DNA of 64,000 bases. It comes from Candidatus Eiseniibacteriota bacterium (GTDB taxonomy: Bacteria > Eisenbacteria > RBG-16-71-46 > JABDJR01). Made by a program: the position numbers and the translations under genes. This document shows, piece after piece, positions 1-64,000 of the stretch; positions within the stretch are counted from its first letter, which is position 1, and each line of letters opens with the position of its first letter. The stretch is taken from NCBI GenBank assembly GCA_963783375.1, contig CAWANH010000028.1:800001-864000 (forward strand), given 5' to 3'. The notes under the pieces are model-generated. The model had not been told where the DNA came from. It ran no database searches and saw only the letters and a program-made list of their open reading frames with translations.

Positions 1-2462
1 TTGGCCTCGACCCCGGTGATCTTCCGCTTGTCCACGTTGGCGGTCACCGTGATGGCGCGGCGTTTCTCGTCGTGCTTGATGGTGGCGTAGCCGGCCTCCT
101 CGCGGATATCGGCCACGTCCTTTAGGTACAGCCGCCGCCCGGTGGGGGTGACCACGATGAGATCGGACAGGTCGATCCGCTCGGAACGCGAGGCCTTGTC
201 GAGCCGCACCAGGACGTCGATGTCGTCGTCCCCCTCCAGGAACTGGGTGGCCACCCGCCCCTGGAAGGCGGCGTGCACGGTGGAGGCGACCTGGGCCACG
301 GTGAGGCCGTACATGGCCGCCTTCTCCTCGTCCACCTTGACCCGAAGCTCCGGGGTGGAGGCGAGGAAGTCGTCCCGGATGTCCTTCACCCCATCCATGC
401 CGGCCAGGCTCGTCTTCACCTCCTCGGCGGCCGCGCTCAACTCGTCGAGATGATCCCCGCGCACCTTCACCTCGACCGGCGCTCCGGTCGGCGGCCCCGA
501 ACTCACCCGATGGAACTCGATGGCCTGGATGCCGGGCACCCACTCGGCCTTCTCGCGCATCCGGTTCATGAGCTCCTCGACTTCGAACCGGCGGTCGTTC
601 TTGTCCCGGAGCTCCACCACCAGCTCGCCCACCGAGGGCTTCACGATCCACTCCCCCTCGGTCTCCTGCATCCCGGCCACCGAACGGACGTGCTTCAGGT
701 CCGAGCCGGGGATGCTCTCCCGGGCGATGCGCTCCAGCTTGGCCAGGGTGGCGTCGGTGGCGTCGAGCCGGGTTCCCTCGGGCATGGTTGCGTAGACGAA
801 GAAGAAGGGCACCTCCTCGTCGGCGAACATGTCCACCCCCACCGTGAACGCGATCGGGAGGCTGGCCAGGATGAGGAGGGTGGCTCCGCCCAGCACCCAG
901 TACCGCCGCCGGATGGTCCTGGCCAGGAGCCGCCGGTAGAGGTGGCGCACCCCGGAGAAGTCCACCAGCGGCCTCTCCCGTCGCTTCCGCTTGCCGCTCC
1001 ACTCGGCGACGTGGGAGGGGAGGATGAAGAACGACTCGAAGAGCGAGGCGGCCAGCGCCATGGAGACCACCCCGGGGATGATCCGCATGAAGTCCCCGAT
1101 CACTCCCGGGAGGAGCATGAGCGGGAGGAAGGCGGCCATGGTGGTGCCGGCGGAAGTGAGGACCGGCACCATGACCTCGCGGGTGCCGACAACCGCCGCC
1201 TGGCGGGCCGGCATGCCCAGCTCCATGTACCGGAAGCAGTTCTCGATCACCACGATGGCGTCGTCCACCAGCATTCCCAGGACCAGCACCAGGCCGAAGA
1301 GGGAGCTTCCGTTGACCGTGTGCCCGGTGAAGCGCAGGAAGACGAAGGTCAGGGCCAGGGCCACCGGGATCCCGACCACCGCGAACGCCGCCTGGCGCCA
1401 GCCCAGGAAGATGAACAGGGTCACCGCCACCAGGAGCATGCCCATCCACGCGTTCATCTTGAGGGTGGATAGGATATCCTTGATGAAGTCCGAGGAGTCG
1501 TTGGTGAAGGTGATCGCCGCTCCCGGGGGAAGCCGGGTCTCCCGGTATCCCTCCGCCACCTCCTTGATCCGGTCCACGATGGTGATGGAGTGGCCGTCCT
1601 GCTTCTTGGACACGGTCAGGGTGACCGACGGCTTTCCGTTGAACTTGGAGCGCGTCTCCTCCTCACGGAAGGTATCGGAGACCTTGGCCACGTCTCCTAC
1701 CCGCACCAGGCCGCCCCCCGGCGACGCCCGTACGATGACGTTTTGAAGCTCCTCGATCTTCTCCGCCTCCCCCATCGTCCGTACCCGGTAATCCATGCGT
1801 CCGGTCTGGAGATCGCCGCCGGTGAGGTTCAGGTGCTTGGACCCGATGGCCATGGCCACCTGGTCGAGGGAGAGCCCGAACCGCTCCAGCCGCGCCGGAT
1901 TGGCCTCCACCCAGACCTCGCGCTCCCGCACCCCGGAGATCTGCACCCGGGACACCTTGGGGATGTCCAGGATGTCGTCCTTCAGGTCCTCGGCGATCGC
2001 CTTCATCTGGTGCTCGGGGACGTCGCCGGTGATGACCACGCTCACCAGGGGGGCGAAGTCCTGGGTCTTGAACTGGCTCACGTCGGGCTCCTCGGCGGCG
2101 TCGGGGAGCCGGACCTTGTTGACCGCGGCCCGCACGTCCTGGAGCCGGAGCTGAAACTTGTCGTCGGGCATGGTCTCGAACTTGAGCCAGACGAACGCCC
2201 CGCCCTCCCGCGAGATCGAGGTCATGGCGTTCAGGTCGTCGACGTTCTGGAGTTCCTCCTCCAGGGGAACGGTGATCGTCTTCTCGATCTCCTCGGGGGA
2301 GACCCCGTAGTTCATCACCACCACGAAGGCCCAGGGGAAGGAGACGTTGGGGATCTGCTCCTGGGGGATGGTGGCGAGGGAGAACATGCCGAACGCGATG
2401 ATCGCCACCATCACCAGGTTCACCAGGACCGGGTTGGAAACCGACAGGCGCGGGGGCGACAT
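1..2462 (-). CDS. RND efflux transporter permease (AcrB/AcrD/AcrF family); 3' end runs off the window
   Basis: Manual translation from ATG at 2462 (TGATG overlap with the upstream gene): MSPPRLSVSNPVLVNLVMVAIIAFG...PEEIEKTITVPLEE...GMLVDDAIVVIEN. Not in the ORF track because there is no stop in the window. Confidence 0.93.
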   Translation of the reverse strand, partial: MSPPRLSVSNPVLVNLVMVAIIAFGMFSLATIPQEQIPNVSFPWAFVVVMNYGVSPEEIEKTITVPLEEELQNVDDLNAMTSISREGGAFVWLKFETMPDDKFQLRLQDVRAAVNKVRLPDAAEEPDVSQFKTQDFAPLVSVVITGDVPEHQMKAIAEDLKDDILDIPKVSRVQISGVREREVWVEANPARLERFGLSLDQVAMAIGSKHLNLTGGDLQTGRMDYRVRTMGEAEKIEELQNVIVRASPGGGLVRVGDVAKVSDTFREEETRSKFNGKPSVTLTVSKKQDGHSITIVDRIKEVAEGYRETRLPPGAAITFTNDSSDFIKDILSTLKMNAWMGMLLVAVTLFIFLGWRQAAFAVVGIPVALALTFVFLRFTGHTVNGSSLFGLVLVLGMLVDDAIVVIENCFRYMELGMPARQAAVVGTREVMVPVLTSAGTTMAAFLPLMLLPGVIGDFMRIIPGVVSMALAASLFESFFILPSHVAEWSGKRKRRERPLVDFSGVRHLYRRLLARTIRRRYWVLGGATLLILASLPIAFTVGVDMFADEEVPFFFVYATMPEGTRLDATDATLAKLERIARESIPGSDLKHVRSVAGMQETEGEWIVKPSVGELVVELRDKNDRRFEVEELMNRMREKAEWVPGIQAIEFHRVSSGPPTGAPVEVKVRGDHLDELSAAAEEVKTSLAGMDGVKDIRDDFLASTPELRVKVDEEKAAMYGLTVAQVASTVHAAFQGRVATQFLEGDDDIDVLVRLDKASRSERIDLSDLIVVTPTGRRLYLKDVADIREEAGYATIKHDEKRRAITVTANVDKRKITGVEA

Positions 2463-3589
2463 CAACGGACCTCCTCCACCCGGACCGGAACGCCGTCGGC
2501 GAGCCGGGCCTGGCCCAGCACCACCACCGAATCCCCCGCCGCCGCGCCCTGGAGAACCGCGACCATCTGGCCCGAGCGCGGCCCCAGGACCGCGGTCCGC
2601 GCGGCCGCCGCGCCGTCCACCACCACGTAGAAGAGGTTCCCGCCCTTCGACTCCACCAGCGCATCGACCGGGAGGAGGGGCGCCGCGTCGTATACCCGGT
2701 CGATGATCTCGCACCGGGCCACCATGCCGCCCTTGAGCGGATGCCCCTCGGGGTTCACGACCTCGATCTCCACCGGGAACTGCCCGCTCTCCGGATCGGC
2801 CTGGGGTCCGACCGCGGTCACGGCGCCGGTGAAGCTCCCGCCGGGGACCGCGTCCACGGTGAGGGCAACCGGGCTTCCCGGCTTCACCCGGGGGAGGTCT
2901 TCCTCGGAGATCGCCGCCTCCACCCGGACCCGGGCGATGTCCACCAGGCTGGTGAGCGGCGCGCCCAGCGACACCGAGGTGCCCACGTCGGGAAGGCGCG
3001 AGGCCACTTCCCCGGCGAAGGGGGCGCGAAGCCGGGCCCCAGCCAGGTTCTTCCTGGCCTGCTCCACCGCGGCGTCCGCGGCGGCGGCGGCGGCTTCGGC
3101 CTGGGCGTGGAAGGCGCGGGCCCCCTCCATCTCGCTGTCCGAGATCGTGCCCTGGCCGTAGAGGGCCTGGGCGCGGTCGAGATCGCGCTTCGCCTTGTCC
3201 CGGGCGATGTGGGCGGCCTCCGCCGAGGCCTCCGATTCGCGAACCCGGGCGTCATGGAGGCCGGGGTCGATTTCGATCAGCACGCGGCCGGCCTCGACCC
3301 GCTCCCCGAGCTTCGCCCCGACCGCGGCCACCCGGCCCGAGACCTCGGCGGTGAACTTCGCCTCCCGGCTCGGCCTCACCGTTCCCCAGGCGCGGACCGA
3401 AGCCTGGGCGCGGCCGGCGGCGAGGACGTGGACGGCCACCGGCACCGGCCGACGGACCCCGGTGGTGTCGGCGGCGGCGTTCTCCGTTTCCCCGCCTCTT
3501 CCGCAGGCGACCAGGGCGGCGGTGGCACCCAGCAGGGCGGCGGCGAGGACCGCGGACTTCAGGGTAAGGACGCGCCGTGGGAACAGCAT
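2462..3589 (-). CDS. RND periplasmic adaptor (membrane fusion protein), lipoprotein
   Basis: LVAC lipobox, AEVSGRV...G..V..G lipoyl-like motif, coiled coil, LRAPFAG; coupled to the permease. Confidence 0.92.
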   Translation of the reverse strand: MLFPRRVLTLKSAVLAAALLGATAALVACGRGGETENAAADTTGVRRPVPVAVHVLAAGRAQASVRAWGTVRPSREAKFTAEVSGRVAAVGAKLGERVEAGRVLIEIDPGLHDARVRESEASAEAAHIARDKAKRDLDRAQALYGQGTISDSEMEGARAFHAQAEAAAAAADAAVEQARKNLAGARLRAPFAGEVASRLPDVGTSVSLGAPLTSLVDIARVRVEAAISEEDLPRVKPGSPVALTVDAVPGGSFTGAVTAVGPQADPESGQFPVEIEVVNPEGHPLKGGMVARCEIIDRVYDAAPLLPVDALVESKGGNLFYVVVDGAAAARTAVLGPRSGQMVAVLQGAAAGDSVVVLGQARLADGVPVRVEEVR

Positions 3590-3682
3590 GGTTCAACCCT
3601 CCCGGCCGGGCCGGTTGGAATGCGATTCAGGACGCCGGGCTGGGGGAGGGTCGCGGCGCGTCACCGCCTCGACCCCGGGGGA

Positions 3683-4066
3683 TTACTCGTCCTCGCTGTA
3701 CGTCACACAGGAATCCGGGGTTTCGAAGATCCGCACCGCCGCCAGCCCCGCCCGTCCTCCGCTCGCTTCGGCGATCTTCGACTTGAGCTCCCCGTAAAAC
3801 CAGGCCGCCACCGCCTCCGCGGTGGGGTTCACCTCGTCGAAGGGGGGGACCTGGTTCAGGTTCCGATGGTCCACGCGATCGATGAGGGGTCCGAGGACCC
3901 GGTCCAGGGCGACGAAGTCCAGGAGCATGCGCTGGGCGTCGAGTTCCTCCCCCCGCACCACGATCTCCACCCGGTAGTTGTGGCCGTGATTGCGGGAGCA
4001 GGGGCCGTCGTAGTCCCGAAGGGAGTGGGCGGCGGCGAACTCGGCGGTCTTTTGAATCTCGTACAT
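3683..4066 (-). CDS. queD: 6-carboxy-5,6,7,8-tetrahydropterin synthase
   Basis: FAAAH, CSRNHGHNY, DH.NLN, NPTAE and ETP motifs. Confidence 0.92.
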   Translation of the reverse strand: MYEIQKTAEFAAAHSLRDYDGPCSRNHGHNYRVEIVVRGEELDAQRMLLDFVALDRVLGPLIDRVDHRNLNQVPPFDEVNPTAEAVAAWFYGELKSKIAEASGGRAGLAAVRIFETPDSCVTYSEDE

Positions 4067-4341
4067 GATCGTGGCTTCCGCGGCTCGGGGCCGCCGTCAC
4101 ACACCCCGTTGTTCCACAACAAGTTGAAGTTTCAGGGGCGGGGACCCGGGCCTCCGGGGCCCGCCTTTCGACCGGGGGGGTCGCAGTATACCATCCCCCG
4201 GGGCCGCCACGCCGCGAGGGAGCCTTGCGTCCTCCTGCCGCCGACCGGGATGGGCCGGACGGGCCCCCCCCGGCGGGGCTCCCCGTTGACACCCCTCCCC
4301 ACCGCGGCGAGACTCGGCGCCCGTACCCCCGAGGAGATCCC

Positions 4342-5661
4342 ATGGTGACCACATCCCCGCCCAAGCGCACGCTTCCGGGCCGGCTCGGGTCGCGAACCGT
4401 GCGCGGGATCGCCCTCGGGATCTTCGGCCTGGTCGTGGCGGTGCTCCTGGTCCAGACCCTCCACAAGGCCTCCCGTCCCGGCGGCTACGACTTCACCAGC
4501 TACCTTGCTTCGGCGCGGGCGCTCTGGCACGGAGAGAATCCCTATGTCACCGACACGCCCTTCCCCTACATCTATCCCCTGACCCTCGCCTTCGCCCTCG
4601 GGCCCCTCACCCTGATCCCGCCCCGGCTCGCCGACGGGATCTGGTTCGCCCTGAACCTGGGCGCGGTGGCCTGGGCGGTTCGGCTCGTTCTGGAGGCGAA
4701 CGCGCCGCGGCTCGGGGTTCGCCGGTTGGGGGCGTTGTCCGCGCCGCTGGTCCTTCTCTTCCTGCTTCTGCTCGCCCCGATCCAGAACAATCTCCTGAAC
4801 GGGCAGGTGAATCCGGTGGTCCTGCTTCTCTGCGCGCTCTTCCTCCGGGCCTACCTCCGCGGATCCCGCCTCGCGGCCACCGCTTTCCTGGGGCTGGCCG
4901 CCGCGATCAAGCTGGTGCCCCTGGTCTTTCTCCTCTTCCTGCTCGTCCGCCGCGATTTCCGCGCCTTCGGGCTCGCCCTCGCCTGGACCGTCTTCTTCTG
5001 CTTCCTACCGGCGGCGGTGGCGGGCGGCCACCTCCTCCCCTGGTATCGAAGCTACGTCCACGCGTTTCTCCTGGAACGGGCGGCGGGGGCGACGTCGTCC
5101 TCGGTTTACTTCACTCCCGCCGGGTTCCTCTCCGCGCTGGTTCCCGACCTGGCCGGCCACCTCTGGGTGTCCGCCCTGTCGGCTTTCGGCGTGATCACGG
5201 CGCTCCTTCTCCTCGACCGGGACCCCGAACGCCCCGCCGCCGCGGCCTGGAACTTCAACCTGTATCTCCTGGCCATCCTGCTCCTCTCGCCCATGTCCGA
5301 ACGCCACCACCTGCTCTTTCTGGCCCCACCCGCCGTCCTCGCCACCTTGGGTCTCTGGCTCGTCCCGCCCTGGCGCACGCGGGGCGCGTGGATCGCCGCC
5401 GTCCTGTTCTGGGCGCTGCTCTTCGCCGGCGGCGCCGACAAGCACGGGCCGTACTATTTTCTGGCCGTGGCCGCGTTGTTCTACCTCACCGCGTGGCTGG
5501 GCACGGGCCGTCGCGCCCGCCTCGCCGAGGCCTCGGGGGAGAGGGTTTCCCCCCTCCGGGGGTCGGCTAGAATGGTTCCTTCCAACCGCAACCCGACCGG
5601 CAATCCAAAGGATGTTTCATGGCGTTCGATCTCTTCAGCGGCCTTCCCAACCCGCTTCTGA
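4342..5661 (+). CDS. GT87/DUF2029-like polytopic membrane glycosyltransferase
   Basis: DFTSY...G.NPY...YIYP, NGQVN and IKL.P motifs; many TM segments; GAGGAG RBS before ATG 4342. Confidence 0.8.
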   Translation: MVTTSPPKRTLPGRLGSRTVRGIALGIFGLVVAVLLVQTLHKASRPGGYDFTSYLASARALWHGENPYVTDTPFPYIYPLTLAFALGPLTLIPPRLADGIWFALNLGAVAWAVRLVLEANAPRLGVRRLGALSAPLVLLFLLLLAPIQNNLLNGQVNPVVLLLCALFLRAYLRGSRLAATAFLGLAAAIKLVPLVFLLFLLVRRDFRAFGLALAWTVFFCFLPAAVAGGHLLPWYRSYVHAFLLERAAGATSSSVYFTPAGFLSALVPDLAGHLWVSALSAFGVITALLLLDRDPERPAAAAWNFNLYLLAILLLSPMSERHHLLFLAPPAVLATLGLWLVPPWRTRGAWIAAVLFWALLFAGGADKHGPYYFLAVAALFYLTAWLGTGRRARLAEASGERVSPLRGSARMVPSNRNPTGNPKDVSWRSISSAAFPTRF

Positions 5662-6479
5662 CCAAGCCCTTCGCGGTGATCGACTTCGAGACCACCGGGC
5701 TCTACCCGGCGGTGGGGGACGAGATCGTGGAGATCGGCCTGGCCCGGGTGGAGAACGGCGAGTTCGTGAAGGAGTTCTCCGAGCTGGTGGATCCCGGACG
5801 GGAGATGGACCCCGTCGCGGCCCAGGTGAGCGGGATCACCGCGGAGATGCTGGGGGGGAAGCCGCGCTTCGAGGAGGTGGCCGACGCGTTCCTGACCCTT
5901 CTCGACGGCGCGATCATCGTGGCCCACAACGCCGAATTCGACATGGCGTTCCTCCAGTACAAGCTGGAGAAGATGGGGCGCACCCAGCTCCCGAACCCGG
6001 TCATGGATACCCTGGAGCTGGCCCGGGCCCAGGACGATCCCGGCCCGTTCTCCCTGGGAGTCCTGGCCAACCGGCTGGGGATCGAGGGGCCGCACGCCCA
6101 TCGCGCCCTGGACGACGCGCGCATGGCCGGACAGGTCCTCCTCAAGTACCTCGAGGAGTACCACAAGCGTGGCCAGGACGACATCACCCGGATCCCCGGC
6201 TACCGCACCTCCTATCAGTTCGCCATCGGGGGGCCGGGACGCGGCGAGGACAACAGCTTCCAGACGGTGGTGGAGAACATCCGCCGGGCCATCGCCGCCC
6301 ACGCCGACCTGGAGATCGCCTATCGAGGCTCCGGCGGCCAGACCCGCCGTCGCGTCACCCCCAAGGACATCCGGGGGATGAGCATGCGGGCCTACTGCCA
6401 CCTCCGCGAGGAGGACCGGGACTTCCGGCTGGACCGGATCCTGGAGTGCGCGGAGGTTGCGGCCAAGCCGGGTAGCTAG
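5619..6479 (+). CDS. DEDDh 3'-5' exonuclease (DnaQ-like) with C-terminal WYL-like domain
   Basis: IDFETTG, AHNAEFD, HRALDDA; C-terminus IAY...TRRRVTP...AYCHLREEDRDFRLDRI. Confidence 0.88.
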   Translation: MAFDLFSGLPNPLLTKPFAVIDFETTGLYPAVGDEIVEIGLARVENGEFVKEFSELVDPGREMDPVAAQVSGITAEMLGGKPRFEEVADAFLTLLDGAIIVAHNAEFDMAFLQYKLEKMGRTQLPNPVMDTLELARAQDDPGPFSLGVLANRLGIEGPHAHRALDDARMAGQVLLKYLEEYHKRGQDDITRIPGYRTSYQFAIGGPGRGEDNSFQTVVENIRRAIAAHADLEIAYRGSGGQTRRRVTPKDIRGMSMRAYCHLREEDRDFRLDRILECAEVAAKPGS

Positions 6480-6549
6480 GCCTCCGCCGCCTTCGCCTCC
6501 CGCCGGTCCGCCACCTTGGCGGTGATCCGGTCTACGAGCCGGCGGGGTC

Positions 6550-7047
6550 CTATCCCTTGCCCCGCTGTTCCTCCAGGGTTCGGCGAAGGATCGGCAGGAC
6601 CGCGAGATCCCGCTCGGTCCCCATGCTCTCCTTGAGTTCGATGAGGGTCGGCAGATCCACGACGTGGATGGGCACGCCGTCGTCGATCTCCAGGATCACG
6701 GATCGGGGCAGAAGCTCTTCGAATCCCCGGCCGTCCCTTACCCTCCCCAGCACATCGAGCGGCCCTGCCCTGGTGATCAGGAGGTGGTGCCCCGGCGACG
6801 TGAGGCGGTTCGGATCGGGGTGGAGGGATTGGTCCGGGCGTTCCCGGTAGCGCGCGTCGAGTTCGGACAGCGCATCGGCAAGTCGACGGCAATTTGCGGC
6901 CGATCGCGCATGCACGATATCCAGGTCGAAGGTCGATACCGGCGCCCCATGGAGCACGGCCGATACCCCCCCGATCACGATGAACTCCACATCGTGGGCG
7001 TGGAGCGCGCGCAGGGCGCCGACGAAGTCAGGGGCGACGTCTGGCAC
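6550..7047 (-). CDS. Putative nucleotidyltransferase (Pol-beta superfamily)
   Basis: IGGVSAVLHG...TFDLDI motif; LIELK...ERD C-terminus. Confidence 0.75.
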   Translation of the reverse strand: MPDVAPDFVGALRALHAHDVEFIVIGGVSAVLHGAPVSTFDLDIVHARSAANCRRLADALSELDARYRERPDQSLHPDPNRLTSPGHHLLITRAGPLDVLGRVRDGRGFEELLPRSVILEIDDGVPIHVVDLPTLIELKESMGTERDLAVLPILRRTLEEQRGKG

Positions 7048-7204
7048 GGCGGAGTTCGATGATCGCGCGGGCGTTCCGTTGGAGCGCGTCCAGCCGCTCC
7101 GCGGGGGTGAGGGAGAGCATCCAGCGGATCAGGCTCACGTCCACCCCGTCGCCGCGCGGCGGAGCCGGGGGCCGGTCGGTTTCTTGATTCGCCTGAACGT
7201 CCAT
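7028..7204 (-). CDS. 58-aa small protein overlapping the nucleotidyltransferase start
   Basis: Manual translation MDVQANQETDRPPAPPRGDGVDVSLIRWMLSLTPAERLDALQRNARAIIELRRARRRP; below the ORF-track size cutoff. Confidence 0.7.
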   Translation of the reverse strand: MDVQANQETDRPPAPPRGDGVDVSLIRWMLSLTPAERLDALQRNARAIIELRRARRRP

Positions 7205-7244
7205 GATGGAGCAAGAATACCACCGCGCCGGCGCCCGGTGGGGA

Positions 7245-10200
7245 TCACGCCTCCGCTGTTTTCGCCTCCCGCCGGTCCCGCCGGCCCTGGACGGTGAACC
7301 GGTCGAGCATGGTGTAGAGCACCGGGATCAGGTAGAGGGACAGCACCCCCGAAGCCAGGATCCCGCCCATGGTCACCACCGCCATGGCCACGGTGTAGGC
7401 CGCGCCCGCGCCGCCCACCGCCTGGGGGAGGATGCCGGCCAGGATGGCCATCGTGGTCATCACGATCGGGCGCAAGCGCCCCGGCGAGGCCTCGGCGATT
7501 GCCTCCACCGCGTTCTTCCCCCTGGCCCGGAGCTGGCTCGCCAGATCCAATATCAGGATCGCGTTGTTCACCACGATCCCCACCAGCATCACCACCGCCA
7601 TGAGCGAGAAGATGTTGATGGTGGCTCCGGTGAGGAACAGGGACCAAGCCACCCCGACCAGGCCCAGGGGCAGGGTGAACATGATGGTGAAGGGGTGGAT
7701 GAACGATTCCAGGATCGCGGCCAGGATCAGGTAGGTGAGCACGATGGCCAGGATCAGGGCCCTGAAGATCTGGGTGAACGACTCCCCGAGGTTCTCGAAC
7801 TGGCCCGAGTACTCCACGTGGTAGCCGGCGGGGATGTTCATGGCCGCCACCCTGGCCTGGATGGCGTTCACCTTCTCCACCAGGGTCCCCGAACCGATGT
7901 TGGCGCTCACGCTGACCATGCGCTCCTTGTTCTTGCGGGTGATCTCGGCCAGGCCCCGCCGCCGGCCCAGGTCCCCCAGGGCGTCCAGGGGAACCGGTCC
8001 GGTCGCGCCGGAGAACCGCACCCGGGGAAGGGTGGTCAGCTGCCCGCGCTCGGAGGGCGTCATGCGCACGCGGATGTCGTACTCCTCCCCCGCCTCGCGG
8101 TACTTCGAGGCCACCGTTCCCTCGTACAGCGTCCGGAGCTCGCCCCCGACCCCGGCCAGGGCCAGCATGCGGTCCGCCATCTCCTGGCGATCGGGACGGA
8201 ACACGATCTCGGGCTTGCCGGGCTTGGCGCTCGAGTTGACGTCCACCAGCCCGGGAATCGAGGCCATGGCGTCGTTCAGGCTGTCGGCGATGGCGCGGAT
8301 GGTGTCGAGCTCGGGTCCGAGCACCTCCACCACGATGTCCTGCTGGTTTCCCCCGAATTCCGAGGCGATCTGCACCTGGATGTCGGCGGCGGGGAGGCCG
8401 GCCAACCGGGTCCGGAGATCGTTCATGATCTCCTGGATCCCGCGCTTTCGCTCCGCGGCCGGGGTGAGACGGATGGTGAGGTCGCCGACCTCCACCCCCT
8501 GGTTGTCGCCCCCCACGGTGAGCAGCACGGCATCGATCTCGGGCACGTGCTTCCGGGCGACGTCCTGGATCTCCGACAGCACGTCGTGGGTCTGGTCCAG
8601 GGTGCTCCCCGCGGGAAGGGTCACCGCCACCTGGATGAACCCGGCGTCGGATTGGGGGAGGAACTCCCCACCGACCCACTTGAAGAGCATCAGGCTGCCC
8701 ACGAACACCACGGTGACGAGGATGAGGGTGCGGAGCCGGTGTCCGAGCGACCAGATCACGCTTCGCCGGTAACCCGCCTCCACCTTCCGGTAACCCGCGT
8801 CCCATGCCTTGGCCAACCGGAGGAACGGAGCCTCCAGGACGGCCAGGCCCCGGCGGTGTCCGGCCACACGCTTCGCCTGCTCCTCCTTGGACTTGAGCAC
8901 CTTCGCCGCCAGCATGGGGGTCAGGGTGAAGCTCACGAAGAGCGAGAACACGGTGGCGAACACCACGGTGAGCCCGAACTGGACGAAGAACTGGCCGATG
9001 ATCCCGCCCATGAAGGCGATGGGGGTGAACACCACGATGTTGGTCATGGCGGTGGCGGCCACCGCGATGGCGATCTCGTCGGTCCCCTTCTGGGCGGCGG
9101 TGGGCGGATCTTCCCCCAGGTCGTCGATGTGGCTCTGGATGCTTTCCAGCACCACGATGGCGTTGGTGACCAGCACCCCGATGGAGATCCCCAAGGCCAG
9201 CAGGGTCATGATGTTGATGGTGAAGTGCGCGAAGTCGAGCAGCAGGAAGGTGGCGATGATCGAGGTGGGCATGGCCACCGCCGCCACCAGGGTGGTCCGG
9301 AGGTTGTGGAGGAAGAGGTAGAGGATGATGGTGGTGAGGAGGATCCCGATCAGGATGTTCACCAGCACGTCGTGGACCGCCTGGCGGATGAAGGTCGAGT
9401 TGTCCCTAATGATCTCGATCTTCATGCCCTCGGGAAGCTGCCGGTTGAGCGCGGCCACCCGGGTCCGCACCGCGTCTGCGGTTCCTACCGTGTTGGCGTC
9501 GGTCCGCTTCTGGATGGACAGCGCCACCGCGTTCCGGCCGTCGGCCTCGGCCAGGTCCCGCGGCTCCACCGAGCCGTCCACCACCCGGGCCACGTCCTCC
9601 ACCCGCACCGTCTTGGGGGAGCCGGGCATGTTGACCGGAAGCCGGCGGAGCTGGTTCAGGTCGGAGAATTCGCCGAGCACCCGGAGGGTGTACTCCTGGT
9701 TCGGCCGCTCGAGCAATCCGGCGGGGACGCTCAGGTTCTCCCGGGCGATGGTGGAGGTGACCCGGCTCGCGTCCAGCCCGTAGGCGGCCAGCTTCTCCGG
9801 ATCCACGTCCACGTGGATCTCGCGCTCATTTCCTCCCACGATGCTCACCGAAGCCACGCCGGGGGCCTGGGAAAGCTGGTCCTTGAGCTGCTTGTCCGCC
9901 ACCCGGTAGAGCTCGCGCCCGGACTGGGGCCCGGTCAGGGCCAGGTTCATGATGGGAAGCGAGTTGACGTCGAACTTCACCACCGCAGGTTTCTTGGCGT
10001 CGGTGGGAAGGTCGTTCACCACCGCGTCGACCTTCTCCTTGACGTCGATCGCCGCGAGGTCCACGTCCGTCCCGATCTGGAACTCGATCAGGAGCAGCGA
10101 GAGTCCCTCGCGATTGATGGAGTCGAGCCGTTTGATGTTGGCCAGGGTCGAGACCGCGTCCTCGATCTTCTTCGAAACCTGGCTCTCGACCTCCTCCGGC

Positions 10201-10364
10201 CCCGCCCCCGGATAGATGGTGGTCACGGTGACGAAGGGGAACTCCACGTTGGGGAAGAGGTCCACCACCAGGCGGAGGTAGGCGAAGATCCCGAGCACCA
10301 GGAAGATGAGGACGATCACCGTGGTGAGGACGGGGCGGCGGACCGCCATGCGGGAGAGAATCAC
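7245..10364 (-). CDS. RND efflux transporter permease (AcrB family)
   Basis: 1039 aa; YPGAGPEEVE, GIVVNNAILILD, RLRPIVMTT. Confidence 0.95.
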   Translation of the reverse strand: MILSRMAVRRPVLTTVIVLIFLVLGIFAYLRLVVDLFPNVEFPFVTVTTIYPGAGPEEVESQVSKKIEDAVSTLANIKRLDSINREGLSLLLIEFQIGTDVDLAAIDVKEKVDAVVNDLPTDAKKPAVVKFDVNSLPIMNLALTGPQSGRELYRVADKQLKDQLSQAPGVASVSIVGGNEREIHVDVDPEKLAAYGLDASRVTSTIARENLSVPAGLLERPNQEYTLRVLGEFSDLNQLRRLPVNMPGSPKTVRVEDVARVVDGSVEPRDLAEADGRNAVALSIQKRTDANTVGTADAVRTRVAALNRQLPEGMKIEIIRDNSTFIRQAVHDVLVNILIGILLTTIILYLFLHNLRTTLVAAVAMPTSIIATFLLLDFAHFTINIMTLLALGISIGVLVTNAIVVLESIQSHIDDLGEDPPTAAQKGTDEIAIAVAATAMTNIVVFTPIAFMGGIIGQFFVQFGLTVVFATVFSLFVSFTLTPMLAAKVLKSKEEQAKRVAGHRRGLAVLEAPFLRLAKAWDAGYRKVEAGYRRSVIWSLGHRLRTLILVTVVFVGSLMLFKWVGGEFLPQSDAGFIQVAVTLPAGSTLDQTHDVLSEIQDVARKHVPEIDAVLLTVGGDNQGVEVGDLTIRLTPAAERKRGIQEIMNDLRTRLAGLPAADIQVQIASEFGGNQQDIVVEVLGPELDTIRAIADSLNDAMASIPGLVDVNSSAKPGKPEIVFRPDRQEMADRMLALAGVGGELRTLYEGTVASKYREAGEEYDIRVRMTPSERGQLTTLPRVRFSGATGPVPLDALGDLGRRRGLAEITRKNKERMVSVSANIGSGTLVEKVNAIQARVAAMNIPAGYHVEYSGQFENLGESFTQIFRALILAIVLTYLILAAILESFIHPFTIMFTLPLGLVGVAWSLFLTGATINIFSLMAVVMLVGIVVNNAILILDLASQLRARGKNAVEAIAEASPGRLRPIVMTTMAILAGILPQAVGGAGAAYTVAMAVVTMGGILASGVLSLYLIPVLYTMLDRFTVQGRRDRREAKTAEA

Positions 10365-11536
10365 CGGGTCGTCTCCTCACTCGCGGGGGCGGCCGAACCC
10401 GAATTCGTCACGAGCTTCCCATCCAGCTTGTGGAAGAGCACCTTGATCCCCTCGCGGAGCCGGTTGGCCCCGAACACCACCACCACCTCGCCGGCCTGGA
10501 GCCCGTCGGTCACCTGGGCCCGGTCCTCGGCGATCGCGCCCAGGCGCACGCTCCGGCGCCGTGCCTTCCCGTCCACCACCACGAACACCTCCTGATCGCT
10601 TCCCGGGACCACCTCCTGCTCCCCGAGGAGCGCGGCCCGCGGCACGGTGAGGGCGTCGTTCAGGCGGCGGGTCGCCACCGAGAGGGTCACGAACTGTCCG
10701 GGCCGAAGCACCAGATTCCGGTTGGCCAGCACCGCCTCCACCTCGTAGAGCCGGCTGGCCGGGTCCGCGCCCAGCGCCACCCGCCGGATCCGCCCCTCCC
10801 CCACCGTCACGTCGGGAGAAGTGAGGGGGTCGGTTCCGGCGGCGAACCCGGGACCCAGGTCGAGATTCGCCCGGGCCCGGGATCCCTTGGCGATGTCCCG
10901 GGCCGCGTCCGAGGAGACCTCGGCGACGACGCGCACCGAGTCCAGGGCGGCCACCTGGGCCACGGTCTGGCCGGCGACCACCGACTGCCCCGGAGTCACG
11001 CCGACCAGGGTCACCACCCCGTCGATGGGCGAACGCTCTTCCACCTGGAGCCGGGCGTCGCGCAGGTTGGCCTCCGCCACCTGGAGCTGGGTCCGCGCGT
11101 TGTCGAGATCGCTCTCCGAGACCGCTCCCTTCTCGAAAAGCGGCTCCAGGCGGTCCACCTGCCGCTTGGCGTTGTCGAAGGAGGCCTGGCTCTGTTGGAG
11201 CCGCGCCGCCATGTCGGGGGCGGTGTGGACGTCGTAGTCGAGGAGCCGGTCGCCGCGGGAGACGCTCTGCCCCTCCCGGACGTAGACGCTCTTCACCTTG
11301 TGGTCGGCGCGGGCGGAAACGTTGGTCTGCTCCCAGCCCTCCACCTCGCCGCTCACCTCGCGGGTCACGGTCAGGGTGTCGAGGCGGGCGGTGACCGCGT
11401 CCACCGGGACTCCCTCCTCGGCCTGGATCTCCTCGATCCCCCGGGCCGGTTGCTTCTCCCCCCGGGAGGTGATCCGAAGCGCCACCATCGCCACCAGGGC
11501 GGCCACCACCGCCAATCCGATCACCAGCTTCCTCAT
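10361..11536 (-). CDS. RND periplasmic adaptor subunit
   Basis: N-terminal TM, V.EG..V..GD.L, SPIDGVV, LRPGQF. Confidence 0.92.
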   Translation of the reverse strand: MRKLVIGLAVVAALVAMVALRITSRGEKQPARGIEEIQAEEGVPVDAVTARLDTLTVTREVSGEVEGWEQTNVSARADHKVKSVYVREGQSVSRGDRLLDYDVHTAPDMAARLQQSQASFDNAKRQVDRLEPLFEKGAVSESDLDNARTQLQVAEANLRDARLQVEERSPIDGVVTLVGVTPGQSVVAGQTVAQVAALDSVRVVAEVSSDAARDIAKGSRARANLDLGPGFAAGTDPLTSPDVTVGEGRIRRVALGADPASRLYEVEAVLANRNLVLRPGQFVTLSVATRRLNDALTVPRAALLGEQEVVPGSDQEVFVVVDGKARRRSVRLGAIAEDRAQVTDGLQAGEVVVVFGANRLREGIKVLFHKLDGKLVTNSGSAAPASEETTR

Positions 11537-12945
11537 CGGTCACCTCCCTCGGGCTCCAGGGTCGGGCCCCGGCCCAGGGTATGTTCGAGCTCGGCCAACG
11601 CCACCTCGTAGCGATACAGGGTTTCCTTCTCCGAGAGACGCGCCTGGGTCAGCGCCAGGTCCGCGTCCAGGACCTCGAGCTGGGTCGAGAGTCCGCTGGA
11701 ATAGCGCACCTGGGCGATCGCGTAGGCCTCTTCGGCCAGCTTCACCCCCTGGCGCACCGCCGGGATCTCCTCCTCGGCGGCGCGGAGATCCGCCCACCGG
11801 CTCCGCGCCTCCAGGCGGATCGACTCCTCGATCTGGTGCACGGTGATGCGGGCCTTCTCCGCCGACGCCCGCGCCTGGTGGGTGAGCGCCCGGTTCTGCC
11901 AGCCGTCGACGATCGGCCAGGTGAGGGTGAGGCCGACCGCCGCCGACTGCGCGGTCTCCTTGTCCCCCGGGATGAGCCCCTGGGAGCTTTGCCCCTGCCA
12001 GGTGTAGTTCCCATCCAGGTAGAGGAGCGGCAGGTCGTTGGCCCCCTGGGCGTCGGCCTGGTGCCCGGCCGCTTTGGCCTCCATCCGCGCCGCGGCGAGG
12101 GCGTCGCGTTGGTCGAGCGCCTCCTCCACCGCCTGCTCCCGGGTCACGGTGAAGGGGACGTAGCGCAGGGTGTCGCTCAGGGCCACCGGCCGGTCCAGGG
12201 GGAGCCCGGCGGCGCGCTTCAGGTTCTCCAGGGCGATGGCCGCATGGTTCCGCGCGCGGGTCACCGCCGGCTGGCGGCTCGCCACCTCGACCTGGGCCCG
12301 GAGGAGATCGAACCGGGGGGACACTCCCTTGTCCACCCGCGCCTGGATCTCGTCCCGCCGGCGCTCGGCCTGGGCCAGGGACTCCTCGGTGATTCCAACC
12401 TGGGCTTCGGCGAGGAGCGCGCCGTAATAGGCCCCGCGCACCTGGAGATTCACGCTGGAGGCCACGGCGTTCCCGGAGTACCGGGCGGCGACCGCCCGAT
12501 CCTTGGAGGCCTGGTAGGCCGCCCCCACCCGGCCCGAGCTGTAGAGGGGCTGCCGCAGCGACAGGGTGGCCGAGTACGCGTTGTCCTCGCCGATGGTGAT
12601 CGACTGCGACGCTCCGCTCGAGTCGGGGAAGAAGATCACCGGCTTCTTGAGGTTCCGGTTGTAGGAGGCGTCGAAGTTGACCTTGGGGAGGGCGTTGGAG
12701 AGGACCACGCCCTTCTGGGCCTGGGCGATCTTCACGTCCTCGCGGGCCAGGGCCGCGGTCTCGCCCTGGCGAAGGGCGTAGCGCACCGCGTCGTCCACCG
12801 AAAGGCGGAGGGTGTCCGCGGAGGCCGCGCCTTTCCGGGCGTCGGGGGCGGGCGTGGATCCCGCGTCCGATTGGGCCCCGGCCGCCCCGGCGCCGATGAG
12901 CGTCCCCACCAGGACCGTCATGAGTTCGATTCGGAATCGTTTCAC
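11533..12945 (-). CDS. TolC-family outer membrane efflux protein
   Basis: GTG start overlapping the TetR stop; signal peptide; RY..GLSTQLEVLDA repeat motif. Confidence 0.9.
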   Translation of the reverse strand: MKRFRIELMTVLVGTLIGAGAAGAQSDAGSTPAPDARKGAASADTLRLSVDDAVRYALRQGETAALAREDVKIAQAQKGVVLSNALPKVNFDASYNRNLKKPVIFFPDSSGASQSITIGEDNAYSATLSLRQPLYSSGRVGAAYQASKDRAVAARYSGNAVASSVNLQVRGAYYGALLAEAQVGITEESLAQAERRRDEIQARVDKGVSPRFDLLRAQVEVASRQPAVTRARNHAAIALENLKRAAGLPLDRPVALSDTLRYVPFTVTREQAVEEALDQRDALAAARMEAKAAGHQADAQGANDLPLLYLDGNYTWQGQSSQGLIPGDKETAQSAAVGLTLTWPIVDGWQNRALTHQARASAEKARITVHQIEESIRLEARSRWADLRAAEEEIPAVRQGVKLAEEAYAIAQVRYSSGLSTQLEVLDADLALTQARLSEKETLYRYEVALAELEHTLGRGPTLEPEGGDR

Positions 12946-13634
12946 GGTTTGCGTCTCCGCGAGGCGGCACCCACCGCGATGCCGTCCCAAAGAATTCTCC
13001 GGATCACCGGAGCCCGCTTTCGCACGTCTCCCCGGAACCCGGACACCACCCAGCGGGCAATGAAGCCGTTCACCAGGTCCCGGAAGGCGGTCAGGAGATC
13101 GTCGGGGTCGAGATCCACCAGGTCGCCCTGGCGAATTCCATCCACGAAGAGCGCCCGCGTCTTCCGGTCCAACGACCGCTTGAACCGCAGGCTCCGCTTC
13201 GAGAATCGGGCCTCGATCCGGACGTTCACCCCCTCGGTCTCGTTCAGATAGATCTGGAAGAACCGGCGGTGCCGGTCCACGAAGGCCAGCGCGGTGTCGA
13301 TGAGGCCGTCCAGTTGCTCCAGCGCCGGGCGCGAAGCCAGGGCGGTCAGGGTGGCGTCCACCGCCCGTTCCATTTCCTCGCCTTCCCGGTCGATGACCGC
13401 CTCGTACAGGGTGCGCTTGTTCCCGATCAGGTTGTAGATGTGCCCCACGCTCACCCGTGCCGCGGCGGCCACGTCGTGGACCGAGGTTGCCTCGAACCCG
13501 CGCTCCGCGAAGATCGCCAGGGCCGCGTCCAGGATCTCCTGACCCTCTCGCTCCCGCGCCTCGGCGCGGCGGGATCCGGTGCTCTTCCTGGCGGCATTGG
13601 GGCTCAACGGGGGCTCCCGTGAATAAGGGTTCAT
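12942..13634 (-). CDS. TetR/AcrR family transcriptional regulator (start may be TTG at about 13607)
   Basis: ILDAALAIFAERGFEATSVHDVA...IYNLIGNK HTH. Confidence 0.9.
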   Translation of the reverse strand: MNPYSREPPLSPNAARKSTGSRRAEAREREGQEILDAALAIFAERGFEATSVHDVAAAARVSVGHIYNLIGNKRTLYEAVIDREGEEMERAVDATLTALASRPALEQLDGLIDTALAFVDRHRRFFQIYLNETEGVNVRIEARFSKRSLRFKRSLDRKTRALFVDGIRQGDLVDLDPDDLLTAFRDLVNGFIARWVVSGFRGDVRKRAPVIRRILWDGIAVGAASRRRKP

Positions 13635-13683
13635 TCCATGAACAAGGGTTCACAATTCTAGGTGGAGGGTGGGGGCGGGTCAA
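13625..13683 (-). promoter_or_regulatory. Sigma70 promoter and probable TetR operator for the efflux operon
   Basis: Minus strand TTGACC-N17-TAGAAT (13683-13655); palindrome GTTCAT-TCC-ATGAAC at 13629-13643; AAGGGTTCA occurs twice. Confidence 0.65.
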
Positions 13684-13744
13684 GCCCGGAAGTGGGAGGG
13701 GGGCCGGGGGGAGCCTGGCGGCTCGGTCCCGGGACAGACCGCGC

Positions 13745-14053
13745 CAAAAAGCACGAGGCCCGGGTGTGGAGGAGGACCACCCGGGCCTCGCTTCGGGCCC
13801 CGCGTAGCAACGCGACTCGGACTCAAGAATTGGCGACCGGCCGTCGGACCTCAGGGGCGCTGTCAGGGAACACGGTGTCTCAATGTCCGGTCGCCAAACC
13901 GGTTTGCCCTGGATGGGGAACGGCCGCCCGCCGTAGCGATCCGAGAGGCCTTGCGAGGAGGAGGAGGGGGACTGGAGAGGGCTCGGTCCCACGTTCCGCT
14001 CCGACGGGCGTTCCGCTTGCGCCTTTCGGCGCTTCCCCTGCGAGGGCGTACGC
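13745..14053 (-). ncRNA. Putative sigma54-dependent structured ncRNA (~310 nt), family not recognised
   Basis: Bounded by a sigma54 promoter and a terminator; several stems; no credible ORF. Confidence 0.55.
13746..13790 (-). terminator. Intrinsic terminator of the putative ncRNA
   Basis: 13-bp stem CGAGGCCCGGGTG/CACCCGGGCCTCG, loop GTCCTCCTCCA, followed by TGCTTTTT. Confidence 0.75.
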
Positions 14054-14064
14054 CCAATGGATAG

Positions 14065-14122
14065 AGCAGGAGTCGTGCCAGGAGATTTTCGGGGCCGTCT
14101 CGGAACGCTTAACATGTTGATT
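14065..14122 (-). promoter_or_regulatory. Sigma54 (-24/-12) promoter with IHF site
   Basis: TGGCACGACTCCTGCT at 14080-14065; AATCAACATGTTA (exact WATCAANNNNTTR) at 14122-14110. Confidence 0.75.
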
Positions 14123-14424
14123 TATTGTGGGTTGAGTCGGCAGCGCGACGATCGCCCCTCCGAGGCCGGCTCCGCACTCCCCGGGGGAAAACCCCGCGGG
14201 TTGGGGGGCGGAGCACCCAAACCGGGCCCCCGGCCGGGGTAACCGATTGGCCAGAAATGGGTTTGATGGGTGGCGGAGATCAGCCGGAGTGAGTGGGCCT
14301 TGCCCCACGCGGCTGATTTGAGCCGGTGAGGGGAGCCGGGAGTCCGGGGAAGCCGTGGAGCGGGGGCCACTTCAGGGGGGGGACGCGGCGCTCCGGGGAC
14401 TCGCCCGGCCGGCGCCGATCCGGC

Positions 14425-15423
14425 CTACTTCCCCCCGGCGCCCTCGATCAGGCTGTGGTACATGGCGACCACCGAGCCCTCGAAACCGACTTCCACCCCG
14501 GGATGGGCCTTTCGCCAGGCATCGAAGGCCCGCTCCGAAACGAAGAGTCCGTCGCTCGAGCCGGGAGGGGCGAGATCGGCGGCCCAGGCGTTCCCGGGCT
14601 TTCCGCGCCGGAGCTGGCCCCCGGCGAGCTGCATGGCGACCAGGCGGCCGGTCTGCGCGCAGGGCCCGCTCAAGACGAAGGTGGCCGCGGAGAGCGGCGG
14701 CTTGAGGGACTCCAGCGCGGCTCGGAGGTCGACGAAGTCCCGGACCGGCTTGTCCTCCTCGCGGAGGCTCACGAACTGGAGGGCGGGGCTTCCGGCGATG
14801 GCCGGGTCGGCTACGCGATAGATGGTGGAATCCGCCGGGCCGCTCGTCGCGACCCAGCCGGCCGAGGCCAGCGCGTCGAGGGCGGTCTGGATCAGCTCGT
14901 CCGGGACTCCCAGGTCGTCGCTCAGGGCGCCCGCGCTCCGGGGCCCGGCCTTCCCGCCGGCCAGGGCGGCCAGGGTCGCCTTCTCCGTGGAACTCAGGAC
15001 CACCGCGGCCACCGGGAAGAACCGCGCGGAGCCCATCCGCCAGCCGGGGTGGGCGAGGAACTGCTCGCCCAGGGCCAGCCGGTCCCCGATCGACATGTCC
15101 CGGCCGGTGGGGGTGAGCTGGACGTTGGGGAGCCGGGTGGGGGACTTGGCCGCGGGGTAGATCCAGAGCCGGACCAGCTCCTCGCACACCGTGGAATCGC
15201 GGAAACCGAGGGCCCCCCACTGGGCGCGCACGTTGTCGATGAACGGATCGTCGGGCCAGGCCGGCCCCAGGCTGTCCGGCGACACGCCGGCCACCGCCTC
15301 CCGGTAGAGCGCGGGATGGGCCATCGCCACTTCCTTCGGTCCCTTCTCCCGGGGTCGGAGCACCAGGACCAGGGCCACCACCACCACGACGATCAACGCG
15401 ACGACCAGGCCGATACGTTTCAT
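14425..15423 (-). CDS. Membrane-anchored protein with winged-helix and MerB-like C-terminal region
   Basis: N-terminal hydrophobic anchor; wHTH-like segment; SGPCAQTG and F.SERAFDAWRKAHPG resemble MerB. Confidence 0.55.
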   Translation of the reverse strand: MKRIGLVVALIVVVVVALVLVLRPREKGPKEVAMAHPALYREAVAGVSPDSLGPAWPDDPFIDNVRAQWGALGFRDSTVCEELVRLWIYPAAKSPTRLPNVQLTPTGRDMSIGDRLALGEQFLAHPGWRMGSARFFPVAAVVLSSTEKATLAALAGGKAGPRSAGALSDDLGVPDELIQTALDALASAGWVATSGPADSTIYRVADPAIAGSPALQFVSLREEDKPVRDFVDLRAALESLKPPLSAATFVLSGPCAQTGRLVAMQLAGGQLRRGKPGNAWAADLAPPGSSDGLFVSERAFDAWRKAHPGVEVGFEGSVVAMYHSLIEGAGGK

Positions 15424-15523
15424 GGGGCGGGAGCTTAGACGAATCCCGGGGCGGTGTCACGAGGGCGCGCGGAGCTCGGGGGAGGCGACGGGCCGCGGAA
15501 CCGGCGGTATGCTCCGCCCCGTC

Positions 15524-16096
15524 ATGCACGATCCCCGCGACGACGATGCGTTGATGGCCGCCACCGCGGCGGGCGACGAGGCCGCGTTCCGGACGCTGGT
15601 GGAGCGGTGGGAGCGCCGGGTGTCGGCGTTCCTCTTCCGGAGCCTCGGCTCGCCCGAGGACGCGGCGGACCTGGCCCAGGAGACGTTTCTCCGTCTCTAT
15701 CGCGCGGCCCCCGGCTACTCGGCGCGGGGGCGGTTCGCCCCGTTCCTGTTCCGGATCGCGGGGAACCTGGCCCGAAACGAGATCCGCCGCCGTGCGGTGC
15801 GCCGGTTCCTCTCGTTCGGCGGGGGATCCGAGGAGTCGGCCGAGGCGGCGGTGGACCGGATCGAGGGGCCGCCCGGGGACCGGCCGGACGAGGCGCTGGA
15901 TCGGGCGGAGGAGGTGGAGCGGGTGCGCCGGGCGCTCCTCGCCCTCCCCGAGCGGCAGCGGGTGGCGGTGGCGCTCAAGCGCTTCGAGGGGATGAGCCAG
16001 GACGAGGTGGCCGAGGCCATGGGGATCTCGGTCAAGGCGGTGGAGTCGCTCCTGGTGCGGGCCACCGCGGCGCTCCGGAAGCGGCTGGGGGGGTAG
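15524..16096 (+). CDS. ECF RNA polymerase sigma factor
   Basis: DAADLAQETFLRLY (region 2); LPERQRVAVAL...EVAEAMGISVKAVESLL.RA (region 4). Confidence 0.92.
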   Translation: MHDPRDDDALMAATAAGDEAAFRTLVERWERRVSAFLFRSLGSPEDAADLAQETFLRLYRAAPGYSARGRFAPFLFRIAGNLARNEIRRRAVRRFLSFGGGSEESAEAAVDRIEGPPGDRPDEALDRAEEVERVRRALLALPERQRVAVALKRFEGMSQDEVAEAMGISVKAVESLLVRATAALRKRLGG

Positions 16097-16274
16097 CCCG
16101 GATCCCCGACCGCCGATCATCCAATCGATGGAAACTCAACAGGTTGACCTTGCCCTGCCACCGCCGCCGGCGGCAGATTCAGATTCCCCCGCAGGATTTT
16201 CGCCGCTTCCGGGTTCTGTTGAGTGAAGCGGCCGCCACCCGGGCGGCCGTCCCCAACTCCGAGAGGAACCCGCG

Positions 16275-16790
16275 ATGCGACACCTCGACGACACCCTCGC
16301 CGCCCGGATGGCCCTGAACGAGGCCTCGGCGGACGAACAGAAGTGGGTGGAGGGGCACGTCCCCGGGTGCGAGCGGTGCCGCCGGCTCGTCGAACAGACG
16401 CAACAGGCATGGAACCAGCTCAAGGCCGATCCCGCCGATCTCCTCGAAGACCTTCCGATTTGGCCCGGGGTGGCCGCCGCTCTCGACGCTCAGCAGCAGC
16501 CCGCGTCGGGGCGGGCCGCCCCGGTCCTTCGTCCCCGCTGGCGGACCGCGGTGGCCGAGGCGCGGCGCCGGCCGCTCGCCTATGCCGCGCTCCTCCTGGT
16601 GACCGCGAGCCTGGTGGGCGGGAACCTGGCCGGCCGCGTCCTCTGGACCGCGCCCGCCGCGTCCGCCCGGACCGAGGAGCTTTCCGATTACACGACCCTG
16701 AGCGGCCTTCCCGAGGGGTCCCTGTCCGCCATCTACCTGGCCCCCGATCTCGCGGCCACCAACGGGACCGGCGGGGAGACCGGGCCGTGA
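16275..16790 (+). CDS. Zinc-finger (HxxxCxxC) transmembrane anti-sigma factor
   Basis: HVPGCERC plus one TM; follows the ECF sigma gene. Confidence 0.8.
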   Translation: MRHLDDTLAARMALNEASADEQKWVEGHVPGCERCRRLVEQTQQAWNQLKADPADLLEDLPIWPGVAAALDAQQQPASGRAAPVLRPRWRTAVAEARRRPLAYAALLLVTASLVGGNLAGRVLWTAPAASARTEELSDYTTLSGLPEGSLSAIYLAPDLAATNGTGGETGP

Positions 16791-17356
16791 AGCGCTGGGC
16801 CTGGATCCTTCTCGCGGTCTCCCTGGCCTTGAACGTGGGGCTTCTCTCCGCCGCCGCCGTCCACCTGGCCGACATGAAGCGCGACCAGGCGCGGCGATCG
16901 GCGGGGTTCGGGATCCACGCCGAGCGCGGTGGGGCCGAGCGCGGCGCGCGACCGGGCCGGGGGCGCGGGATGGGCATGGGTTCCGAGAACCCGAACGCCG
17001 ATCTCCTCCGCCACTGGCCGGAGCGGCGCATCCGGCGTCTCACCGCCGCCCTGGATCTCACCCCCGAGCAGCAGGCGCGGCTCCGCGCTTCCCTGGGTGA
17101 ACTCCAGGGCGGTATCCGCGGCCAGGCCGGGGAACTCATGCGGGAGCGGATGGCGCTCCACCGGGCGCTCATGTCGGGGGCGGTGGAGGACTCGGTGGTG
17201 CACCGGCGGGCCAAGCTCGTGGGGAGCTGCCAGGCGCGCCTGGACAGCCTGGCCGCCGAGGCCATGGTGCGGGAGATGGCGGTGCTCACCCCCTCCCAGC
17301 GCGAGCGCTATCAACAACTTCAAGCGGGGCCGAATGGTGAAGCGGAACCGAGGTAG
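16787..17356 (+). CDS. Periplasmic heavy-metal sensor / Spy-CpxP-like protein
   Basis: GTGA overlap; VSLALNVG; LDLTPEQ and LTPSQR motifs. Confidence 0.8.
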   Translation: MKRWAWILLAVSLALNVGLLSAAAVHLADMKRDQARRSAGFGIHAERGGAERGARPGRGRGMGMGSENPNADLLRHWPERRIRRLTAALDLTPEQQARLRASLGELQGGIRGQAGELMRERMALHRALMSGAVEDSVVHRRAKLVGSCQARLDSLAAEAMVREMAVLTPSQRERYQQLQAGPNGEAEPR

Positions 17357-17431
17357 GACCTTGGACCGCGGGGAAGCTCCCGCGCCGAAACGAACAGGAC
17401 GGCGCGGGACCGAACGAAAAGGAGTCAGATC

Positions 17432-18217
17432 ATGAAGCAGCAAATCAACCGGAGGGTCTGGACGGCGGCCGCGGTGGCCCTGGCCCTCGGTGTCACCTTC
17501 GCCGCGGTGGGCCAGGCCCAGACCACCCGCGGCCGCGGGCGCACCCAGAACGCGCCCCGGATGGAGAAGCAGAAGGCCCCGCGCCCGATGCTCGCCGACA
17601 AGCTGAAGCTCTCGGATGCCCAGAAGGAACAGCTCGGGGAGCTTCGGACCCAGGCCCGCGAGGACGCGATCCTCCGCCGGGGGAAGATGGCCGACCTGCG
17701 CGCCCAGATGAAGGTCGAGTTCATGAAGGACACGGTGGACAAGGCCAAGGTGCGCTCGCTGGAGAAGGACATCCGGGCGCTTCGGGACGAGGGGTCCTCG
17801 GCCCGGCTCGAGCACCGGCTCTCCATGCTCGACGTCTTCACCGCCGACCAGCGGAAGGAGCTCAAGAAGCTCCGCTCCGAGGCGCCGGGACGAATGGGGA
17901 TGCAGGGCCGGGGGATGATGGGCCGGCATGGCCGGGGGATGATGCGCGGGCGCGGACACGGCATGGGTCAGGGACCGATGATGCACCCGGGAATGGGGTG
18001 CGGCCGCGGCATGCAGCAGGGTTGGGGACAGGGTGTGCGCCAGGGTCCCGGACCGGGCATGCATCCGGGTCGGGGGATGCGGCGGAACTCGCGCCCCGAC
18101 GACTCCGACGGCACGATGATGGGTCCGGGCTGCCCCCTGGTGGGCCCGGAACTGGGCGTGCTCACGGATGACGGGTTCGGACCGGTCGGCTGCGCTGTCG
18201 CGTCGAACGGTCGGTAG
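17432..18217 (+). CDS. Spy/CpxP family periplasmic protein with Gly/Met-rich tail
   Basis: AGGAG RBS, signal peptide, LKLSDAQ and FTADQR motifs. Confidence 0.82.
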   Translation: MKQQINRRVWTAAAVALALGVTFAAVGQAQTTRGRGRTQNAPRMEKQKAPRPMLADKLKLSDAQKEQLGELRTQAREDAILRRGKMADLRAQMKVEFMKDTVDKAKVRSLEKDIRALRDEGSSARLEHRLSMLDVFTADQRKELKKLRSEAPGRMGMQGRGMMGRHGRGMMRGRGHGMGQGPMMHPGMGCGRGMQQGWGQGVRQGPGPGMHPGRGMRRNSRPDDSDGTMMGPGCPLVGPELGVLTDDGFGPVGCAVASNGR

Positions 18218-18364
18218 CCGCGACGCGGGCGGGAAGGAACTCCATCGGAGGCTCTCCCCGTCCGTATCCGGTGATTGGATCGGCTGGAACGGGCCGGCTC
18301 CCCTCGAGGGGCCGGCCGGTTTCGTGACCGGTGGCGTCGGGGTCCCGGCACCGCCGCGGTCCCG

Positions 18365-18661
18365 TCACCCCCGGGGTTTCAGCGTCACCAGGGTCGCTCC
18401 CCAGCTCCCGCCGGTCGCATCGGCCAGTCGGTAGGAGGCGACCTCGGGGAGGCGGGAGAGCACCGCGTGCACGGTGCGGCGGAGGGCGCCGGTACCCTTC
18501 CCGTGGATCACCCGCACCTCCAGGATCCCCGCCTCGCGGCAGGCGCGCAGGTACTCCGGGACCAGGTCCTTCACCTCCCGCGGGTGAAAGGTGTGGAGAT
18601 CCAGGACGCCGTCGATCGGGACCTCGATGGGATCGGGCTCGTCGGGACCGCGCTCATTCAT
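18365..18661 (-). CDS. Smr/MutS2-domain protein
   Basis: LDLHTF, IHGKGTGALR, GSWGAT. Confidence 0.88.
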   Translation of the reverse strand: MNERGPDEPDPIEVPIDGVLDLHTFHPREVKDLVPEYLRACREAGILEVRVIHGKGTGALRRTVHAVLSRLPEVASYRLADATGGSWGATLVTLKPRG

Positions 18662-18669
18662 GGTGGACC

Positions 18670-18942
18670 TCAGCCGCGCCCCAGAAGATAGAACACCCCG
18701 ATGGACACGAAGACGAGGCCCGCCCCCCGCTTGATCCAGATCTCGGGAACGACCCGGGTCAGCGCGTCTCCGACCAGCACCGCGATGGCCGAGGTGGCGG
18801 CCAGGGCGAGCGCGGCGCCGAGGAAGACCGCCCAACGCGAGCGGGCGCTGGCGGCGAGGCCGAAGGTGGCGAGCTGGGTCTTGTCCCCCAGCTCGGCCAG
18901 GAAGATGATGCCGAAAGTCGAAACGAACAGTCTCCAGTCCAT
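18670..18942 (-). CDS. TMEM165/GDT1 (UPF0016) family half-transporter
   Basis: AELGDKTQ signature. Confidence 0.9.
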   Translation of the reverse strand: MDWRLFVSTFGIIFLAELGDKTQLATFGLAASARSRWAVFLGAALALAATSAIAVLVGDALTRVVPEIWIKRGAGLVFVSIGVFYLLGRG

Positions 18943-19047
18943 CCGGTTCCTTTCTCGGGGTGATTCTCACCAGGACACGTCGGCCGCGGCGCGGGTCACG
19001 GCCTTGGGAGCCGGTGCGGGCGCCCGGGAGGCCGCCCGCGAAACCGG

Positions 19048-20475
19048 TCAGTGCTCGGCGGCCGGTTCGCCCCGCCCTCCCAGCCGTTCCAGGAACTTCC
19101 CGGCCTGATCGAACTGGGCGCCCTCGGTCACCAGGGCGCGGTAGCGGGAGAACGCCCGCATCGCCGCCGCGGTGTCCGCGACAGCATCGCAGACCAGCCC
19201 CAGATTGAACCAGGCCTCGGGCCGCTCCTCCACCGCCAGTGCCCGCTCGAAGTCCGCGCGGGCCCCGGGGAGGCGCCCGGCGCGGAATCGCGCCAGCCCG
19301 CGATTGAACCAGGGGGCGAAGCGGGTGGAATCGGCGCCGACCGCCTCGGTGAGGAGGGAGTCCCCGCGCGCGCCTTCGCCGAGGGAGACCCAGACCCCTC
19401 CCAGGATCCCGCGTTCCACCGGGGTCAGGTCCGCGTCACCGGTGAGACGCTCCGCCTCGTCGCGGGCGGCGGCGCTGTCCCCCGCGGCCAGGGCGGCCTG
19501 GGCCAGCCCCAGTCGCGCCACCGTCGAGCCGGGCATCCGCCGGAGCCCGGCCTCGAACATCGCCCGCGCCTCCGCCGGCCGTCGTTCGCGATGGAAGGCC
19601 ACCCCCAGGTTGACCAGCAACGACGGGTCGCACTCGCCGCGCTCGTCCCACAAGAGATAGGCGTCGCGGAGCACGTCGAGGTTGCAGCCGGCGAAGGGGG
19701 ATCGGGAGCGGAAGTCGATGCCCCGGTCGGCGCGGATCACGTCCAGCGAGACCTCGGTGAAGTCCCAGGAACGCTGGGTGGGACCGGCGGCCATGACATT
19801 TCGACCCCGCAAGTGCGGGATCCCGAACACGTGCCCCAGCTCGTGGCGGACGAAGATCGCCAGCGCCTTCCTGGGTCCGCCCGCGAACATGGACTCGTCG
19901 GCGGTGGGGGCCACCACCACCAGGGCGGGGCGGCCGAGGATCGCGTAGCCGCGCTCGGCCCGGTCCGCCTCGTCCCCCGGACGAAGTCCCAGGAAGACCG
20001 CGACCAGACCGTCCTTCGGGTCCACCGTGGCCGCGGCCTCATCCAGGATCGCGGCCAGGGGGAGCCGGTCCGAGGACGGCTTCCAGGCGACCTCCTCCCC
20101 GGGCACGAGCCGGATCCCCGCGGTCCGCGGCAGGTCCTCGGAGGCCTTCCGGATCGCCCCTCGGGCCAGGTCCCGCCAGCCGGAGCGTCTGCGGAAGCGG
20201 GGATCGGTGACCACGGCCACCGGGAATTCGCGGGTGGGGCCGGCGGGGTCGCGAACCGTCGCGGAGGGGTTCGTCGTCGCCGGGCTCCCCGGCGCCGCCG
20301 CCTGCTCCGGGGCCGCGGTGCGCGCCTCCCCCGAGGCCCCGGCGGGCGGACACGGAGCGGAAAGGAGCGCCGCCCCCAGCAGGAACGCGGCCGCTGCCGG
20401 CCCGAATCCGATCGGAACCCGGGACCCCCCCACGCCGTCTCGACCGAAGCCCGCGGGCTTCACGCAATTGACCAT
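19048..20475 (-). CDS. Exported zinc metallopeptidase with TPR repeats
   Basis: HELGHVFGIPH followed by NVM (Met-turn); C-terminal TPRs (WFNRG, WFNLG); start uncertain. Confidence 0.72.
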   Translation of the reverse strand: MVNCVKPAGFGRDGVGGSRVPIGFGPAAAAFLLGAALLSAPCPPAGASGEARTAAPEQAAAPGSPATTNPSATVRDPAGPTREFPVAVVTDPRFRRRSGWRDLARGAIRKASEDLPRTAGIRLVPGEEVAWKPSSDRLPLAAILDEAAATVDPKDGLVAVFLGLRPGDEADRAERGYAILGRPALVVVAPTADESMFAGGPRKALAIFVRHELGHVFGIPHLRGRNVMAAGPTQRSWDFTEVSLDVIRADRGIDFRSRSPFAGCNLDVLRDAYLLWDERGECDPSLLVNLGVAFHRERRPAEARAMFEAGLRRMPGSTVARLGLAQAALAAGDSAAARDEAERLTGDADLTPVERGILGGVWVSLGEGARGDSLLTEAVGADSTRFAPWFNRGLARFRAGRLPGARADFERALAVEERPEAWFNLGLVCDAVADTAAAMRAFSRYRALVTEGAQFDQAGKFLERLGGRGEPAAEH

Positions 20476-20574
20476 CGACCCTCCGGTGATTAGCCTCCGG
20501 ATAGAATACCCTTGATTCCCGGCCGCGGAACCGCCGCCGCCCGATTTCGACCCTTTCGGCCCAAGGAGCCCCGC

Positions 20575-20925
20575 ATGGCCCTCTCGCCCGAGACCCCGAC
20601 CTCCTGGGAACGCGTCCCCGCGGAATCGGTGGGGGACCTGGTGTCCCGCCGGATCGTGGAGGGGCGGAACTTCACCCTGCTCCGATACGTCTACCAGCCG
20701 GGGGCGGTATTCCCCGTTCACCGGCACCCCGAGGAGCAGATCACCCTGGTGCTCGAGGGCCGGCTCGAGTTCACGGTGCGGGAGACCGCGACCCCGGTGG
20801 GACCGGGCGAGTTCCTTCGCCTGGGACCCGACACCCCGCACGGGGCGCGGGTGATCGGGGATCGGCCGGTGGTGAGCCTCAACTTCTTTTCTCCGGCCAG
20901 GAGCGAACACCCCCATGTCCGGTGA
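20575..20925 (+). CDS. Cupin domain protein
   Basis: HRHPEEQ...GEF...PHG; AGGAG RBS. Confidence 0.85.
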   Translation: MALSPETPTSWERVPAESVGDLVSRRIVEGRNFTLLRYVYQPGAVFPVHRHPEEQITLVLEGRLEFTVRETATPVGPGEFLRLGPDTPHGARVIGDRPVVSLNFFSPARSEHPHVR

Positions 20926-22447
20926 GCGGGGCTCCCGAGACGGCGGGACGGCACACGGCGCGGCCGAGTCGAACGGAACCCCCACCCAGCAGCACATCTT
21001 CTACCGCGACCTTCACGCCCGGTACCCGGTCATCACCCGGGCCAAGGGCATCTACCTGTACGAGAAGCACGGGAAGAAGATCATGGACGGGGCCGGCGGG
21101 GCGGCGGTGGTCTGCCTGGGTCACGGGAACCGGCGCATCATCCGGGTGATGAAGGACCAGGCCGAGAAGGTGGCCTTCGCCCACATGTCCGCCTTCACCA
21201 ACGAGCCGGCGATCGAGCTCTCCAACCTCCTGGCCGAACGGGCCCCGGGGCGGCTCAAGCGGGTCTACTTCACCTCGGGAGGATCCGAGGCGGTGGAGAC
21301 CGCGATCAAGCTCGCCCGCGCCTACCACGTGGAGCGGGGGAACCCGCAGAAATTCAAGGTGATCTCCCGGAGCATCTCCTATCACGGGGCGACCATCGGG
21401 GCGCTGTCGATGACCGGAACCCATCTCCGGCGGGGCAAGTACGTCCCCATGCTGGCCTCGTTCCCCCGGATCACCCCGCCTTATTGCTATCGCTGTCCCT
21501 ACGGACTCACCCCGGACATGTGCGGGCTGGAATGCGCGTGGGAGCTGGAGCGGGCCATCGTGACCGAGGGCCCCGAGAACATCGCCGCGTTCATCGCGGA
21601 GCCGGTGATCGGGGCGTCGGCTCCCGCCGTGCACCCGCCGGTGGGCTACAACGAGATCATGCGGAAGATCTGCGACAAGTACGACGTTCTCTTCATCGCC
21701 GACGAGGTGATGACCGGCGTCGGCCGCACCGGGAAGTTCTTCGCCACCGAACACTATCGAGCCCGCCCCCACATTCTTTGTCTTTCCAAGGGAATATCCG
21801 GCGGGTATGCCCCGCTGGGCGCGGTGCTGGTCAACGAACAGATCTTCTCGGAAATCCGGAAGTCGATCACCGGTAAATTCATACATGGACACACGTTCGC
21901 GGGGAACCCGGTGTCGTGCCGGGTGGGGGTGGAGGTGATCCGGATCCTGGACGAGAAGAAGCTGGTCGAGAAAGTGGCCACCGACGGCGTCGATTTTGCT
22001 AGGATGCTGGAAGAGCTTCGTCGGCATCCTCTCGTCGGCGACGTTCGTGTGAAGGGATTCCTGGCCGGGATCGAATTCGTGGCCGACCGGGATACCCGAG
22101 ATCCCTTCGACCCCAGGATCGGGGTGAATCGCCTGGTGGCTCAGGAGTGCCTCAAACGGGGCCTCTACGTCTACCCCGGGTCCGGGTCCTATCAGGGGAA
22201 CCAGGGTGACCACATCCTCCTGGCTCCCCCCTACATCATCAAGAAGCGCGAACTGACCAAGCTCGTTGGAATCCTGGACGAGGCTCTTGGCGCGGTGACG
22301 GCCCGCTTGGCTCATGAGAGCCTCCTCGGTACCCCAGGTCGCGCGTTGTCACGATCGTTACGCGAAGAAGCGATGGAACGGAGCGCAGGACGCCGCCCCC
22401 CGGGGCGAGGTCTCTCCAAACGCTCTTCGCGGACCGAGAAGCCTTAG
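20915..22447 (+). CDS. Class III PLP aminotransferase (YodT-like)
   Basis: SGGSEAVETAIK, SYHG, IADEVMTG.GRTG, SKG, HGHT. Confidence 0.92.
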   Translation: MSGERGSRDGGTAHGAAESNGTPTQQHIFYRDLHARYPVITRAKGIYLYEKHGKKIMDGAGGAAVVCLGHGNRRIIRVMKDQAEKVAFAHMSAFTNEPAIELSNLLAERAPGRLKRVYFTSGGSEAVETAIKLARAYHVERGNPQKFKVISRSISYHGATIGALSMTGTHLRRGKYVPMLASFPRITPPYCYRCPYGLTPDMCGLECAWELERAIVTEGPENIAAFIAEPVIGASAPAVHPPVGYNEIMRKICDKYDVLFIADEVMTGVGRTGKFFATEHYRARPHILCLSKGISGGYAPLGAVLVNEQIFSEIRKSITGKFIHGHTFAGNPVSCRVGVEVIRILDEKKLVEKVATDGVDFARMLEELRRHPLVGDVRVKGFLAGIEFVADRDTRDPFDPRIGVNRLVAQECLKRGLYVYPGSGSYQGNQGDHILLAPPYIIKKRELTKLVGILDEALGAVTARLAHESLLGTPGRALSRSLREEAMERSAGRRPPGRGLSKRSSRTEKP

Positions 22448-22450
22448 GAG

Positions 22451-23701
22451 GTGACAATGAACACGCCTGAGATCCGCAAGAAGGCCAAATACATTCGGCG
22501 GGTGGAGCATGTCGAGCAGTTGTCGAGCGAGGAGAAGGCCGGGGTGTCGTCGGTGGTGGGCAAGTACGTGTTCCGCGCCAACGACTACTACCTGAGCCTG
22601 ATCGACTGGAACGATCCCGACGATCCCATCCGGAAGATCATCATCCCGCGGGAAGAGGAGCTGGACGAGTTCGGGCGCCTGGACGCGAGCGACGAGGCCT
22701 CGAACTATGCCGCCCCCCATCTCCAGCACAAGTACTTCAACACCGCGCTCCTCATGGTGTCCGAGGTGTGCGGCGCTTATTGCCGGTTCTGCTTCCGGAA
22801 GCGCCTCTTCATGGACGAGGTCCACGAGACCAGCCTCGACATCTCGGAGGGCCTGGATTATGTCCGCGAACACCCCGAGATCGACAACGTGCTCATGACC
22901 GGGGGCGACCCGCTCATGATCAGCGCCAGGAAGCTGGACCGGATGTTCGGGGAGGTCTTCTCCATCCCCCACGTGAAGATCATCCGGCTGGGAACCAAGA
23001 TCCCGGCCTTCGATCCCATGCGGATCAGCCGGAGCTCGGAGCTGTTGGGCGCGGTGAAGCGCCACAGCAAGGGCGAGCGGCAGATCTACTTCATCATGCA
23101 CTTCAACCATCCGCGCGAGATCACCCCCGAGGCGATCCACGCCATCAACGCGGTGCGGGAGCACGGCGGCCTCATGGTGGCCCAAACCCCTCTCCTCGGC
23201 GGGGTGAACGACGACCCGGCGGTCCTCACCGAACTCTTCAATCGCCTCTCCTACCTCGGGGTGCCGCCGTACTACCTGTTCCAGGGGCGGCCCACCGAGG
23301 GAAACGAGGGGTTCAAGGTGGAGCTCGACCAGGGCTTCCGCATTCTCGAGGAAGCCAAGGTCCGCATGAGCGGGCTGGCCCGCCGGCTCCGCTACGCCAT
23401 GTCCCACGCCGCGGGGAAGCTCGAGGTCCTCTCGGTGGGGAAGAACCAGGTGATCCTCAAGTTCCACCAGGCCCGCGACCCCCACAACCTCGGACGCGCC
23501 TTCGTGCTCCCCATGATTCCCGGCGCCTACTGGCTGGACGATCTCCTGGAGCACCCCCGGGCCAAGGACGAGTTGATCCGCCAGGGGGTGAAGGTCGCGC
23601 CCACCGGCATGCGCTGGCGGGATTTCGCGGGAGCCAAGTGGGAGGACGGCGGCCACTGGTCGCCCTACCGGCCCATGCACGGACCCCAGGCCGCGCGCTA
23701 G
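22451..23701 (+). CDS. KamA-family radical SAM aminomutase-like protein
   Basis: CGAYCRFCFRK, TGGDPL, HFNHPREIT, GVNDD, PYY, SHAAGK. Confidence 0.9.
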   Translation: MTMNTPEIRKKAKYIRRVEHVEQLSSEEKAGVSSVVGKYVFRANDYYLSLIDWNDPDDPIRKIIIPREEELDEFGRLDASDEASNYAAPHLQHKYFNTALLMVSEVCGAYCRFCFRKRLFMDEVHETSLDISEGLDYVREHPEIDNVLMTGGDPLMISARKLDRMFGEVFSIPHVKIIRLGTKIPAFDPMRISRSSELLGAVKRHSKGERQIYFIMHFNHPREITPEAIHAINAVREHGGLMVAQTPLLGGVNDDPAVLTELFNRLSYLGVPPYYLFQGRPTEGNEGFKVELDQGFRILEEAKVRMSGLARRLRYAMSHAAGKLEVLSVGKNQVILKFHQARDPHNLGRAFVLPMIPGAYWLDDLLEHPRAKDELIRQGVKVAPTGMRWRDFAGAKWEDGGHWSPYRPMHGPQAAR

Positions 23702-23830
23702 CGTCGCGCTCGCGCAATAATTCGAGGCCCCGGAGGGTTCGCCCCCGGGGCCTTGGTGTATCGCAGCCCGACATCGGCGGACGGAGGGCCCCCACTCTCC
23801 ATCCGGTCAACCGCGGTATACACTGGGGTC

Positions 23831-24571
23831 GTGAAACCCGCGTCCGTTCGCGTCGGCATCCACCAGGCCCAGCCCGGCTCCGGCATCGCACCCGGGGAGC
23901 GCGACCGCTATCGCGCGGCCGGGACCCAGGCTCTCGTCTTCCCCGAGTACTTCTGGGTGCGCCCGGCGGACCGGGATCACACGGACGTGGCCGCCCACCT
24001 GGACGAGGATCTGGAGACGCTGGCCGCCCTCTCCCGCGAGGAGGGTTGGCTCGTGGTCGGGGGAACGGTGGTCGAGCGTGACGGGGCCGCCTGCCGTAAC
24101 GCGTGTCCGGTCTTCTTCGGGGGGCGCGAGCTCGGCCGCTACCGGAAGATCCACCTCATGCCCGGAGAGGCCCGGCACGGCGTGGTCCCCGGAGAGCGCT
24201 TCGTGATCGTGGAGGCCCTGGGGATCCGGACCGCCCCGGTGGTCTGTGCCGACGTCCTCTACCCCGACACCTTCGAGCGGGTGGCGGAGCTCCGCCCCGA
24301 TCTCATCCTCGCCCCCATGTCCTCGCCCTTCCGACCGGAGGATCCGGTCGAGGACAAGGACACCCGGGACCGGGACATCTTCGTCGTGGGCGCGGCCCAC
24401 GCCCGGGCCCCGATCGTCAAGGCCGGAGCGATGGGAACCCTGTTCGGGCGGCCTCTTCAGGGGCGCTCCCTGGTGGCGACTGCCGAAGGCATTCTCTTTC
24501 GCACCCCGTTCGAGGAGGAGACCGAGCGCCGGACCTGGGTCGTGGACGTGCCGCTCGGGAACCGGGGATGA
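23831..24571 (+). CDS. Carbon-nitrogen hydrolase (nitrilase superfamily)
   Basis: VFPE, YRKIHL and VCAD catalytic triad motifs. Confidence 0.85.
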   Translation: MKPASVRVGIHQAQPGSGIAPGERDRYRAAGTQALVFPEYFWVRPADRDHTDVAAHLDEDLETLAALSREEGWLVVGGTVVERDGAACRNACPVFFGGRELGRYRKIHLMPGEARHGVVPGERFVIVEALGIRTAPVVCADVLYPDTFERVAELRPDLILAPMSSPFRPEDPVEDKDTRDRDIFVVGAAHARAPIVKAGAMGTLFGRPLQGRSLVATAEGILFRTPFEEETERRTWVVDVPLGNRG

Positions 24572-24586
24572 CCGGCGGAGGAAGCC

Positions 24587-25051
24587 GTGGATAGGCCCGG
24601 ATTTCGGAAATGGCCCAAGCGCGTCCGGCTCCTCGACGCCGGCCCCGAAGACCTCCCGAGGATCGAACGGCTTCTCACCCTGGCCGAGCTACCGATTCCC
24701 CAAACCGAGGACCCCCCGGTCACTTTCCTGATACTGGCGGAGGAGGGCGAGGTGCTGGCCTGCGCGGGCTACGAACAGCACGACGGCGCCGCGCTCATCC
24801 GCTCGGTGGCGGTGGTGGAGGACCGGCGAGGATCGGGGCTCGGACGCCGGCTGATCCGGGCGATCATGTCCGAGCTCTGGGGACGGCGCTTTCCCGAACT
24901 CTGGCTGGTCACCCTGGATGCCGCCGGGTTCTTCTCGCAGTTCGGGTTTGCGGGGATGGAACGCGCCGAGGTTCCGGCGTCGATCCAGAAGTCCCCCGAG
25001 TTCTCGATGCACGTCTGCGGGAACGGGACCTGGATGCGCCGGCGGCTCTGA
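24587..25051 (+). CDS. GNAT acetyltransferase (ArsN2/ArgA-like)
   Basis: IRSVAV...RGSGLG; FFSQFGF...S.EF...C. Confidence 0.82.
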   Translation: MDRPGFRKWPKRVRLLDAGPEDLPRIERLLTLAELPIPQTEDPPVTFLILAEEGEVLACAGYEQHDGAALIRSVAVVEDRRGSGLGRRLIRAIMSELWGRRFPELWLVTLDAAGFFSQFGFAGMERAEVPASIQKSPEFSMHVCGNGTWMRRRL

Positions 25052-25168
25052 ACGCCCGACGCCCGCCCGGGCGCCGGGCCTCCGGTCACGGACGGGTGTA
25101 GGCTACGTAGAGTGTGTCGGGTCCGGGCGCCGGGTCCGGGCCGCATCATCATCACGGAGGAATCCATC

Positions 25169-26176
25169 ATGCCTTCCATCATCACCCCGCCCGGATGGCG
25201 CCTCCCCGACCGGGAAGCCACCCCCGAGCACGTGTACTTCAACCGCCGGCGGTTCCTGAAGCAGCTGGGGATCCTGGGTCTGGGGGCGTTGGGGGTGGCG
25301 GCGGGATGCGGCCGCGCCTCGGGACGGGACGAGGGCGCGGCGGACACCGGCGCCGGGGGACTGCCGCCGAAGCTCAAGAACTACGACACCACCACCCTGG
25401 ACCTCTATCCGGCAAAGCGGAACCCCGCCTTCACCCTGCACCGCGCGCTGACCGATGAGGAGGTGGCCGCCACCTACAACAACTTCTACGAGTTCACCGA
25501 GAAGAAGGACGTGGTGTGGGAGCTGGTCGGGAAGTTCGAGGTGAATCCCTGGTCGATCGAGGTGGCCGGGCTCTGCGACAGGCCCGGAACCTACGATTTC
25601 TACGACCTGGTGCGGAAGATGCCGCTCGAGGAGCGGCTCTACCGGCACCGCTGCGTCGAGGCCTGGGCGATGGCGGTGCCGTGGACCGGTTTTCCCCTGA
25701 GCGCGCTCATGAAGCACGTGGGGGTGAAGGACGAGGCGCGGTTCATCCGGTTCATCTCGTTCCTGCGGCCGGACCAGGCTCCGAACCAGGGCGGCGCGGG
25801 GACCCATTACCCCTGGCCGTACTTCGAGGCCCTTCGGATGGACGAGGCCATGAACGAGCTGGCGTTCATGGGAACCGGCATCTACGGCCACCCGCTCCTC
25901 AAGCAGCACGGCGCGCCCTTCCGGCTCATCACCCCGTGGAAATACGGGTACAAGAGCGCCAAGAGCATCGTCCGGATCGAGTTCGTCACCGAGCAACCCG
26001 ACACGTTCTGGCACAAGCTCTACCCGGCCCAGTACGGGTTCCTCTCCAACGTGGACCCGGACCATCCCACCGTGCCCTGGTCCCAGGCCACCGAGCGGCT
26101 GATCGGAACCGGGAACCATGTGCCGACCCGACGCTACAACGGCTACGGGGAGTGGGTGGCGAAGCTCTACGCGTAG
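25169..26176 (+). CDS. msrP: Protein-methionine-sulfoxide reductase catalytic subunit
   Basis: Tat signal NRRRFL; YNNFYEF, RCVEAW, PWKYGYKS.K. Confidence 0.93.
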   Translation: MPSIITPPGWRLPDREATPEHVYFNRRRFLKQLGILGLGALGVAAGCGRASGRDEGAADTGAGGLPPKLKNYDTTTLDLYPAKRNPAFTLHRALTDEEVAATYNNFYEFTEKKDVVWELVGKFEVNPWSIEVAGLCDRPGTYDFYDLVRKMPLEERLYRHRCVEAWAMAVPWTGFPLSALMKHVGVKDEARFIRFISFLRPDQAPNQGGAGTHYPWPYFEALRMDEAMNELAFMGTGIYGHPLLKQHGAPFRLITPWKYGYKSAKSIVRIEFVTEQPDTFWHKLYPAQYGFLSNVDPDHPTVPWSQATERLIGTGNHVPTRRYNGYGEWVAKLYA

Positions 26177-26254
26177 CCGCCGGGCCGGCGCCCGGGCCCG
26201 ATCGCGGGGACGTCCGGGCCGGCGCCCGGATGCCCGCCGCGGCGGGCTCGTGAA

Positions 26255-27614
26255 TCAGCGCCCGTCCGCCCCGGCTTCCGCTCCGTGAACGATCTTCGGC
26301 CGGTAGATCGCATAGTCGAACTGGGGGCTGTGGTGGGGGGTGTGGCAACCGACGCAGGCGCGCTTGTCCACCGCGCCGTAGCCCGCCCCGGGCGAGGCCG
26401 CGTGGGCCGCCCCGGGACCATGGCAGCTCTCGCACCCCACGTTCCAGCGGTCGGGGCTGGCTTCGGGGGTCGCGAACCCGGTGCGGAACCCGAACCCGAC
26501 GGTGTGGCAGGACTGGCAGTCGGGGTCGTGCTCCTCCCCCGCGTTCACCAGGGTCTCCCGGGCGTGGGCATGGCGGGTGGTCCGCCACTGGGCCGTCTCG
26601 GCCTCGTGGCACGATGCGCAGGCCTCACTCCCCACGTACTCCACCGGCGGCTCCTCGAGCCCGGCCAGCCGCTCCTTCTGGAAGGCGTCGGAGAGGGTGA
26701 GGGTGTGCATGCGGTCGTAGTACTCGGTCATGAGGCTGTCCACCGCGGCGCGCCGACCCCAGCCCTTCACCACCGGCATGTAGACGCCGTCCACCTTCGC
26801 GGGCGCGCCGGTCGAGTCGAAGGAGACTTCGACCCGGCCCAGGAAGCGCCCCTCGCTGGAGTTCCCCATCACCGCCACCCGCCCCTCGTGATGGAGTTCG
26901 TCCCCAAGCTTTCCCTCGTGGGCGGCCACGATGAAGTCCAGCTCCGGGTAGAGCCGGGCCAGACGGTTCACCGCGACGGTGTCGGGAGCGTGGGCCATGG
27001 CCACGAGCACGTCGGAACGCCGCCCGGAGCGAATCCACCAACGCCCTCTCGTCCTCCCAGGGGGCCGCGTCGACCCAGGGGGCCGCGGTCCGGGCCAGCT
27101 CCGGGTCGAGGAAGGCGAGGATTCCCACCCGCTTGCCGCGCACCTCCACCGTCCTCGCCGGAACGCTCTCGCTATCCGGGAGCGTGTAGTTCGAGGCCAC
27201 CACCGGCCGGCCCAGCCAGCCCACCATCCGCTTCACGAACTCGGGACCGGCGGCCAGATCGTGGTCCCCGAGGGTGACCGCGTCGTAGCGCATCCAGGCC
27301 ATGGCCCGGGTCAGGGTCTCCACCTGGAGCTCCCCCTGGGAGTTCATCTTCTCGAAGGGGGCCATGTCGCCGGCGTCGAGGGTCACGAACTCCCAGCCCG
27401 CCGTCCGCAAGGTGTCGAAGAAGGCGGCCCTCCGGGTCGCCCCGCCGTAGTCCTCGACCGGTCACCCGCAGGGGGCGACTTCGCCGCCGACGTCTCCGGT
27501 GAAGAAAATCGTGAGGTTGGGGTTCTGCCGCATCTGCCCGCGGAGAACCCCGGCGGAAAGGAGCGCGGCGGTGCTCAGGGCGAGGGCGAAGAGGATGCTC
27601 AGGCGATGGTTCAT
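26255..27614 (-). CDS. Putative selenoprotein: UshA/5'-nucleotidase-like N-domain (PCGU) fused to tetraheme c554-like cytochrome; frameshift at about 27020
   Basis: Signal peptide; FTGDVGGEVAPCG-TGA-PVEDYGGATRRA; DAGD; GDHD; four CxxCH (CASCH, CQSCH, CESCH, CVGCH). Confidence 0.78.
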
Positions 27615-27840
27615 GCGGTCCTGCGCCGGCGATCCGGCCGTAGCTCGGCCTTGGGCCGGTCTTCACGATCGTGGTCCGGGAATCGGCCCCCCCGGAGTCG
27701 GTTGAAAAGCGTAGCACAGGGGAGGCCGGACGGGCCGGGACAAGGTAGGATCAGCGGTGATGAAACACCGAGCAATTTGGGGCGAATGCCCCCGGCCGAT
27801 CCCCGGCTCCGTGGCCGCCCGCCGAGGCCTCGGCGGGACG

Positions 27841-28578
27841 ATGCGGGCGCTTGGGGCGGGCACGGCCCTGCTCGCGCTTCTCGCCGGTTGCGGCCGCCCC
27901 GCCGATCGCGCGGCCGGGGCGCCCACCGGGAAGGCGGCGGTCCACGCCCTGGTGGAGCAGGTGCTGACCGCCTACGGCGGCCGGGAGAACCTGGGGAAGA
28001 TCCACGCCTGGCGGGCCGAGGGCCCGCTGACCGCGGTCCAGCGGGAGCAGCAGGGGGAGACGGTGCGCTGGTTCGAGCGGCCGGACCGCCTGCGGATCGA
28101 GATCCGGTACCCGGACCGGGGCGAGGTGCGCATCGTTCGGGGCGACCGGGGCTGGGCGGGTTCCGACGACCGCCACCTGGAGCCGGTGGAGGGCGCCTTC
28201 CTCCAGTCCATGGAGCTTCAGACCGCGCGTTTGGATCTCCCCCTCCGCCTGGCCGAGCACGAGTCGAGCCTGGTCGTGGTGAAGCCGGACGAGGACGGTC
28301 GGACCGTGGTGCGGCTGGCCATGGACGGGGGCCTGGCCCTGGACTACCACATCGACCCCGGGTCCCACCGGATCGAACGCATGGTGATGTCGATGCCGGG
28401 TCCGCCGCCCATGAGCTTCGAGGCGGACCTCTCCGAGTTCCGGTTCGTGGACGGGGTGCTCTTTCCCTACCGCGAGGACACCCGGGCCGGCGACACCAAG
28501 ACCGCGGTGACGCGCTACAAGAAGCTGGAGCTGAACCCGGACATTCCGGAGGTTCTCTTCGCGCCGGACCGGATGTAG
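27841..28578 (+). CDS. Hypothetical lipoprotein (LolA-like fold possible)
   Basis: LAGC lipobox; AYGG.E.L; FRFVDGVLFP...LELNP. Confidence 0.6.
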   Translation: MRALGAGTALLALLAGCGRPADRAAGAPTGKAAVHALVEQVLTAYGGRENLGKIHAWRAEGPLTAVQREQQGETVRWFERPDRLRIEIRYPDRGEVRIVRGDRGWAGSDDRHLEPVEGAFLQSMELQTARLDLPLRLAEHESSLVVVKPDEDGRTVVRLAMDGGLALDYHIDPGSHRIERMVMSMPGPPPMSFEADLSEFRFVDGVLFPYREDTRAGDTKTAVTRYKKLELNPDIPEVLFAPDRM

Positions 28579-28673
28579 CTCCGCCACCCGCCGGAAAGAT
28601 CCCCGGCCGGACACGGGGCGGCCCGGAACGTTGGGCGTCCCGGGCCGCGGGGGGTGCAGGGACCGAGGGAAGC

Positions 28674-29996
28674 TCAGTAGTAGGAGAGGTAGCGGTCCAG
28701 CTCCCAGGGATGCACGGTGGCCAGGAACTCGGTCCAGACCTGCCGCTTTCCCGCGATGTAGCTCTCGGCGAGGTGCGGCCCCAGGGCGTCCATGATGACC
28801 TTGTCCTTCTCCAGGGCGTCCAGCGCGTCGGAGAGGGTGGCCGGAAGCTCGTCGATCTTGAGCCGCCGCTTCTCCCTCTGGCTCATCTGGAACACGTTCT
28901 TGTTGACCGGCGGACCCGGATCCAGCTTCTGGGTGACCCCGTCCAGCCCGGCGGCCAGCATCACCGCGAAGGCCAGGTAGGGGTTGCACGAGGGATCGGG
29001 GAGCCGCACCTCGCAGCGCGTGCCGATTCCGCGCCGGGCGGGGATCCGCACCATGGGGCTCCGGTTCCGCTCCGACCAGGCCACGTTGGTGGGCGCCTCG
29101 TAGCCGGGCACCAGCCGCTTGTAGGAGTTCACGATGGGATTGGTGATGGCCACGAAGCCCTTGGCGTGGCGCAGGATCCCCCCGATGTAGTGCATGGCGA
29201 CCTTGGAGAGCTGGTACTCGGCCTTGGCGTCGAAGAAGGCGTTGGTCTTTCCCTTGAACAGCGACTGGTGGCAGTGCATGCCGCTGCCGTTCTGCCCGAA
29301 GATCGGCTTGGGCATGAAGGTCGCGTGCAGGCCGTGCTCCCGGGCCACGTGCCGCACCAGGAAGCGGAAGGTGGCCACGTTGTCCGCGGTTCCTACCGCG
29401 TCGCCGTAGCGGAAGTCGATCTCGTGCTGGCCGTGGGCCACCTCGTGGTGGGCGGCCTCGACCTCGAAGCCCATCGCCTCCAGCGCCATCACCACGTCGC
29501 GCCGGCACTCCTCGCCCTTGTCCACCGGGGCGAGGTCGAAGTAGGCCCCCACGTCGTGGGTGCGGACCGAGGGCGCGCCCTCGGGGTCGAGGTGGAAGAG
29601 GAAGAACTCGACCTCGGGCCCCACCATGAGCTCGTAGCCCAGCTTCTTGGCCCGGGCCACCTGGCGCTTCAGGCAGGTGCGCGGATCGCCGTCGAAATCG
29701 CTTCCGTCCGGCTGCTTCACGTCGCAGACCAGGCGGGCCACCTTCCCCTGCTCGCCGTTGAAGGGGAAGACCCGGAAGGTGTCGAGGTCGGGATGGAGGA
29801 GCATGTCGGACTCCTCGATCCGGGTGAACCCCTCGATCGAGGACCCGTCGAACATGATCTCGCCGTCCAGGGCCTTCGCGAACTGGCTCGAGGGGACCTC
29901 CACGTTCTTGTTGGCGCCGTGGATGTCGGTGAACTGGAGGCGCATGAAGCGCACTCCCTCCGCCTTGCAGATCTTCTGGATCTCGGCCTTGGTCAA
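28674..29996 (-). CDS. glnA: Glutamine synthetase type I
   Basis: FDGSSIEGF, HHEVA.GQHEI, FMPKP, NGSGMH, KRLVPGYEAP; TTG start after AAGGAG. Confidence 0.96.
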   Translation of the reverse strand: MTKAEIQKICKAEGVRFMRLQFTDIHGANKNVEVPSSQFAKALDGEIMFDGSSIEGFTRIEESDMLLHPDLDTFRVFPFNGEQGKVARLVCDVKQPDGSDFDGDPRTCLKRQVARAKKLGYELMVGPEVEFFLFHLDPEGAPSVRTHDVGAYFDLAPVDKGEECRRDVVMALEAMGFEVEAAHHEVAHGQHEIDFRYGDAVGTADNVATFRFLVRHVAREHGLHATFMPKPIFGQNGSGMHCHQSLFKGKTNAFFDAKAEYQLSKVAMHYIGGILRHAKGFVAITNPIVNSYKRLVPGYEAPTNVAWSERNRSPMVRIPARRGIGTRCEVRLPDPSCNPYLAFAVMLAAGLDGVTQKLDPGPPVNKNVFQMSQREKRRLKIDELPATLSDALDALEKDKVIMDALGPHLAESYIAGKRQVWTEFLATVHPWELDRYLSYY

Positions 29997-30236
29997 CGGA
30001 CACGCTCCTTGTGGTGGCTTGCCGGCCCGGCGACCCCCCCGCGGGAGGCGCGGCCGGAAAAACATGCCGGAGAGCGTACCGCCGATCGGAAGTCCGACGC
30101 AATCAGAATATTGACGATTCTGCAAATTTCTTGAGTCACCCAGATCGATTTGGCCTAAAATGAGTCCTTCTGCCTCTGAAATCGTGCAAATCGCGCGCTT
30201 CATGGTGGACACCGGCTATCACCTCGGAGGCCCGGC

Positions 30237-30731
30237 ATGCCCCTGGAAATGACCCCCCTGGCTCCGGCCGACTGGCCGGAAGCGGCGGCGATCTACCGGG
30301 AGGGGATCGCCACCGGCCAGGCCACCTTCGAAACCGGGGTCCCGCCCTGGCAGGATTTCGACGCCCGGCACCTGGCCGTCCCCCGCCTCGCCGCCCGTCT
30401 GGACGGACGTCTCGCCGGATGGGCCGCCCTCTCCCCGGTCTCGGCCCGCCCGGTCTACGCGGGGGTGGCCGAGGTGAGCGTTTACGTGGGGGCGCCCTAC
30501 CGCCGCCGGGGCGTGGGCTCCGCCCTCCTCGCCGCCCTCGTCGAGGCCTCCGAGCAGGCGGGCATCTGGACGCTTCAGGCCGGCATCTTCCCGGAGAACG
30601 CGGCCAGCCTCGCCCTTCACGCCCGCCACGGCTTCCGCCGGGTGGGGATTCGCGAGCGCCTGGGGCGTCTGGACGGCCGCTGGCGGGACGTGGTCCTCTT
30701 GGAGCGGAGGAGCCGGGCCGCGGGGACCTGA
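30237..30731 (+). CDS. GNAT N-acetyltransferase (Pat/MddA/YncA-like)
   Basis: IYREGI..G.ATFE, AEVSVYV, EN.ASL.LH...GF..VG, WRDV.LLERRS. Confidence 0.85.
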   Translation: MPLEMTPLAPADWPEAAAIYREGIATGQATFETGVPPWQDFDARHLAVPRLAARLDGRLAGWAALSPVSARPVYAGVAEVSVYVGAPYRRRGVGSALLAALVEASEQAGIWTLQAGIFPENAASLALHARHGFRRVGIRERLGRLDGRWRDVVLLERRSRAAGT

Positions 30732-30771
30732 CCGGGTCCGCCCTCGGCCGGAGGGTACGGGAGAGAACGTC

Positions 30772-31368
30772 ATGACCCTCAATCGCACGGTTCGATTCTT
30801 CGACCGGCAGTTCCAGAAGCAGACCGCGGAGGGCGGGTCCGTCCTGAATCCCTTCGAGGAGCTGGCCCTCCCCTACCTGCGGGGGCGGGTACTCGACCTG
30901 GGGTGCGGCCTGGGGAACCTGAGCCTCGAGGCGGCGCGCCGGGGCTCGACGGTCCTGGCGCTCGACCTCAGCCCCACCGCGGTGGCCCACGTCCGCGCGC
31001 GCGCGACCGGGCTGCGGTTGCCGATCCAGGCCGAGGAAGCGGATCTGGCCGCCTATCGGATCGACGCGGCGTACGACACGGTGATCGCCGTCGGCCTGCT
31101 CATGTTCCTTCCCCGGAGCCGGGCGACCGCGCTCCTGGAGGACATCCGGGCCCACGTGAACCCGGGGGGCGCGGCCGTCGTGAACGTGATGACCGTGGGG
31201 ACGACGTATCTGGAGATGTTCGAACCGGGGCACCACACCCTCTTCGGGGAGAACGAGCTCGAGGAGAGCTTTTCCGGGTGGGACGTTCTGGAATCCCGGC
31301 CGCACCGGTTCGACGCCCCGGGCTCCACGATCAAGCAGTTTGCCACCGTGGTGGCCCGGAAGCGCTGA
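30772..31368 (+). CDS. Class I SAM methyltransferase (TehB-like)
   Basis: VLDLGCGLG motif. Confidence 0.82.
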   Translation: MTLNRTVRFFDRQFQKQTAEGGSVLNPFEELALPYLRGRVLDLGCGLGNLSLEAARRGSTVLALDLSPTAVAHVRARATGLRLPIQAEEADLAAYRIDAAYDTVIAVGLLMFLPRSRATALLEDIRAHVNPGGAAVVNVMTVGTTYLEMFEPGHHTLFGENELEESFSGWDVLESRPHRFDAPGSTIKQFATVVARKR

Positions 31369-31429
31369 GCGAAACCGGGCGCCCGCGCCGATGCCGGCCC
31401 CGTGCTACCCTCCCCCGCCGGGAGGCGCC

Positions 31430-32176
31430 GTGGAACCGTTCTTTACCCTCGAAGACGTGACCGTTCACCGCACCACGCGGGAGGGCAACGGTCGCGACAT
31501 CCTGTGCGGGATCACCCTCAGCGTTCCCGCGGGGGGGTGCTGGGCGGTGGTGGGACGTTCCGGAGCCGGGAAGTCCACGCTCCTCCGGGTGTTGAATCGC
31601 TTCGAGGAGCCGAGCCGGGGGCGCGTACTGGTGGAGGGCGTTCCCCTGGAGAGCTTTCACCCCGCCCGGCTCCGGCGCGACGTCGCCCTGGTCTTCCAGG
31701 AGCCGGTCTGGCTCCCCGGGACCGTCCGCGAAAACCTCCTGACCTCGGCCGCCCTGGGGCACATCTCCCGGGAGGAGGCGGAATCGCGCCTGGACGGCGT
31801 GCTTCAGGCTTCGGGCCTGGACCGGGCGCTCCTCGACCGCGCCGAGGACGAGCTGAGCGTCGGCCAGCGCCAGCGGGTGGTGCTGGGGCGCGCGCTCATG
31901 GGCCGGCCCCGGGCCCTGCTGCTGGATGAGCCCACGTCCGCGCTGGACCCTCCCGGCGCCCGCGCCCTCCTGGAGCAGATCCGCTCGCTCACCGAGGCCC
32001 ACGGGCTCACCGCGCTCATGGTCACCCACCGGTTGGAGGACGCGCGTCTCTTCGGCGCCGAAACCGTGGTGCTGGACGGAGGCCGCCTGGTCGAGCACGG
32101 GCCCACCGCCGGAGTGCTGGACCGCCTGGAAGCCGAGTGGCGGGAGCCCTCTTCCCGGCCGCAGCCGGGCCCGTGA
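31430..32176 (+). CDS. ABC transporter ATP-binding protein (FetA-like)
   Basis: GRSGAGKS, LSVGQRQR, LLLDEPTSALD. Confidence 0.88.
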   Translation: MEPFFTLEDVTVHRTTREGNGRDILCGITLSVPAGGCWAVVGRSGAGKSTLLRVLNRFEEPSRGRVLVEGVPLESFHPARLRRDVALVFQEPVWLPGTVRENLLTSAALGHISREEAESRLDGVLQASGLDRALLDRAEDELSVGQRQRVVLGRALMGRPRALLLDEPTSALDPPGARALLEQIRSLTEAHGLTALMVTHRLEDARLFGAETVVLDGGRLVEHGPTAGVLDRLEAEWREPSSRPQPGP

Positions 32177-32739
32177 CCGGCTCCCCCGCGAAACCGGACT
32201 CCGGCCGGCAGGTCGCGCTCCTCCGCGGCATCAACGTCGGCAAGGCCAAGCGGTTGGCCATGGCGGATCTGCGGGCGCTGATGGAGAGCCTCGGGTTCGG
32301 CGACGTGCGCACCCTCCTCAACAGCGGCAACGTCGTCTTCACCGCCTCCGGCAGCCCGCCGGCGAAGAACGCGCTCCGGATCGAGCAGGCCCTTGCCGCT
32401 CGGCTGGGGGTCTCCGCCCGGGTCACCGTGATCTCGGGGGACGAACTCCGGGCCGCGACGGCGCGTAAACCCTTCGGGAAGGTCGCCGACAACCCCTCCC
32501 GCCTTCTGGTGGCCGTGCTCGCCGACCCGAAGGACCGCGGGAAGCTCGGTCCGCTGACCAGAGAGGAGTGGACACCGGAAGCGCTGGCGCTCGGCCCCCG
32601 CGTGGCCTACCTCTGGTGCCCGGACGGAGTGATGGCCAGCCGCGTCGCCAAGGCGCTCGACCGCGCGCTCGGGGATGGGGCAACCACCCGGAACTGGGCG
32701 ACGATGCGGAAGCTCCGCGACCTCCTGGACGCCGGCTGA
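32173..32739 (+). CDS. DUF1697 family protein
   Basis: ALLRGINVG...M.DLR...SGNVVF...TTRNW. Confidence 0.88.
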   Translation: MTGSPAKPDSGRQVALLRGINVGKAKRLAMADLRALMESLGFGDVRTLLNSGNVVFTASGSPPAKNALRIEQALAARLGVSARVTVISGDELRAATARKPFGKVADNPSRLLVAVLADPKDRGKLGPLTREEWTPEALALGPRVAYLWCPDGVMASRVAKALDRALGDGATTRNWATMRKLRDLLDAG

Positions 32740-32751
32740 CCCGGGCCGCGC

Positions 32752-33207
32752 CTACTCGAAGTAGTACCGCGCCCCGATCGAGCTGTTGATGGTGAAGTCG
32801 GTGTCCGGCGCCAGGTCCAGGAGCGGCACCAGCTCCACGAAGAGCCCAACCCGGTTGCTCTCGAAGAGATACTCCAACCCCACCGGCACCCGCACGCCGA
32901 TCTCGCTGTCGTGCTCCAGGAACTTGAGCCGGGCTCCCAGACCGTAGTAGAGCGGCAACCGTCCCCGCTCCACCGGGAAGAGATCGTAGTTGTGCCGGAG
33001 GTAGTCGCCGTGGATGTGGAAGGCCGGCTCGTCCACGAAGGACCACGCGGCGGCGAAGTCCAGGGCGGTGGTGCGGGTGAGCCAGGCCTTGGCCGAGATC
33101 CCGGTGGGCTCGCCGAGGATGATGCCGAGCCCGAATCCCCCCTGGGCCGAGGCGCGCGAGGCGGGAAGGGCGAGCAGGAGGAACGACGCGAGAAGTAGCT
33201 TTCGCAT
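32752..33207 (-). CDS. Small outer-membrane beta-barrel protein (DUF3996-like)
   Basis: Signal peptide; GLGIILGEPTGISAK; terminal GARYYF. Confidence 0.72.
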   Translation of the reverse strand: MRKLLLASFLLLALPASRASAQGGFGLGIILGEPTGISAKAWLTRTTALDFAAAWSFVDEPAFHIHGDYLRHNYDLFPVERGRLPLYYGLGARLKFLEHDSEIGVRVPVGLEYLFESNRVGLFVELVPLLDLAPDTDFTINSSIGARYYFE

Positions 33208-33467
33208 GGGGCGCCCCTTTCGGGGATCAGGGTTTACCGGCCGATGATGGTTTGGGCTGAAGGTTCTATCGCTCGTCGGAACGACTATAGCGATTTCCCG
33301 TCGGTCCGCCCAACCCGGCCGGAACCGTCTCCCCCGGCGGTCCCATTCCCGACGCCCCGGAACCCGATCCGACGCGCTCGCTTCCCATCCGCCCCCGGGT
33401 GCATTACTTTCTAACCTACCGGGGCCCGAGCCTGCGAACCCCCGGACCCATCGAACCGAGGACGGAC

Positions 33468-34256
33468 ATGAACCCCTCTCCCTTGATCGAGCTTTCGCTC
33501 TTCAAGATGCTGGTTTCGCTCACCCTGGTGGCGGGGGCCCTGGCGGTGAGCCTCCGGCAGCGCCTCGGGCTGGCGCGCACCATGCTGTGGGGAACGTTCC
33601 GCACCGTGGTGCAGCTCATCGCGGTGGGCTACGTGGTTCACGTGCTCTTCACCCTGAACCACCCGCTGCCGGTCCTGGCCGTGCTCGCGGTCATGCTGGG
33701 GGCGGCGGCGTGGACGGCCACCGGACGCCAGCCGCTTCGCCGAATCCCGCTCCTCCCCCTGGCCACCGGAAGCCTTGCCATCGGCGCCGGCCTCACCGTG
33801 GTCATGGTGGTGGTGGTGATCGTGGGCGCCCGACCCTGGTACGACCCGCGCTACCTCATTCCCCTGAGCGGCATGATCCTCGGGAACGCCATGAACGCCA
33901 TGGCCATCGGCCTCGAGCGGCTGGAGCGGGAGCTTCGCGACGGGCGGCGCCGGGTCGAAGCCGTCCTCGCTCTGGGCGGCTCCCCGTCCCAGGCCGCCGC
34001 CGCTCCCGAACGCCACGCCATGCGCGCCGCCCTCACCCCGATCATGAACTCGATGATGATCGTAGGGCTGGTGCAGCTCCCCGGGATCATGACCGGCCAG
34101 ATCCTGGCCGGAGCCGACCCTCTGACCGCGGTCCGCTACCAGGCCCTGGTCATGTTCATGCTCCTTTCCGGGAACTCGCTCTCGGCGGCGATCGCCGTCC
34201 GCCGGGCCCGTCGCCGCTACTTCACCCCCGCCTGGCAGCTCGCCCTCCCGAGGTGA
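33468..34256 (+). CDS. UPF0014/FetB-like ABC permease
   Basis: RTVVQL, IPLSGMILGNAMN, LPGIMTGQILAGADP..AVRYQ. Confidence 0.88.
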   Translation: MNPSPLIELSLFKMLVSLTLVAGALAVSLRQRLGLARTMLWGTFRTVVQLIAVGYVVHVLFTLNHPLPVLAVLAVMLGAAAWTATGRQPLRRIPLLPLATGSLAIGAGLTVVMVVVVIVGARPWYDPRYLIPLSGMILGNAMNAMAIGLERLERELRDGRRRVEAVLALGGSPSQAAAAPERHAMRAALTPIMNSMMIVGLVQLPGIMTGQILAGADPLTAVRYQALVMFMLLSGNSLSAAIAVRRARRRYFTPAWQLALPR

Positions 34257-34261
34257 CGGCG

Positions 34262-35011
34262 ATGGCCAACCGCGAACTTCATCCCGCACCGGCCGCCTCG
34301 GTGAACCGCGTCGCCGTCCTGGGGGAGATCGAGGAGGACCCCACCGTTCTCGGCTCCGACGATCTCCAGGAACGGCTCTCCCGGGTGCTGGCCGAAATCC
34401 ACCGGGAGCACCACCGCGCGTTCCTGGTTCCTCCCACCGCCGCCTCCGGCTTCCCCGAGTTCGCCGCCGTCCTCACCGACCTCTCCGGGGCCTACCCGCT
34501 GGCCCGTCGCCTGGCCGAGGAGTTCCATCCCCTGGCCGTCCGGACGGGCGCGGCCCGGGGGGAGGTGGTGATCCCGTTTTCGCCTCACCCATCGTCCGCC
34601 GAGGCCTCGGCCGGCGATCCGCCGTGGCCCGGAGGCTTCTCCGCGGGCGAACCCCCCGGCCCCGACCAGCTGGAGGGCCCGGCCTTCGATGTGGCCGCTG
34701 AGCTTCTCTACCGGACCCGCAAGGAGGACCGGCTTCTCCTGGTGGACGGCTTCGGCGGGGCTACCGACCGCCTGGCCAACACCCTGATCCTGGTCCTCCA
34801 CCGCAATCTACAGGGCTGGACGGAGCGCCAGTGCGAGGTGGTCCGGCTCTACCGGGTTCACGGCCGCCAGCGCCGGGTGGCCGAGGAACTCGGGGTGACC
34901 CAGCAGTCGGTGTCGAGCTGTCTGACCGCCACCGGGTGGAAGGCGTTGGTGGAGGCCGAGCAGTGTCTCGGCGCGGTCCTGGCCGGAGAGGTCCCGGGAA
35001 CGTCCGGCTAG
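34262..35011 (+). CDS. SatD-like protein with C-terminal HTH
   Basis: EGPAF, WTERQ, Q..VAEELGVTQQSVS. Confidence 0.68.
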   Translation: MANRELHPAPAASVNRVAVLGEIEEDPTVLGSDDLQERLSRVLAEIHREHHRAFLVPPTAASGFPEFAAVLTDLSGAYPLARRLAEEFHPLAVRTGAARGEVVIPFSPHPSSAEASAGDPPWPGGFSAGEPPGPDQLEGPAFDVAAELLYRTRKEDRLLLVDGFGGATDRLANTLILVLHRNLQGWTERQCEVVRLYRVHGRQRRVAEELGVTQQSVSSCLTATGWKALVEAEQCLGAVLAGEVPGTSG

Positions 35012-35160
35012 TCCCGTCGAGGCGGGGCCGCGCCGCCCCTTGCCCCGGGCCCCCGTCCCGCTTGCTTCCCGGACCCCCGCTCCCGCACAATGAGTTGCAG
35101 TAGGCCGGCGTTCGGGAATACCTCCGAACGCTTTGGACGGGGCCGTAAAGGAGGACGACT

Positions 35161-35673
35161 GTGCGTTCCATCAGATTGTTGTCGATGGTTTTGACGTTTT
35201 TGTTCATCGGGACTCTCGTCTCGGCGCCGGCGGCCCGGGCCCAGGATCGGGAGGTGCGGTTTCACGGGCTCGGTCCCCGGGTGGGGCTCTCCATCACCCC
35301 CAACCAGTTCGTCTTCGGGGGGCACGCCGACTTCGGGGATCCGCTCCCCCACACCAATCTCCTTCTCCCGGTGATCGAGATCGGGGTGGGGGACAACCTG
35401 ACCACCACGTCGATCGGCTCCGACCTTCTCTTCCGGTTCTCCGACCGTTGGGGGGTGTGGACGCCGTACCTGGGAGGCGAGGCGGCCCTCATCATCACCA
35501 GCCTGTCCAACTCCAGGGGGGGGGACAACTCCAACGCCGATCTCGGGCTCTCCGGGATCTTCGGGGTGGAGAAGGTGATCGGCGACAGCAACCGGTTCGC
35601 CGCCGAACTCAAGTTCGAGATCGTGAACGCTCCCAACGTGAAGCTCATGGCCATCTGGGCATTCGGGCACTAA
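35161..35673 (+). CDS. Outer-membrane beta-barrel protein
   Basis: Signal peptide; GPRVGLSITPNQFVFG; alternating beta pattern; PYLGG. Confidence 0.68.
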   Translation: MRSIRLLSMVLTFLFIGTLVSAPAARAQDREVRFHGLGPRVGLSITPNQFVFGGHADFGDPLPHTNLLLPVIEIGVGDNLTTTSIGSDLLFRFSDRWGVWTPYLGGEAALIITSLSNSRGGDNSNADLGLSGIFGVEKVIGDSNRFAAELKFEIVNAPNVKLMAIWAFGH

Positions 35674-35760
35674 CCGTCTATCCGCCACGCGGGTCACCGG
35701 TCGCCGGCGTCCCGCAGGAAAGGGCACCGGTATCCAGATCGTGCGCCACCGGCCCGCACC

Positions 35761-37266
35761 ATGAACGAGCCGACCGGGATCGACCTCGCCCTCATCGAGG
35801 GGCTCGACGAGGAGCTCCTGGCTCGGCTTCACCGGGCCGGGGTGCGCTCCCGTGACGAGTTGGGCCGGCGCCTGGCCACGCGCGACGCCCGCCGCGACCT
35901 GGCTCGCGATCTCGACGTCTCGGTCCGGCGCCTGGAAGCCATCCACTATCTGAACTTCCTCCTCCCCGAGGAGCGGGCGGAGCGGATCCTCGACCTGGAG
36001 CGCCGGGTGGAAGATCGCCACGATCACCTGGTGATCGAAGTCCGCCAGGTGTGGCGGGCCCTGATCGGCCTGGGGGTGGGGCTGGCGGCGATCCTGGTGC
36101 TCGCGGTGGTCTTCCTTCGCGGCGGGGCGCCGGAACGAACGCCCGGCGCGGAGCCCCTGGCCGGGGAAGTCGACGCGCTCCGGGCCCAAGTCGAGGCGCT
36201 CAAACCGATGGCCCTCGGGGACGCCGAGAACCGCTTCCTCTCCGGTTTGGCCGGGCTGGGTCCCGCCCCGGGGTGGAACGGTCCCCTCACCTGGACCCTG
36301 GCCGACAGCCGGGGGCTGGTTCTTCTTCTTGGAAAGGGCGACACCGCCCAGGCCGAGCACGCGGTCAGCCTCGCCCTGGCCCGGCTCACCGAGATCGAGA
36401 ACGCACCCCCGGAGAGCCTCGGGCCGGCGGAGCGGGCGCGACGGGCCGCCGCCCTGGTGGCGGATTTCCGACCGTTCCGCCGCATCGACACCATGTGGGA
36501 CGCGGCGGGAATCCTGGTCCGCGAGCGGCTCCGCTCCCGGGCCCTGGGGCTGGCTCCCCCGGACAGCATCTCGCCCCCGCCGGCCGCGGCCACGCCCTGG
36601 GCCTGGACCTCACCGGGGTTCCTCACCGCGGAAGAGCTGACCTCGAGGCTCGAATCGCTTCCCCTCCGGGAGAGCGCCCTCCCGGTCTGGTTTGAATTCC
36701 TGGGGGAGATGCGAAAGATCGCCGAGCGGGCCCGGAAGGACATGGGCGGGAAGCCCGAGGCCTCGGCGCGCGACTACTGGGTCCGCCGCGCGGAGCTGGA
36801 GCTGGCGGTGAGCGCCGCCGTGCTCGGCCGGAAGGACCTGTCCCCCTATCGGGACCTGAGCCCCCGCGACTTCCTGATCCAGCGGCGCACCTATCTCGCC
36901 AACGTGGTTCTCCACGCGCCGGCGGGGGCGCGCGCGCCCCTGGACTGGCTATGGGTGCAGTACGACGAGGCGGATCAGCTCCTGGACTGGCTGGACGCCA
37001 ACCGGTCGCGGATCGCCTCCGCCGAGGGGAAGCCCTGGGTCGAGGCCATGGAGGTGGTGGAGGCGGAGCGGGCCAGGGACGGGATGGTCGCCGGCGCGGG
37101 GCTGACCGCGTCGGTCCGCCGGGCGCTGGCCGCTTCGGGGGTGGGGGGAACCACCGATCCCTGGGCCGCCGGACGGACGCGCTGGGAGGCGGGGCTCTCC
37201 CCGCTCCTCATGGTGACCCGCGCTCGAGCGCTCGGGCCGAGCGGTGGAGCCCGGACCGCTCCATAG
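35761..37266 (+). CDS. Membrane protein with N-terminal DUF4332/HhH-like domain
   Basis: DLALIEGL...LHRAGVRS; single TM; helical remainder. Confidence 0.55.
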   Translation: MNEPTGIDLALIEGLDEELLARLHRAGVRSRDELGRRLATRDARRDLARDLDVSVRRLEAIHYLNFLLPEERAERILDLERRVEDRHDHLVIEVRQVWRALIGLGVGLAAILVLAVVFLRGGAPERTPGAEPLAGEVDALRAQVEALKPMALGDAENRFLSGLAGLGPAPGWNGPLTWTLADSRGLVLLLGKGDTAQAEHAVSLALARLTEIENAPPESLGPAERARRAAALVADFRPFRRIDTMWDAAGILVRERLRSRALGLAPPDSISPPPAAATPWAWTSPGFLTAEELTSRLESLPLRESALPVWFEFLGEMRKIAERARKDMGGKPEASARDYWVRRAELELAVSAAVLGRKDLSPYRDLSPRDFLIQRRTYLANVVLHAPAGARAPLDWLWVQYDEADQLLDWLDANRSRIASAEGKPWVEAMEVVEAERARDGMVAGAGLTASVRRALAASGVGGTTDPWAAGRTRWEAGLSPLLMVTRARALGPSGGARTAP

Positions 37267-40135
37267 CCGCGGCCAGCACCGCGGACACCGGTCCCGCCCG
37301 CCCCGCCCCTTCGAGCCAGGCGACGCGGGTTTCGGGATCGGGAAGCCCGGCGGCGGCGAGTTCCGCCGCCCGCGTCGTTTCCCGGGCCAGCTTCGCGGCG
37401 AGGGCGCGAAGGTCCGGGTCGTCCAGTCCCGGGAAGAGCGCGCCCCCGAGCGAGCGGAGCGCCCGATCGCCGAGCCGGGCCGCGGGAACCGACTCTCCGG
37501 CCCCGGCCAACCGTTCGGCTTCCGCCAGGGAGTCCTCGAAGCGAACCAGGTCGCACTCGATCCCCGACCAATCCACCGTCACCCGGTCGCCCCGGGCCAC
37601 CAGGCCGCCGGACATGGCCTCGTGTCCGCGAAGGAGCTGGTTGGCGAGCTGGACGAGGCTTTCGAACGTGGCCTCGGGGGCGTCTCCGGCCCCGGCCAGG
37701 ACCCGCTCCGCCTCCTCCCGGGTGAAGGGAAGTCCGAGCCGGTCCCGCGCCGCCGCCGTGGCCCAGAGCCGTAGCCACCACTCCGGCCAGAGCGCCATCG
37801 GCCAGACCGAGCCGGGCCGCTCCGCCCGGACGAGCCCGGTGAGCCGGAGGCCCACCAGGGCCGTCGGGCTCCCGGCGCGGCGCCGGCCCGCCGGTCGGAG
37901 GACCAGCGGCCGGTAGACCCGGGTGAACGCGGGAAGGGCGATGGCGGGGGTGGTGCGGAGCGCCTCGGCGAAGAAGCGGGTGCGCCCGGGAATGTCCAGG
38001 CGACGATGGATTTCCGCGGTCGTCTCGAGGCACGCGTCCAGCACGTCGGGTTTTCGCTCGGGGATCCATCCCCACACCCGAAGCTCCCAGAGATCGGCCA
38101 GATCGGCGAGCTGGCCCGCCGCCTCCAGCTCCCCGTCCACCTCGGTCAGGACGCGCTCCATGGCGTCGGCGCCCTCGATCCGGCGGGTCTCCGCGGCGCG
38201 GATGAGGGACTCGCGGCCGCGCACGTGGAGTTCCGAGCTGTCCAGCCCCCAACCCCAACCGGTGGGATGGGGGTGTTGGGGATCCAGGGTCTCGCTCACC
38301 GGAAGCGGCGGCACGTCCCGAAGCGCCTCCAGCCGCTCGGCCACTTCCTGGAGTCCGCGGTGCCCCCGGCTCTCCGCCGCGGCGAGTTCCGCCTCCGCAT
38401 CCTCCAGCCGGCGGAGATCGAGCAGGGCGCGAAGGTGGGTGTAGGCGGCCAGGGTCGCCGCATCGTCGAGGCCCATGGCGGAGAGCGTGATCTCCGCCTC
38501 CGCGGCCATCCGGCGCGCGGTGTCCGCCTGACCGAGGCGCCGCCGCCCCTCCGCCTCCGCCCCCAGGAGGAGCGCGGCGACGATCAGGTGCCCGGCGGCC
38601 AGGGCCTCGGCGCGGGCGCGGGACCGCCAGGGGAGGGCCTCCTCGGAGCGCGCGGTCTCCTCCAGCATCACCGTCACCACCCGCGCCAGGGAACGGCGAA
38701 GCCCGGGATGGATCTCCGGGGAGAGCGCGGCGAGCCCCCAACCGGCCCAGCGAAAGGCGGCGGCGGTCTTTCCTTCCCGGTGACGGAGCAACGCGGCGGC
38801 GTAGGCCAGCCGTCCCCGCACCCCGTCCCAGGCCGGGCCGGTCCGCCGGCGGAGAAGGACGGCGATCCGGGCCAGCTCCCGATGCGCGTTCGCCGGGGGC
38901 GTTTCGCCGGCGAGGTCGGCGCGGATGGCGGCCAGGCGGGTCAGGGAGACCGCCAGGGGGGAGCCCCCCGGGGAGGCACGGAGCGCGCGCTCCGAGGTCC
39001 CCTCGCGGTGCTTCAGCCGCGGAAGTTTCCGGACCGCCTCCTCCACCACCTCCCGCCACAGGGTTCCCGCCGCGGCCACCGGATGACGCACGGAACGGCG
39101 GAGCAGGAACTCCCGCCGGCGGAGATGGGCGAAGGCCTCGTCGAAGATCTCGTCGTCCGCGGCATCGAAGCGGCGGCGGAGTACCTCGACCTCCAGGGTG
39201 CCGTCGTTACGGGTGAGAAGATGGAGCAGGCGGGCCGAGGCCGGCGGCAGGCGATGGTAGCGCGAGTCCATGACCGCCCGGAGGTTGAACGGAAGGGGGA
39301 GGCGGTCCACGGGATCGATCAGGATCACCCGGCCTGCCTCGTCGTCCACCCGAAGGTGTCCCATCTCCTCCAGCCACCGCACCGCTTCCTGGATGAAGAA
39401 GGGGTGCCCGCCGGTGAGTCGCCGGAGCCAGCCGGCGAAGGGCAGGGGATCCTCGTCGGGATCCCAGAGGCGGACCAGGGTCTCGATTTCCTCCGCCTCC
39501 AGGGGACCCAGGGTGAGCGTGCGTACCCCCGGGGGGTCGACCGACTCGATCCCGCTCGGGCCGGCCGCGGCCAGCACCACCGCGCCGGGGTCCCGAAGCG
39601 CGCGGCAAAGGCTTTCCAGGGTCCGGCGGGTGCGGTTCCGGTTCTCCGGCCAGATGCCCGCGTCCACGATGACCAGGGACTGGCCGGTCACCGCCCGCAG
39701 CAGGGCGCCCATGGCCGCTCCCACCACTTCCGGTTCGTTCCCGGGGGGAAGCCGCTCCCGGGAGAGGGCGGGGATCGGCGCCCACCGGTGGAGCTTGGGT
39801 TCCCAGCGGGCGAGCACGTGGAGCGCCCAGGAAGGGTAGGGGGCGGCGGGATAGGTCTCGATCAGGTCCATGAGCTCGGTGCGGACCCAGAACTTGAGAT
39901 CGGCTTCGACGTCGCCGGGGGCGAGATGGACCCATTCCGCGTCCGGGCCCTGGTGGAGGGCCTCGGCCAGGAGCCTCCGCCGTCCCGACCCCGGCTTCCC
40001 CGCCACCCGCACCAGGCACAAGCCTCCGGCCAGCCCTTCCTCGATGAGGTGGGTGAGGAGACCGATCTCGCGGCGGCGTCCCGCGAAGGGGGCGCCGCGA
40101 TGGGTGGCGCTCTGGGTCCAGAGAATGCTTCGCAT
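37208..40135 (-). CDS. STAND/AAA-like ATPase with helical repeats and BTAD-like C-terminus
   Basis: FAGRRREI, GKPGSGR, TGGHPFFIQE; C-terminal CDLVRFE. Confidence 0.65.
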   Translation of the reverse strand: MRSILWTQSATHRGAPFAGRRREIGLLTHLIEEGLAGGLCLVRVAGKPGSGRRRLLAEALHQGPDAEWVHLAPGDVEADLKFWVRTELMDLIETYPAAPYPSWALHVLARWEPKLHRWAPIPALSRERLPPGNEPEVVGAAMGALLRAVTGQSLVIVDAGIWPENRNRTRRTLESLCRALRDPGAVVLAAAGPSGIESVDPPGVRTLTLGPLEAEEIETLVRLWDPDEDPLPFAGWLRRLTGGHPFFIQEAVRWLEEMGHLRVDDEAGRVILIDPVDRLPLPFNLRAVMDSRYHRLPPASARLLHLLTRNDGTLEVEVLRRRFDAADDEIFDEAFAHLRRREFLLRRSVRHPVAAAGTLWREVVEEAVRKLPRLKHREGTSERALRASPGGSPLAVSLTRLAAIRADLAGETPPANAHRELARIAVLLRRRTGPAWDGVRGRLAYAAALLRHREGKTAAAFRWAGWGLAALSPEIHPGLRRSLARVVTVMLEETARSEEALPWRSRARAEALAAGHLIVAALLLGAEAEGRRRLGQADTARRMAAEAEITLSAMGLDDAATLAAYTHLRALLDLRRLEDAEAELAAAESRGHRGLQEVAERLEALRDVPPLPVSETLDPQHPHPTGWGWGLDSSELHVRGRESLIRAAETRRIEGADAMERVLTEVDGELEAAGQLADLADLWELRVWGWIPERKPDVLDACLETTAEIHRRLDIPGRTRFFAEALRTTPAIALPAFTRVYRPLVLRPAGRRRAGSPTALVGLRLTGLVRAERPGSVWPMALWPEWWLRLWATAAARDRLGLPFTREEAERVLAGAGDAPEATFESLVQLANQLLRGHEAMSGGLVARGDRVTVDWSGIECDLVRFEDSLAEAERLAGAGESVPAARLGDRALRSLGGALFPGLDDPDLRALAAKLARETTRAAELAAAGLPDPETRVAWLEGAGRAGPVSAVLAAAMERSGLHRSARALERGSP

Positions 40136-40267
40136 GGCGACAGGTGAGTCTAGCAGGCGGCCAGCCCGACCCATTCACGAACCCGCTGCCGCCGCGGGCA
40201 TCTGACGGCCACCTGCTCCCCTTCGCGACACGGCTTCGTGAACGGGTCGGGACAAGACGCCGGGTGG

Positions 40268-41194
40268 CTACCGGGGCCGCGTGTGCGCCAGCCGCCTGAG
40301 GAGCGCCAGGTTCCTCCGGTCCATCTCGTCCTTCTTCGGGGTCTCGAGCACCTTGGGCGCATCCCGGAAGCGGGGGTCCTGGAGGATCATCCGGAAGGCC
40401 GCGCTCCCCACGTGCCCTTTTCCGATGTGTTCGTGCCGGTCCACGCGGGAACCCAGGTCCTGCTTGCTGTCGTTGAGATGAAACGCCCGGATCCGGCCGA
40501 TCCCCAGGAGCCGGTCGAACTCCTCGAACACCTCGCGGTACCCGGCCGGCGACCGGAAATCGTACCCCGCGGCCAGGAGATGGCAGGTGTCGACGCAGAC
40601 CCCCAACCGATCCGGATGCTCGACGCTCCCGATCACGCGGGCCAGGTGCTCGAACCGGCTCCCCAGCACCGTCCCCTGGCCGGCGGTGTTCTCCAGGAGC
40701 AGGGTGACCGGGGTCTCGGCGAGCGCGCGCGCGGCGCGGTCGAGCGCGCGGACGATTCGGGCCAGGCCCGCCTCCTCCCCCGCGCCCGTGTGCGCTCCGG
40801 GGTGGAAGACCAGGTAGGGGATGTCGAGCCTCGCACAGCGTTCCGCCTCCCCGATGAACGTCCGGCAGGACTTCTCCCACAGCGCGGGATCGGGAGAGGC
40901 GAGGTTGACGAGGTAGGAGCCGTGAACCATCGTCACCATGGGGTGGGCGGCCTGGGCTTCCTTCCAGAGCGCCACCGCCTCGTCGGCCAACGGTTTCATC
41001 GCCCACTGGTTGGAGTTCCGGGAGAAGATCTGGAGCGCGGTGGCCCGGTGAGCGGCGCCGGCCAGGACCGCGTTCTGGAGCCCGCCGGCGATGGACATGT
41101 GGGCGCCGAGGAGCAGGTCGTCGTGGGCGGCCGGCCGCGGCCGGGCCGCGGCCGGTTTCGAGGCTCCCCGGCGCGGGGCGGGCCCCCCGGTCAC
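40268..41194 (-). CDS. nfo: Endonuclease IV
   Basis: GAHMSIAGG, HGSYLVNLAS, FHPG, ENTAGQG, DTCH, HLNDSK, DRH, ETP. Confidence 0.95.
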   Translation of the reverse strand: MTGGPAPRRGASKPAAARPRPAAHDDLLLGAHMSIAGGLQNAVLAGAAHRATALQIFSRNSNQWAMKPLADEAVALWKEAQAAHPMVTMVHGSYLVNLASPDPALWEKSCRTFIGEAERCARLDIPYLVFHPGAHTGAGEEAGLARIVRALDRAARALAETPVTLLLENTAGQGTVLGSRFEHLARVIGSVEHPDRLGVCVDTCHLLAAGYDFRSPAGYREVFEEFDRLLGIGRIRAFHLNDSKQDLGSRVDRHEHIGKGHVGSAAFRMILQDPRFRDAPKVLETPKKDEMDRRNLALLRRLAHTRPR

Positions 41195-41784
41195 GGACGG
41201 CCGGCGGAGAGGGTTTCCGACAGCACCCGCGCCTTCTGGGCGAGGTTGGCCGCTCCCTGGTAATCCTTCCGGGCCAGGGCGGCCTCGGCCTGACGGAGCA
41301 ACCCCCGCGCCGCCTCCACCTGCTCCGGGGTGGTCCGGTCGCGGCCCCGGCCGGCGGCCACCGAGGCGAGAAGGGACTCCGCCCGCGCCATGTCTCGACG
41401 GGCGCTGGCGATCAGATCGGCTTCCTGGGACGGGGTGAGGTCCACCTGCACCTGGGGAGGCGGAGGGAGGAGGATGGGCGCGGCAACGGTGTCGGCCGCG
41501 GTGACCGTGGCCACCGTGTCCTTCCGCGCCCGCGTGGCGTGCACCGGGATCACCACCGGCCCGGGCGGCACGTAGAACCCTTCCTTGAACACCACCGCGT
41601 AGACCGGCGGCGCCGGCGGGAGGGCGAAGGCCTCGCTGTCCGGAGGTTGGAAACTGAAGTCGTAGTAGCTCGATCGGAGCTGCATCGCCTGATCGTAGGT
41701 TATGACGCTGGCGCACCCGGAGATCGCCGCCCACAGGGCCGCGGTCCCCAGGGCCGCGTGAAGCGTCCGGTGTTTTCCGATCAT
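41191..41784 (-). CDS. Hypothetical lipoprotein in the two-component operon
   Basis: ISGC lipobox; Pro-rich linker; helical C-terminus; overlapping start/stop codons on both sides. Confidence 0.65.
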   Translation of the reverse strand: MIGKHRTLHAALGTAALWAAISGCASVITYDQAMQLRSSYYDFSFQPPDSEAFALPPAPPVYAVVFKEGFYVPPGPVVIPVHATRARKDTVATVTAADTVAAPILLPPPPQVQVDLTPSQEADLIASARRDMARAESLLASVAAGRGRDRTTPEQVEAARGLLRQAEAALARKDYQGAANLAQKARVLSETLSAGRP

Positions 41785-43649
41785 CGGCCTCCCCCCCCGC
41801 TCGTTTTCGACGACTCCAGGAGCACCTCGGAGGCGGCCGCCTCGGCCGCCTCCTTCCCCCGAAGGCTCATCGTCACCGTGGTTCCCTCACCCGGCCCGCT
41901 GGCCAGATCCACCCGGCCGCCGTGCATCTCCACCGCCTGTCTCACGAAGGCCAGTCCCACTCCGGTCCCGTTCTCCTTGGTGGTCATGTAGAGATCGAAG
42001 GCGTGGCGGCGGACCTCCTCGGTCATCCCGGGGCCGGTGTCGCGCACCGAGAGATCGACCCGCCCGTCCTGCGCCCGGCACGCGATGACCACCCGGCGAT
42101 CCCGCGACGGGAGCGCCTGGAGGGCGTTCTTCACCACGTTGGTGAGGGCCTGGCGAAGGACCTCGGGATCGCCGGAGAGATCGGGCCCGCCGCCGTCGCA
42201 CTCGGCCACCAGCTCCAGGCCGGCCATGGTGGCCTCGGGGGCGAGAAGCTGGGACACCTCGCCCACCAACCGGTCCGCGGGAAACGACACCATGGTCAGC
42301 CGCCGGAGTCGCGCCACCTTGAGGAAGCCCGAGACCGCGCGATCCAGGCGGGCGATCTGGGCCCGCACGATCTCCACCGCCTCCCGCACCCGCTCGGGAT
42401 CGAGGTTCTCGGAATGCCGGAGGGGTTCCAGGTGGAGGGTGATGGCGTTCAGGGGATTGCGGATCTCGTGGGCCACTCCCGCCGCCATCTCACCCAGGCG
42501 CGAGAGCACGGTGGAATGGTCCATGACCGCCTGGAGATCGCGGAGCACCGACAGATCCTTGAGCTCGACCAGCACTCCGAAGGTTTCCGGTCCGTCGTGT
42601 ACGCGGTGGCCGAGGACCATCACCCCGCGATCGCCGCCGGAGTCGGGAAGCTCCGCGCGGAGCGAGATGTGCTCGCTGGTCCCGGCCAGAAGCTCCTGGA
42701 TCATTCGCCCGATGGGGTGTTCGGGAGGGAGGACCTCGGCGAGCGCGCGCCCTCCCGCGGTGGAGGGTTCAAGCCCGAGGAACCGGGCGGCGAGCCCGTT
42801 CACCAGGGTGATCTCCATGTCCGGTCCCACGATGAGGAGGCCGTCGCCGAGGAGCTCGACCGCCCGGCGCAGGTTCTCGTCCTCGCCGCGCGAGAGTTCG
42901 CGGGCGTGGAACTCGGCCCCCAGCTCGTTCAGGGCCTGGGCCATGAGCCCGAACTCCTGGATGTTCTGCTGGGGGATCCGGTAGCTGAAGTCGCCGGCGC
43001 GCAGGGCCTCGATCCCCCGCCGCACCGCGCCCAGGGGGCCGAGGACGATGCGGGTCAGGAAGAAGGCGGCCACCGTGGCCACCAGCACGTAGAGCAGCCC
43101 CAGGTAGAGCCCCCGGCGGACCACCGCGGTGAGCTCGCGACGGAGGAAGGTCGGGCTCAGGGCGATTCGCACCGTGCCGAAGCGGGTCTCGCCGATTCGG
43201 AGCGGGGTGACCTCTTCGTGGATCTCGCCGGCGCGGAAGAGCCGCCACACGTACTTCCATGTGGTCACCGGCCCCCCCAGCTCGGGGAGGGGGAGGTGGC
43301 TCTCCAGCACCGCGCCCACCTGGGTGGTGTCGGTGTGGATGACCGCCCGTCCCGTCGTGTCGGTGAAGGCGGCGTAGAGGACGGTGGGAGCGTACTGGGT
43401 GGCCGCCTCGAGGGAGACGCGAATCTGGGGGTCGTCGCGCACCGCGGCGAGCGGAGGGAGTTCGGGGTGCGAGGCCACCACCTGGCCGATCTGGAGCACC
43501 AGGGTCCTCGAGGCGAAGTGCGCCTCGCGCCGGGCATCACGGACCGCCGCCCGGGTCACCCCGGTCATTTCCAGGATCATGGAGACCAGAGCGATGGCCG
43601 CCATCACGCCGGCCAGGGCGAGGATCTGGCGCGCGCGAAGCCCCAGCAT
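41781..43649 (-). CDS. Sensor histidine kinase (HAMP-PAS-HisKA-HATPase)
   Basis: AHEIRNPL, NVVKNA, DTGPG, GTGVGL. Confidence 0.93.
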   Translation of the reverse strand: MLGLRARQILALAGVMAAIALVSMILEMTGVTRAAVRDARREAHFASRTLVLQIGQVVASHPELPPLAAVRDDPQIRVSLEAATQYAPTVLYAAFTDTTGRAVIHTDTTQVGAVLESHLPLPELGGPVTTWKYVWRLFRAGEIHEEVTPLRIGETRFGTVRIALSPTFLRRELTAVVRRGLYLGLLYVLVATVAAFFLTRIVLGPLGAVRRGIEALRAGDFSYRIPQQNIQEFGLMAQALNELGAEFHARELSRGEDENLRRAVELLGDGLLIVGPDMEITLVNGLAARFLGLEPSTAGGRALAEVLPPEHPIGRMIQELLAGTSEHISLRAELPDSGGDRGVMVLGHRVHDGPETFGVLVELKDLSVLRDLQAVMDHSTVLSRLGEMAAGVAHEIRNPLNAITLHLEPLRHSENLDPERVREAVEIVRAQIARLDRAVSGFLKVARLRRLTMVSFPADRLVGEVSQLLAPEATMAGLELVAECDGGGPDLSGDPEVLRQALTNVVKNALQALPSRDRRVVIACRAQDGRVDLSVRDTGPGMTEEVRRHAFDLYMTTKENGTGVGLAFVRQAVEMHGGRVDLASGPGEGTTVTMSLRGKEAAEAAASEVLLESSKTSGGGGR

Positions 43650-43816
43650 GGCCTAGTGTCCCGTCCCGGGAATCTCGTCACTCCTCCCGCCGGATCTCGG
43701 AGCCGCTGGCATCGTTGCTCCTCCTCCAAATACCCCCGGGTATTCGTCGTCGGAGCGCCTCCCCATCCGCTCCGATCTCTCGCCGGACCAGGACAACGAA
43801 CTCCCGGGACTGAACA

Positions 43817-45190
43817 CTAGCCCTTGCCCCGCGCGTACTTCTTGAGCTTCACGTGCAGGGTCTTGGCGCTGATGCCCAGGATGCCCGCGGCCCGCGTCTT
43901 GTTTCCCGCGGTCTGCTCCAGGGTGTGGAAGATCAGGGATCGCTCGGCATCCTCGAGGCTCACCCCGGCGGAGATGTGCAGGCCGTCCCCGTTGGACGCG
44001 GCCACCCGGGGCCGGGGCCGGAGGGTGTCGGGAAGGTGGTGGGCCTCGATCTCGTGTCCCCGCGCCACCACCACCGCTCGCTCGATGGCGTTCCGGAGCT
44101 CCCGCACGTTTCCCGGCCAGTCGTGCTCGTTCAGGAGAGCGAGGGCCTCGTCGGTGAAACCGTGGATCGGCTTGTCGTTGTCGGCGGCGAACTCCTTCAG
44201 GAACTGGTGGGCGAGGAGCGGCACGTCTCCCAACCGCTCCCGTAGCGGGGGTAGCTCGATGGTGAAGACGTTGAGCCGGTAGTAGAGGTCCTCACGGAAG
44301 CGCCCCTCCACCAGCAGCTCCTGGATGGCCGCGTTGGTGGCGCTCACGATGCGCACGTCCACGTCGATCTCCACCCGTCCGCCGAGCCGCCGCACCCGTC
44401 GCTCCTCCAGCACCCGGAGGAGCTTCTTCTGCAGGTTGGCCGGCATCTCCCCGATCTCGTCCAGGAAGATCGTGCCGCCGGAGGCCAGCTCGAAACACCC
44501 CTGCCGGGCCGCCGACGCTCCGGTGAACGCGCCCTTCTCGTGTCCGAAGAGTTCGCTCTCCAGCAAGGTCTCGGGGATGGCCGAGCAGTTGAGCGCGACG
44601 AATGGCCCGTTCTTGCGGGGGCTCATCTGGTGGAGGGTGCGGGCCACGACCTCCTTGCCGGTTCCGCTCTCTCCGGTGATCAGGACCGAGGCATTGGAGG
44701 GGCCGACCTGCTCCAGGAGCTGGTAGAGCCGGAGCATCGACGGGGATTTTCCGACCAGGGGTCCCATGCGGCCTTCGCGCTCCAGCTCGCGACGGAGGAG
44801 GCGTACCTCCCTGAGCATCGAGGAACGCTCGAGCCCGCGTTCCACCACGGTGCGAAGCCGGTCGAGATCGAGGGGCTTGGTCAGGTACTCGTAGGCCCCG
44901 CCCCGGGTGGCCTCCACCGCGCTCTCGATGGAGGCGTGGCCGGTGATCACCACCACGGTGGCGTCGTTGCCCCCCTCCTTCAGGTCGTTGATGAGCTCGA
45001 TGCCTCCCCGTCCCGGCATGCGGAGATCGGTGAGGATGAGATCGGGCTGATCGCGGAGGGCGGCCTCGATGGCCGTTTCCGCGTTGGGGGCGGCATCCAC
45101 CTGATAGCTCCAGGATTCCAGGAGCCGGGCGAGGCCGATGCGCGCGGATTCCTCATCGTCCACGATGAGAATGCGATGCTTGCGAGCCAT
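43817..45190 (-). CDS. Sigma54-dependent response regulator (NtrC/AtoC family)
   Basis: REC domain, GESGTGKE, GAFTGA, WPGNVREL, Fis-type HTH. Confidence 0.95.
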   Translation of the reverse strand: MARKHRILIVDDEESARIGLARLLESWSYQVDAAPNAETAIEAALRDQPDLILTDLRMPGRGGIELINDLKEGGNDATVVVITGHASIESAVEATRGGAYEYLTKPLDLDRLRTVVERGLERSSMLREVRLLRRELEREGRMGPLVGKSPSMLRLYQLLEQVGPSNASVLITGESGTGKEVVARTLHQMSPRKNGPFVALNCSAIPETLLESELFGHEKGAFTGASAARQGCFELASGGTIFLDEIGEMPANLQKKLLRVLEERRVRRLGGRVEIDVDVRIVSATNAAIQELLVEGRFREDLYYRLNVFTIELPPLRERLGDVPLLAHQFLKEFAADNDKPIHGFTDEALALLNEHDWPGNVRELRNAIERAVVVARGHEIEAHHLPDTLRPRPRVAASNGDGLHISAGVSLEDAERSLIFHTLEQTAGNKTRAAGILGISAKTLHVKLKKYARGKG

Positions 45191-45371
45191 CTTGGCCGAC
45201 AGTCTACCCGGTGAGCGGGGACCCGACCAGGAAAAAAGGTAACAGTGGGAAGATTTGACACGGGTGATTCCGGCTCCGAACTGCGGATGCGCCGCCCGCC
45301 GGAAGAGTTGCCTGTGTCATAACTACAACACCGCCTGGATGTTAGCAGGAAGTTGCTGGCGCTCGCCATGT

Positions 45372-45387
45372 CGGCACAAATATTGCA
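45372..45387 (+). promoter_or_regulatory. Sigma54 promoter upstream of the FHA gene
   Basis: CGGCACAAATATTGCA with correct GG/GC spacing; TGT-N10-ACA at 45315-45330. Confidence 0.6.
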
Positions 45388-45532
45388 AAATAAACTTGTA
45401 AGCGAGGCAAGCAACATTACGCCGCGCGCGCTGCGGCTTCGGCCGCCCCGTCCAGGCGCGCGCGGCGCTTCTTGCTTCACGGAAGAAATCCAAGACACCG
45501 CTGGGTGTTTGGCTTACCCAAGGAGGGATGGG

Positions 45533-46081
45533 ATGCCGACCGACACCCTACCCGTCATCTCGTATCCAGAGGTTACGTCCTCCGGTCCCGCACGTCCGGT
45601 TCCGGCTCCGATCTCCCCTGCCCCGGTCTTCAACGAGGAGGGCTGGCGCCGGGAGAACGCCCCCAGTCCCCCGTCCTACTGGCTGAAGCTCCGCGAAGGA
45701 AATTTCTGGGACCGGGGTCGGGTGTTCGAGCTTCCCGTCGGTCTGAACGAAGGCACCCTCGGGCGCTCCCTCTCCTGCCACTGGCGACTCAATGACGCCA
45801 CCGTCTCCCGGATCCACGCCGCCCTGGTGCGAAGGCCCCGCCGCGGGGTCTATCTCGTCGATCTGGCCAGCCGTAGGGGCACCTTCGTCAACGGCGAGCG
45901 GATTGCCGAGGAGACGCTCCTCATGGCCGGCGACCGCATTCGCCTCGGCGAGCACGTGGAGCTGGAGTTTCTGGAGGGCGCTCCCCCCCAGGAGACGGTT
46001 CGAGAGCGGTGGCTCCGCCGGGGATGGTGGGTGGCCTCCGGGCTGGCGGTGGTGGTGGCGGTCGGGTACTTCGTCTTCTGA
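45533..46081 (+). CDS. FHA domain protein with C-terminal TM
   Basis: LGR...VSRIHA...DL.S..GTFVNG...GDRIRLG; AGGAGG RBS. Confidence 0.88.
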   Translation: MPTDTLPVISYPEVTSSGPARPVPAPISPAPVFNEEGWRRENAPSPPSYWLKLREGNFWDRGRVFELPVGLNEGTLGRSLSCHWRLNDATVSRIHAALVRRPRRGVYLVDLASRRGTFVNGERIAEETLLMAGDRIRLGEHVELEFLEGAPPQETVRERWLRRGWWVASGLAVVVAVGYFVF

Positions 46082-46485
46082 TCCCCGTCTTCTGAATCCC
46101 TCGCCCATATTTGAGACACAAACTGTCAAATATTTCGGCTCTCCGGGCTTCGCGTCTCATTGTGGTCGGCCAAACAAATGTTTGGCATCCGGACCGGGTC
46201 CGGAGAAATTTCAGGGGTCAAGGGGGCACGGGCTCTTCAAGCATTTGCAAAGTCTCACGAAAGATATTGATAATTAACTAGATTGGAGTATAGTCCCAAG
46301 ACGTTGGGTGCTGGCCTTGTGTGCGGGATCCCCCCCTCCTCGCCGAGCCCATGCCGACTCCCCCCGGTCGGCGGCAGACAACAACGCAACATAGCCTCTC
46401 CCCCGGGCCCAGAACTCGAGACGGCTCTCCGGAAGCCCTGCCCTTCCTTCGTCGCACCGTCTCTGCAACATGATGGAGGCTTCCC

Positions 46486-47181
46486 ATGCGCATCGCGACG
46501 ATGGCGATCCTGATTCTGCTCGCGTTCGTGGCTCCGGCGGCGGTATCCGCCGCCACCCCCGCTCCCGGCACCTACACCACGATCACCGGGGATTTTCTGA
46601 ACGGCCGGGGTTCGGAATCCTGGCGAAACGCCCCCGACAACAAGTCGTGGGACCACGTCTTCAACAGCGAATCCTGGGACGGGAGCGCGCTCGGAACCGA
46701 GTGGTACACCCGTTGCGGGGTCGGCAACACCTCGGTGACCTCGGTCAGTCTGGACGCCAACGGCACCGGCAGCATCACCTACCAGACCGTCTACACGGGG
46801 GGGATCTTCTGGCTCTCCAAGAACGGGCCCTGGGGTGACGGGGTCAACGACCAAAGCGGCATTCTGAACCAGACCATGGAGAACACCACGGTTCAGATGG
46901 TGGATAGTGTCGCGGTGGCCGCGGTGTCCAACATCCACACCTCCGGCATCTTCGATTCCGGCTGTACCCTGACCTTCGCGATCGGAAATGGCAGCGGTCG
47001 CGGCGATACGGACCTGCTGGCCAAGCCGGCCGACTATCCCGACTTCCTGGACCTCGCCTGCGCGTCCGGGAACCGCGACCGGGGCAGCTGGGGGGATCTC
47101 CTCACCATCACCATGGAGATCGACTGCCCGACCCCGGTCGAACCCACGACCTGGGGAGCGGTCAAGGTCAGATACCAGTAG
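46486..47181 (+). CDS. Secreted protein with C-terminal TTWG tail
   Basis: Signal peptide; ends PTPVEPTTWGAVKVRYQ. Confidence 0.82.
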   Translation: MRIATMAILILLAFVAPAAVSAATPAPGTYTTITGDFLNGRGSESWRNAPDNKSWDHVFNSESWDGSALGTEWYTRCGVGNTSVTSVSLDANGTGSITYQTVYTGGIFWLSKNGPWGDGVNDQSGILNQTMENTTVQMVDSVAVAAVSNIHTSGIFDSGCTLTFAIGNGSGRGDTDLLAKPADYPDFLDLACASGNRDRGSWGDLLTITMEIDCPTPVEPTTWGAVKVRYQ

Positions 47182-47491
47182 GAAGGACCTTCGCCCCCGC
47201 GGTGATTCCAGCCCTCTCACCGCGGGACGGCGCAGTGAGTTGCGCGGAGAGAGGCAGACCTCCCCGCGTCCGGCCCGGCCGGGCGCGGGGCCTCCCCGCC
47301 GGCAAGGCCCTTCCGCTCTTCCCCGCCTTGCTCCGGCCTCCGCGCTCCAATGGAGGGCACATAGGACGGACCCGTCCGGACGTGCAGGAGCGACCCGGCA
47401 AACCGCCGGGCGTCGCCGGCACGTCCGCGGGTAGCCGACGGCCGAGCCCGGCCAGTGCCACGTCGGGCCTCGGCTTCGGAGGAGGATCGAG

Positions 47492-50400
47492 ATGAAGCGG
47501 CTCTCTTGGATTCCGGTGTTCGTACTGCTCGCGGCCATGTGTTTCGGCGCCGGTCTCGCACGACCCGCCGAGGCCACGGTATACCACCTGGTTGGAGGCG
47601 CACCCTACGCGGCCGCCTCGTTTGCCGAGCACGACAACTCCCAGGCTTACCTGGGATCCGGCGCCTGGTCGGAGACCTATCCCGCGGTGGGCGACGTATT
47701 CCAGATGTACATCAGCCCGGCCCAGTTCGGGACATCTTTCACGGTAGGTGATATCCAGAGCATCACCTACCACACCATCAACGGCGCGACCAATCCAAGC
47801 GACGTGGACTTCTATCTGAAGATCTACACCGAGCCGTACGTCGGCGGGGACGCGAGCTGGTACGGGAACCGGCTGAACGCCGAGCCGCTCTACTCCAACA
47901 GCTACGTGGGGCCCTCGGCTTGGGTCTGGAACACCTGGACCACGGACTCCGGGACGAACCAACTCACTTTCTTCGACTCCAATCACTGCGGCAACCTCGG
48001 CTTTTATGGGGGGGCCACCCTTCAGGACCTGACCGGTGGCTCGATCACCTGGTCCAGCTACGCGGGAGCGGGCGCGACGGCCGAGACCACTCCGATCGAC
48101 TACGCCAGCCAAGTGGTCAAGTATCTGAACTTCTCCACCGGCTCCGGCTGGGCGTCCTTCCACGGTTACATCGACGCCATCACCGTGGCCCTGACCAACG
48201 GGGACAGCTACGTCATCGACCTCGAGAGCACCACCGACCCGACGTACGTGGACGACGACTGGGCCGGAACCGCGCCGGGGGTCGAGGTCGCCTCCGGCAA
48301 GTTTTTCGGGTACAACGCCTTCGATAATATCCAGGACGGCATCGACTACGTTTCGGGGAGCACGGTGTACGTGGCTGCAGGCCACTATCCGATCAGCACC
48401 CCGATCGTCTGCAACATTCCGGTGGAGTTGAGTGGTCCGCAGGCCGGGGTCGACCCGCGGCCCTCGGCCGCCTCCAGCCGGACTCCCGGCGACACGCTGA
48501 GCGAGGCGGTGGTGGACGGGGGATACTCGACCGCGACGCTCCTCACCGTGGCCGCCGATGACGTGGTGATGGACGGTCTGGAGTTCACAAATGGGACGGG
48601 CGACCTCGTGGCCTCATCGGCCTCCGCCCCTATCAAGTATCGTACCCAGGTGCGGAACTGCATCATCCACGACTCCAGCGGCGACGAAGGGATGCAGCTC
48701 CGGAACGTCACCGACGGAACCGTCGAGCGGAACCTCGTCTACAACACCGCCGGCGATGGCATCAACATGTGCTGCGGGACCACCGGCTCGACGATCCAGG
48801 ACAACGAGGTTAGGGACATCGACAGCGACAACGGCGCCATCTACATGTACGAGACCACGAACATGCTCGTACAGCGGAACCTCGTCTACAACACCTCTCA
48901 GAACGACGGCATCAAGATGGGGGCTAAGGGAGGCGCCGACGCCGACTCCTCGGGCGGGCAGATCCTGGACAACGTGATTCACGACACCGATCAGGACGGA
49001 ATATCGATCTACACCAGCGACGTTGAGGTTTGCGGAAACGAGATCTACGGGAGCACCAGCGAAAACGGCGCCTTCTACGTCGCCTTCAACGTTGATAATG
49101 TCCAGGTCACCAAGAACCGCATTCACGACAACGGCTCCACTATGGATGCGAGGACCACCTACGGGATTCGGGTGGGCCGGGGTAGTTACCACCCGACCAA
49201 CGTGCTGATCCACGACAACGACGTCAAGGGCAACGAAGAGGGCCTTTTCAACAACAACGCCACCGGGCCGGCCCTGAACGCCGAGAGCAACTGGTGGGGA
49301 GACGCGAGCGGCCCGAGCGGCGACGGCTCCGGAACCGGCGACTCCATCACCGGCGGAAACGTCGATTTCACGCCCTGGCGCCTCATGGCCACCGGCGTGA
49401 CCGCCTGCTCCGGGAGCCCGGTGGACAACCCGGTGACGCCGGATCCGGCGGATTCGTGCCTGACCGCGGCGACGCCGTGCAACACGGTGAGCTTCGACAT
49501 CACCCGGTCCGAATGCGATTGGGATGCGTGCGTTCAGCGTGACCTTCCAGCTGAGCAGCGAGCTGGAGCTGTGCACGGGGAACCTGGGAGACATCGCGGA
49601 GGGGACGTACCTGAGCGGCGTCGGCGGCACGAACTTCCAGGTGCTGGACAACACCGGGGGATCCTACACGGTGGACGGTGCCATCCTGGGACTCCCCTGC
49701 GGGGCGACCGCCTCGACGGGGGCGCTGTTCACGGTGAACGTGACGAAGAGCGATTCGGCGTCGGCGGAGGATACGGGAACCATCACCGTGACCTCGGTGA
49801 CGTTCCGGGACTGCTAGAACGCTCCGATTCCCGGGATCGCCGGTGGAACGGGGACGCTGGACATCGACACGTCGGCGCCGGCGGCGATCGGCGACCTGGC
49901 GGCGACGCAGGAGAAGAGCGGGAACGGGTCGGACGGGACGACGAACATCGATCTGTCCTGGAGCGCGGTGACGGAGCCGGACGCGGACATGATCGAGATC
50001 TACCGCGCCGGCTTCGGTTACTATCCGGAGTACGACGACGCGGGCGGGTCGGTGCCGGCGACGCCGAGCTATCCGCCGTCGGGGGCGTGGACCCTGGCGG
50101 GGACGGTGGCGGCGACCGCGACGAGCTACTCGGACGAGCCGACGACGCGGGACTTCTGGTACTACATGGCGTTCGTGAAGGACCTGTGCGGGAACGTGTC
50201 GGCGGTGTCGAACCAGACGGGTGGGACGCTGAACTACCACCTGGGAGACGTGGCGCCGGCGGGGACGGGGAACAACGACTGGTCGAGCTGGCGGACATCT
50301 CGCTGATCTGGGCTTCGCACTACGGGATCAGCCTGAGCCCGGCCTCGGCGACGCGTTCAACTACCTGGACGTGGGCCCGACGACGGACTACAGCGTGGAC

Positions 50401-51165
50401 GCGCGTCCGACGACGGACAATCAGATCCAGTTCGAGGATCTGATCATGTTCGCGATCAACTACGGCCAGGTGTCGAAGCCGGGGATGCGTCCGGCGGGAG
50501 CGGAGAAGAACGCGGTGTCGCTGGAGATGCCGTCGGAGCTGGGCGGGACGTTCGAGGTGGGGATCGAAGCCTCGTCGGACGGAACGATCCAGGGGATGAC
50601 GCTACCGCTCCGTTGGAACGGGGAGGTGGTGGAGCCGATCGGGTTCACGGAAGGCGAGCTCGCGGGGCGTCAGGGCGGCCAGGTGCTGGTGCTGTCGCCG
50701 AAGCCGGGGACGGTGGACGCGGCGGTGTTCGGCTCGACGCTGAGAGGAAGCGGAGAGCTGGCGCGGGTGCGGTTCCACCGGATCGCCGCGGGAGACCCGG
50801 GGATCGGGTTCGGCGCGGTGGAGGCCCGGGACGGCCAGAACAAGAAGGTGGAGCTGGGGACGGAGACGGCGAAGCCGGGAGTGGCGTTGACCACGCGGCT
50901 CTTGCCGAGCGCTCCGAACCCGTTCCAGGCGTCGACCGGGATCCGGTTCGCCATGAAGGAGGCGGGCCCGGTGCAGGTGGACGTGTACGGTCTGGACGGC
51001 CGGCTGGTGCGGACGCTGTTGAACGGGACGCAGCCGGCGGGCGAGCGGACGGTGACCTGGGACGGCCGGGACAGCGCCGGCCGGGAGGTGGCGTCGGGAT
51101 CGTACGTGATCCGGTTCGTGACGCCGCAGAAGAGTGAATCGCAGCGGATCGTGCGGTTGAGGTAG
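47492..51165 (+). pseudogene. Large secreted beta-helix / cohesin-like / dockerin-like / FlgD-Ig protein, interrupted (pseudogene or consensus errors)
   Basis: Frameshift at about 49512, TAG at 49815-49817, frameshifts at about 50280 and 50345 relative to the intact paralog 52060-55575. Confidence 0.8.
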
Positions 51166-51210
51166 GTAGGAGGGCCCCGGGGCGGACTCGAGAGGAGACC
51201 CGTCCCGGGG
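49427..51210 (+). repeat. ~1.78-kb direct repeat, copy A
   Basis: Long near-identical stretches shared with 53839-55620, extending past the stop codon. Confidence 0.9.
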
Positions 51211-51321
51211 ACCCATCCCGGTTGGGGACCGCGCCGCGGCGCGCGGTCCCCACCTTTCCCTTGGTGCAGGTGGTCGATCCCAGTAGGACACACCCCCATC
51301 CAACGCTGAAGGAGAAGACCC

Positions 51322-51912
51322 ATGGCGAAGACAGTCGATCGGAATCTCTTGACTCGCCTCCTTCCATCCGTCCTCATGTTGTTGGTGATCTCGGTGTTCG
51401 TGGCGGCACGGCCCGCCTCCGCCGTCGATCTCACCTTCTCGTGCGACAGTCCAGGCTGTCTGTTCGTCAATACGGACACCCTCTCCGTATCGGTCGACAT
51501 CGATGCCGGCACCACCGATCTCCGGGGAGCGTCCCTATCCATCCTGTTCGACTCCGGCGCAGTCATGCCGGTGGCGGTGGAAGCGGGATCCTTGTGGGAC
51601 GACTCGAGCTGTTCGCCTTTCCTGTCCTGGCTGAATCCCGGTTCGCCCGATTCGGTGTACGCGGATCTCGGTGGTCTGGGTTGTTCCGTGGACGGGCCCG
51701 GCTCCATCCTCGTCATCAAGTTCACCTGCGTCAGCCCGTCTCCGGGTGTGCTGAGCTGTGGGACCAACTACCTTCGGAACTCGGCGAACACCGCCCTCCC
51801 CTATACCTGCACCCCGACGACGGTGCAGTGCGAGATTCCCACGGCGGCTGAAGCCACCACCTGGAGCCTGATCAAGGCCATGTACTCTTCGGAGGGCCAT
51901 TCGAGACAGTAG
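51322..51912 (+). CDS. Secreted single cohesin-like domain protein with TTW tail
   Basis: DTLSVSVDI...GASLSILFD...EAGSL...GPGSILVIKF; tail AEATTWSLIKAMYS. Confidence 0.75.
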   Translation: MAKTVDRNLLTRLLPSVLMLLVISVFVAARPASAVDLTFSCDSPGCLFVNTDTLSVSVDIDAGTTDLRGASLSILFDSGAVMPVAVEAGSLWDDSSCSPFLSWLNPGSPDSVYADLGGLGCSVDGPGSILVIKFTCVSPSPGVLSCGTNYLRNSANTALPYTCTPTTVQCEIPTAAEATTWSLIKAMYSSEGHSRQ

Positions 51913-52059
51913 AGAGAACGCTTCGAGCCGGGGCGGGTCCCTGCAGAAAGGTCGGCCCACGGCTCGCGTGAAGCTGGGTGCAGCGACGAGGGTTCCCCCA
52001 CCCTCCGGCAGGAGCCGACCCGGACGTTCAACAACCCCGGTCGGGGTGGAGGCAAGGCA

Positions 52060-55000
52060 ATGAAACACATCATCTCGGTCCTGGCGTTGGCCATCGTCCT
52101 TTCGGCGGTGCCGTCAGCCGTCCGGGCCCAGTTCGTGAACGAGGACGTCTCCGACGCGGCCATGGCGGCGGAGTTCTCGCACAACTACGACGGCACGAGC
52201 ACTCTTGATGCCGTCACCGATATTGCCGGGCCCGGGGTGCGTTTCCAGGCCTCTCCAACGGTGGGGAGCGGGTCGTGGAAGATCGGCATCTCGGACGATT
52301 ATCCCGTCTCGGGGACCTACGGGTTTCCCCAGAACGGGTCCGTTTCCGGCTGGGGCGACTGGTCGGGCTACACCGCCTACCAGCTTCACTTCCTGAACAA
52401 CGGGCCCGGGTGGGTGTACGCCAAGGTGTACTTCAACACCACTTCCTCGGGATATTACAACTCATCCGGCGGGATCTGGATCGCTCCCGGCGACGACGGC
52501 GTGGACACCATCTATCTGGTGGGAATTCCCTATCTGGACCAGATCTCGAACTTCGGCTTCGAGCTCTTCACCAACTACGGCACCGGGGCCTACGAGGCCA
52601 CCAGCTTCGACGTCACCGTGACCGCCGAGCCCATTCCCGCCACGAACGAAGTCTGGGTGGACGGCGCCTGGGCGGGGAGCAACCCGGGGCAGCCGGTGGG
52701 GGCCGGGCCCTACACCTACGGCTACAACGCTTTCGACACCATCCAGGATGGGATCGACAACGTCTCCGGAAGTATCGTGAACGTGGCCCCGGGAACCTAC
52801 GCCGGCGGCATCACCATCACGCATTCCGTCCAGATCCTGGGCTCCGGCGACGGGTCGAACCCCGGGGCCGACACCATCGTGAGCCTCCTGGCCGGGCAGA
52901 CCGGGTTCAACCTCCTGGCCGGAGGGAACTCGGCGGTGGACCGTCTGGAGATACGGGACCTGCGGGTCACCGGCGGAATTCGCGCGATCTACACCGACTC
53001 CGCCGTCGATTACCTGACCTTCGACAACCTCACCCTCACCGGCGCGTCCACCTACGGGATCGAGATCCACAACAGCGCGGTGGTGAATGACGTGGCGATG
53101 ACCGATTGCGACCTGGTCGGAAATGCCACCGCGATGCGGGTGCGCGGCCAGCTAGACGGGCTCGTCATGACCGATGGCCACCTGGACGGGAACACCAACG
53201 GTCTCTACTCGGTGGCGGGCGCTCCCTACATCTTCCGGAACGTCTCGGTGAGCGGCACCACCTTCGACAACAACTCCAACAAGGGTATGTATCTGGAAAT
53301 GCTGAGCGACGCCACGTTCGACGGGATCAGCGTGGCCTCGAGCGGGACCTCGGGGTCCTTCGCCGCGGGCATCGACATCAACCTGAAGGGATCGGCCTAC
53401 CAGAACATCGCCATCACCAACAGCTCGGTGACCGGGTGTGGGACCGGCGACCCGGTGAACGGGGTGGGCATCACGATCAAGGCCCGGGACGACGGATCCT
53501 ATGCGGGCACCCCCGCCACCCTCACCAACGTGGACCTGAGCGGATGCACGATCACCGGCAACCAGAACGGCCTCCGGTTCGGTGAGCCCGGCAAGAACAA
53601 CGCCGGCCCGACGGCCGTAGACGTGCACCAGTGCGACATCACCGGGAATCTGGGCACCGGTCTGGACAACCAGACCCTGGCCACGGATTCCGCGACCTGC
53701 AACTGGTGGGGAACGGTGCTGGGCCCGAACGATCCCCCGGCGAACATCTCCTCCGGGGACGCGGTGGCCGGGACCGTCACTTACTCCCCGTGGCTGGACG
53801 GGTCGATTTCGGGGACGCCGGCGTGCAACCAGACCGGGAACCCGGTGACGCCGGATCCGGAATCGACGTGCCTGACCGCGGCGACCCCCTGCAACACGGT
53901 GAGCTTCGACATCACCCGGACCGACGCGGCCGGGATGCGTGCGTTCAGCGTGACTTTCCAGCTGAGCAGCGAGCTGGAGCTGTGCACGGGAAGCCCGGGA
54001 GACATCGCGGAGGGGACGTACCTGAGCGGGGTCGGCGGAACGAACTTCCAGGTGCTGGACAACACCGGGGGGTCCTACACGGTGGACTGCGCGATCCTGG
54101 GACTTCCCTGCGGGGCGACGGCGGCGACCGGGACGCTGTTCACGGTGAACGTGAAGGCGAGCGGAACGGCGTCGTCGGAGGATACGGGAACCATCACCGT
54201 GACCTCGGTGACGTTCCGGGACTGCTCGAACGCTCCGATTCCCGGAACGGCGGGCGGTGTGGGAACGCTGGACATCGACACGTCGGCGCCGGCGGCGATC
54301 GGCGACCTGGCGGCGGTGCAGGTGAAGACGGGGAACGGCAGCGACGGGACGACGAACATCGATCTGTCCTGGAGCGCGGTGACGGAGCCGGACGCGGACG
54401 TGATCGAAATCTACCGCGCCGGCTATGGCGACTATCCGGAGTACGACGACGGCACGGGTACGGTGCCGGCCACGCCGAGCTATCCGCCGTCGGGGGCGTG
54501 GACGTACGTGGCGACGGTGGCGGCGACCGCCACGAGCTACTCGGATGAGCCGGCGACACGTGACTTCTGGTACTACACGGCGTTCGTGAAGGACCTGTGC
54601 GGGAACGTGTCGGGGGTGTCGAACCAGACGGGTGGGACGCTGAACTACCACCTGGGGGATGTGACGAACGGGTCGGTCAACGGCCAGGGCGACAACCTGG
54701 TCTCGTTGGCCGACATCTCTCACCTGGGCGCCAACTACGGGGCGACCTTGGTGTTCAACGACCCGTTCAACTACCTGGACGTGGGCCCGACGACGGACTA
54801 CAGCGTGGACGCGCGCCCGACCACGGACAATCAGCTCCAGTTCGAGGATCTGATTCTGTTCGCGATCAACTACGGGGCGGTGTCGAAGCCGGGGATGCGT
54901 CCGGCGGGATCGGAGAAGAACGCGGTGTCGCTGGAGATGCCGTCGGAGCTGGGTGGGACGTTCGAGGTGGGGATCGAAGCCTCGTCGGACGGAACGATCC

Positions 55001-55575
55001 AGGGGATGACGCTACCGCTCCGTTGGAACGGGGAGGTGGTGGAGCCGATCGGTTTCACGGAAGGCGAGTTCGCGGGACGTCAGGGGGGCCAGGTGCTGGT
55101 GCTGTCGCCGAAGCCGGGGACGGTGGACGCGGCGGTGTTCGGGTCGACGCTGAGGGGAAGCGGTGAGCTGGCGCGGGTGCGGTTCCACCGGATCGCGGCG
55201 GGGGACCCGGGGATCGGGTTCGGCGCGGTGGAGGCCCGGGACGGCCAGAACAAGAAGGTGGAGCTGGGAACGGCGACGGCGAAGCCGGGAGTGGCGTTGA
55301 CCACGCGGCTCCTGCCGAGCGCTCCGAACCCGTTCCAGGCGTCGACGGGGATCCGGTTCTCGTTGAAGGAGGCGGGCCACGTCCGGGTGGACATCTTCAG
55401 CACCGACGGCCGCTTGGTGCGGACGCTGATGGACGGCGGATTGCCGGCCGGAGAGCGGACGCTGACCTGGGACGGTCGCGACGGCGCCGGCCGGGAAGTG
55501 GCGTCGGGATCGTACGTGATCCGGTTCGTGACGCCGCAGAAGAGTGAATCGCAGCGGATCGTGCGGTTGAGGTAG
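52060..55575 (+). CDS. Secreted modular protein: CBM-like, beta-helix, cohesin-like, FN3-like, dockerin-like, cohesin-like, FlgD-Ig C-terminal domain
   Basis: Signal peptide; IQDGID.V..G.Y beta-helix cap; NWWG; ADISHLGANYG and EDLILFAINYG; PNPF...GRLVRTL...WDGRD..G..VASGSY. Confidence 0.82.
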   Translation: MKHIISVLALAIVLSAVPSAVRAQFVNEDVSDAAMAAEFSHNYDGTSTLDAVTDIAGPGVRFQASPTVGSGSWKIGISDDYPVSGTYGFPQNGSVSGWGDWSGYTAYQLHFLNNGPGWVYAKVYFNTTSSGYYNSSGGIWIAPGDDGVDTIYLVGIPYLDQISNFGFELFTNYGTGAYEATSFDVTVTAEPIPATNEVWVDGAWAGSNPGQPVGAGPYTYGYNAFDTIQDGIDNVSGSIVNVAPGTYAGGITITHSVQILGSGDGSNPGADTIVSLLAGQTGFNLLAGGNSAVDRLEIRDLRVTGGIRAIYTDSAVDYLTFDNLTLTGASTYGIEIHNSAVVNDVAMTDCDLVGNATAMRVRGQLDGLVMTDGHLDGNTNGLYSVAGAPYIFRNVSVSGTTFDNNSNKGMYLEMLSDATFDGISVASSGTSGSFAAGIDINLKGSAYQNIAITNSSVTGCGTGDPVNGVGITIKARDDGSYAGTPATLTNVDLSGCTITGNQNGLRFGEPGKNNAGPTAVDVHQCDITGNLGTGLDNQTLATDSATCNWWGTVLGPNDPPANISSGDAVAGTVTYSPWLDGSISGTPACNQTGNPVTPDPESTCLTAATPCNTVSFDITRTDAAGMRAFSVTFQLSSELELCTGSPGDIAEGTYLSGVGGTNFQVLDNTGGSYTVDCAILGLPCGATAATGTLFTVNVKASGTASSEDTGTITVTSVTFRDCSNAPIPGTAGGVGTLDIDTSAPAAIGDLAAVQVKTGNGSDGTTNIDLSWSAVTEPDADVIEIYRAGYGDYPEYDDGTGTVPATPSYPPSGAWTYVATVAATATSYSDEPATRDFWYYTAFVKDLCGNVSGVSNQTGGTLNYHLGDVTNGSVNGQGDNLVSLADISHLGANYGATLVFNDPFNYLDVGPTTDYSVDARPTTDNQLQFEDLILFAINYGAVSKPGMRPAGSEKNAVSLEMPSELGGTFEVGIEASSDGTIQGMTLPLRWNGEVVEPIGFTEGEFAGRQGGQVLVLSPKPGTVDAAVFGSTLRGSGELARVRFHRIAAGDPGIGFGAVEARDGQNKKVELGTATAKPGVALTTRLLPSAPNPFQASTGIRFSLKEAGHVRVDIFSTDGRLVRTLMDGGLPAGERTLTWDGRDGAGREVASGSYVIRFVTPQKSESQRIVRLR

Positions 55576-55620
55576 ATAGGAGGGCCCCGGGGCGGATCCG
55601 ATGTGAGACCCGTTCCGGGG
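53839..55620 (+). repeat. ~1.78-kb direct repeat, copy B
   Basis: Matches 49427-51210. Confidence 0.9.
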
Positions 55621-55772
55621 CCGGCCGCCGCCGCGGCGGCAAGGATTCCATCCGGAGGGGACCGTCTCGCCAAATCATGGGTGGCGGTGGAAGTCCTTCC
55701 GGGACGAAGTACTGACCATCCGGAGCGACAGGGGTTGCCCCGGTTTGATGGCCAGGGAGAGGAAGCACCAAG

Positions 55773-56417
55773 ATGAAGACCATACTCATAATCATGGCGG
55801 TCGGTCTGCTCGCGCTCGAGGCGCCGTCGGTCGCGCTGGCCGCCGATGCCAGCTCGGGGATCTCCGATGCGTGCCAGCTCCAGTGGGTCCGGGATCACCG
55901 GGATGGCCCCGGCACCCTCGCCGCGGGGTATCCCGTCCTCGCCTCCCCCGCGGGAGTGCGGTGGGTCGCCGACTCCCCGGGGTCCGGCTCCTGGGAGATC
56001 CAGATCGGGGACGCCTACGATACCCCGACCACCGGGGCGGGGATGTTGAGCTGCTACGGTTTCCCCACGTCGGCGACGCTCCTGGACTGGAGCGGCTATA
56101 CCAGCTTCAGCATGAAGTTCACGAACAACGATCCGGTCAACGGCTTCTCCGTCCAGCTCATCATCAACACCGGGGCGACGGCGAGCGGCGAAGTCAACAA
56201 CCTCTACTCGACCCCGCTGGAAGCGGTGGCTCCCGGGGGGGCGCACTCCCTCACCCTGTCCCTGGCCGGCGTGGCCAACCTGAACCACGTCTCCAACGTC
56301 TCCTTCAAGCTGGTCGCCGACACGGATCAGATCGACGTCAGGGTGGAGCCCGAGTTGCCCCCGGTTCCGACCGAGCCGACGACCTGGGGGGTGCTGAAGA
56401 GCCGGTACACGAACTGA
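55773..56417 (+). CDS. Secreted CBM-like domain protein with TTWG tail
   Basis: Paralog of the 58070 N-terminus; ends PTEPTTWGVLKSRYTN. Confidence 0.82.
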   Translation: MKTILIIMAVGLLALEAPSVALAADASSGISDACQLQWVRDHRDGPGTLAAGYPVLASPAGVRWVADSPGSGSWEIQIGDAYDTPTTGAGMLSCYGFPTSATLLDWSGYTSFSMKFTNNDPVNGFSVQLIINTGATASGEVNNLYSTPLEAVAPGGAHSLTLSLAGVANLNHVSNVSFKLVADTDQIDVRVEPELPPVPTEPTTWGVLKSRYTN

Positions 56418-56465
56418 TGAAGGCGTCGACGGGCCGTCCGATGGTCCGCTCGAGCCGGAAAGAGG

Positions 56466-57986
56466 ATGGGTGATGGGGACCGGTCCGGCGCCGGACCGGT
56501 CCCCCACCGACCCATGACGGAACTGCGGTGCGCCGGCCGGAAGCGGATACCGGTCCGGCCGGCGCCGGTCTTCCTCATTGTGGCCCTGTTGACCGTCCTC
56601 GGGGCCCCCGGCTGGGCCGGGGCCTCGGGCACCGCCGTGGATGTGATCCCGGCGCCGGGCCCGGTGGCCCGTTCGGTGGCGGTGGGGACCTGGCACCTCC
56701 TCACCACGGGGGACTGGGCCTTCCAACCGTCCGAACCCATCACCCACCTGGAGGTGGCGATCTATGACAGCGCCACGACCCTGGAGCGCGGGTCGGGCCC
56801 CTTCCCGTTCTCGACGAGGCGGAATTCCGGACCCGGTGTGGACGGACCGGAGGATGCTTCAGGCGACCTGGGCTGCGAATCCACCCCGGGCGTGCTCTGC
56901 GACAGTAACCAGAAGCTGTTCGGAAAGCCGCACTACGAGTCGTTGCGCCTCTATGGCGGCAGTCTCTCCGCCGGTTCCGGATATTCCCTGGGCTTCAGCG
57001 GGCCGGTTCCCTCCCAGGTCTGGATCCATCCGATGCGACCCGACTACTTCACGATGTCCACCACCGTGCTCCAGAGCGGCGAGGCCAAGCTTCAGACCGC
57101 GGCCTACGGGCCGGCCACGGTCACGCGGGTGCTGAGCGGCTCGGAGACCCGCTTCGTCTACAGCGGTCTCACCGACCAGTCCGCCACCGGGGTCAAGGAC
57201 GACTACCCGGTTCAGAGCTACGGGCAGCGGCCCGGTTCCCACGGTAACGGCGACTTCGGCTGGTTCTCCGGCTACTCGCTCCGGTTCACCAACGAAGGGC
57301 CGGACCCGATCCACGTGAACCTGTTCATGAACACCGGCTTCACCGGGGTGAGCGGAAACCCGACCTCCACCCTGGCCAACGACACCTTCTGGAAGGGGAG
57401 CGAGATCTACCTGACCCCCGGGAATTCGGGTCTGGCCTGGCTGGATTTCGACGACGTCACCGGTTGGACCCTGTCCGACAACCCCGTTCCCCACACCGGA
57501 GGCGGGGAGTCGTGGCCGGAGGGAACCTCGGGGATCGCGATCAACGTGTTCGACCGCCTCCAGGTGAGCGCGATCGGCTGGGAGGTCCGGCTGGCCCGCG
57601 CCGGCACCGGGTCGGCGACCCTCCTGGTCGCCCCGGAGGCCTCCGACCGCTACGCCGTGCCTCCGGTACAGGTCGGGATCGGCGCGGACCTCGGGAGCCG
57701 CGCCCCAGGGTTCTACCCTCCCCGGCCCAACCCCTTTCACACGACGACCCGGATCCCCTTCGCCCTCCCCGGCCCGGCGCCGGCGCGGGCCGTGATCCGG
57801 GTGTTCGACCCGGCGGGACGACTGGTCCGCGTCCTGCTCGACGAAGTGATTTCCCCCGGTCCCGGCTCCGTCTCCTGGGACGGCCGGGGCGACGATGCGA
57901 TGCCGCTTGCCGCGGGGGTCTACTACCTGCGGATGGATGTCACCGGACGTCCCGCGGCGCGCCGCGCGGTGATTCTGCTCGATTGA
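56466..57986 (+). CDS. Secreted protein with CBM-like domain and FlgD-Ig C-terminal domain (start may be about 56514)
   Basis: Hydrophobic signal; FSGYSLRFTN...NLFMNTG; PNPF...GRLVR.L...WDGR. Confidence 0.75.
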   Translation: MGDGDRSGAGPVPHRPMTELRCAGRKRIPVRPAPVFLIVALLTVLGAPGWAGASGTAVDVIPAPGPVARSVAVGTWHLLTTGDWAFQPSEPITHLEVAIYDSATTLERGSGPFPFSTRRNSGPGVDGPEDASGDLGCESTPGVLCDSNQKLFGKPHYESLRLYGGSLSAGSGYSLGFSGPVPSQVWIHPMRPDYFTMSTTVLQSGEAKLQTAAYGPATVTRVLSGSETRFVYSGLTDQSATGVKDDYPVQSYGQRPGSHGNGDFGWFSGYSLRFTNEGPDPIHVNLFMNTGFTGVSGNPTSTLANDTFWKGSEIYLTPGNSGLAWLDFDDVTGWTLSDNPVPHTGGGESWPEGTSGIAINVFDRLQVSAIGWEVRLARAGTGSATLLVAPEASDRYAVPPVQVGIGADLGSRAPGFYPPRPNPFHTTTRIPFALPGPAPARAVIRVFDPAGRLVRVLLDEVISPGPGSVSWDGRGDDAMPLAAGVYYLRMDVTGRPAARRAVILLD

Positions 57987-58069
57987 CCCAGGGTCCGATC
58001 GCGGGCGCCCGGCTACCCCATGGCCGGGGCGCTTAGGTCGAACTCGTTGCTTCTCACCCGAGAAGGAGT

Positions 58070-60439
58070 TTGGAAATGAAGAACAAGACCCTTTTCTTCG
58101 TCGGCGTACTTCTGGCCGCGGTATTCGTCGGGTCGGCCCTCGCCGACGACGCGGCCCTGGGAATCGGCGACGGCTGTCAGATGCAGTGGATCCGGGACTT
58201 CCGCGACGGGCCCGGGCTTATTGACGCCGGTTATCCCGTGGACGTTCCCGGTCCCGGCGTGCAGTGGCAGGTGTCCCCTCCCGGCGGAGTCATGTCCGGC
58301 GATTTCTGGGACATCCAGATCGGCGACGCCTACGACACGCCGTCCACCGGGTCCGGGCTCCTGACCTGCTACGGGTTCCCGGTGACCTCGGGGTTCGCGA
58401 ACTGGACCGGGTTCGACACCTACTCCATGACCTTCCACAACAACAGCGCCACCGACTGGTTCATGGCCGACGTGGTCATCAACACCGGATGGACCAATCT
58501 CCCCTACAGCGAGCCGGACAACGCCTACGCGGCTGGATGGACCTGGGTGCCGCCGGGCGAGTCGCGCACCGTGGTCCTGGACCTGGTCGCCGCCTCGGCG
58601 GTGAACCTCAACCACGTCTCCAACGTCTCGATCAAGCTGGGCACCAATTACGGCACCGGGCCCTACGAGGGGACCCACATCGACGTGACCGTGAACCCCC
58701 CCGACAACGTGACCCCCGATCCCAGCGGGCTCTGCATCTCCACCGTGACCCCCTGCGTCACGGTGCCGGTCGATCTCGTCCGTTCGGACGTCAACGACGC
58801 CCGCGGCGCCAGCGTGACCTTCCAGCTCAGCCCGGAGCTGGAGCTCTGTGACTCGACCCCCGCCAACAGCATCCACCAGGGCACCTGGTTGAACGGGTAC
58901 TTTACCCAGTTCCAGGTCGTCGACAACGGGGGCGGCTCCTACACCGTGGACCAGGCCATCTTCGGGATGCCCTGCGGGGTCACGACCGGAGGCCAGCTCT
59001 TCACGGTGGACGTGAAGGCCAGCGGGACGGCGGCGGCCGACGACGAGGGAACCATCACCGTGACCCAGGTCCTGGTCCGGGATTGCGGGAACGCCCCCCT
59101 GCCCGGCGTGCCGGGGAACCCCGCGACGGTGACCATCGACCGGACCGCGCCCACCCCCATCGCCAGCCTGGCCGCGAGCCAGGTCAAGACCGGCAACGAC
59201 ACCGACGGGACGACCAAGATCATGGTGGGCTGGCCGCCGGTGGAAGCCGGGGCCACGGTGGCGGTGTACCGCAAGGGCTTCGGGTTCTACCCCGAGTACG
59301 ACGACAACGGCGGGACGGCGCCCACCGCCCCGGCCACCCCGGCCGCCGCTCCGGGGGCGGGCTGGACGCTGACCCCGGTCACCACGTCGCCTTCGGCCGA
59401 TGAGCCCGCGGTTCGCGATTTCTGGTACTACGTGGCCTTCGTCACCGATGCCTGCGGAAACGTCTCGGGGCCGTCCAACCTCACCGGCGGGACGCTGGAC
59501 TATCACCTGGGCGACGTCAGCAACGGCGCGTCCCCGGGGACCGGGAACAACTCGGTGGGCCTGGAGGACATCTCCATCCTCGGGGCCAACTACGGGATCT
59601 CCCTGGCTTCGAACGATCCCGTCAACTACCTGGACGTGGGACCCACTTCCGACAACAGCGTCGACGGGCTCCCCGACACCGACAACCAGGTGCAGTTCGA
59701 GGACCTGATCCTGTTCGCGATCAACTTCGGCGCGGTCGGAAAGCCGGGGCTCCACGCCGCCGACGCGGGGGTGACCCGCTTGACCCTCTCCGTCTCCGAC
59801 GTTCCCTCCCCGGGATCGTTCTTCGACGCCGTCATCGGGGCCAAGGCGGGTGGAGAAGTTCAGGGGATCTCGGTGCCCTTGCGCTGGAATCCCGAGGTCG
59901 TGGAGCCGGTCTCCTTCGAGGCCGGCGACCTGGCCGATCTCCAGAGCGGCCGCACGCTGGTGCTGTCGCCGAAAGCCGGGACGGTCGACGCCGCGGTGTT
60001 CGGGGGAACCTTCCGCGGCGAGGGCGCTCTGGCCTCGGTTCGCTTCCGGGTGAAGGCCCCCGGCGACCCGGGCATCGCCTTCGGGGACGTCCTGGCCCGG
60101 GATCCCGCCAACCGGCCGGTGGAAGTTGCGCTGGGACGGGGGGGCATGGACGTCGTGCCGGCGGGGACCCGCCTCCTCCCCGCCTCTCCCAACCCGTTCC
60201 TCGGCGCGGTGGGGATCCGCTTCGCCCTGGCCGAGGACGCTCCGGTGCGGGTGGACGTTTACGCCTTGGACGGCCGCCTGGTCCGCCGGTTGGTGGATGC
60301 GCGACTCCCCGCCGGGGAGCGGACCGTGAACTGGGACGGCCGGGACGGATCGGGCCGGGCGACCGCGTCCGGGTCCTATCTGATCCGGTTCAGCACTCCC
60401 GGGACCGTTCAGACCCAGAAGGTGATTCGCATGAGATAA
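58070..60439 (+). CDS. Secreted modular protein: CBM-like, cohesin-like, FN3-like, dockerin-like, cohesin-like, FlgD-Ig
   Basis: Same C-terminal cassette as 52060 without the beta-helix; start probably ATG 58076. Confidence 0.82.
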   Translation: MEMKNKTLFFVGVLLAAVFVGSALADDAALGIGDGCQMQWIRDFRDGPGLIDAGYPVDVPGPGVQWQVSPPGGVMSGDFWDIQIGDAYDTPSTGSGLLTCYGFPVTSGFANWTGFDTYSMTFHNNSATDWFMADVVINTGWTNLPYSEPDNAYAAGWTWVPPGESRTVVLDLVAASAVNLNHVSNVSIKLGTNYGTGPYEGTHIDVTVNPPDNVTPDPSGLCISTVTPCVTVPVDLVRSDVNDARGASVTFQLSPELELCDSTPANSIHQGTWLNGYFTQFQVVDNGGGSYTVDQAIFGMPCGVTTGGQLFTVDVKASGTAAADDEGTITVTQVLVRDCGNAPLPGVPGNPATVTIDRTAPTPIASLAASQVKTGNDTDGTTKIMVGWPPVEAGATVAVYRKGFGFYPEYDDNGGTAPTAPATPAAAPGAGWTLTPVTTSPSADEPAVRDFWYYVAFVTDACGNVSGPSNLTGGTLDYHLGDVSNGASPGTGNNSVGLEDISILGANYGISLASNDPVNYLDVGPTSDNSVDGLPDTDNQVQFEDLILFAINFGAVGKPGLHAADAGVTRLTLSVSDVPSPGSFFDAVIGAKAGGEVQGISVPLRWNPEVVEPVSFEAGDLADLQSGRTLVLSPKAGTVDAAVFGGTFRGEGALASVRFRVKAPGDPGIAFGDVLARDPANRPVEVALGRGGMDVVPAGTRLLPASPNPFLGAVGIRFALAEDAPVRVDVYALDGRLVRRLVDARLPAGERTVNWDGRDGSGRATASGSYLIRFSTPGTVQTQKVIRMR

Positions 60440-60456
60440 TCTTCATCTGGGATTCG

Positions 60457-60490
60457 AGGGGGCGGGATCCGGCGGCGGATCCCGCTCTCC
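60457..60490. terminator. GC-rich hairpin after the 58070 gene
   Basis: GCGGGATCC...GGATCCCGC inverted repeat; no clear U tract. Confidence 0.35.
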
Positions 60491-60626
60491 CGGGACCCGT
60501 TCCCCTCGGAAGGCCGGCGGAGGCCTCGGACGGCCGGTCCCGCGACCGGCTCCGGAAAGGATCTGCACCACGCGCACCGCAAACCGACGATTCATCACCA
60601 CCGCTCTCGGCGTTCTCCCGGCCGCC

Positions 60627-62252
60627 GTGCTGGCGATCGGGAACGCGGGGGGAGAGCCGGGCAGGATCACCGCCGGCAGCTCGAGCGCGCTCTCCCTTCC
60701 CGGCATGGTCTCGGTCAAGGACGGCGATTTTCTCGCGGACGGTCAATCGATCCACTTCGCCGGCACGAACTGCTACTACCTCATGGTTTTCGCCGCCGAC
60801 CCGGCGCTTCGCCCCCAGGTGGACGAGGTTCTCGAGGAGTCGGCGGCCATGGGCCTCACGGTGATCCGCACCTGGGCTTTCAACGACGGAACCGGCTGGA
60901 ACGCTCTTCAGACCGCGCCGGGGGTCTACGACGAGACCGTGTTCCAGGGGCTGGATTACGTGCTCGACCGGTGCGACCGGCTCGGGCTTCGGGTCGTGCT
61001 TCCCCTGGTCAACAACTGGGTCGACTACGGGGGCATGGACCAGTACGTGGCATGGAGTTCCACCGCGGCCTACCACGACGCCTTCTATACGGACTCCGAC
61101 TGCCGAACCTGGTACCTGAACCACGCCGCGGCGGTCATCAACCGGGTGAACACCGTGAACGGCCGCCTCTATCGCGACGATCCCACCGTCTTCGCCTGGG
61201 AGCTGGCCAACGAGCCGCGCTGCCCCTCGGACCGGAGCGGGACCACGCTGGCCACGTGGATCGCGGACATGAGCGCCTCGATCCGGGCTCTGGACCCCAA
61301 CCACCTCATCACCAGCGGCGTCGAGGGGTTCTACGACGATCCCTCCGGCCCCTGGTACCTGAACGGCTGGGAAGGGGTCGATTTTGTGAGGGACCACCAG
61401 GCTCCGGACATCGATTACGCGGTGGCCCACAGCTGGCCGGACAACTGGGGCTTGGGGTTCTCCGCGGTCATGGCCCTCGTCTCCCGGCAGATCGGGGACG
61501 CGGCCGGCGTGCTGGGAAAACCCTTCGTGTTGGAGGAATTCGGCAAGGCTCGTGACGCCGCGTCTCCGGCGGCCGTGAACCACTTCGACCCGAACACCTG
61601 GTTCTCCCCGGAAGTGGAGCCCTACACGGTGCGTGGCGCGGCCCCGGTCCGGGTGGATCCGGCCCGGCGGGCCCGGCTCTACACCTCCGGCGATCGTCCC
61701 GGGTCCGGGGCTCGCCTCCCGGAGGCTCCGGTTAGGGTATCCTCGTCCACGTCGACCCGGGACGCCTTCTTCTCCGCGTGGTTCGACAGTCTGCTCGCCA
61801 ACCGCTCCGGGGGGTCCACCTACTGGATCGCCTACGACGACGCCTATCCCGACTACGACGGATACGGGGTCTACTATCCGGCCGACTCCTCCACGGTGAG
61901 CCTGATCGAGGCCCACGCCCAGGCCATGGCGGCGCTCACCGAGAGCACCGGAATCCTGGACCCCGACCGGCCGGGGCCCCGCCGTCTCGCGGGCTATCCG
62001 AACCCCTTCCGGCGGTCGGTCAATCTGGCTTTCGATCTCGCGGAAGGGGAGGGAGAGGTTCGTATAGACGTGATCGACGTGGCGGGACGTCGACTGCGCA
62101 CCCTGATCGACGGCCCGGTCGGCCCGGGACCGCTGGTGATCGCCTGGGACGGAAGTACGGATTCCGGGGGGAGGGCCGCGGCCGGAGTCTATCTGGTTCG
62201 TCTCCGGACCTCCCGGGAATCCACGGCCACTCGTGTCGTGCTGACCCGCTGA
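60627..62252 (+). CDS. GH5 glycoside hydrolase (beta-mannanase-like) with FlgD-Ig C-terminal domain
   Basis: GTNCYY, IRTWAF, NNW.DYGGMDQY, WELANEPR (acid/base), LEEFG (nucleophile). Confidence 0.88.
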   Translation: MLAIGNAGGEPGRITAGSSSALSLPGMVSVKDGDFLADGQSIHFAGTNCYYLMVFAADPALRPQVDEVLEESAAMGLTVIRTWAFNDGTGWNALQTAPGVYDETVFQGLDYVLDRCDRLGLRVVLPLVNNWVDYGGMDQYVAWSSTAAYHDAFYTDSDCRTWYLNHAAAVINRVNTVNGRLYRDDPTVFAWELANEPRCPSDRSGTTLATWIADMSASIRALDPNHLITSGVEGFYDDPSGPWYLNGWEGVDFVRDHQAPDIDYAVAHSWPDNWGLGFSAVMALVSRQIGDAAGVLGKPFVLEEFGKARDAASPAAVNHFDPNTWFSPEVEPYTVRGAAPVRVDPARRARLYTSGDRPGSGARLPEAPVRVSSSTSTRDAFFSAWFDSLLANRSGGSTYWIAYDDAYPDYDGYGVYYPADSSTVSLIEAHAQAMAALTESTGILDPDRPGPRRLAGYPNPFRRSVNLAFDLAEGEGEVRIDVIDVAGRRLRTLIDGPVGPGPLVIAWDGSTDSGGRAAAGVYLVRLRTSRESTATRVVLTR

Positions 62253-62297
62253 CCACGGGGAGAAAACCGAGCTTTGAACTCGAAAATGAGGCCAACC

Positions 62298-63122
62298 ATG
62301 AAAAGACACAACATCAAGCCTCCTGGTCTTCGGAACATCCTTGCGCTGGGTCTTCTCCTGATCGGCGCCCCCGCCTTCGGTCAGGGCATTCACGTGGATC
62401 TGCTTCCCGCTGCACCGACGGTCAGCCAGGGGGATACCTTCGATCTCGAGATGACGGTGGCCGCTCCCAGCGACAGCTTCAACGCGTTCGATGCCACCCT
62501 CACCTTCGACGACAGCCTCCTGACCTTCATCCCCCTGAGCACATCCGTGCGCGAGGGGCCGCTCATGACGTCCGCGTGCTCGAACCGCTTTCGTATCTTC
62601 AGCCAGCAGGGAGGCGACATCAGCCTCACCCTCGGTCTCTTGTGCGCCGGCGTGAAGGTGGCCGGTCCGGGGGTGATCTTCCGGTTCCGCTTCCAGGCGG
62701 CGGTGCCCGGTCCGGTGCAAACCGCGGTCAGAATCACCTCGCTGCGGTTCGCCGACGCCGGTATCTACGTGAACCCGGTGACCTCCAGCGATGCGACGGT
62801 GACCATCGGAAGCACGACCGGATTGCCGGACGGGGGATATCCCGTTCGCCCGGAGCTCCGTGCGGCCCCCAACCCCTTCCGGACTGCTACGGAGATCGTC
62901 TTCACTCCCCGGGTCGACGGTCCGGTGCGGATCGAGATCTTCGCGGTGGACGGGCGGAGGGTCCGCACCCTTCTCGATGGGCCGGCGCTCGCGGGTACCG
63001 AGGTGCGGGCCGCATGGGACGGTCGTTCAGATGGGGGGGCTGCCGCTCCGGCCGGGGTCTACTTCGCCTCGGTCGCGAGTCCGGAGGGGCGCTCGGCCGC
63101 CCGGGTAGTGCTCCTGCGTTGA
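62298..63122 (+). CDS. Secreted cohesin-like domain plus FlgD-Ig C-terminal domain
   Basis: VSQGDTFDLEMTV...AFDATLTFD...EGPLM...GPGVIFRFRFQA; PNPF...WDGR. Confidence 0.8.
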   Translation: MKRHNIKPPGLRNILALGLLLIGAPAFGQGIHVDLLPAAPTVSQGDTFDLEMTVAAPSDSFNAFDATLTFDDSLLTFIPLSTSVREGPLMTSACSNRFRIFSQQGGDISLTLGLLCAGVKVAGPGVIFRFRFQAAVPGPVQTAVRITSLRFADAGIYVNPVTSSDATVTIGSTTGLPDGGYPVRPELRAAPNPFRTATEIVFTPRVDGPVRIEIFAVDGRRVRTLLDGPALAGTEVRAAWDGRSDGGAAAPAGVYFASVASPEGRSAARVVLLR

Positions 63123-63217
63123 GACCGCGGGGAATCAGGCGCCAGGACCCGTATACCCATTAACTTGTTGTTTTCCAAGGGATAACACGGGCAAAGATTT
63201 TTCTTGCCCCCTCAAAC

Positions 63218-63241
63218 TACAAGTGTAAAATTAGAAGTGTT
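63218..63241. promoter_or_regulatory. BlaI/MecI/CopY-type operator
   Basis: TACA-AG-TGTA at 63218-63227 and degenerate TAGA-AG-TGTT at 63232-63241. Confidence 0.7.
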
Positions 63242-63285
63242 TGAACCTTTATCCCCTCGGTTTCGTCCTTAACAGCGGAAGACCC

Positions 63286-63690
63286 ATGAAGCAGACACCT
63301 CACCTGAGCGATCTTCAGCTCGTCATCATGCGCTCGCTCTGGGAGCGTGCCGAGGCCACGGTGGCCCAGGTCCACGCGGACCTCCACGCCGAGCGGGGCC
63401 TGGCCCCCACCACGGTGGCCACCCTTCTCTCGCGCATGGAGAAGCGGGGCCTGGTGGATCATCGCACCGAAGGACGGCAGTTCGTCTATCGGGCGCTGGT
63501 GAACGAGCAGGAGGTGCGGCGGTCGATGGTTTCCGAGCTCACCGATCTCCTTTTCGAGGGGGACCCGGCCGAGCTGGTGAACCACCTTCTCGCCGCCCGG
63601 GACTTCGGTGAGGATGATCTGGCTAGGGTGAAGGCGCTTCTCTCCGAGAAGGAACGAAGATCCGAGGGGGACGGTGATGACTCCGACTGA
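63286..63690 (+). CDS. BlaI/MecI/CopY family repressor
   Basis: LSDLQL.IM..LW, LAPTTVATLLSRMEKRG, F.Y, LFEG. Confidence 0.92.
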   Translation: MKQTPHLSDLQLVIMRSLWERAEATVAQVHADLHAERGLAPTTVATLLSRMEKRGLVDHRTEGRQFVYRALVNEQEVRRSMVSELTDLLFEGDPAELVNHLLAARDFGEDDLARVKALLSEKERRSEGDGDDSD

Positions 63691-64000
63691 CGCGCCCGGG
63701 GGACTCCTGGCCGCCTGGCTTCTCACCTACGCGATCCACAGCACCATCCTCCTGGGAACGGCGTGGCTCGTCGTCCGCTTTGCCCGGACCACCCTGGCGC
63801 TCCGGGACGTCCTCTGGAAGACCGCCCTCCTGGGGGCCCTGGTCACCGCGAGCTGGCAGCTCGCGATCCCCGGGGCCGGACCGTGGGGGAGCCGCTGGTC
63901 TCTGTCCCAGCGCGATGTCGCCGCCGCGGCGGCCCCCTCCTATCGTCTGGTTCCCGGCGGCTTCGTGGTGAACACCGACGGGGCCGCCAGCGTGCCCGCG
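63677..64000 (+). CDS. BlaR1/M56-family membrane protein, 5' part only
   Basis: MTPTDAPGGLLAAWLLTYAIHSTILLG...RDVLWKTALLG; overlaps the repressor stop; peptidase motif not in the window. Confidence 0.72.
   Translation, partial: MTPTDAPGGLLAAWLLTYAIHSTILLGTAWLVVRFARTTLALRDVLWKTALLGALVTASWQLAIPGAGPWGSRWSLSQRDVAAAAAPSYRLVPGGFVVNTDGAASVPA

Follow-up and report, generated by a model that had tools for sequence, protein, structure and literature searches.

PEP-CTERM/exosortase, GlyGly-CTERM/rhombosortase and LPXTG/sortase signals combine a motif, a transmembrane helix and a basic cluster, and choice-of-anchor domains take various surface-sorting tails. Braun's lipoprotein, whose Lys is anchored by L,D-transpeptidases, and pilin lysines, such as the Lys of the sortase pilin motif, serve as sites of covalent linkage. 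The type A C-terminal domain (CTD) of the T9SS (TIGR04183/PF18962; here PF13860, FlgD_ig; with SprA, PorV and PorU) occurs as a module at the C-terminus of unrelated proteins exported by Sec and forms a seven-stranded β-sandwich. The described T9SS signals are all reported to be β-domains of at least 43 residues (PMC11969387, PMC10202324), the short CTDs of Prevotella intermedia comprising 43–55 amino acids (PMC11969387); the type B, type C and short CTDs indicate that signals of several classes can use a single translocon via different barrel shuttles (PMC12618676, PMC10202324, PMC11969387).

The tail considered here resembles the type A CTD in its modularity and in its position at the C-terminus of otherwise unrelated Sec substrates; the two occur in the same genomes and on the same passengers, have a similar T-small-V word and adjoin each other in Poribacteria fusions. 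However, the tail comprises 16 residues with a short predicted helix and lacks motifs B, D and E, and it can be repeated or N-terminal, has Pro after the would-be cut and is carried by lipoproteins and by a TM-tethered protein. CTDs of types A, B and C are β-domains that have conserved motifs and no fewer than 43 residues; the tail has a predicted linker and a seven-residue helix, and none of the short or type B/C CTDs, which are β-domains at least three times longer, resembles it. As with the PEP-CTERM, GlyGly-CTERM and LPXTG signals, a short motif ends many exported proteins of different families, choice-of-anchor passengers among them, but the tail has neither the transmembrane helix nor the basic cluster, and a dedicated sorting enzyme was not found among the neighbours of 80 loci. 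Like Braun's lipoprotein and the pilin motif it has an invariant Lys near the C-terminus, with no likeness seen in sequence.

Tail and type A domain genes in the window

In the window, the whole stretch of 64,000 nucleotides that was analysed, nine genes between 46486 and 63122, all on the + strand, carry either the tail (three) or an FlgD-Ig domain (six), as the sequence-only reading had stated; this count treats 47492–51165 as a single gene that two frameshifts interrupt. The first tail protein (46486..47181, 231 amino acids), the gene for which begins upstream of the 47128 at which that reading had started its range, has a signal peptide and an all-β body without a known family, and a Foldseek search of its model against the PDB gave no match at E ≤ 0.001. 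Its TTWG tail (47131..47181 including the stop codon, with the Trp codon at 47152) is kept in 52 of 52 other homologues. The following gene (47492..51165) encodes a β-helix protein, a paralogue of that at 52060, with a C-terminal FlgD-Ig/T9SS type A domain at about 50890–51165; it is broken by frameshifts near 49510 and at 50250–50345, the latter of which is likely to be an assembly error because the letters at 50277–50348 are missing from the contigs of three of four runs.

The second tail protein (51322..51912, 196 amino acids) has a signal peptide and a cohesin-like body (below the Pfam cut-off), and its TTWS tail (51841..51888) is followed by seven further residues. The claim that three proteins end in the tail thus holds for those at 46486 and 55773, whereas the 51322 protein runs seven residues past ...KAMYS, so that its tail is not at the very end. 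A β-helix protein of 1171 amino acids follows (52060..55575; type A domain at about 55300–55575; PF13860 37 bits, TIGR04183 28 bits against a cut-off of 23), and then the third tail protein (55773..56417), with a signal peptide, a galactose-binding-like body (PF21253 below cut-off) and a TTWG tail (56364..56417 including the stop codon) that is spanned by one contig without differences (run X3 record 23). The remaining genes encode an exported protein with an FlgD-Ig domain at about 57702–57986 (56466..57986; PF13860 36 bits, TIGR04183 below cut-off), an exported protein of 789 amino acids with a type A domain at about 60164–60439 (58070..60439), a GH5 glycoside hydrolase with a type A domain at about 61974–62252 (60627..62252) and a cohesin-like protein (below cut-off; 62298..63122, scanned from a start at 62274) with an FlgD-Ig domain at about 62844–63122.

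The proposed exchange of passengers between the two endings is clear for the third tail protein, the body of which is paralogous to the N-terminal domain of the 58070 protein (45% identity over 208 columns, E 4e-50). For the cohesin-like pair at 51322 and 62298 it is weak, with Cohesin below cut-off in both and an alignment of 22 residues at E 0.002. The FlgD-Ig domain is itself the type A sorting domain of the T9SS, an identity that the sequence-only reading had missed: four of the six window domains reach the 23 bits of TIGR04183 (29.9, 28, 26.6 and 23.6), and two lie at 20 and 12.9.

The tail across the genome

The three window tails belong to a set of 70 C-terminal copies in the genome, recovered by a PSSM search in which the scores drop from 35 straight to 26. 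The 16-residue consensus is [VT]-P-[VT]-E-x-[TS]-[TS]-W-[GS]-x-[ILV]-K-x-x-Y, in which W, G/S, K and Y are strongly conserved; W and K do not vary among 53 homologues that share 34–75% identity. A strict regex gave 49 matches on the six-frame genome, 47 of them no more than 10 residues from a stop, and matched the last 20 residues of 44 of 3776 called genes; shuffles gave 0.005 and the internal rate predicts 0.07, which rules out a chance origin. No Pfam or NCBIfam model matched on the tail in the three window proteins and 56 others, a search of the ESM Atlas with the tail alone gave no usable match, and no paper on the motif was found among the titles and abstract openings listed.

The carriers are mostly small single-domain exported proteins (median 224 amino acids, versus 677 for type A domain proteins). 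Among 60 distinct full-length genes they form 37 BLAST families, and an extended linker separates the tail from the folded body, so that a structural part of one domain, the objection that the sequence-only reading had raised against itself, is ruled out. The motif is also enriched at the C-termini of signal-peptide proteins, the other point on which that proposal depended: by a crude hydropathy rule a signal peptide is found in 54 of 70 tail ORFs, 77 of 125 CTD ORFs and 36% of 2211 others, and by eye in 58 of the 60 distinct full-length tail genes, ten starts having been set by hand. For nine of the 60 tail passengers, this genome also encodes a paralogue within a CTD protein. Five of 56 tail proteins pass the NCBIfam choice-of-anchor models X, X, E, V and W, and one matches the PEP-CTERM protein PepA below cut-off. 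The genome also has three PEP-CTERM-like proteins of its own.

In the model of the 46486 protein the tail helix is predicted at residues 223–229 (pLDDT 84–88). The absence of a TM segment agrees with what had been proposed (highest hydropathy of any 17-residue stretch within the final 40 residues: median 0.50, maximum 1.54), and the short helix is likewise predicted, but its supposed amphipathicity is not pronounced (mean moment 0.30 at 100 degrees versus 0.39 at 170). An in-plane amphipathic helix that fixes proteins to lipopolysaccharide or a membrane with no protein reading it would account for the aromatic W and Y, the predicted helix, the tandem repeats and the positive net charge, about +1.8 for the part of the tail that starts at W; it is nevertheless very improbable, as the helix has only about seven residues and a low hydrophobic moment, a lipid anchor would not normally demand K instead of R, or G/S at a given position, and lipoprotein carriers are already anchored.

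The Lys is K in 68 of 68 copies when the position is masked, in a proteome with a K/(K + R) of 0.24, and R, common at the neighbouring positions, never replaces it. Such strictness could mean that the Lys supplies the acceptor amine for a covalent bond to other cargo or to an envelope polymer, made by a PorU-like C25 enzyme or some other transpeptidase, and six C25 peptidases are present in this genome and three to nine in each of 5/5 others. A binding pocket would explain a strict Lys equally well, and a tail ahead of a cleavable CTD, as in Poribacteria, fits poorly. Furthermore, the YkuD family of L,D-transpeptidases (PF03734), with three copies in this genome, was not found in four of five genomes (G061, G070, G073 and G055), three of them tail-rich; an Lpp-type system with a YkuD enzyme in every carrier genome is thus not seen, the case for peptidoglycan anchoring is weakened and covalent linkage is considered unlikely.

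A T-[GA]-V word (loose regex) stands ahead of 65 of 111 type A domains against a 16% background, and the tail begins with a similar word in 38 of 70. The cleavage consensus given for P. intermedia is PT/GI (PMC11969387), and small residues are preferred after the T9SS cut; PorU cleavage has been termed sequence-independent (PMC4804311). The similar word, in the right position for a cut, speaks for recognition by the T9SS, but Pro comes next in 60 of the 70 tails here and in 66 of 110 elsewhere, which speaks against it.

T9SS machinery, distribution and unusual carriers

Components of a T9SS-like machinery, also unrecognised previously, were found in the genome. SprA scores 432.8 bits (cut-off 200), six PorV-family barrels match above cut-off and 125 of 127 FlgD-Ig copies are C-terminal; the best PorU match, at 376.7 bits, lies below its cut-off of 420, but is nearly full length and directly upstream of a PorV gene. 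The GldN profile matched in 0/5 genomes, control genomes also being without a match. The PorV-family genes follow CTD genes rather than tail genes, and a quick tree with weak support (41 rows, this genome and three others) showed no clade specific to tail-rich genomes. A complex prediction for the PorU-adjacent PorV and the tail scored 0.00, the fold of the partner being uncertain, and speaks neither for nor against binding. The dedicated peptidase or translocon that had been expected to co-occur with the tail was not found: within 1.5 kb of 80 loci no neighbours recur besides CTD proteins (8/80). A CTD gene lies within two genes of 11 of 65 tail genes versus a 10% background, and another tail gene lies within the same distance of 19 of 65 versus 5%.

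The tail is present in 58 of 61 genomes of the same phylum and also in Krumholzibacteria, Latescibacteria and Poribacteria; no Bacteroidota are named among the 80 matches listed. In genomes titled Polyangiaceae and Phycisphaera the tail occurs once each, on contigs of 2.2 and 4.1 kb, and these cases probably reflect misbinning rather than exceptions. SprA is above cut-off in 32 of 32 genomes with at least three tails, and in the phylum of a genome lacking SprA 0/40 further genomes have the tail; however, since SprA is present in nearly every tested genome of the tail-bearing phyla and it was the tail that led to these genomes, this co-occurrence is not independent. In family f5 (13 genomes) SprA is present in 8/8 tested and FlgD-Ig matches number from 43 to at least 75, whereas tails number 0–4, so that a T9SS does not need the tail. 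The Eisenbacteria tail profile misses the Poribacteria variant (0/8 named genomes), which a separate profile detects; five Poribacteria-type genomes have at least 59 to 134 tails. The Poribacteria draft G068, for which completeness is not given, has 69 tails and no SprA match, and in the other eight Poribacteria-type genomes SprA is divergent and below cut-off.

Among copies scoring at least 24, 70 of 72 lie within 21 residues of a stop, and the motif is C-terminal in 142 of the best 150 library matches. These positions, and passengers that are the same as those of PEP-CTERM proteins, would suit a strictly terminal cleaved signal with its own sortase, a PEP-CTERM-like system minus the membrane helix. 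Pro follows the would-be cut, however, the neighbours offer no candidate peptidase, and copies exist in tandem (four in P0001, two in P0023), at the N-terminus and ahead of CTDs, which makes such a signal hardly credible. P0026 has one N-terminal and one C-terminal copy, and a copy just after the signal peptide is kept as the N-terminal copy in 3/3 homologues of L011. The tail is also found on lipoproteins (33 of 60 family members, loose regex), in which the P/T-V-E linker is often absent and the W-G-x-I/L-K core is kept; lipoproteins account for 3/60 tail proteins (by eye) versus 0/125 CTD proteins (strict lipobox regex). A TM-tethered anti-sigma-like protein, the gene for which has two possible starts, carries the tail in 5/5 family-f1 homologues and 0/15 others. 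The lipoprotein carriers are a point against the T9SS, as is the TM-tethered one, which could not be released whole through a translocon. The tandem, N-terminal, lipoprotein and anti-sigma-like copies, with the 68 of 68 Lys, indicate a docking peptide that is portable, not a cleaved signal confined to the terminus.

In seven proteins from five of nine Poribacteria-type genomes the tail directly precedes a type A domain, in one example as a complete A-V-E-P...T-T-W-G-x-V-K ahead of an N-Y-P-N-P-F strand; the pattern occurs in 0/20 other genomes. In the fusion (seven-row alignment) the tail is predicted to be disordered and unpacked against the Ig fold, and would thus be free to bind something else. 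The rule that tail and FlgD-Ig never occur together therefore stands within this genome, where 0/127 FlgD-Ig proteins have the tail and a search for weak tails before CTDs found none, but fails in Poribacteria; within one genome the exclusion is partly trivial because both elements are terminal.

Proposed docking of tail proteins and its implications

The proposal of a second export or anchoring signal survives in that a docking or export signal is the best reading, although the tail is not strictly C-terminal and exclusion is no rule. Our tentative preference is for a portable docking label read by a T9SS-like apparatus from the periplasm. In its favour count the placement directly ahead of the type A domain in Poribacteria, the similar linker word, the passengers shared with CTD proteins and their surface-protein type, the co-occurrence with SprA, the strict Lys and the portability of the tail. 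The passenger would be exported by Sec, after which the linker would hold out a two-turn helix with W, I/L, K and Y on one face; an envelope protein may bind this face from the periplasmic side and bring the passenger to the translocon. In small single-domain passengers the tail would replace the 80-residue type A domain, some large Poribacteria passengers would carry both, and tandem and N-terminal copies would add avidity; these copies imply that neither a free C-terminus nor cleavage is probably necessary.

A docking tag independent of the T9SS, which would act as a minimal dockerin or SLH module and keep proteins on an abundant scaffold protein of the periplasm, outer membrane or surface layer, is a possible but doubtful alternative. 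A binding tag permits tandem, N-terminal, lipoprotein and membrane-tethered copies, and the tail number is independent of the CTD number, lipoprotein carriers drop the linker but keep the core, and lipoproteins occur among tail proteins and not among CTD proteins. Such a tag leaves unexplained why the tail lies exactly after the would-be sortase site and ahead of the type A domain, where a cut would remove both. Surface-type passengers would need another exit route, and that no neighbours besides CTD proteins recur (8/80 loci) also counts against it.

Returning to the label read by a T9SS-like apparatus, a bolder version, which we regard as speculative and rather unlikely in full, is that the TTWG peptide would be a fourth, helical and shortest class of T9SS signal, read from the periplasm by a motor-less non-Bacteroidota T9SS, handling small domains and lipoproteins and grafted on an ECF anti-sigma factor as an export-reporting bait.

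The tail marks 1–2% of the genes in several uncultured phyla and, having no database model, gives a means of annotating as envelope cargo thousands of proteins now listed as hypothetical. Should the T9SS be its reader, the concept of a T9SS signal would widen from a folded β-domain to a 16-residue peptide, which would offer a minimal handle on cargo recruitment to SprA in lineages without a detected PorN ring; if it has another reader, it would point to an undescribed envelope scaffold.

The TTWG tail in the cluster and in the genome

All three copies of the TTWG tail, a 16-residue C-terminal peptide, that the sequence-only reading had claimed are present in the window, in the proteins starting at 46486, 51322 and 55773, and its description of the tail as the protein end requires correction only for 51322, in which seven more residues follow. 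From 46486 to 63122 the nine genes do alternate as described, three having the tail and six the FlgD-Ig domain. The proposed exchange of passengers between the two endings is solid for 55773 (tail) and 58070 (FlgD-Ig), and is weak for the cohesin-like pair 51322 and 62298. The gene at 47492–51165, a paralogue of the FlgD-Ig gene at 52060, contains two frameshifts; at least the break at 50277–50348 is likely to be an assembly error, since three of the four public runs gave contigs in which these letters are absent, although those contigs could stem from the paralogue. Several more tail genes elsewhere in the genome also appear to be frameshifted. Just upstream of the cluster lies a gene for an FHA-domain protein (Pfam PF00498; 45353–46081) with a C-terminal hydrophobic segment, adjoined by a gene pair for a sensor kinase and a response regulator of the sigma-54 type (41781–45190; by eye), and the region 63241–64000 encodes what we take to be a BlaI/MecI-like repressor and, after it, a membrane protein resembling BlaR1.

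The regular expression proposed for the tail gave 49 matches in the 4.73 Mb genome, 47 of them within ten residues of the stop codon, while a position-specific scoring matrix found 70 C-terminal and two internal copies with a clear score gap, and an independent profile search with a limit of E ≤ 0.1 gave 71 matches, including a marginal one. Removal of two duplicates on overlapping contigs and of eight copies without a usable start left 60 genes in 37 BLAST families, and the expected association with signal peptides is borne out, as 58 of the 60 have a signal-peptide-like start (by eye). The median length is 224 aa for tail genes (65 called) versus 677 aa for genes with a sorting domain (CTD; 115 called). 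Neither Pfam nor NCBIfam has a model that matches the tail.

The type IX secretion system and the distribution of the tail

The FlgD-Ig domain is a type A sorting domain of type IX secretion systems (T9SS), because four of the six window copies pass the TIGR04183 cut-off. An iterated profile detected it in 127 ORFs of the genome, in 125 of them C-terminally. The genome also encodes SprA above the cut-off, six PorV-family matches above the cut-off, six C25 peptidases and a PorU-like gene scoring just below the cut-off and directly followed by a PorV gene; a search for GldN, which had no positive control, gave no match. Those homologues of the PorV next to the PorU-like gene that bear a name come from Candidatus Eisenbacteria, and the genome would accordingly be placed there. 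At eight sites (C29:826400, C29:141221, C28:1984550, C28:1483229, C28:160506, C28:153136, C3:40308 and C3:264590) a PorV-family barrel gene lies directly 3' of a CTD-bearing gene, one barrel carrying a fused OmpA-like domain (by eye), and these pairs resemble the cognate shuttle pairs of Flavobacterium type B cargo. Three PEP-CTERM-like proteins (C28:184375, C28:906672 and C28:1422463) are also encoded, so three kinds of C-terminal signal occur side by side.

Within the phylum, 58 of 61 genomes carry the tail, with 0–78 copies each; family f5 has just 0–4 tails, yet 43 to at least 75 FlgD-Ig matches as well as SprA. Eisenbacteria, Krumholzibacteriia, Latescibacterota and Poribacteria were among the matches listed (80 of 121) in a pattern scan of species genomes. 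The tail was found in nine of nine genomes of one further small phylum and, as a variant with a longer spacer, in 59–134 copies in five Poribacteria-type genomes; it was not found in 40 control genomes, drawn from the phylum to which a Polyangiaceae-titled record belongs. A library at 50% identity gave 1260 matches at E ≤ 0.001, and in the best 150 the motif was C-terminal in 142 by regular expression, the other eight being five C-terminal variants that it missed, two internal copies and one false match. Tail genes also occur on two GC-rich phage-like viral contigs, in one case with a LamG-like protein as the carrier (by eye); the remaining viral match was rejected as chance.

Every genome with at least three tails had SprA above the cut-off (32/32, Poribacteria-type genomes counted apart). 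Since these genomes are related, were found via the tail and share members with the phylum sample, this co-occurrence is compatibility and not proof. In eight of nine Poribacteria-type genomes (G061–G067 and G093) a divergent full-length SprA-like ORF of 2155–2332 aa was found, with none in one draft; the two genomes checked had 16–17 PorV-family matches and three C25 peptidases. Descriptions of the T9SS restrict it to the FCB group, in contrast to this set.

Carriers of the tail

The supposed mutual exclusion of tail and FlgD-Ig domain holds in the genome under study, where none of the 127 FlgD-Ig ORFs has a tail, but fails in Poribacteria-type genomes, in seven proteins of which a complete type A domain directly follows the tail; the tail part of such a fusion is modelled as disordered. 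A lipoprotein family in Eisenbacteria, Krumholzibacteria and Latescibacteria carries the tail in 33 of 60 closed ORFs (loose regular expression, at least one false call), with none among its four f5 members, and one lipoprotein has four tandem copies. The tail also occurs just C-terminal to a signal peptide, as at C28:1279424–1280092, in a protein whose C-terminal part is hydrophobic and Cys-rich and for which just two other homologues and no Pfam match were found.

At C28:1952954–1954739 an ECF sigma factor gene overlaps a gene for a protein with an N-terminal soluble segment and a single hydrophobic stretch (residues 68–95), which gene order and topology suggest to be an anti-sigma factor. 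The tail is present in all five family-f1 homologues; the 15 others, of which several come from tail-rich genomes, all lack it. A second possible start precedes the hydrophobic stretch, and therefore a shorter form may exist; strong Shine–Dalgarno-like sequences stand before both starts (residues 1 and 59), and the second Met recurs in homologues. The pair lies downstream of exbB–exbD–exbD–tonB-like genes (named by eye). Taken together, these carriers show that the tail is a portable peptide for which tethering and repetition are tolerated.

Conservation and possible modes of action

When the key positions were masked one at a time, Lys was found in 68/68 copies, Gly or Ser in 68/68, Trp in 67/69 and Tyr or Phe in 66/68, in a proteome in which Arg is three times commoner than Lys. 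The lysine might be a covalent acceptor, which is improbable; L,D-transpeptidases were not found in three tail-rich genomes. Two paralogues (C29:1503410–1503844 and C29:962097–963194) have the Trp replaced by Arg and Phe, respectively, and retain Gly and Lys. The tail is retained in each of the 52 further homologues of 46486, and in the AlphaFold2 model of 46486 a body rich in beta structure is joined by an extended linker to a helix of seven residues. Trp, Ile/Leu, Lys and Tyr would lie on one helix face owing to their spacing of i, i+3, i+4 and i+7, and a protein would bind this face; that the helix instead binds lipid is very improbable.

We tentatively favour recognition of the tail from the periplasm by a T9SS-linked reader, because of the fusion position, a shared linker word, passengers with CTD-protein paralogues (9/60) and choice-of-anchor passengers (5/56). 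Arguments against it are that some carriers are tethered, that a proline follows the would-be cut, that tail and CTD numbers vary independently, and that searches for a reader identified none. A scaffold tag independent of the T9SS is unlikely, although less so than the other alternatives, and that the tail is a signal cleaved off by a dedicated sortase is as improbable as lipid binding.

The tail belongs neither to T9SS CTD types A–C nor to the PEP-CTERM-like signals, because it lacks the defining features of both (T9SS background from excerpts of PMC11969387, PMC11285876, PMC12618676 and PMC10202324). It is real and undescribed as far as the literature was searched, no description being found in a search that covered few subscription papers. 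The tail is modular and conserved, occurs on signal-peptide proteins, and both coexists and is fused with the type A domain, though its working like a sorting or docking signal is a candidate function.
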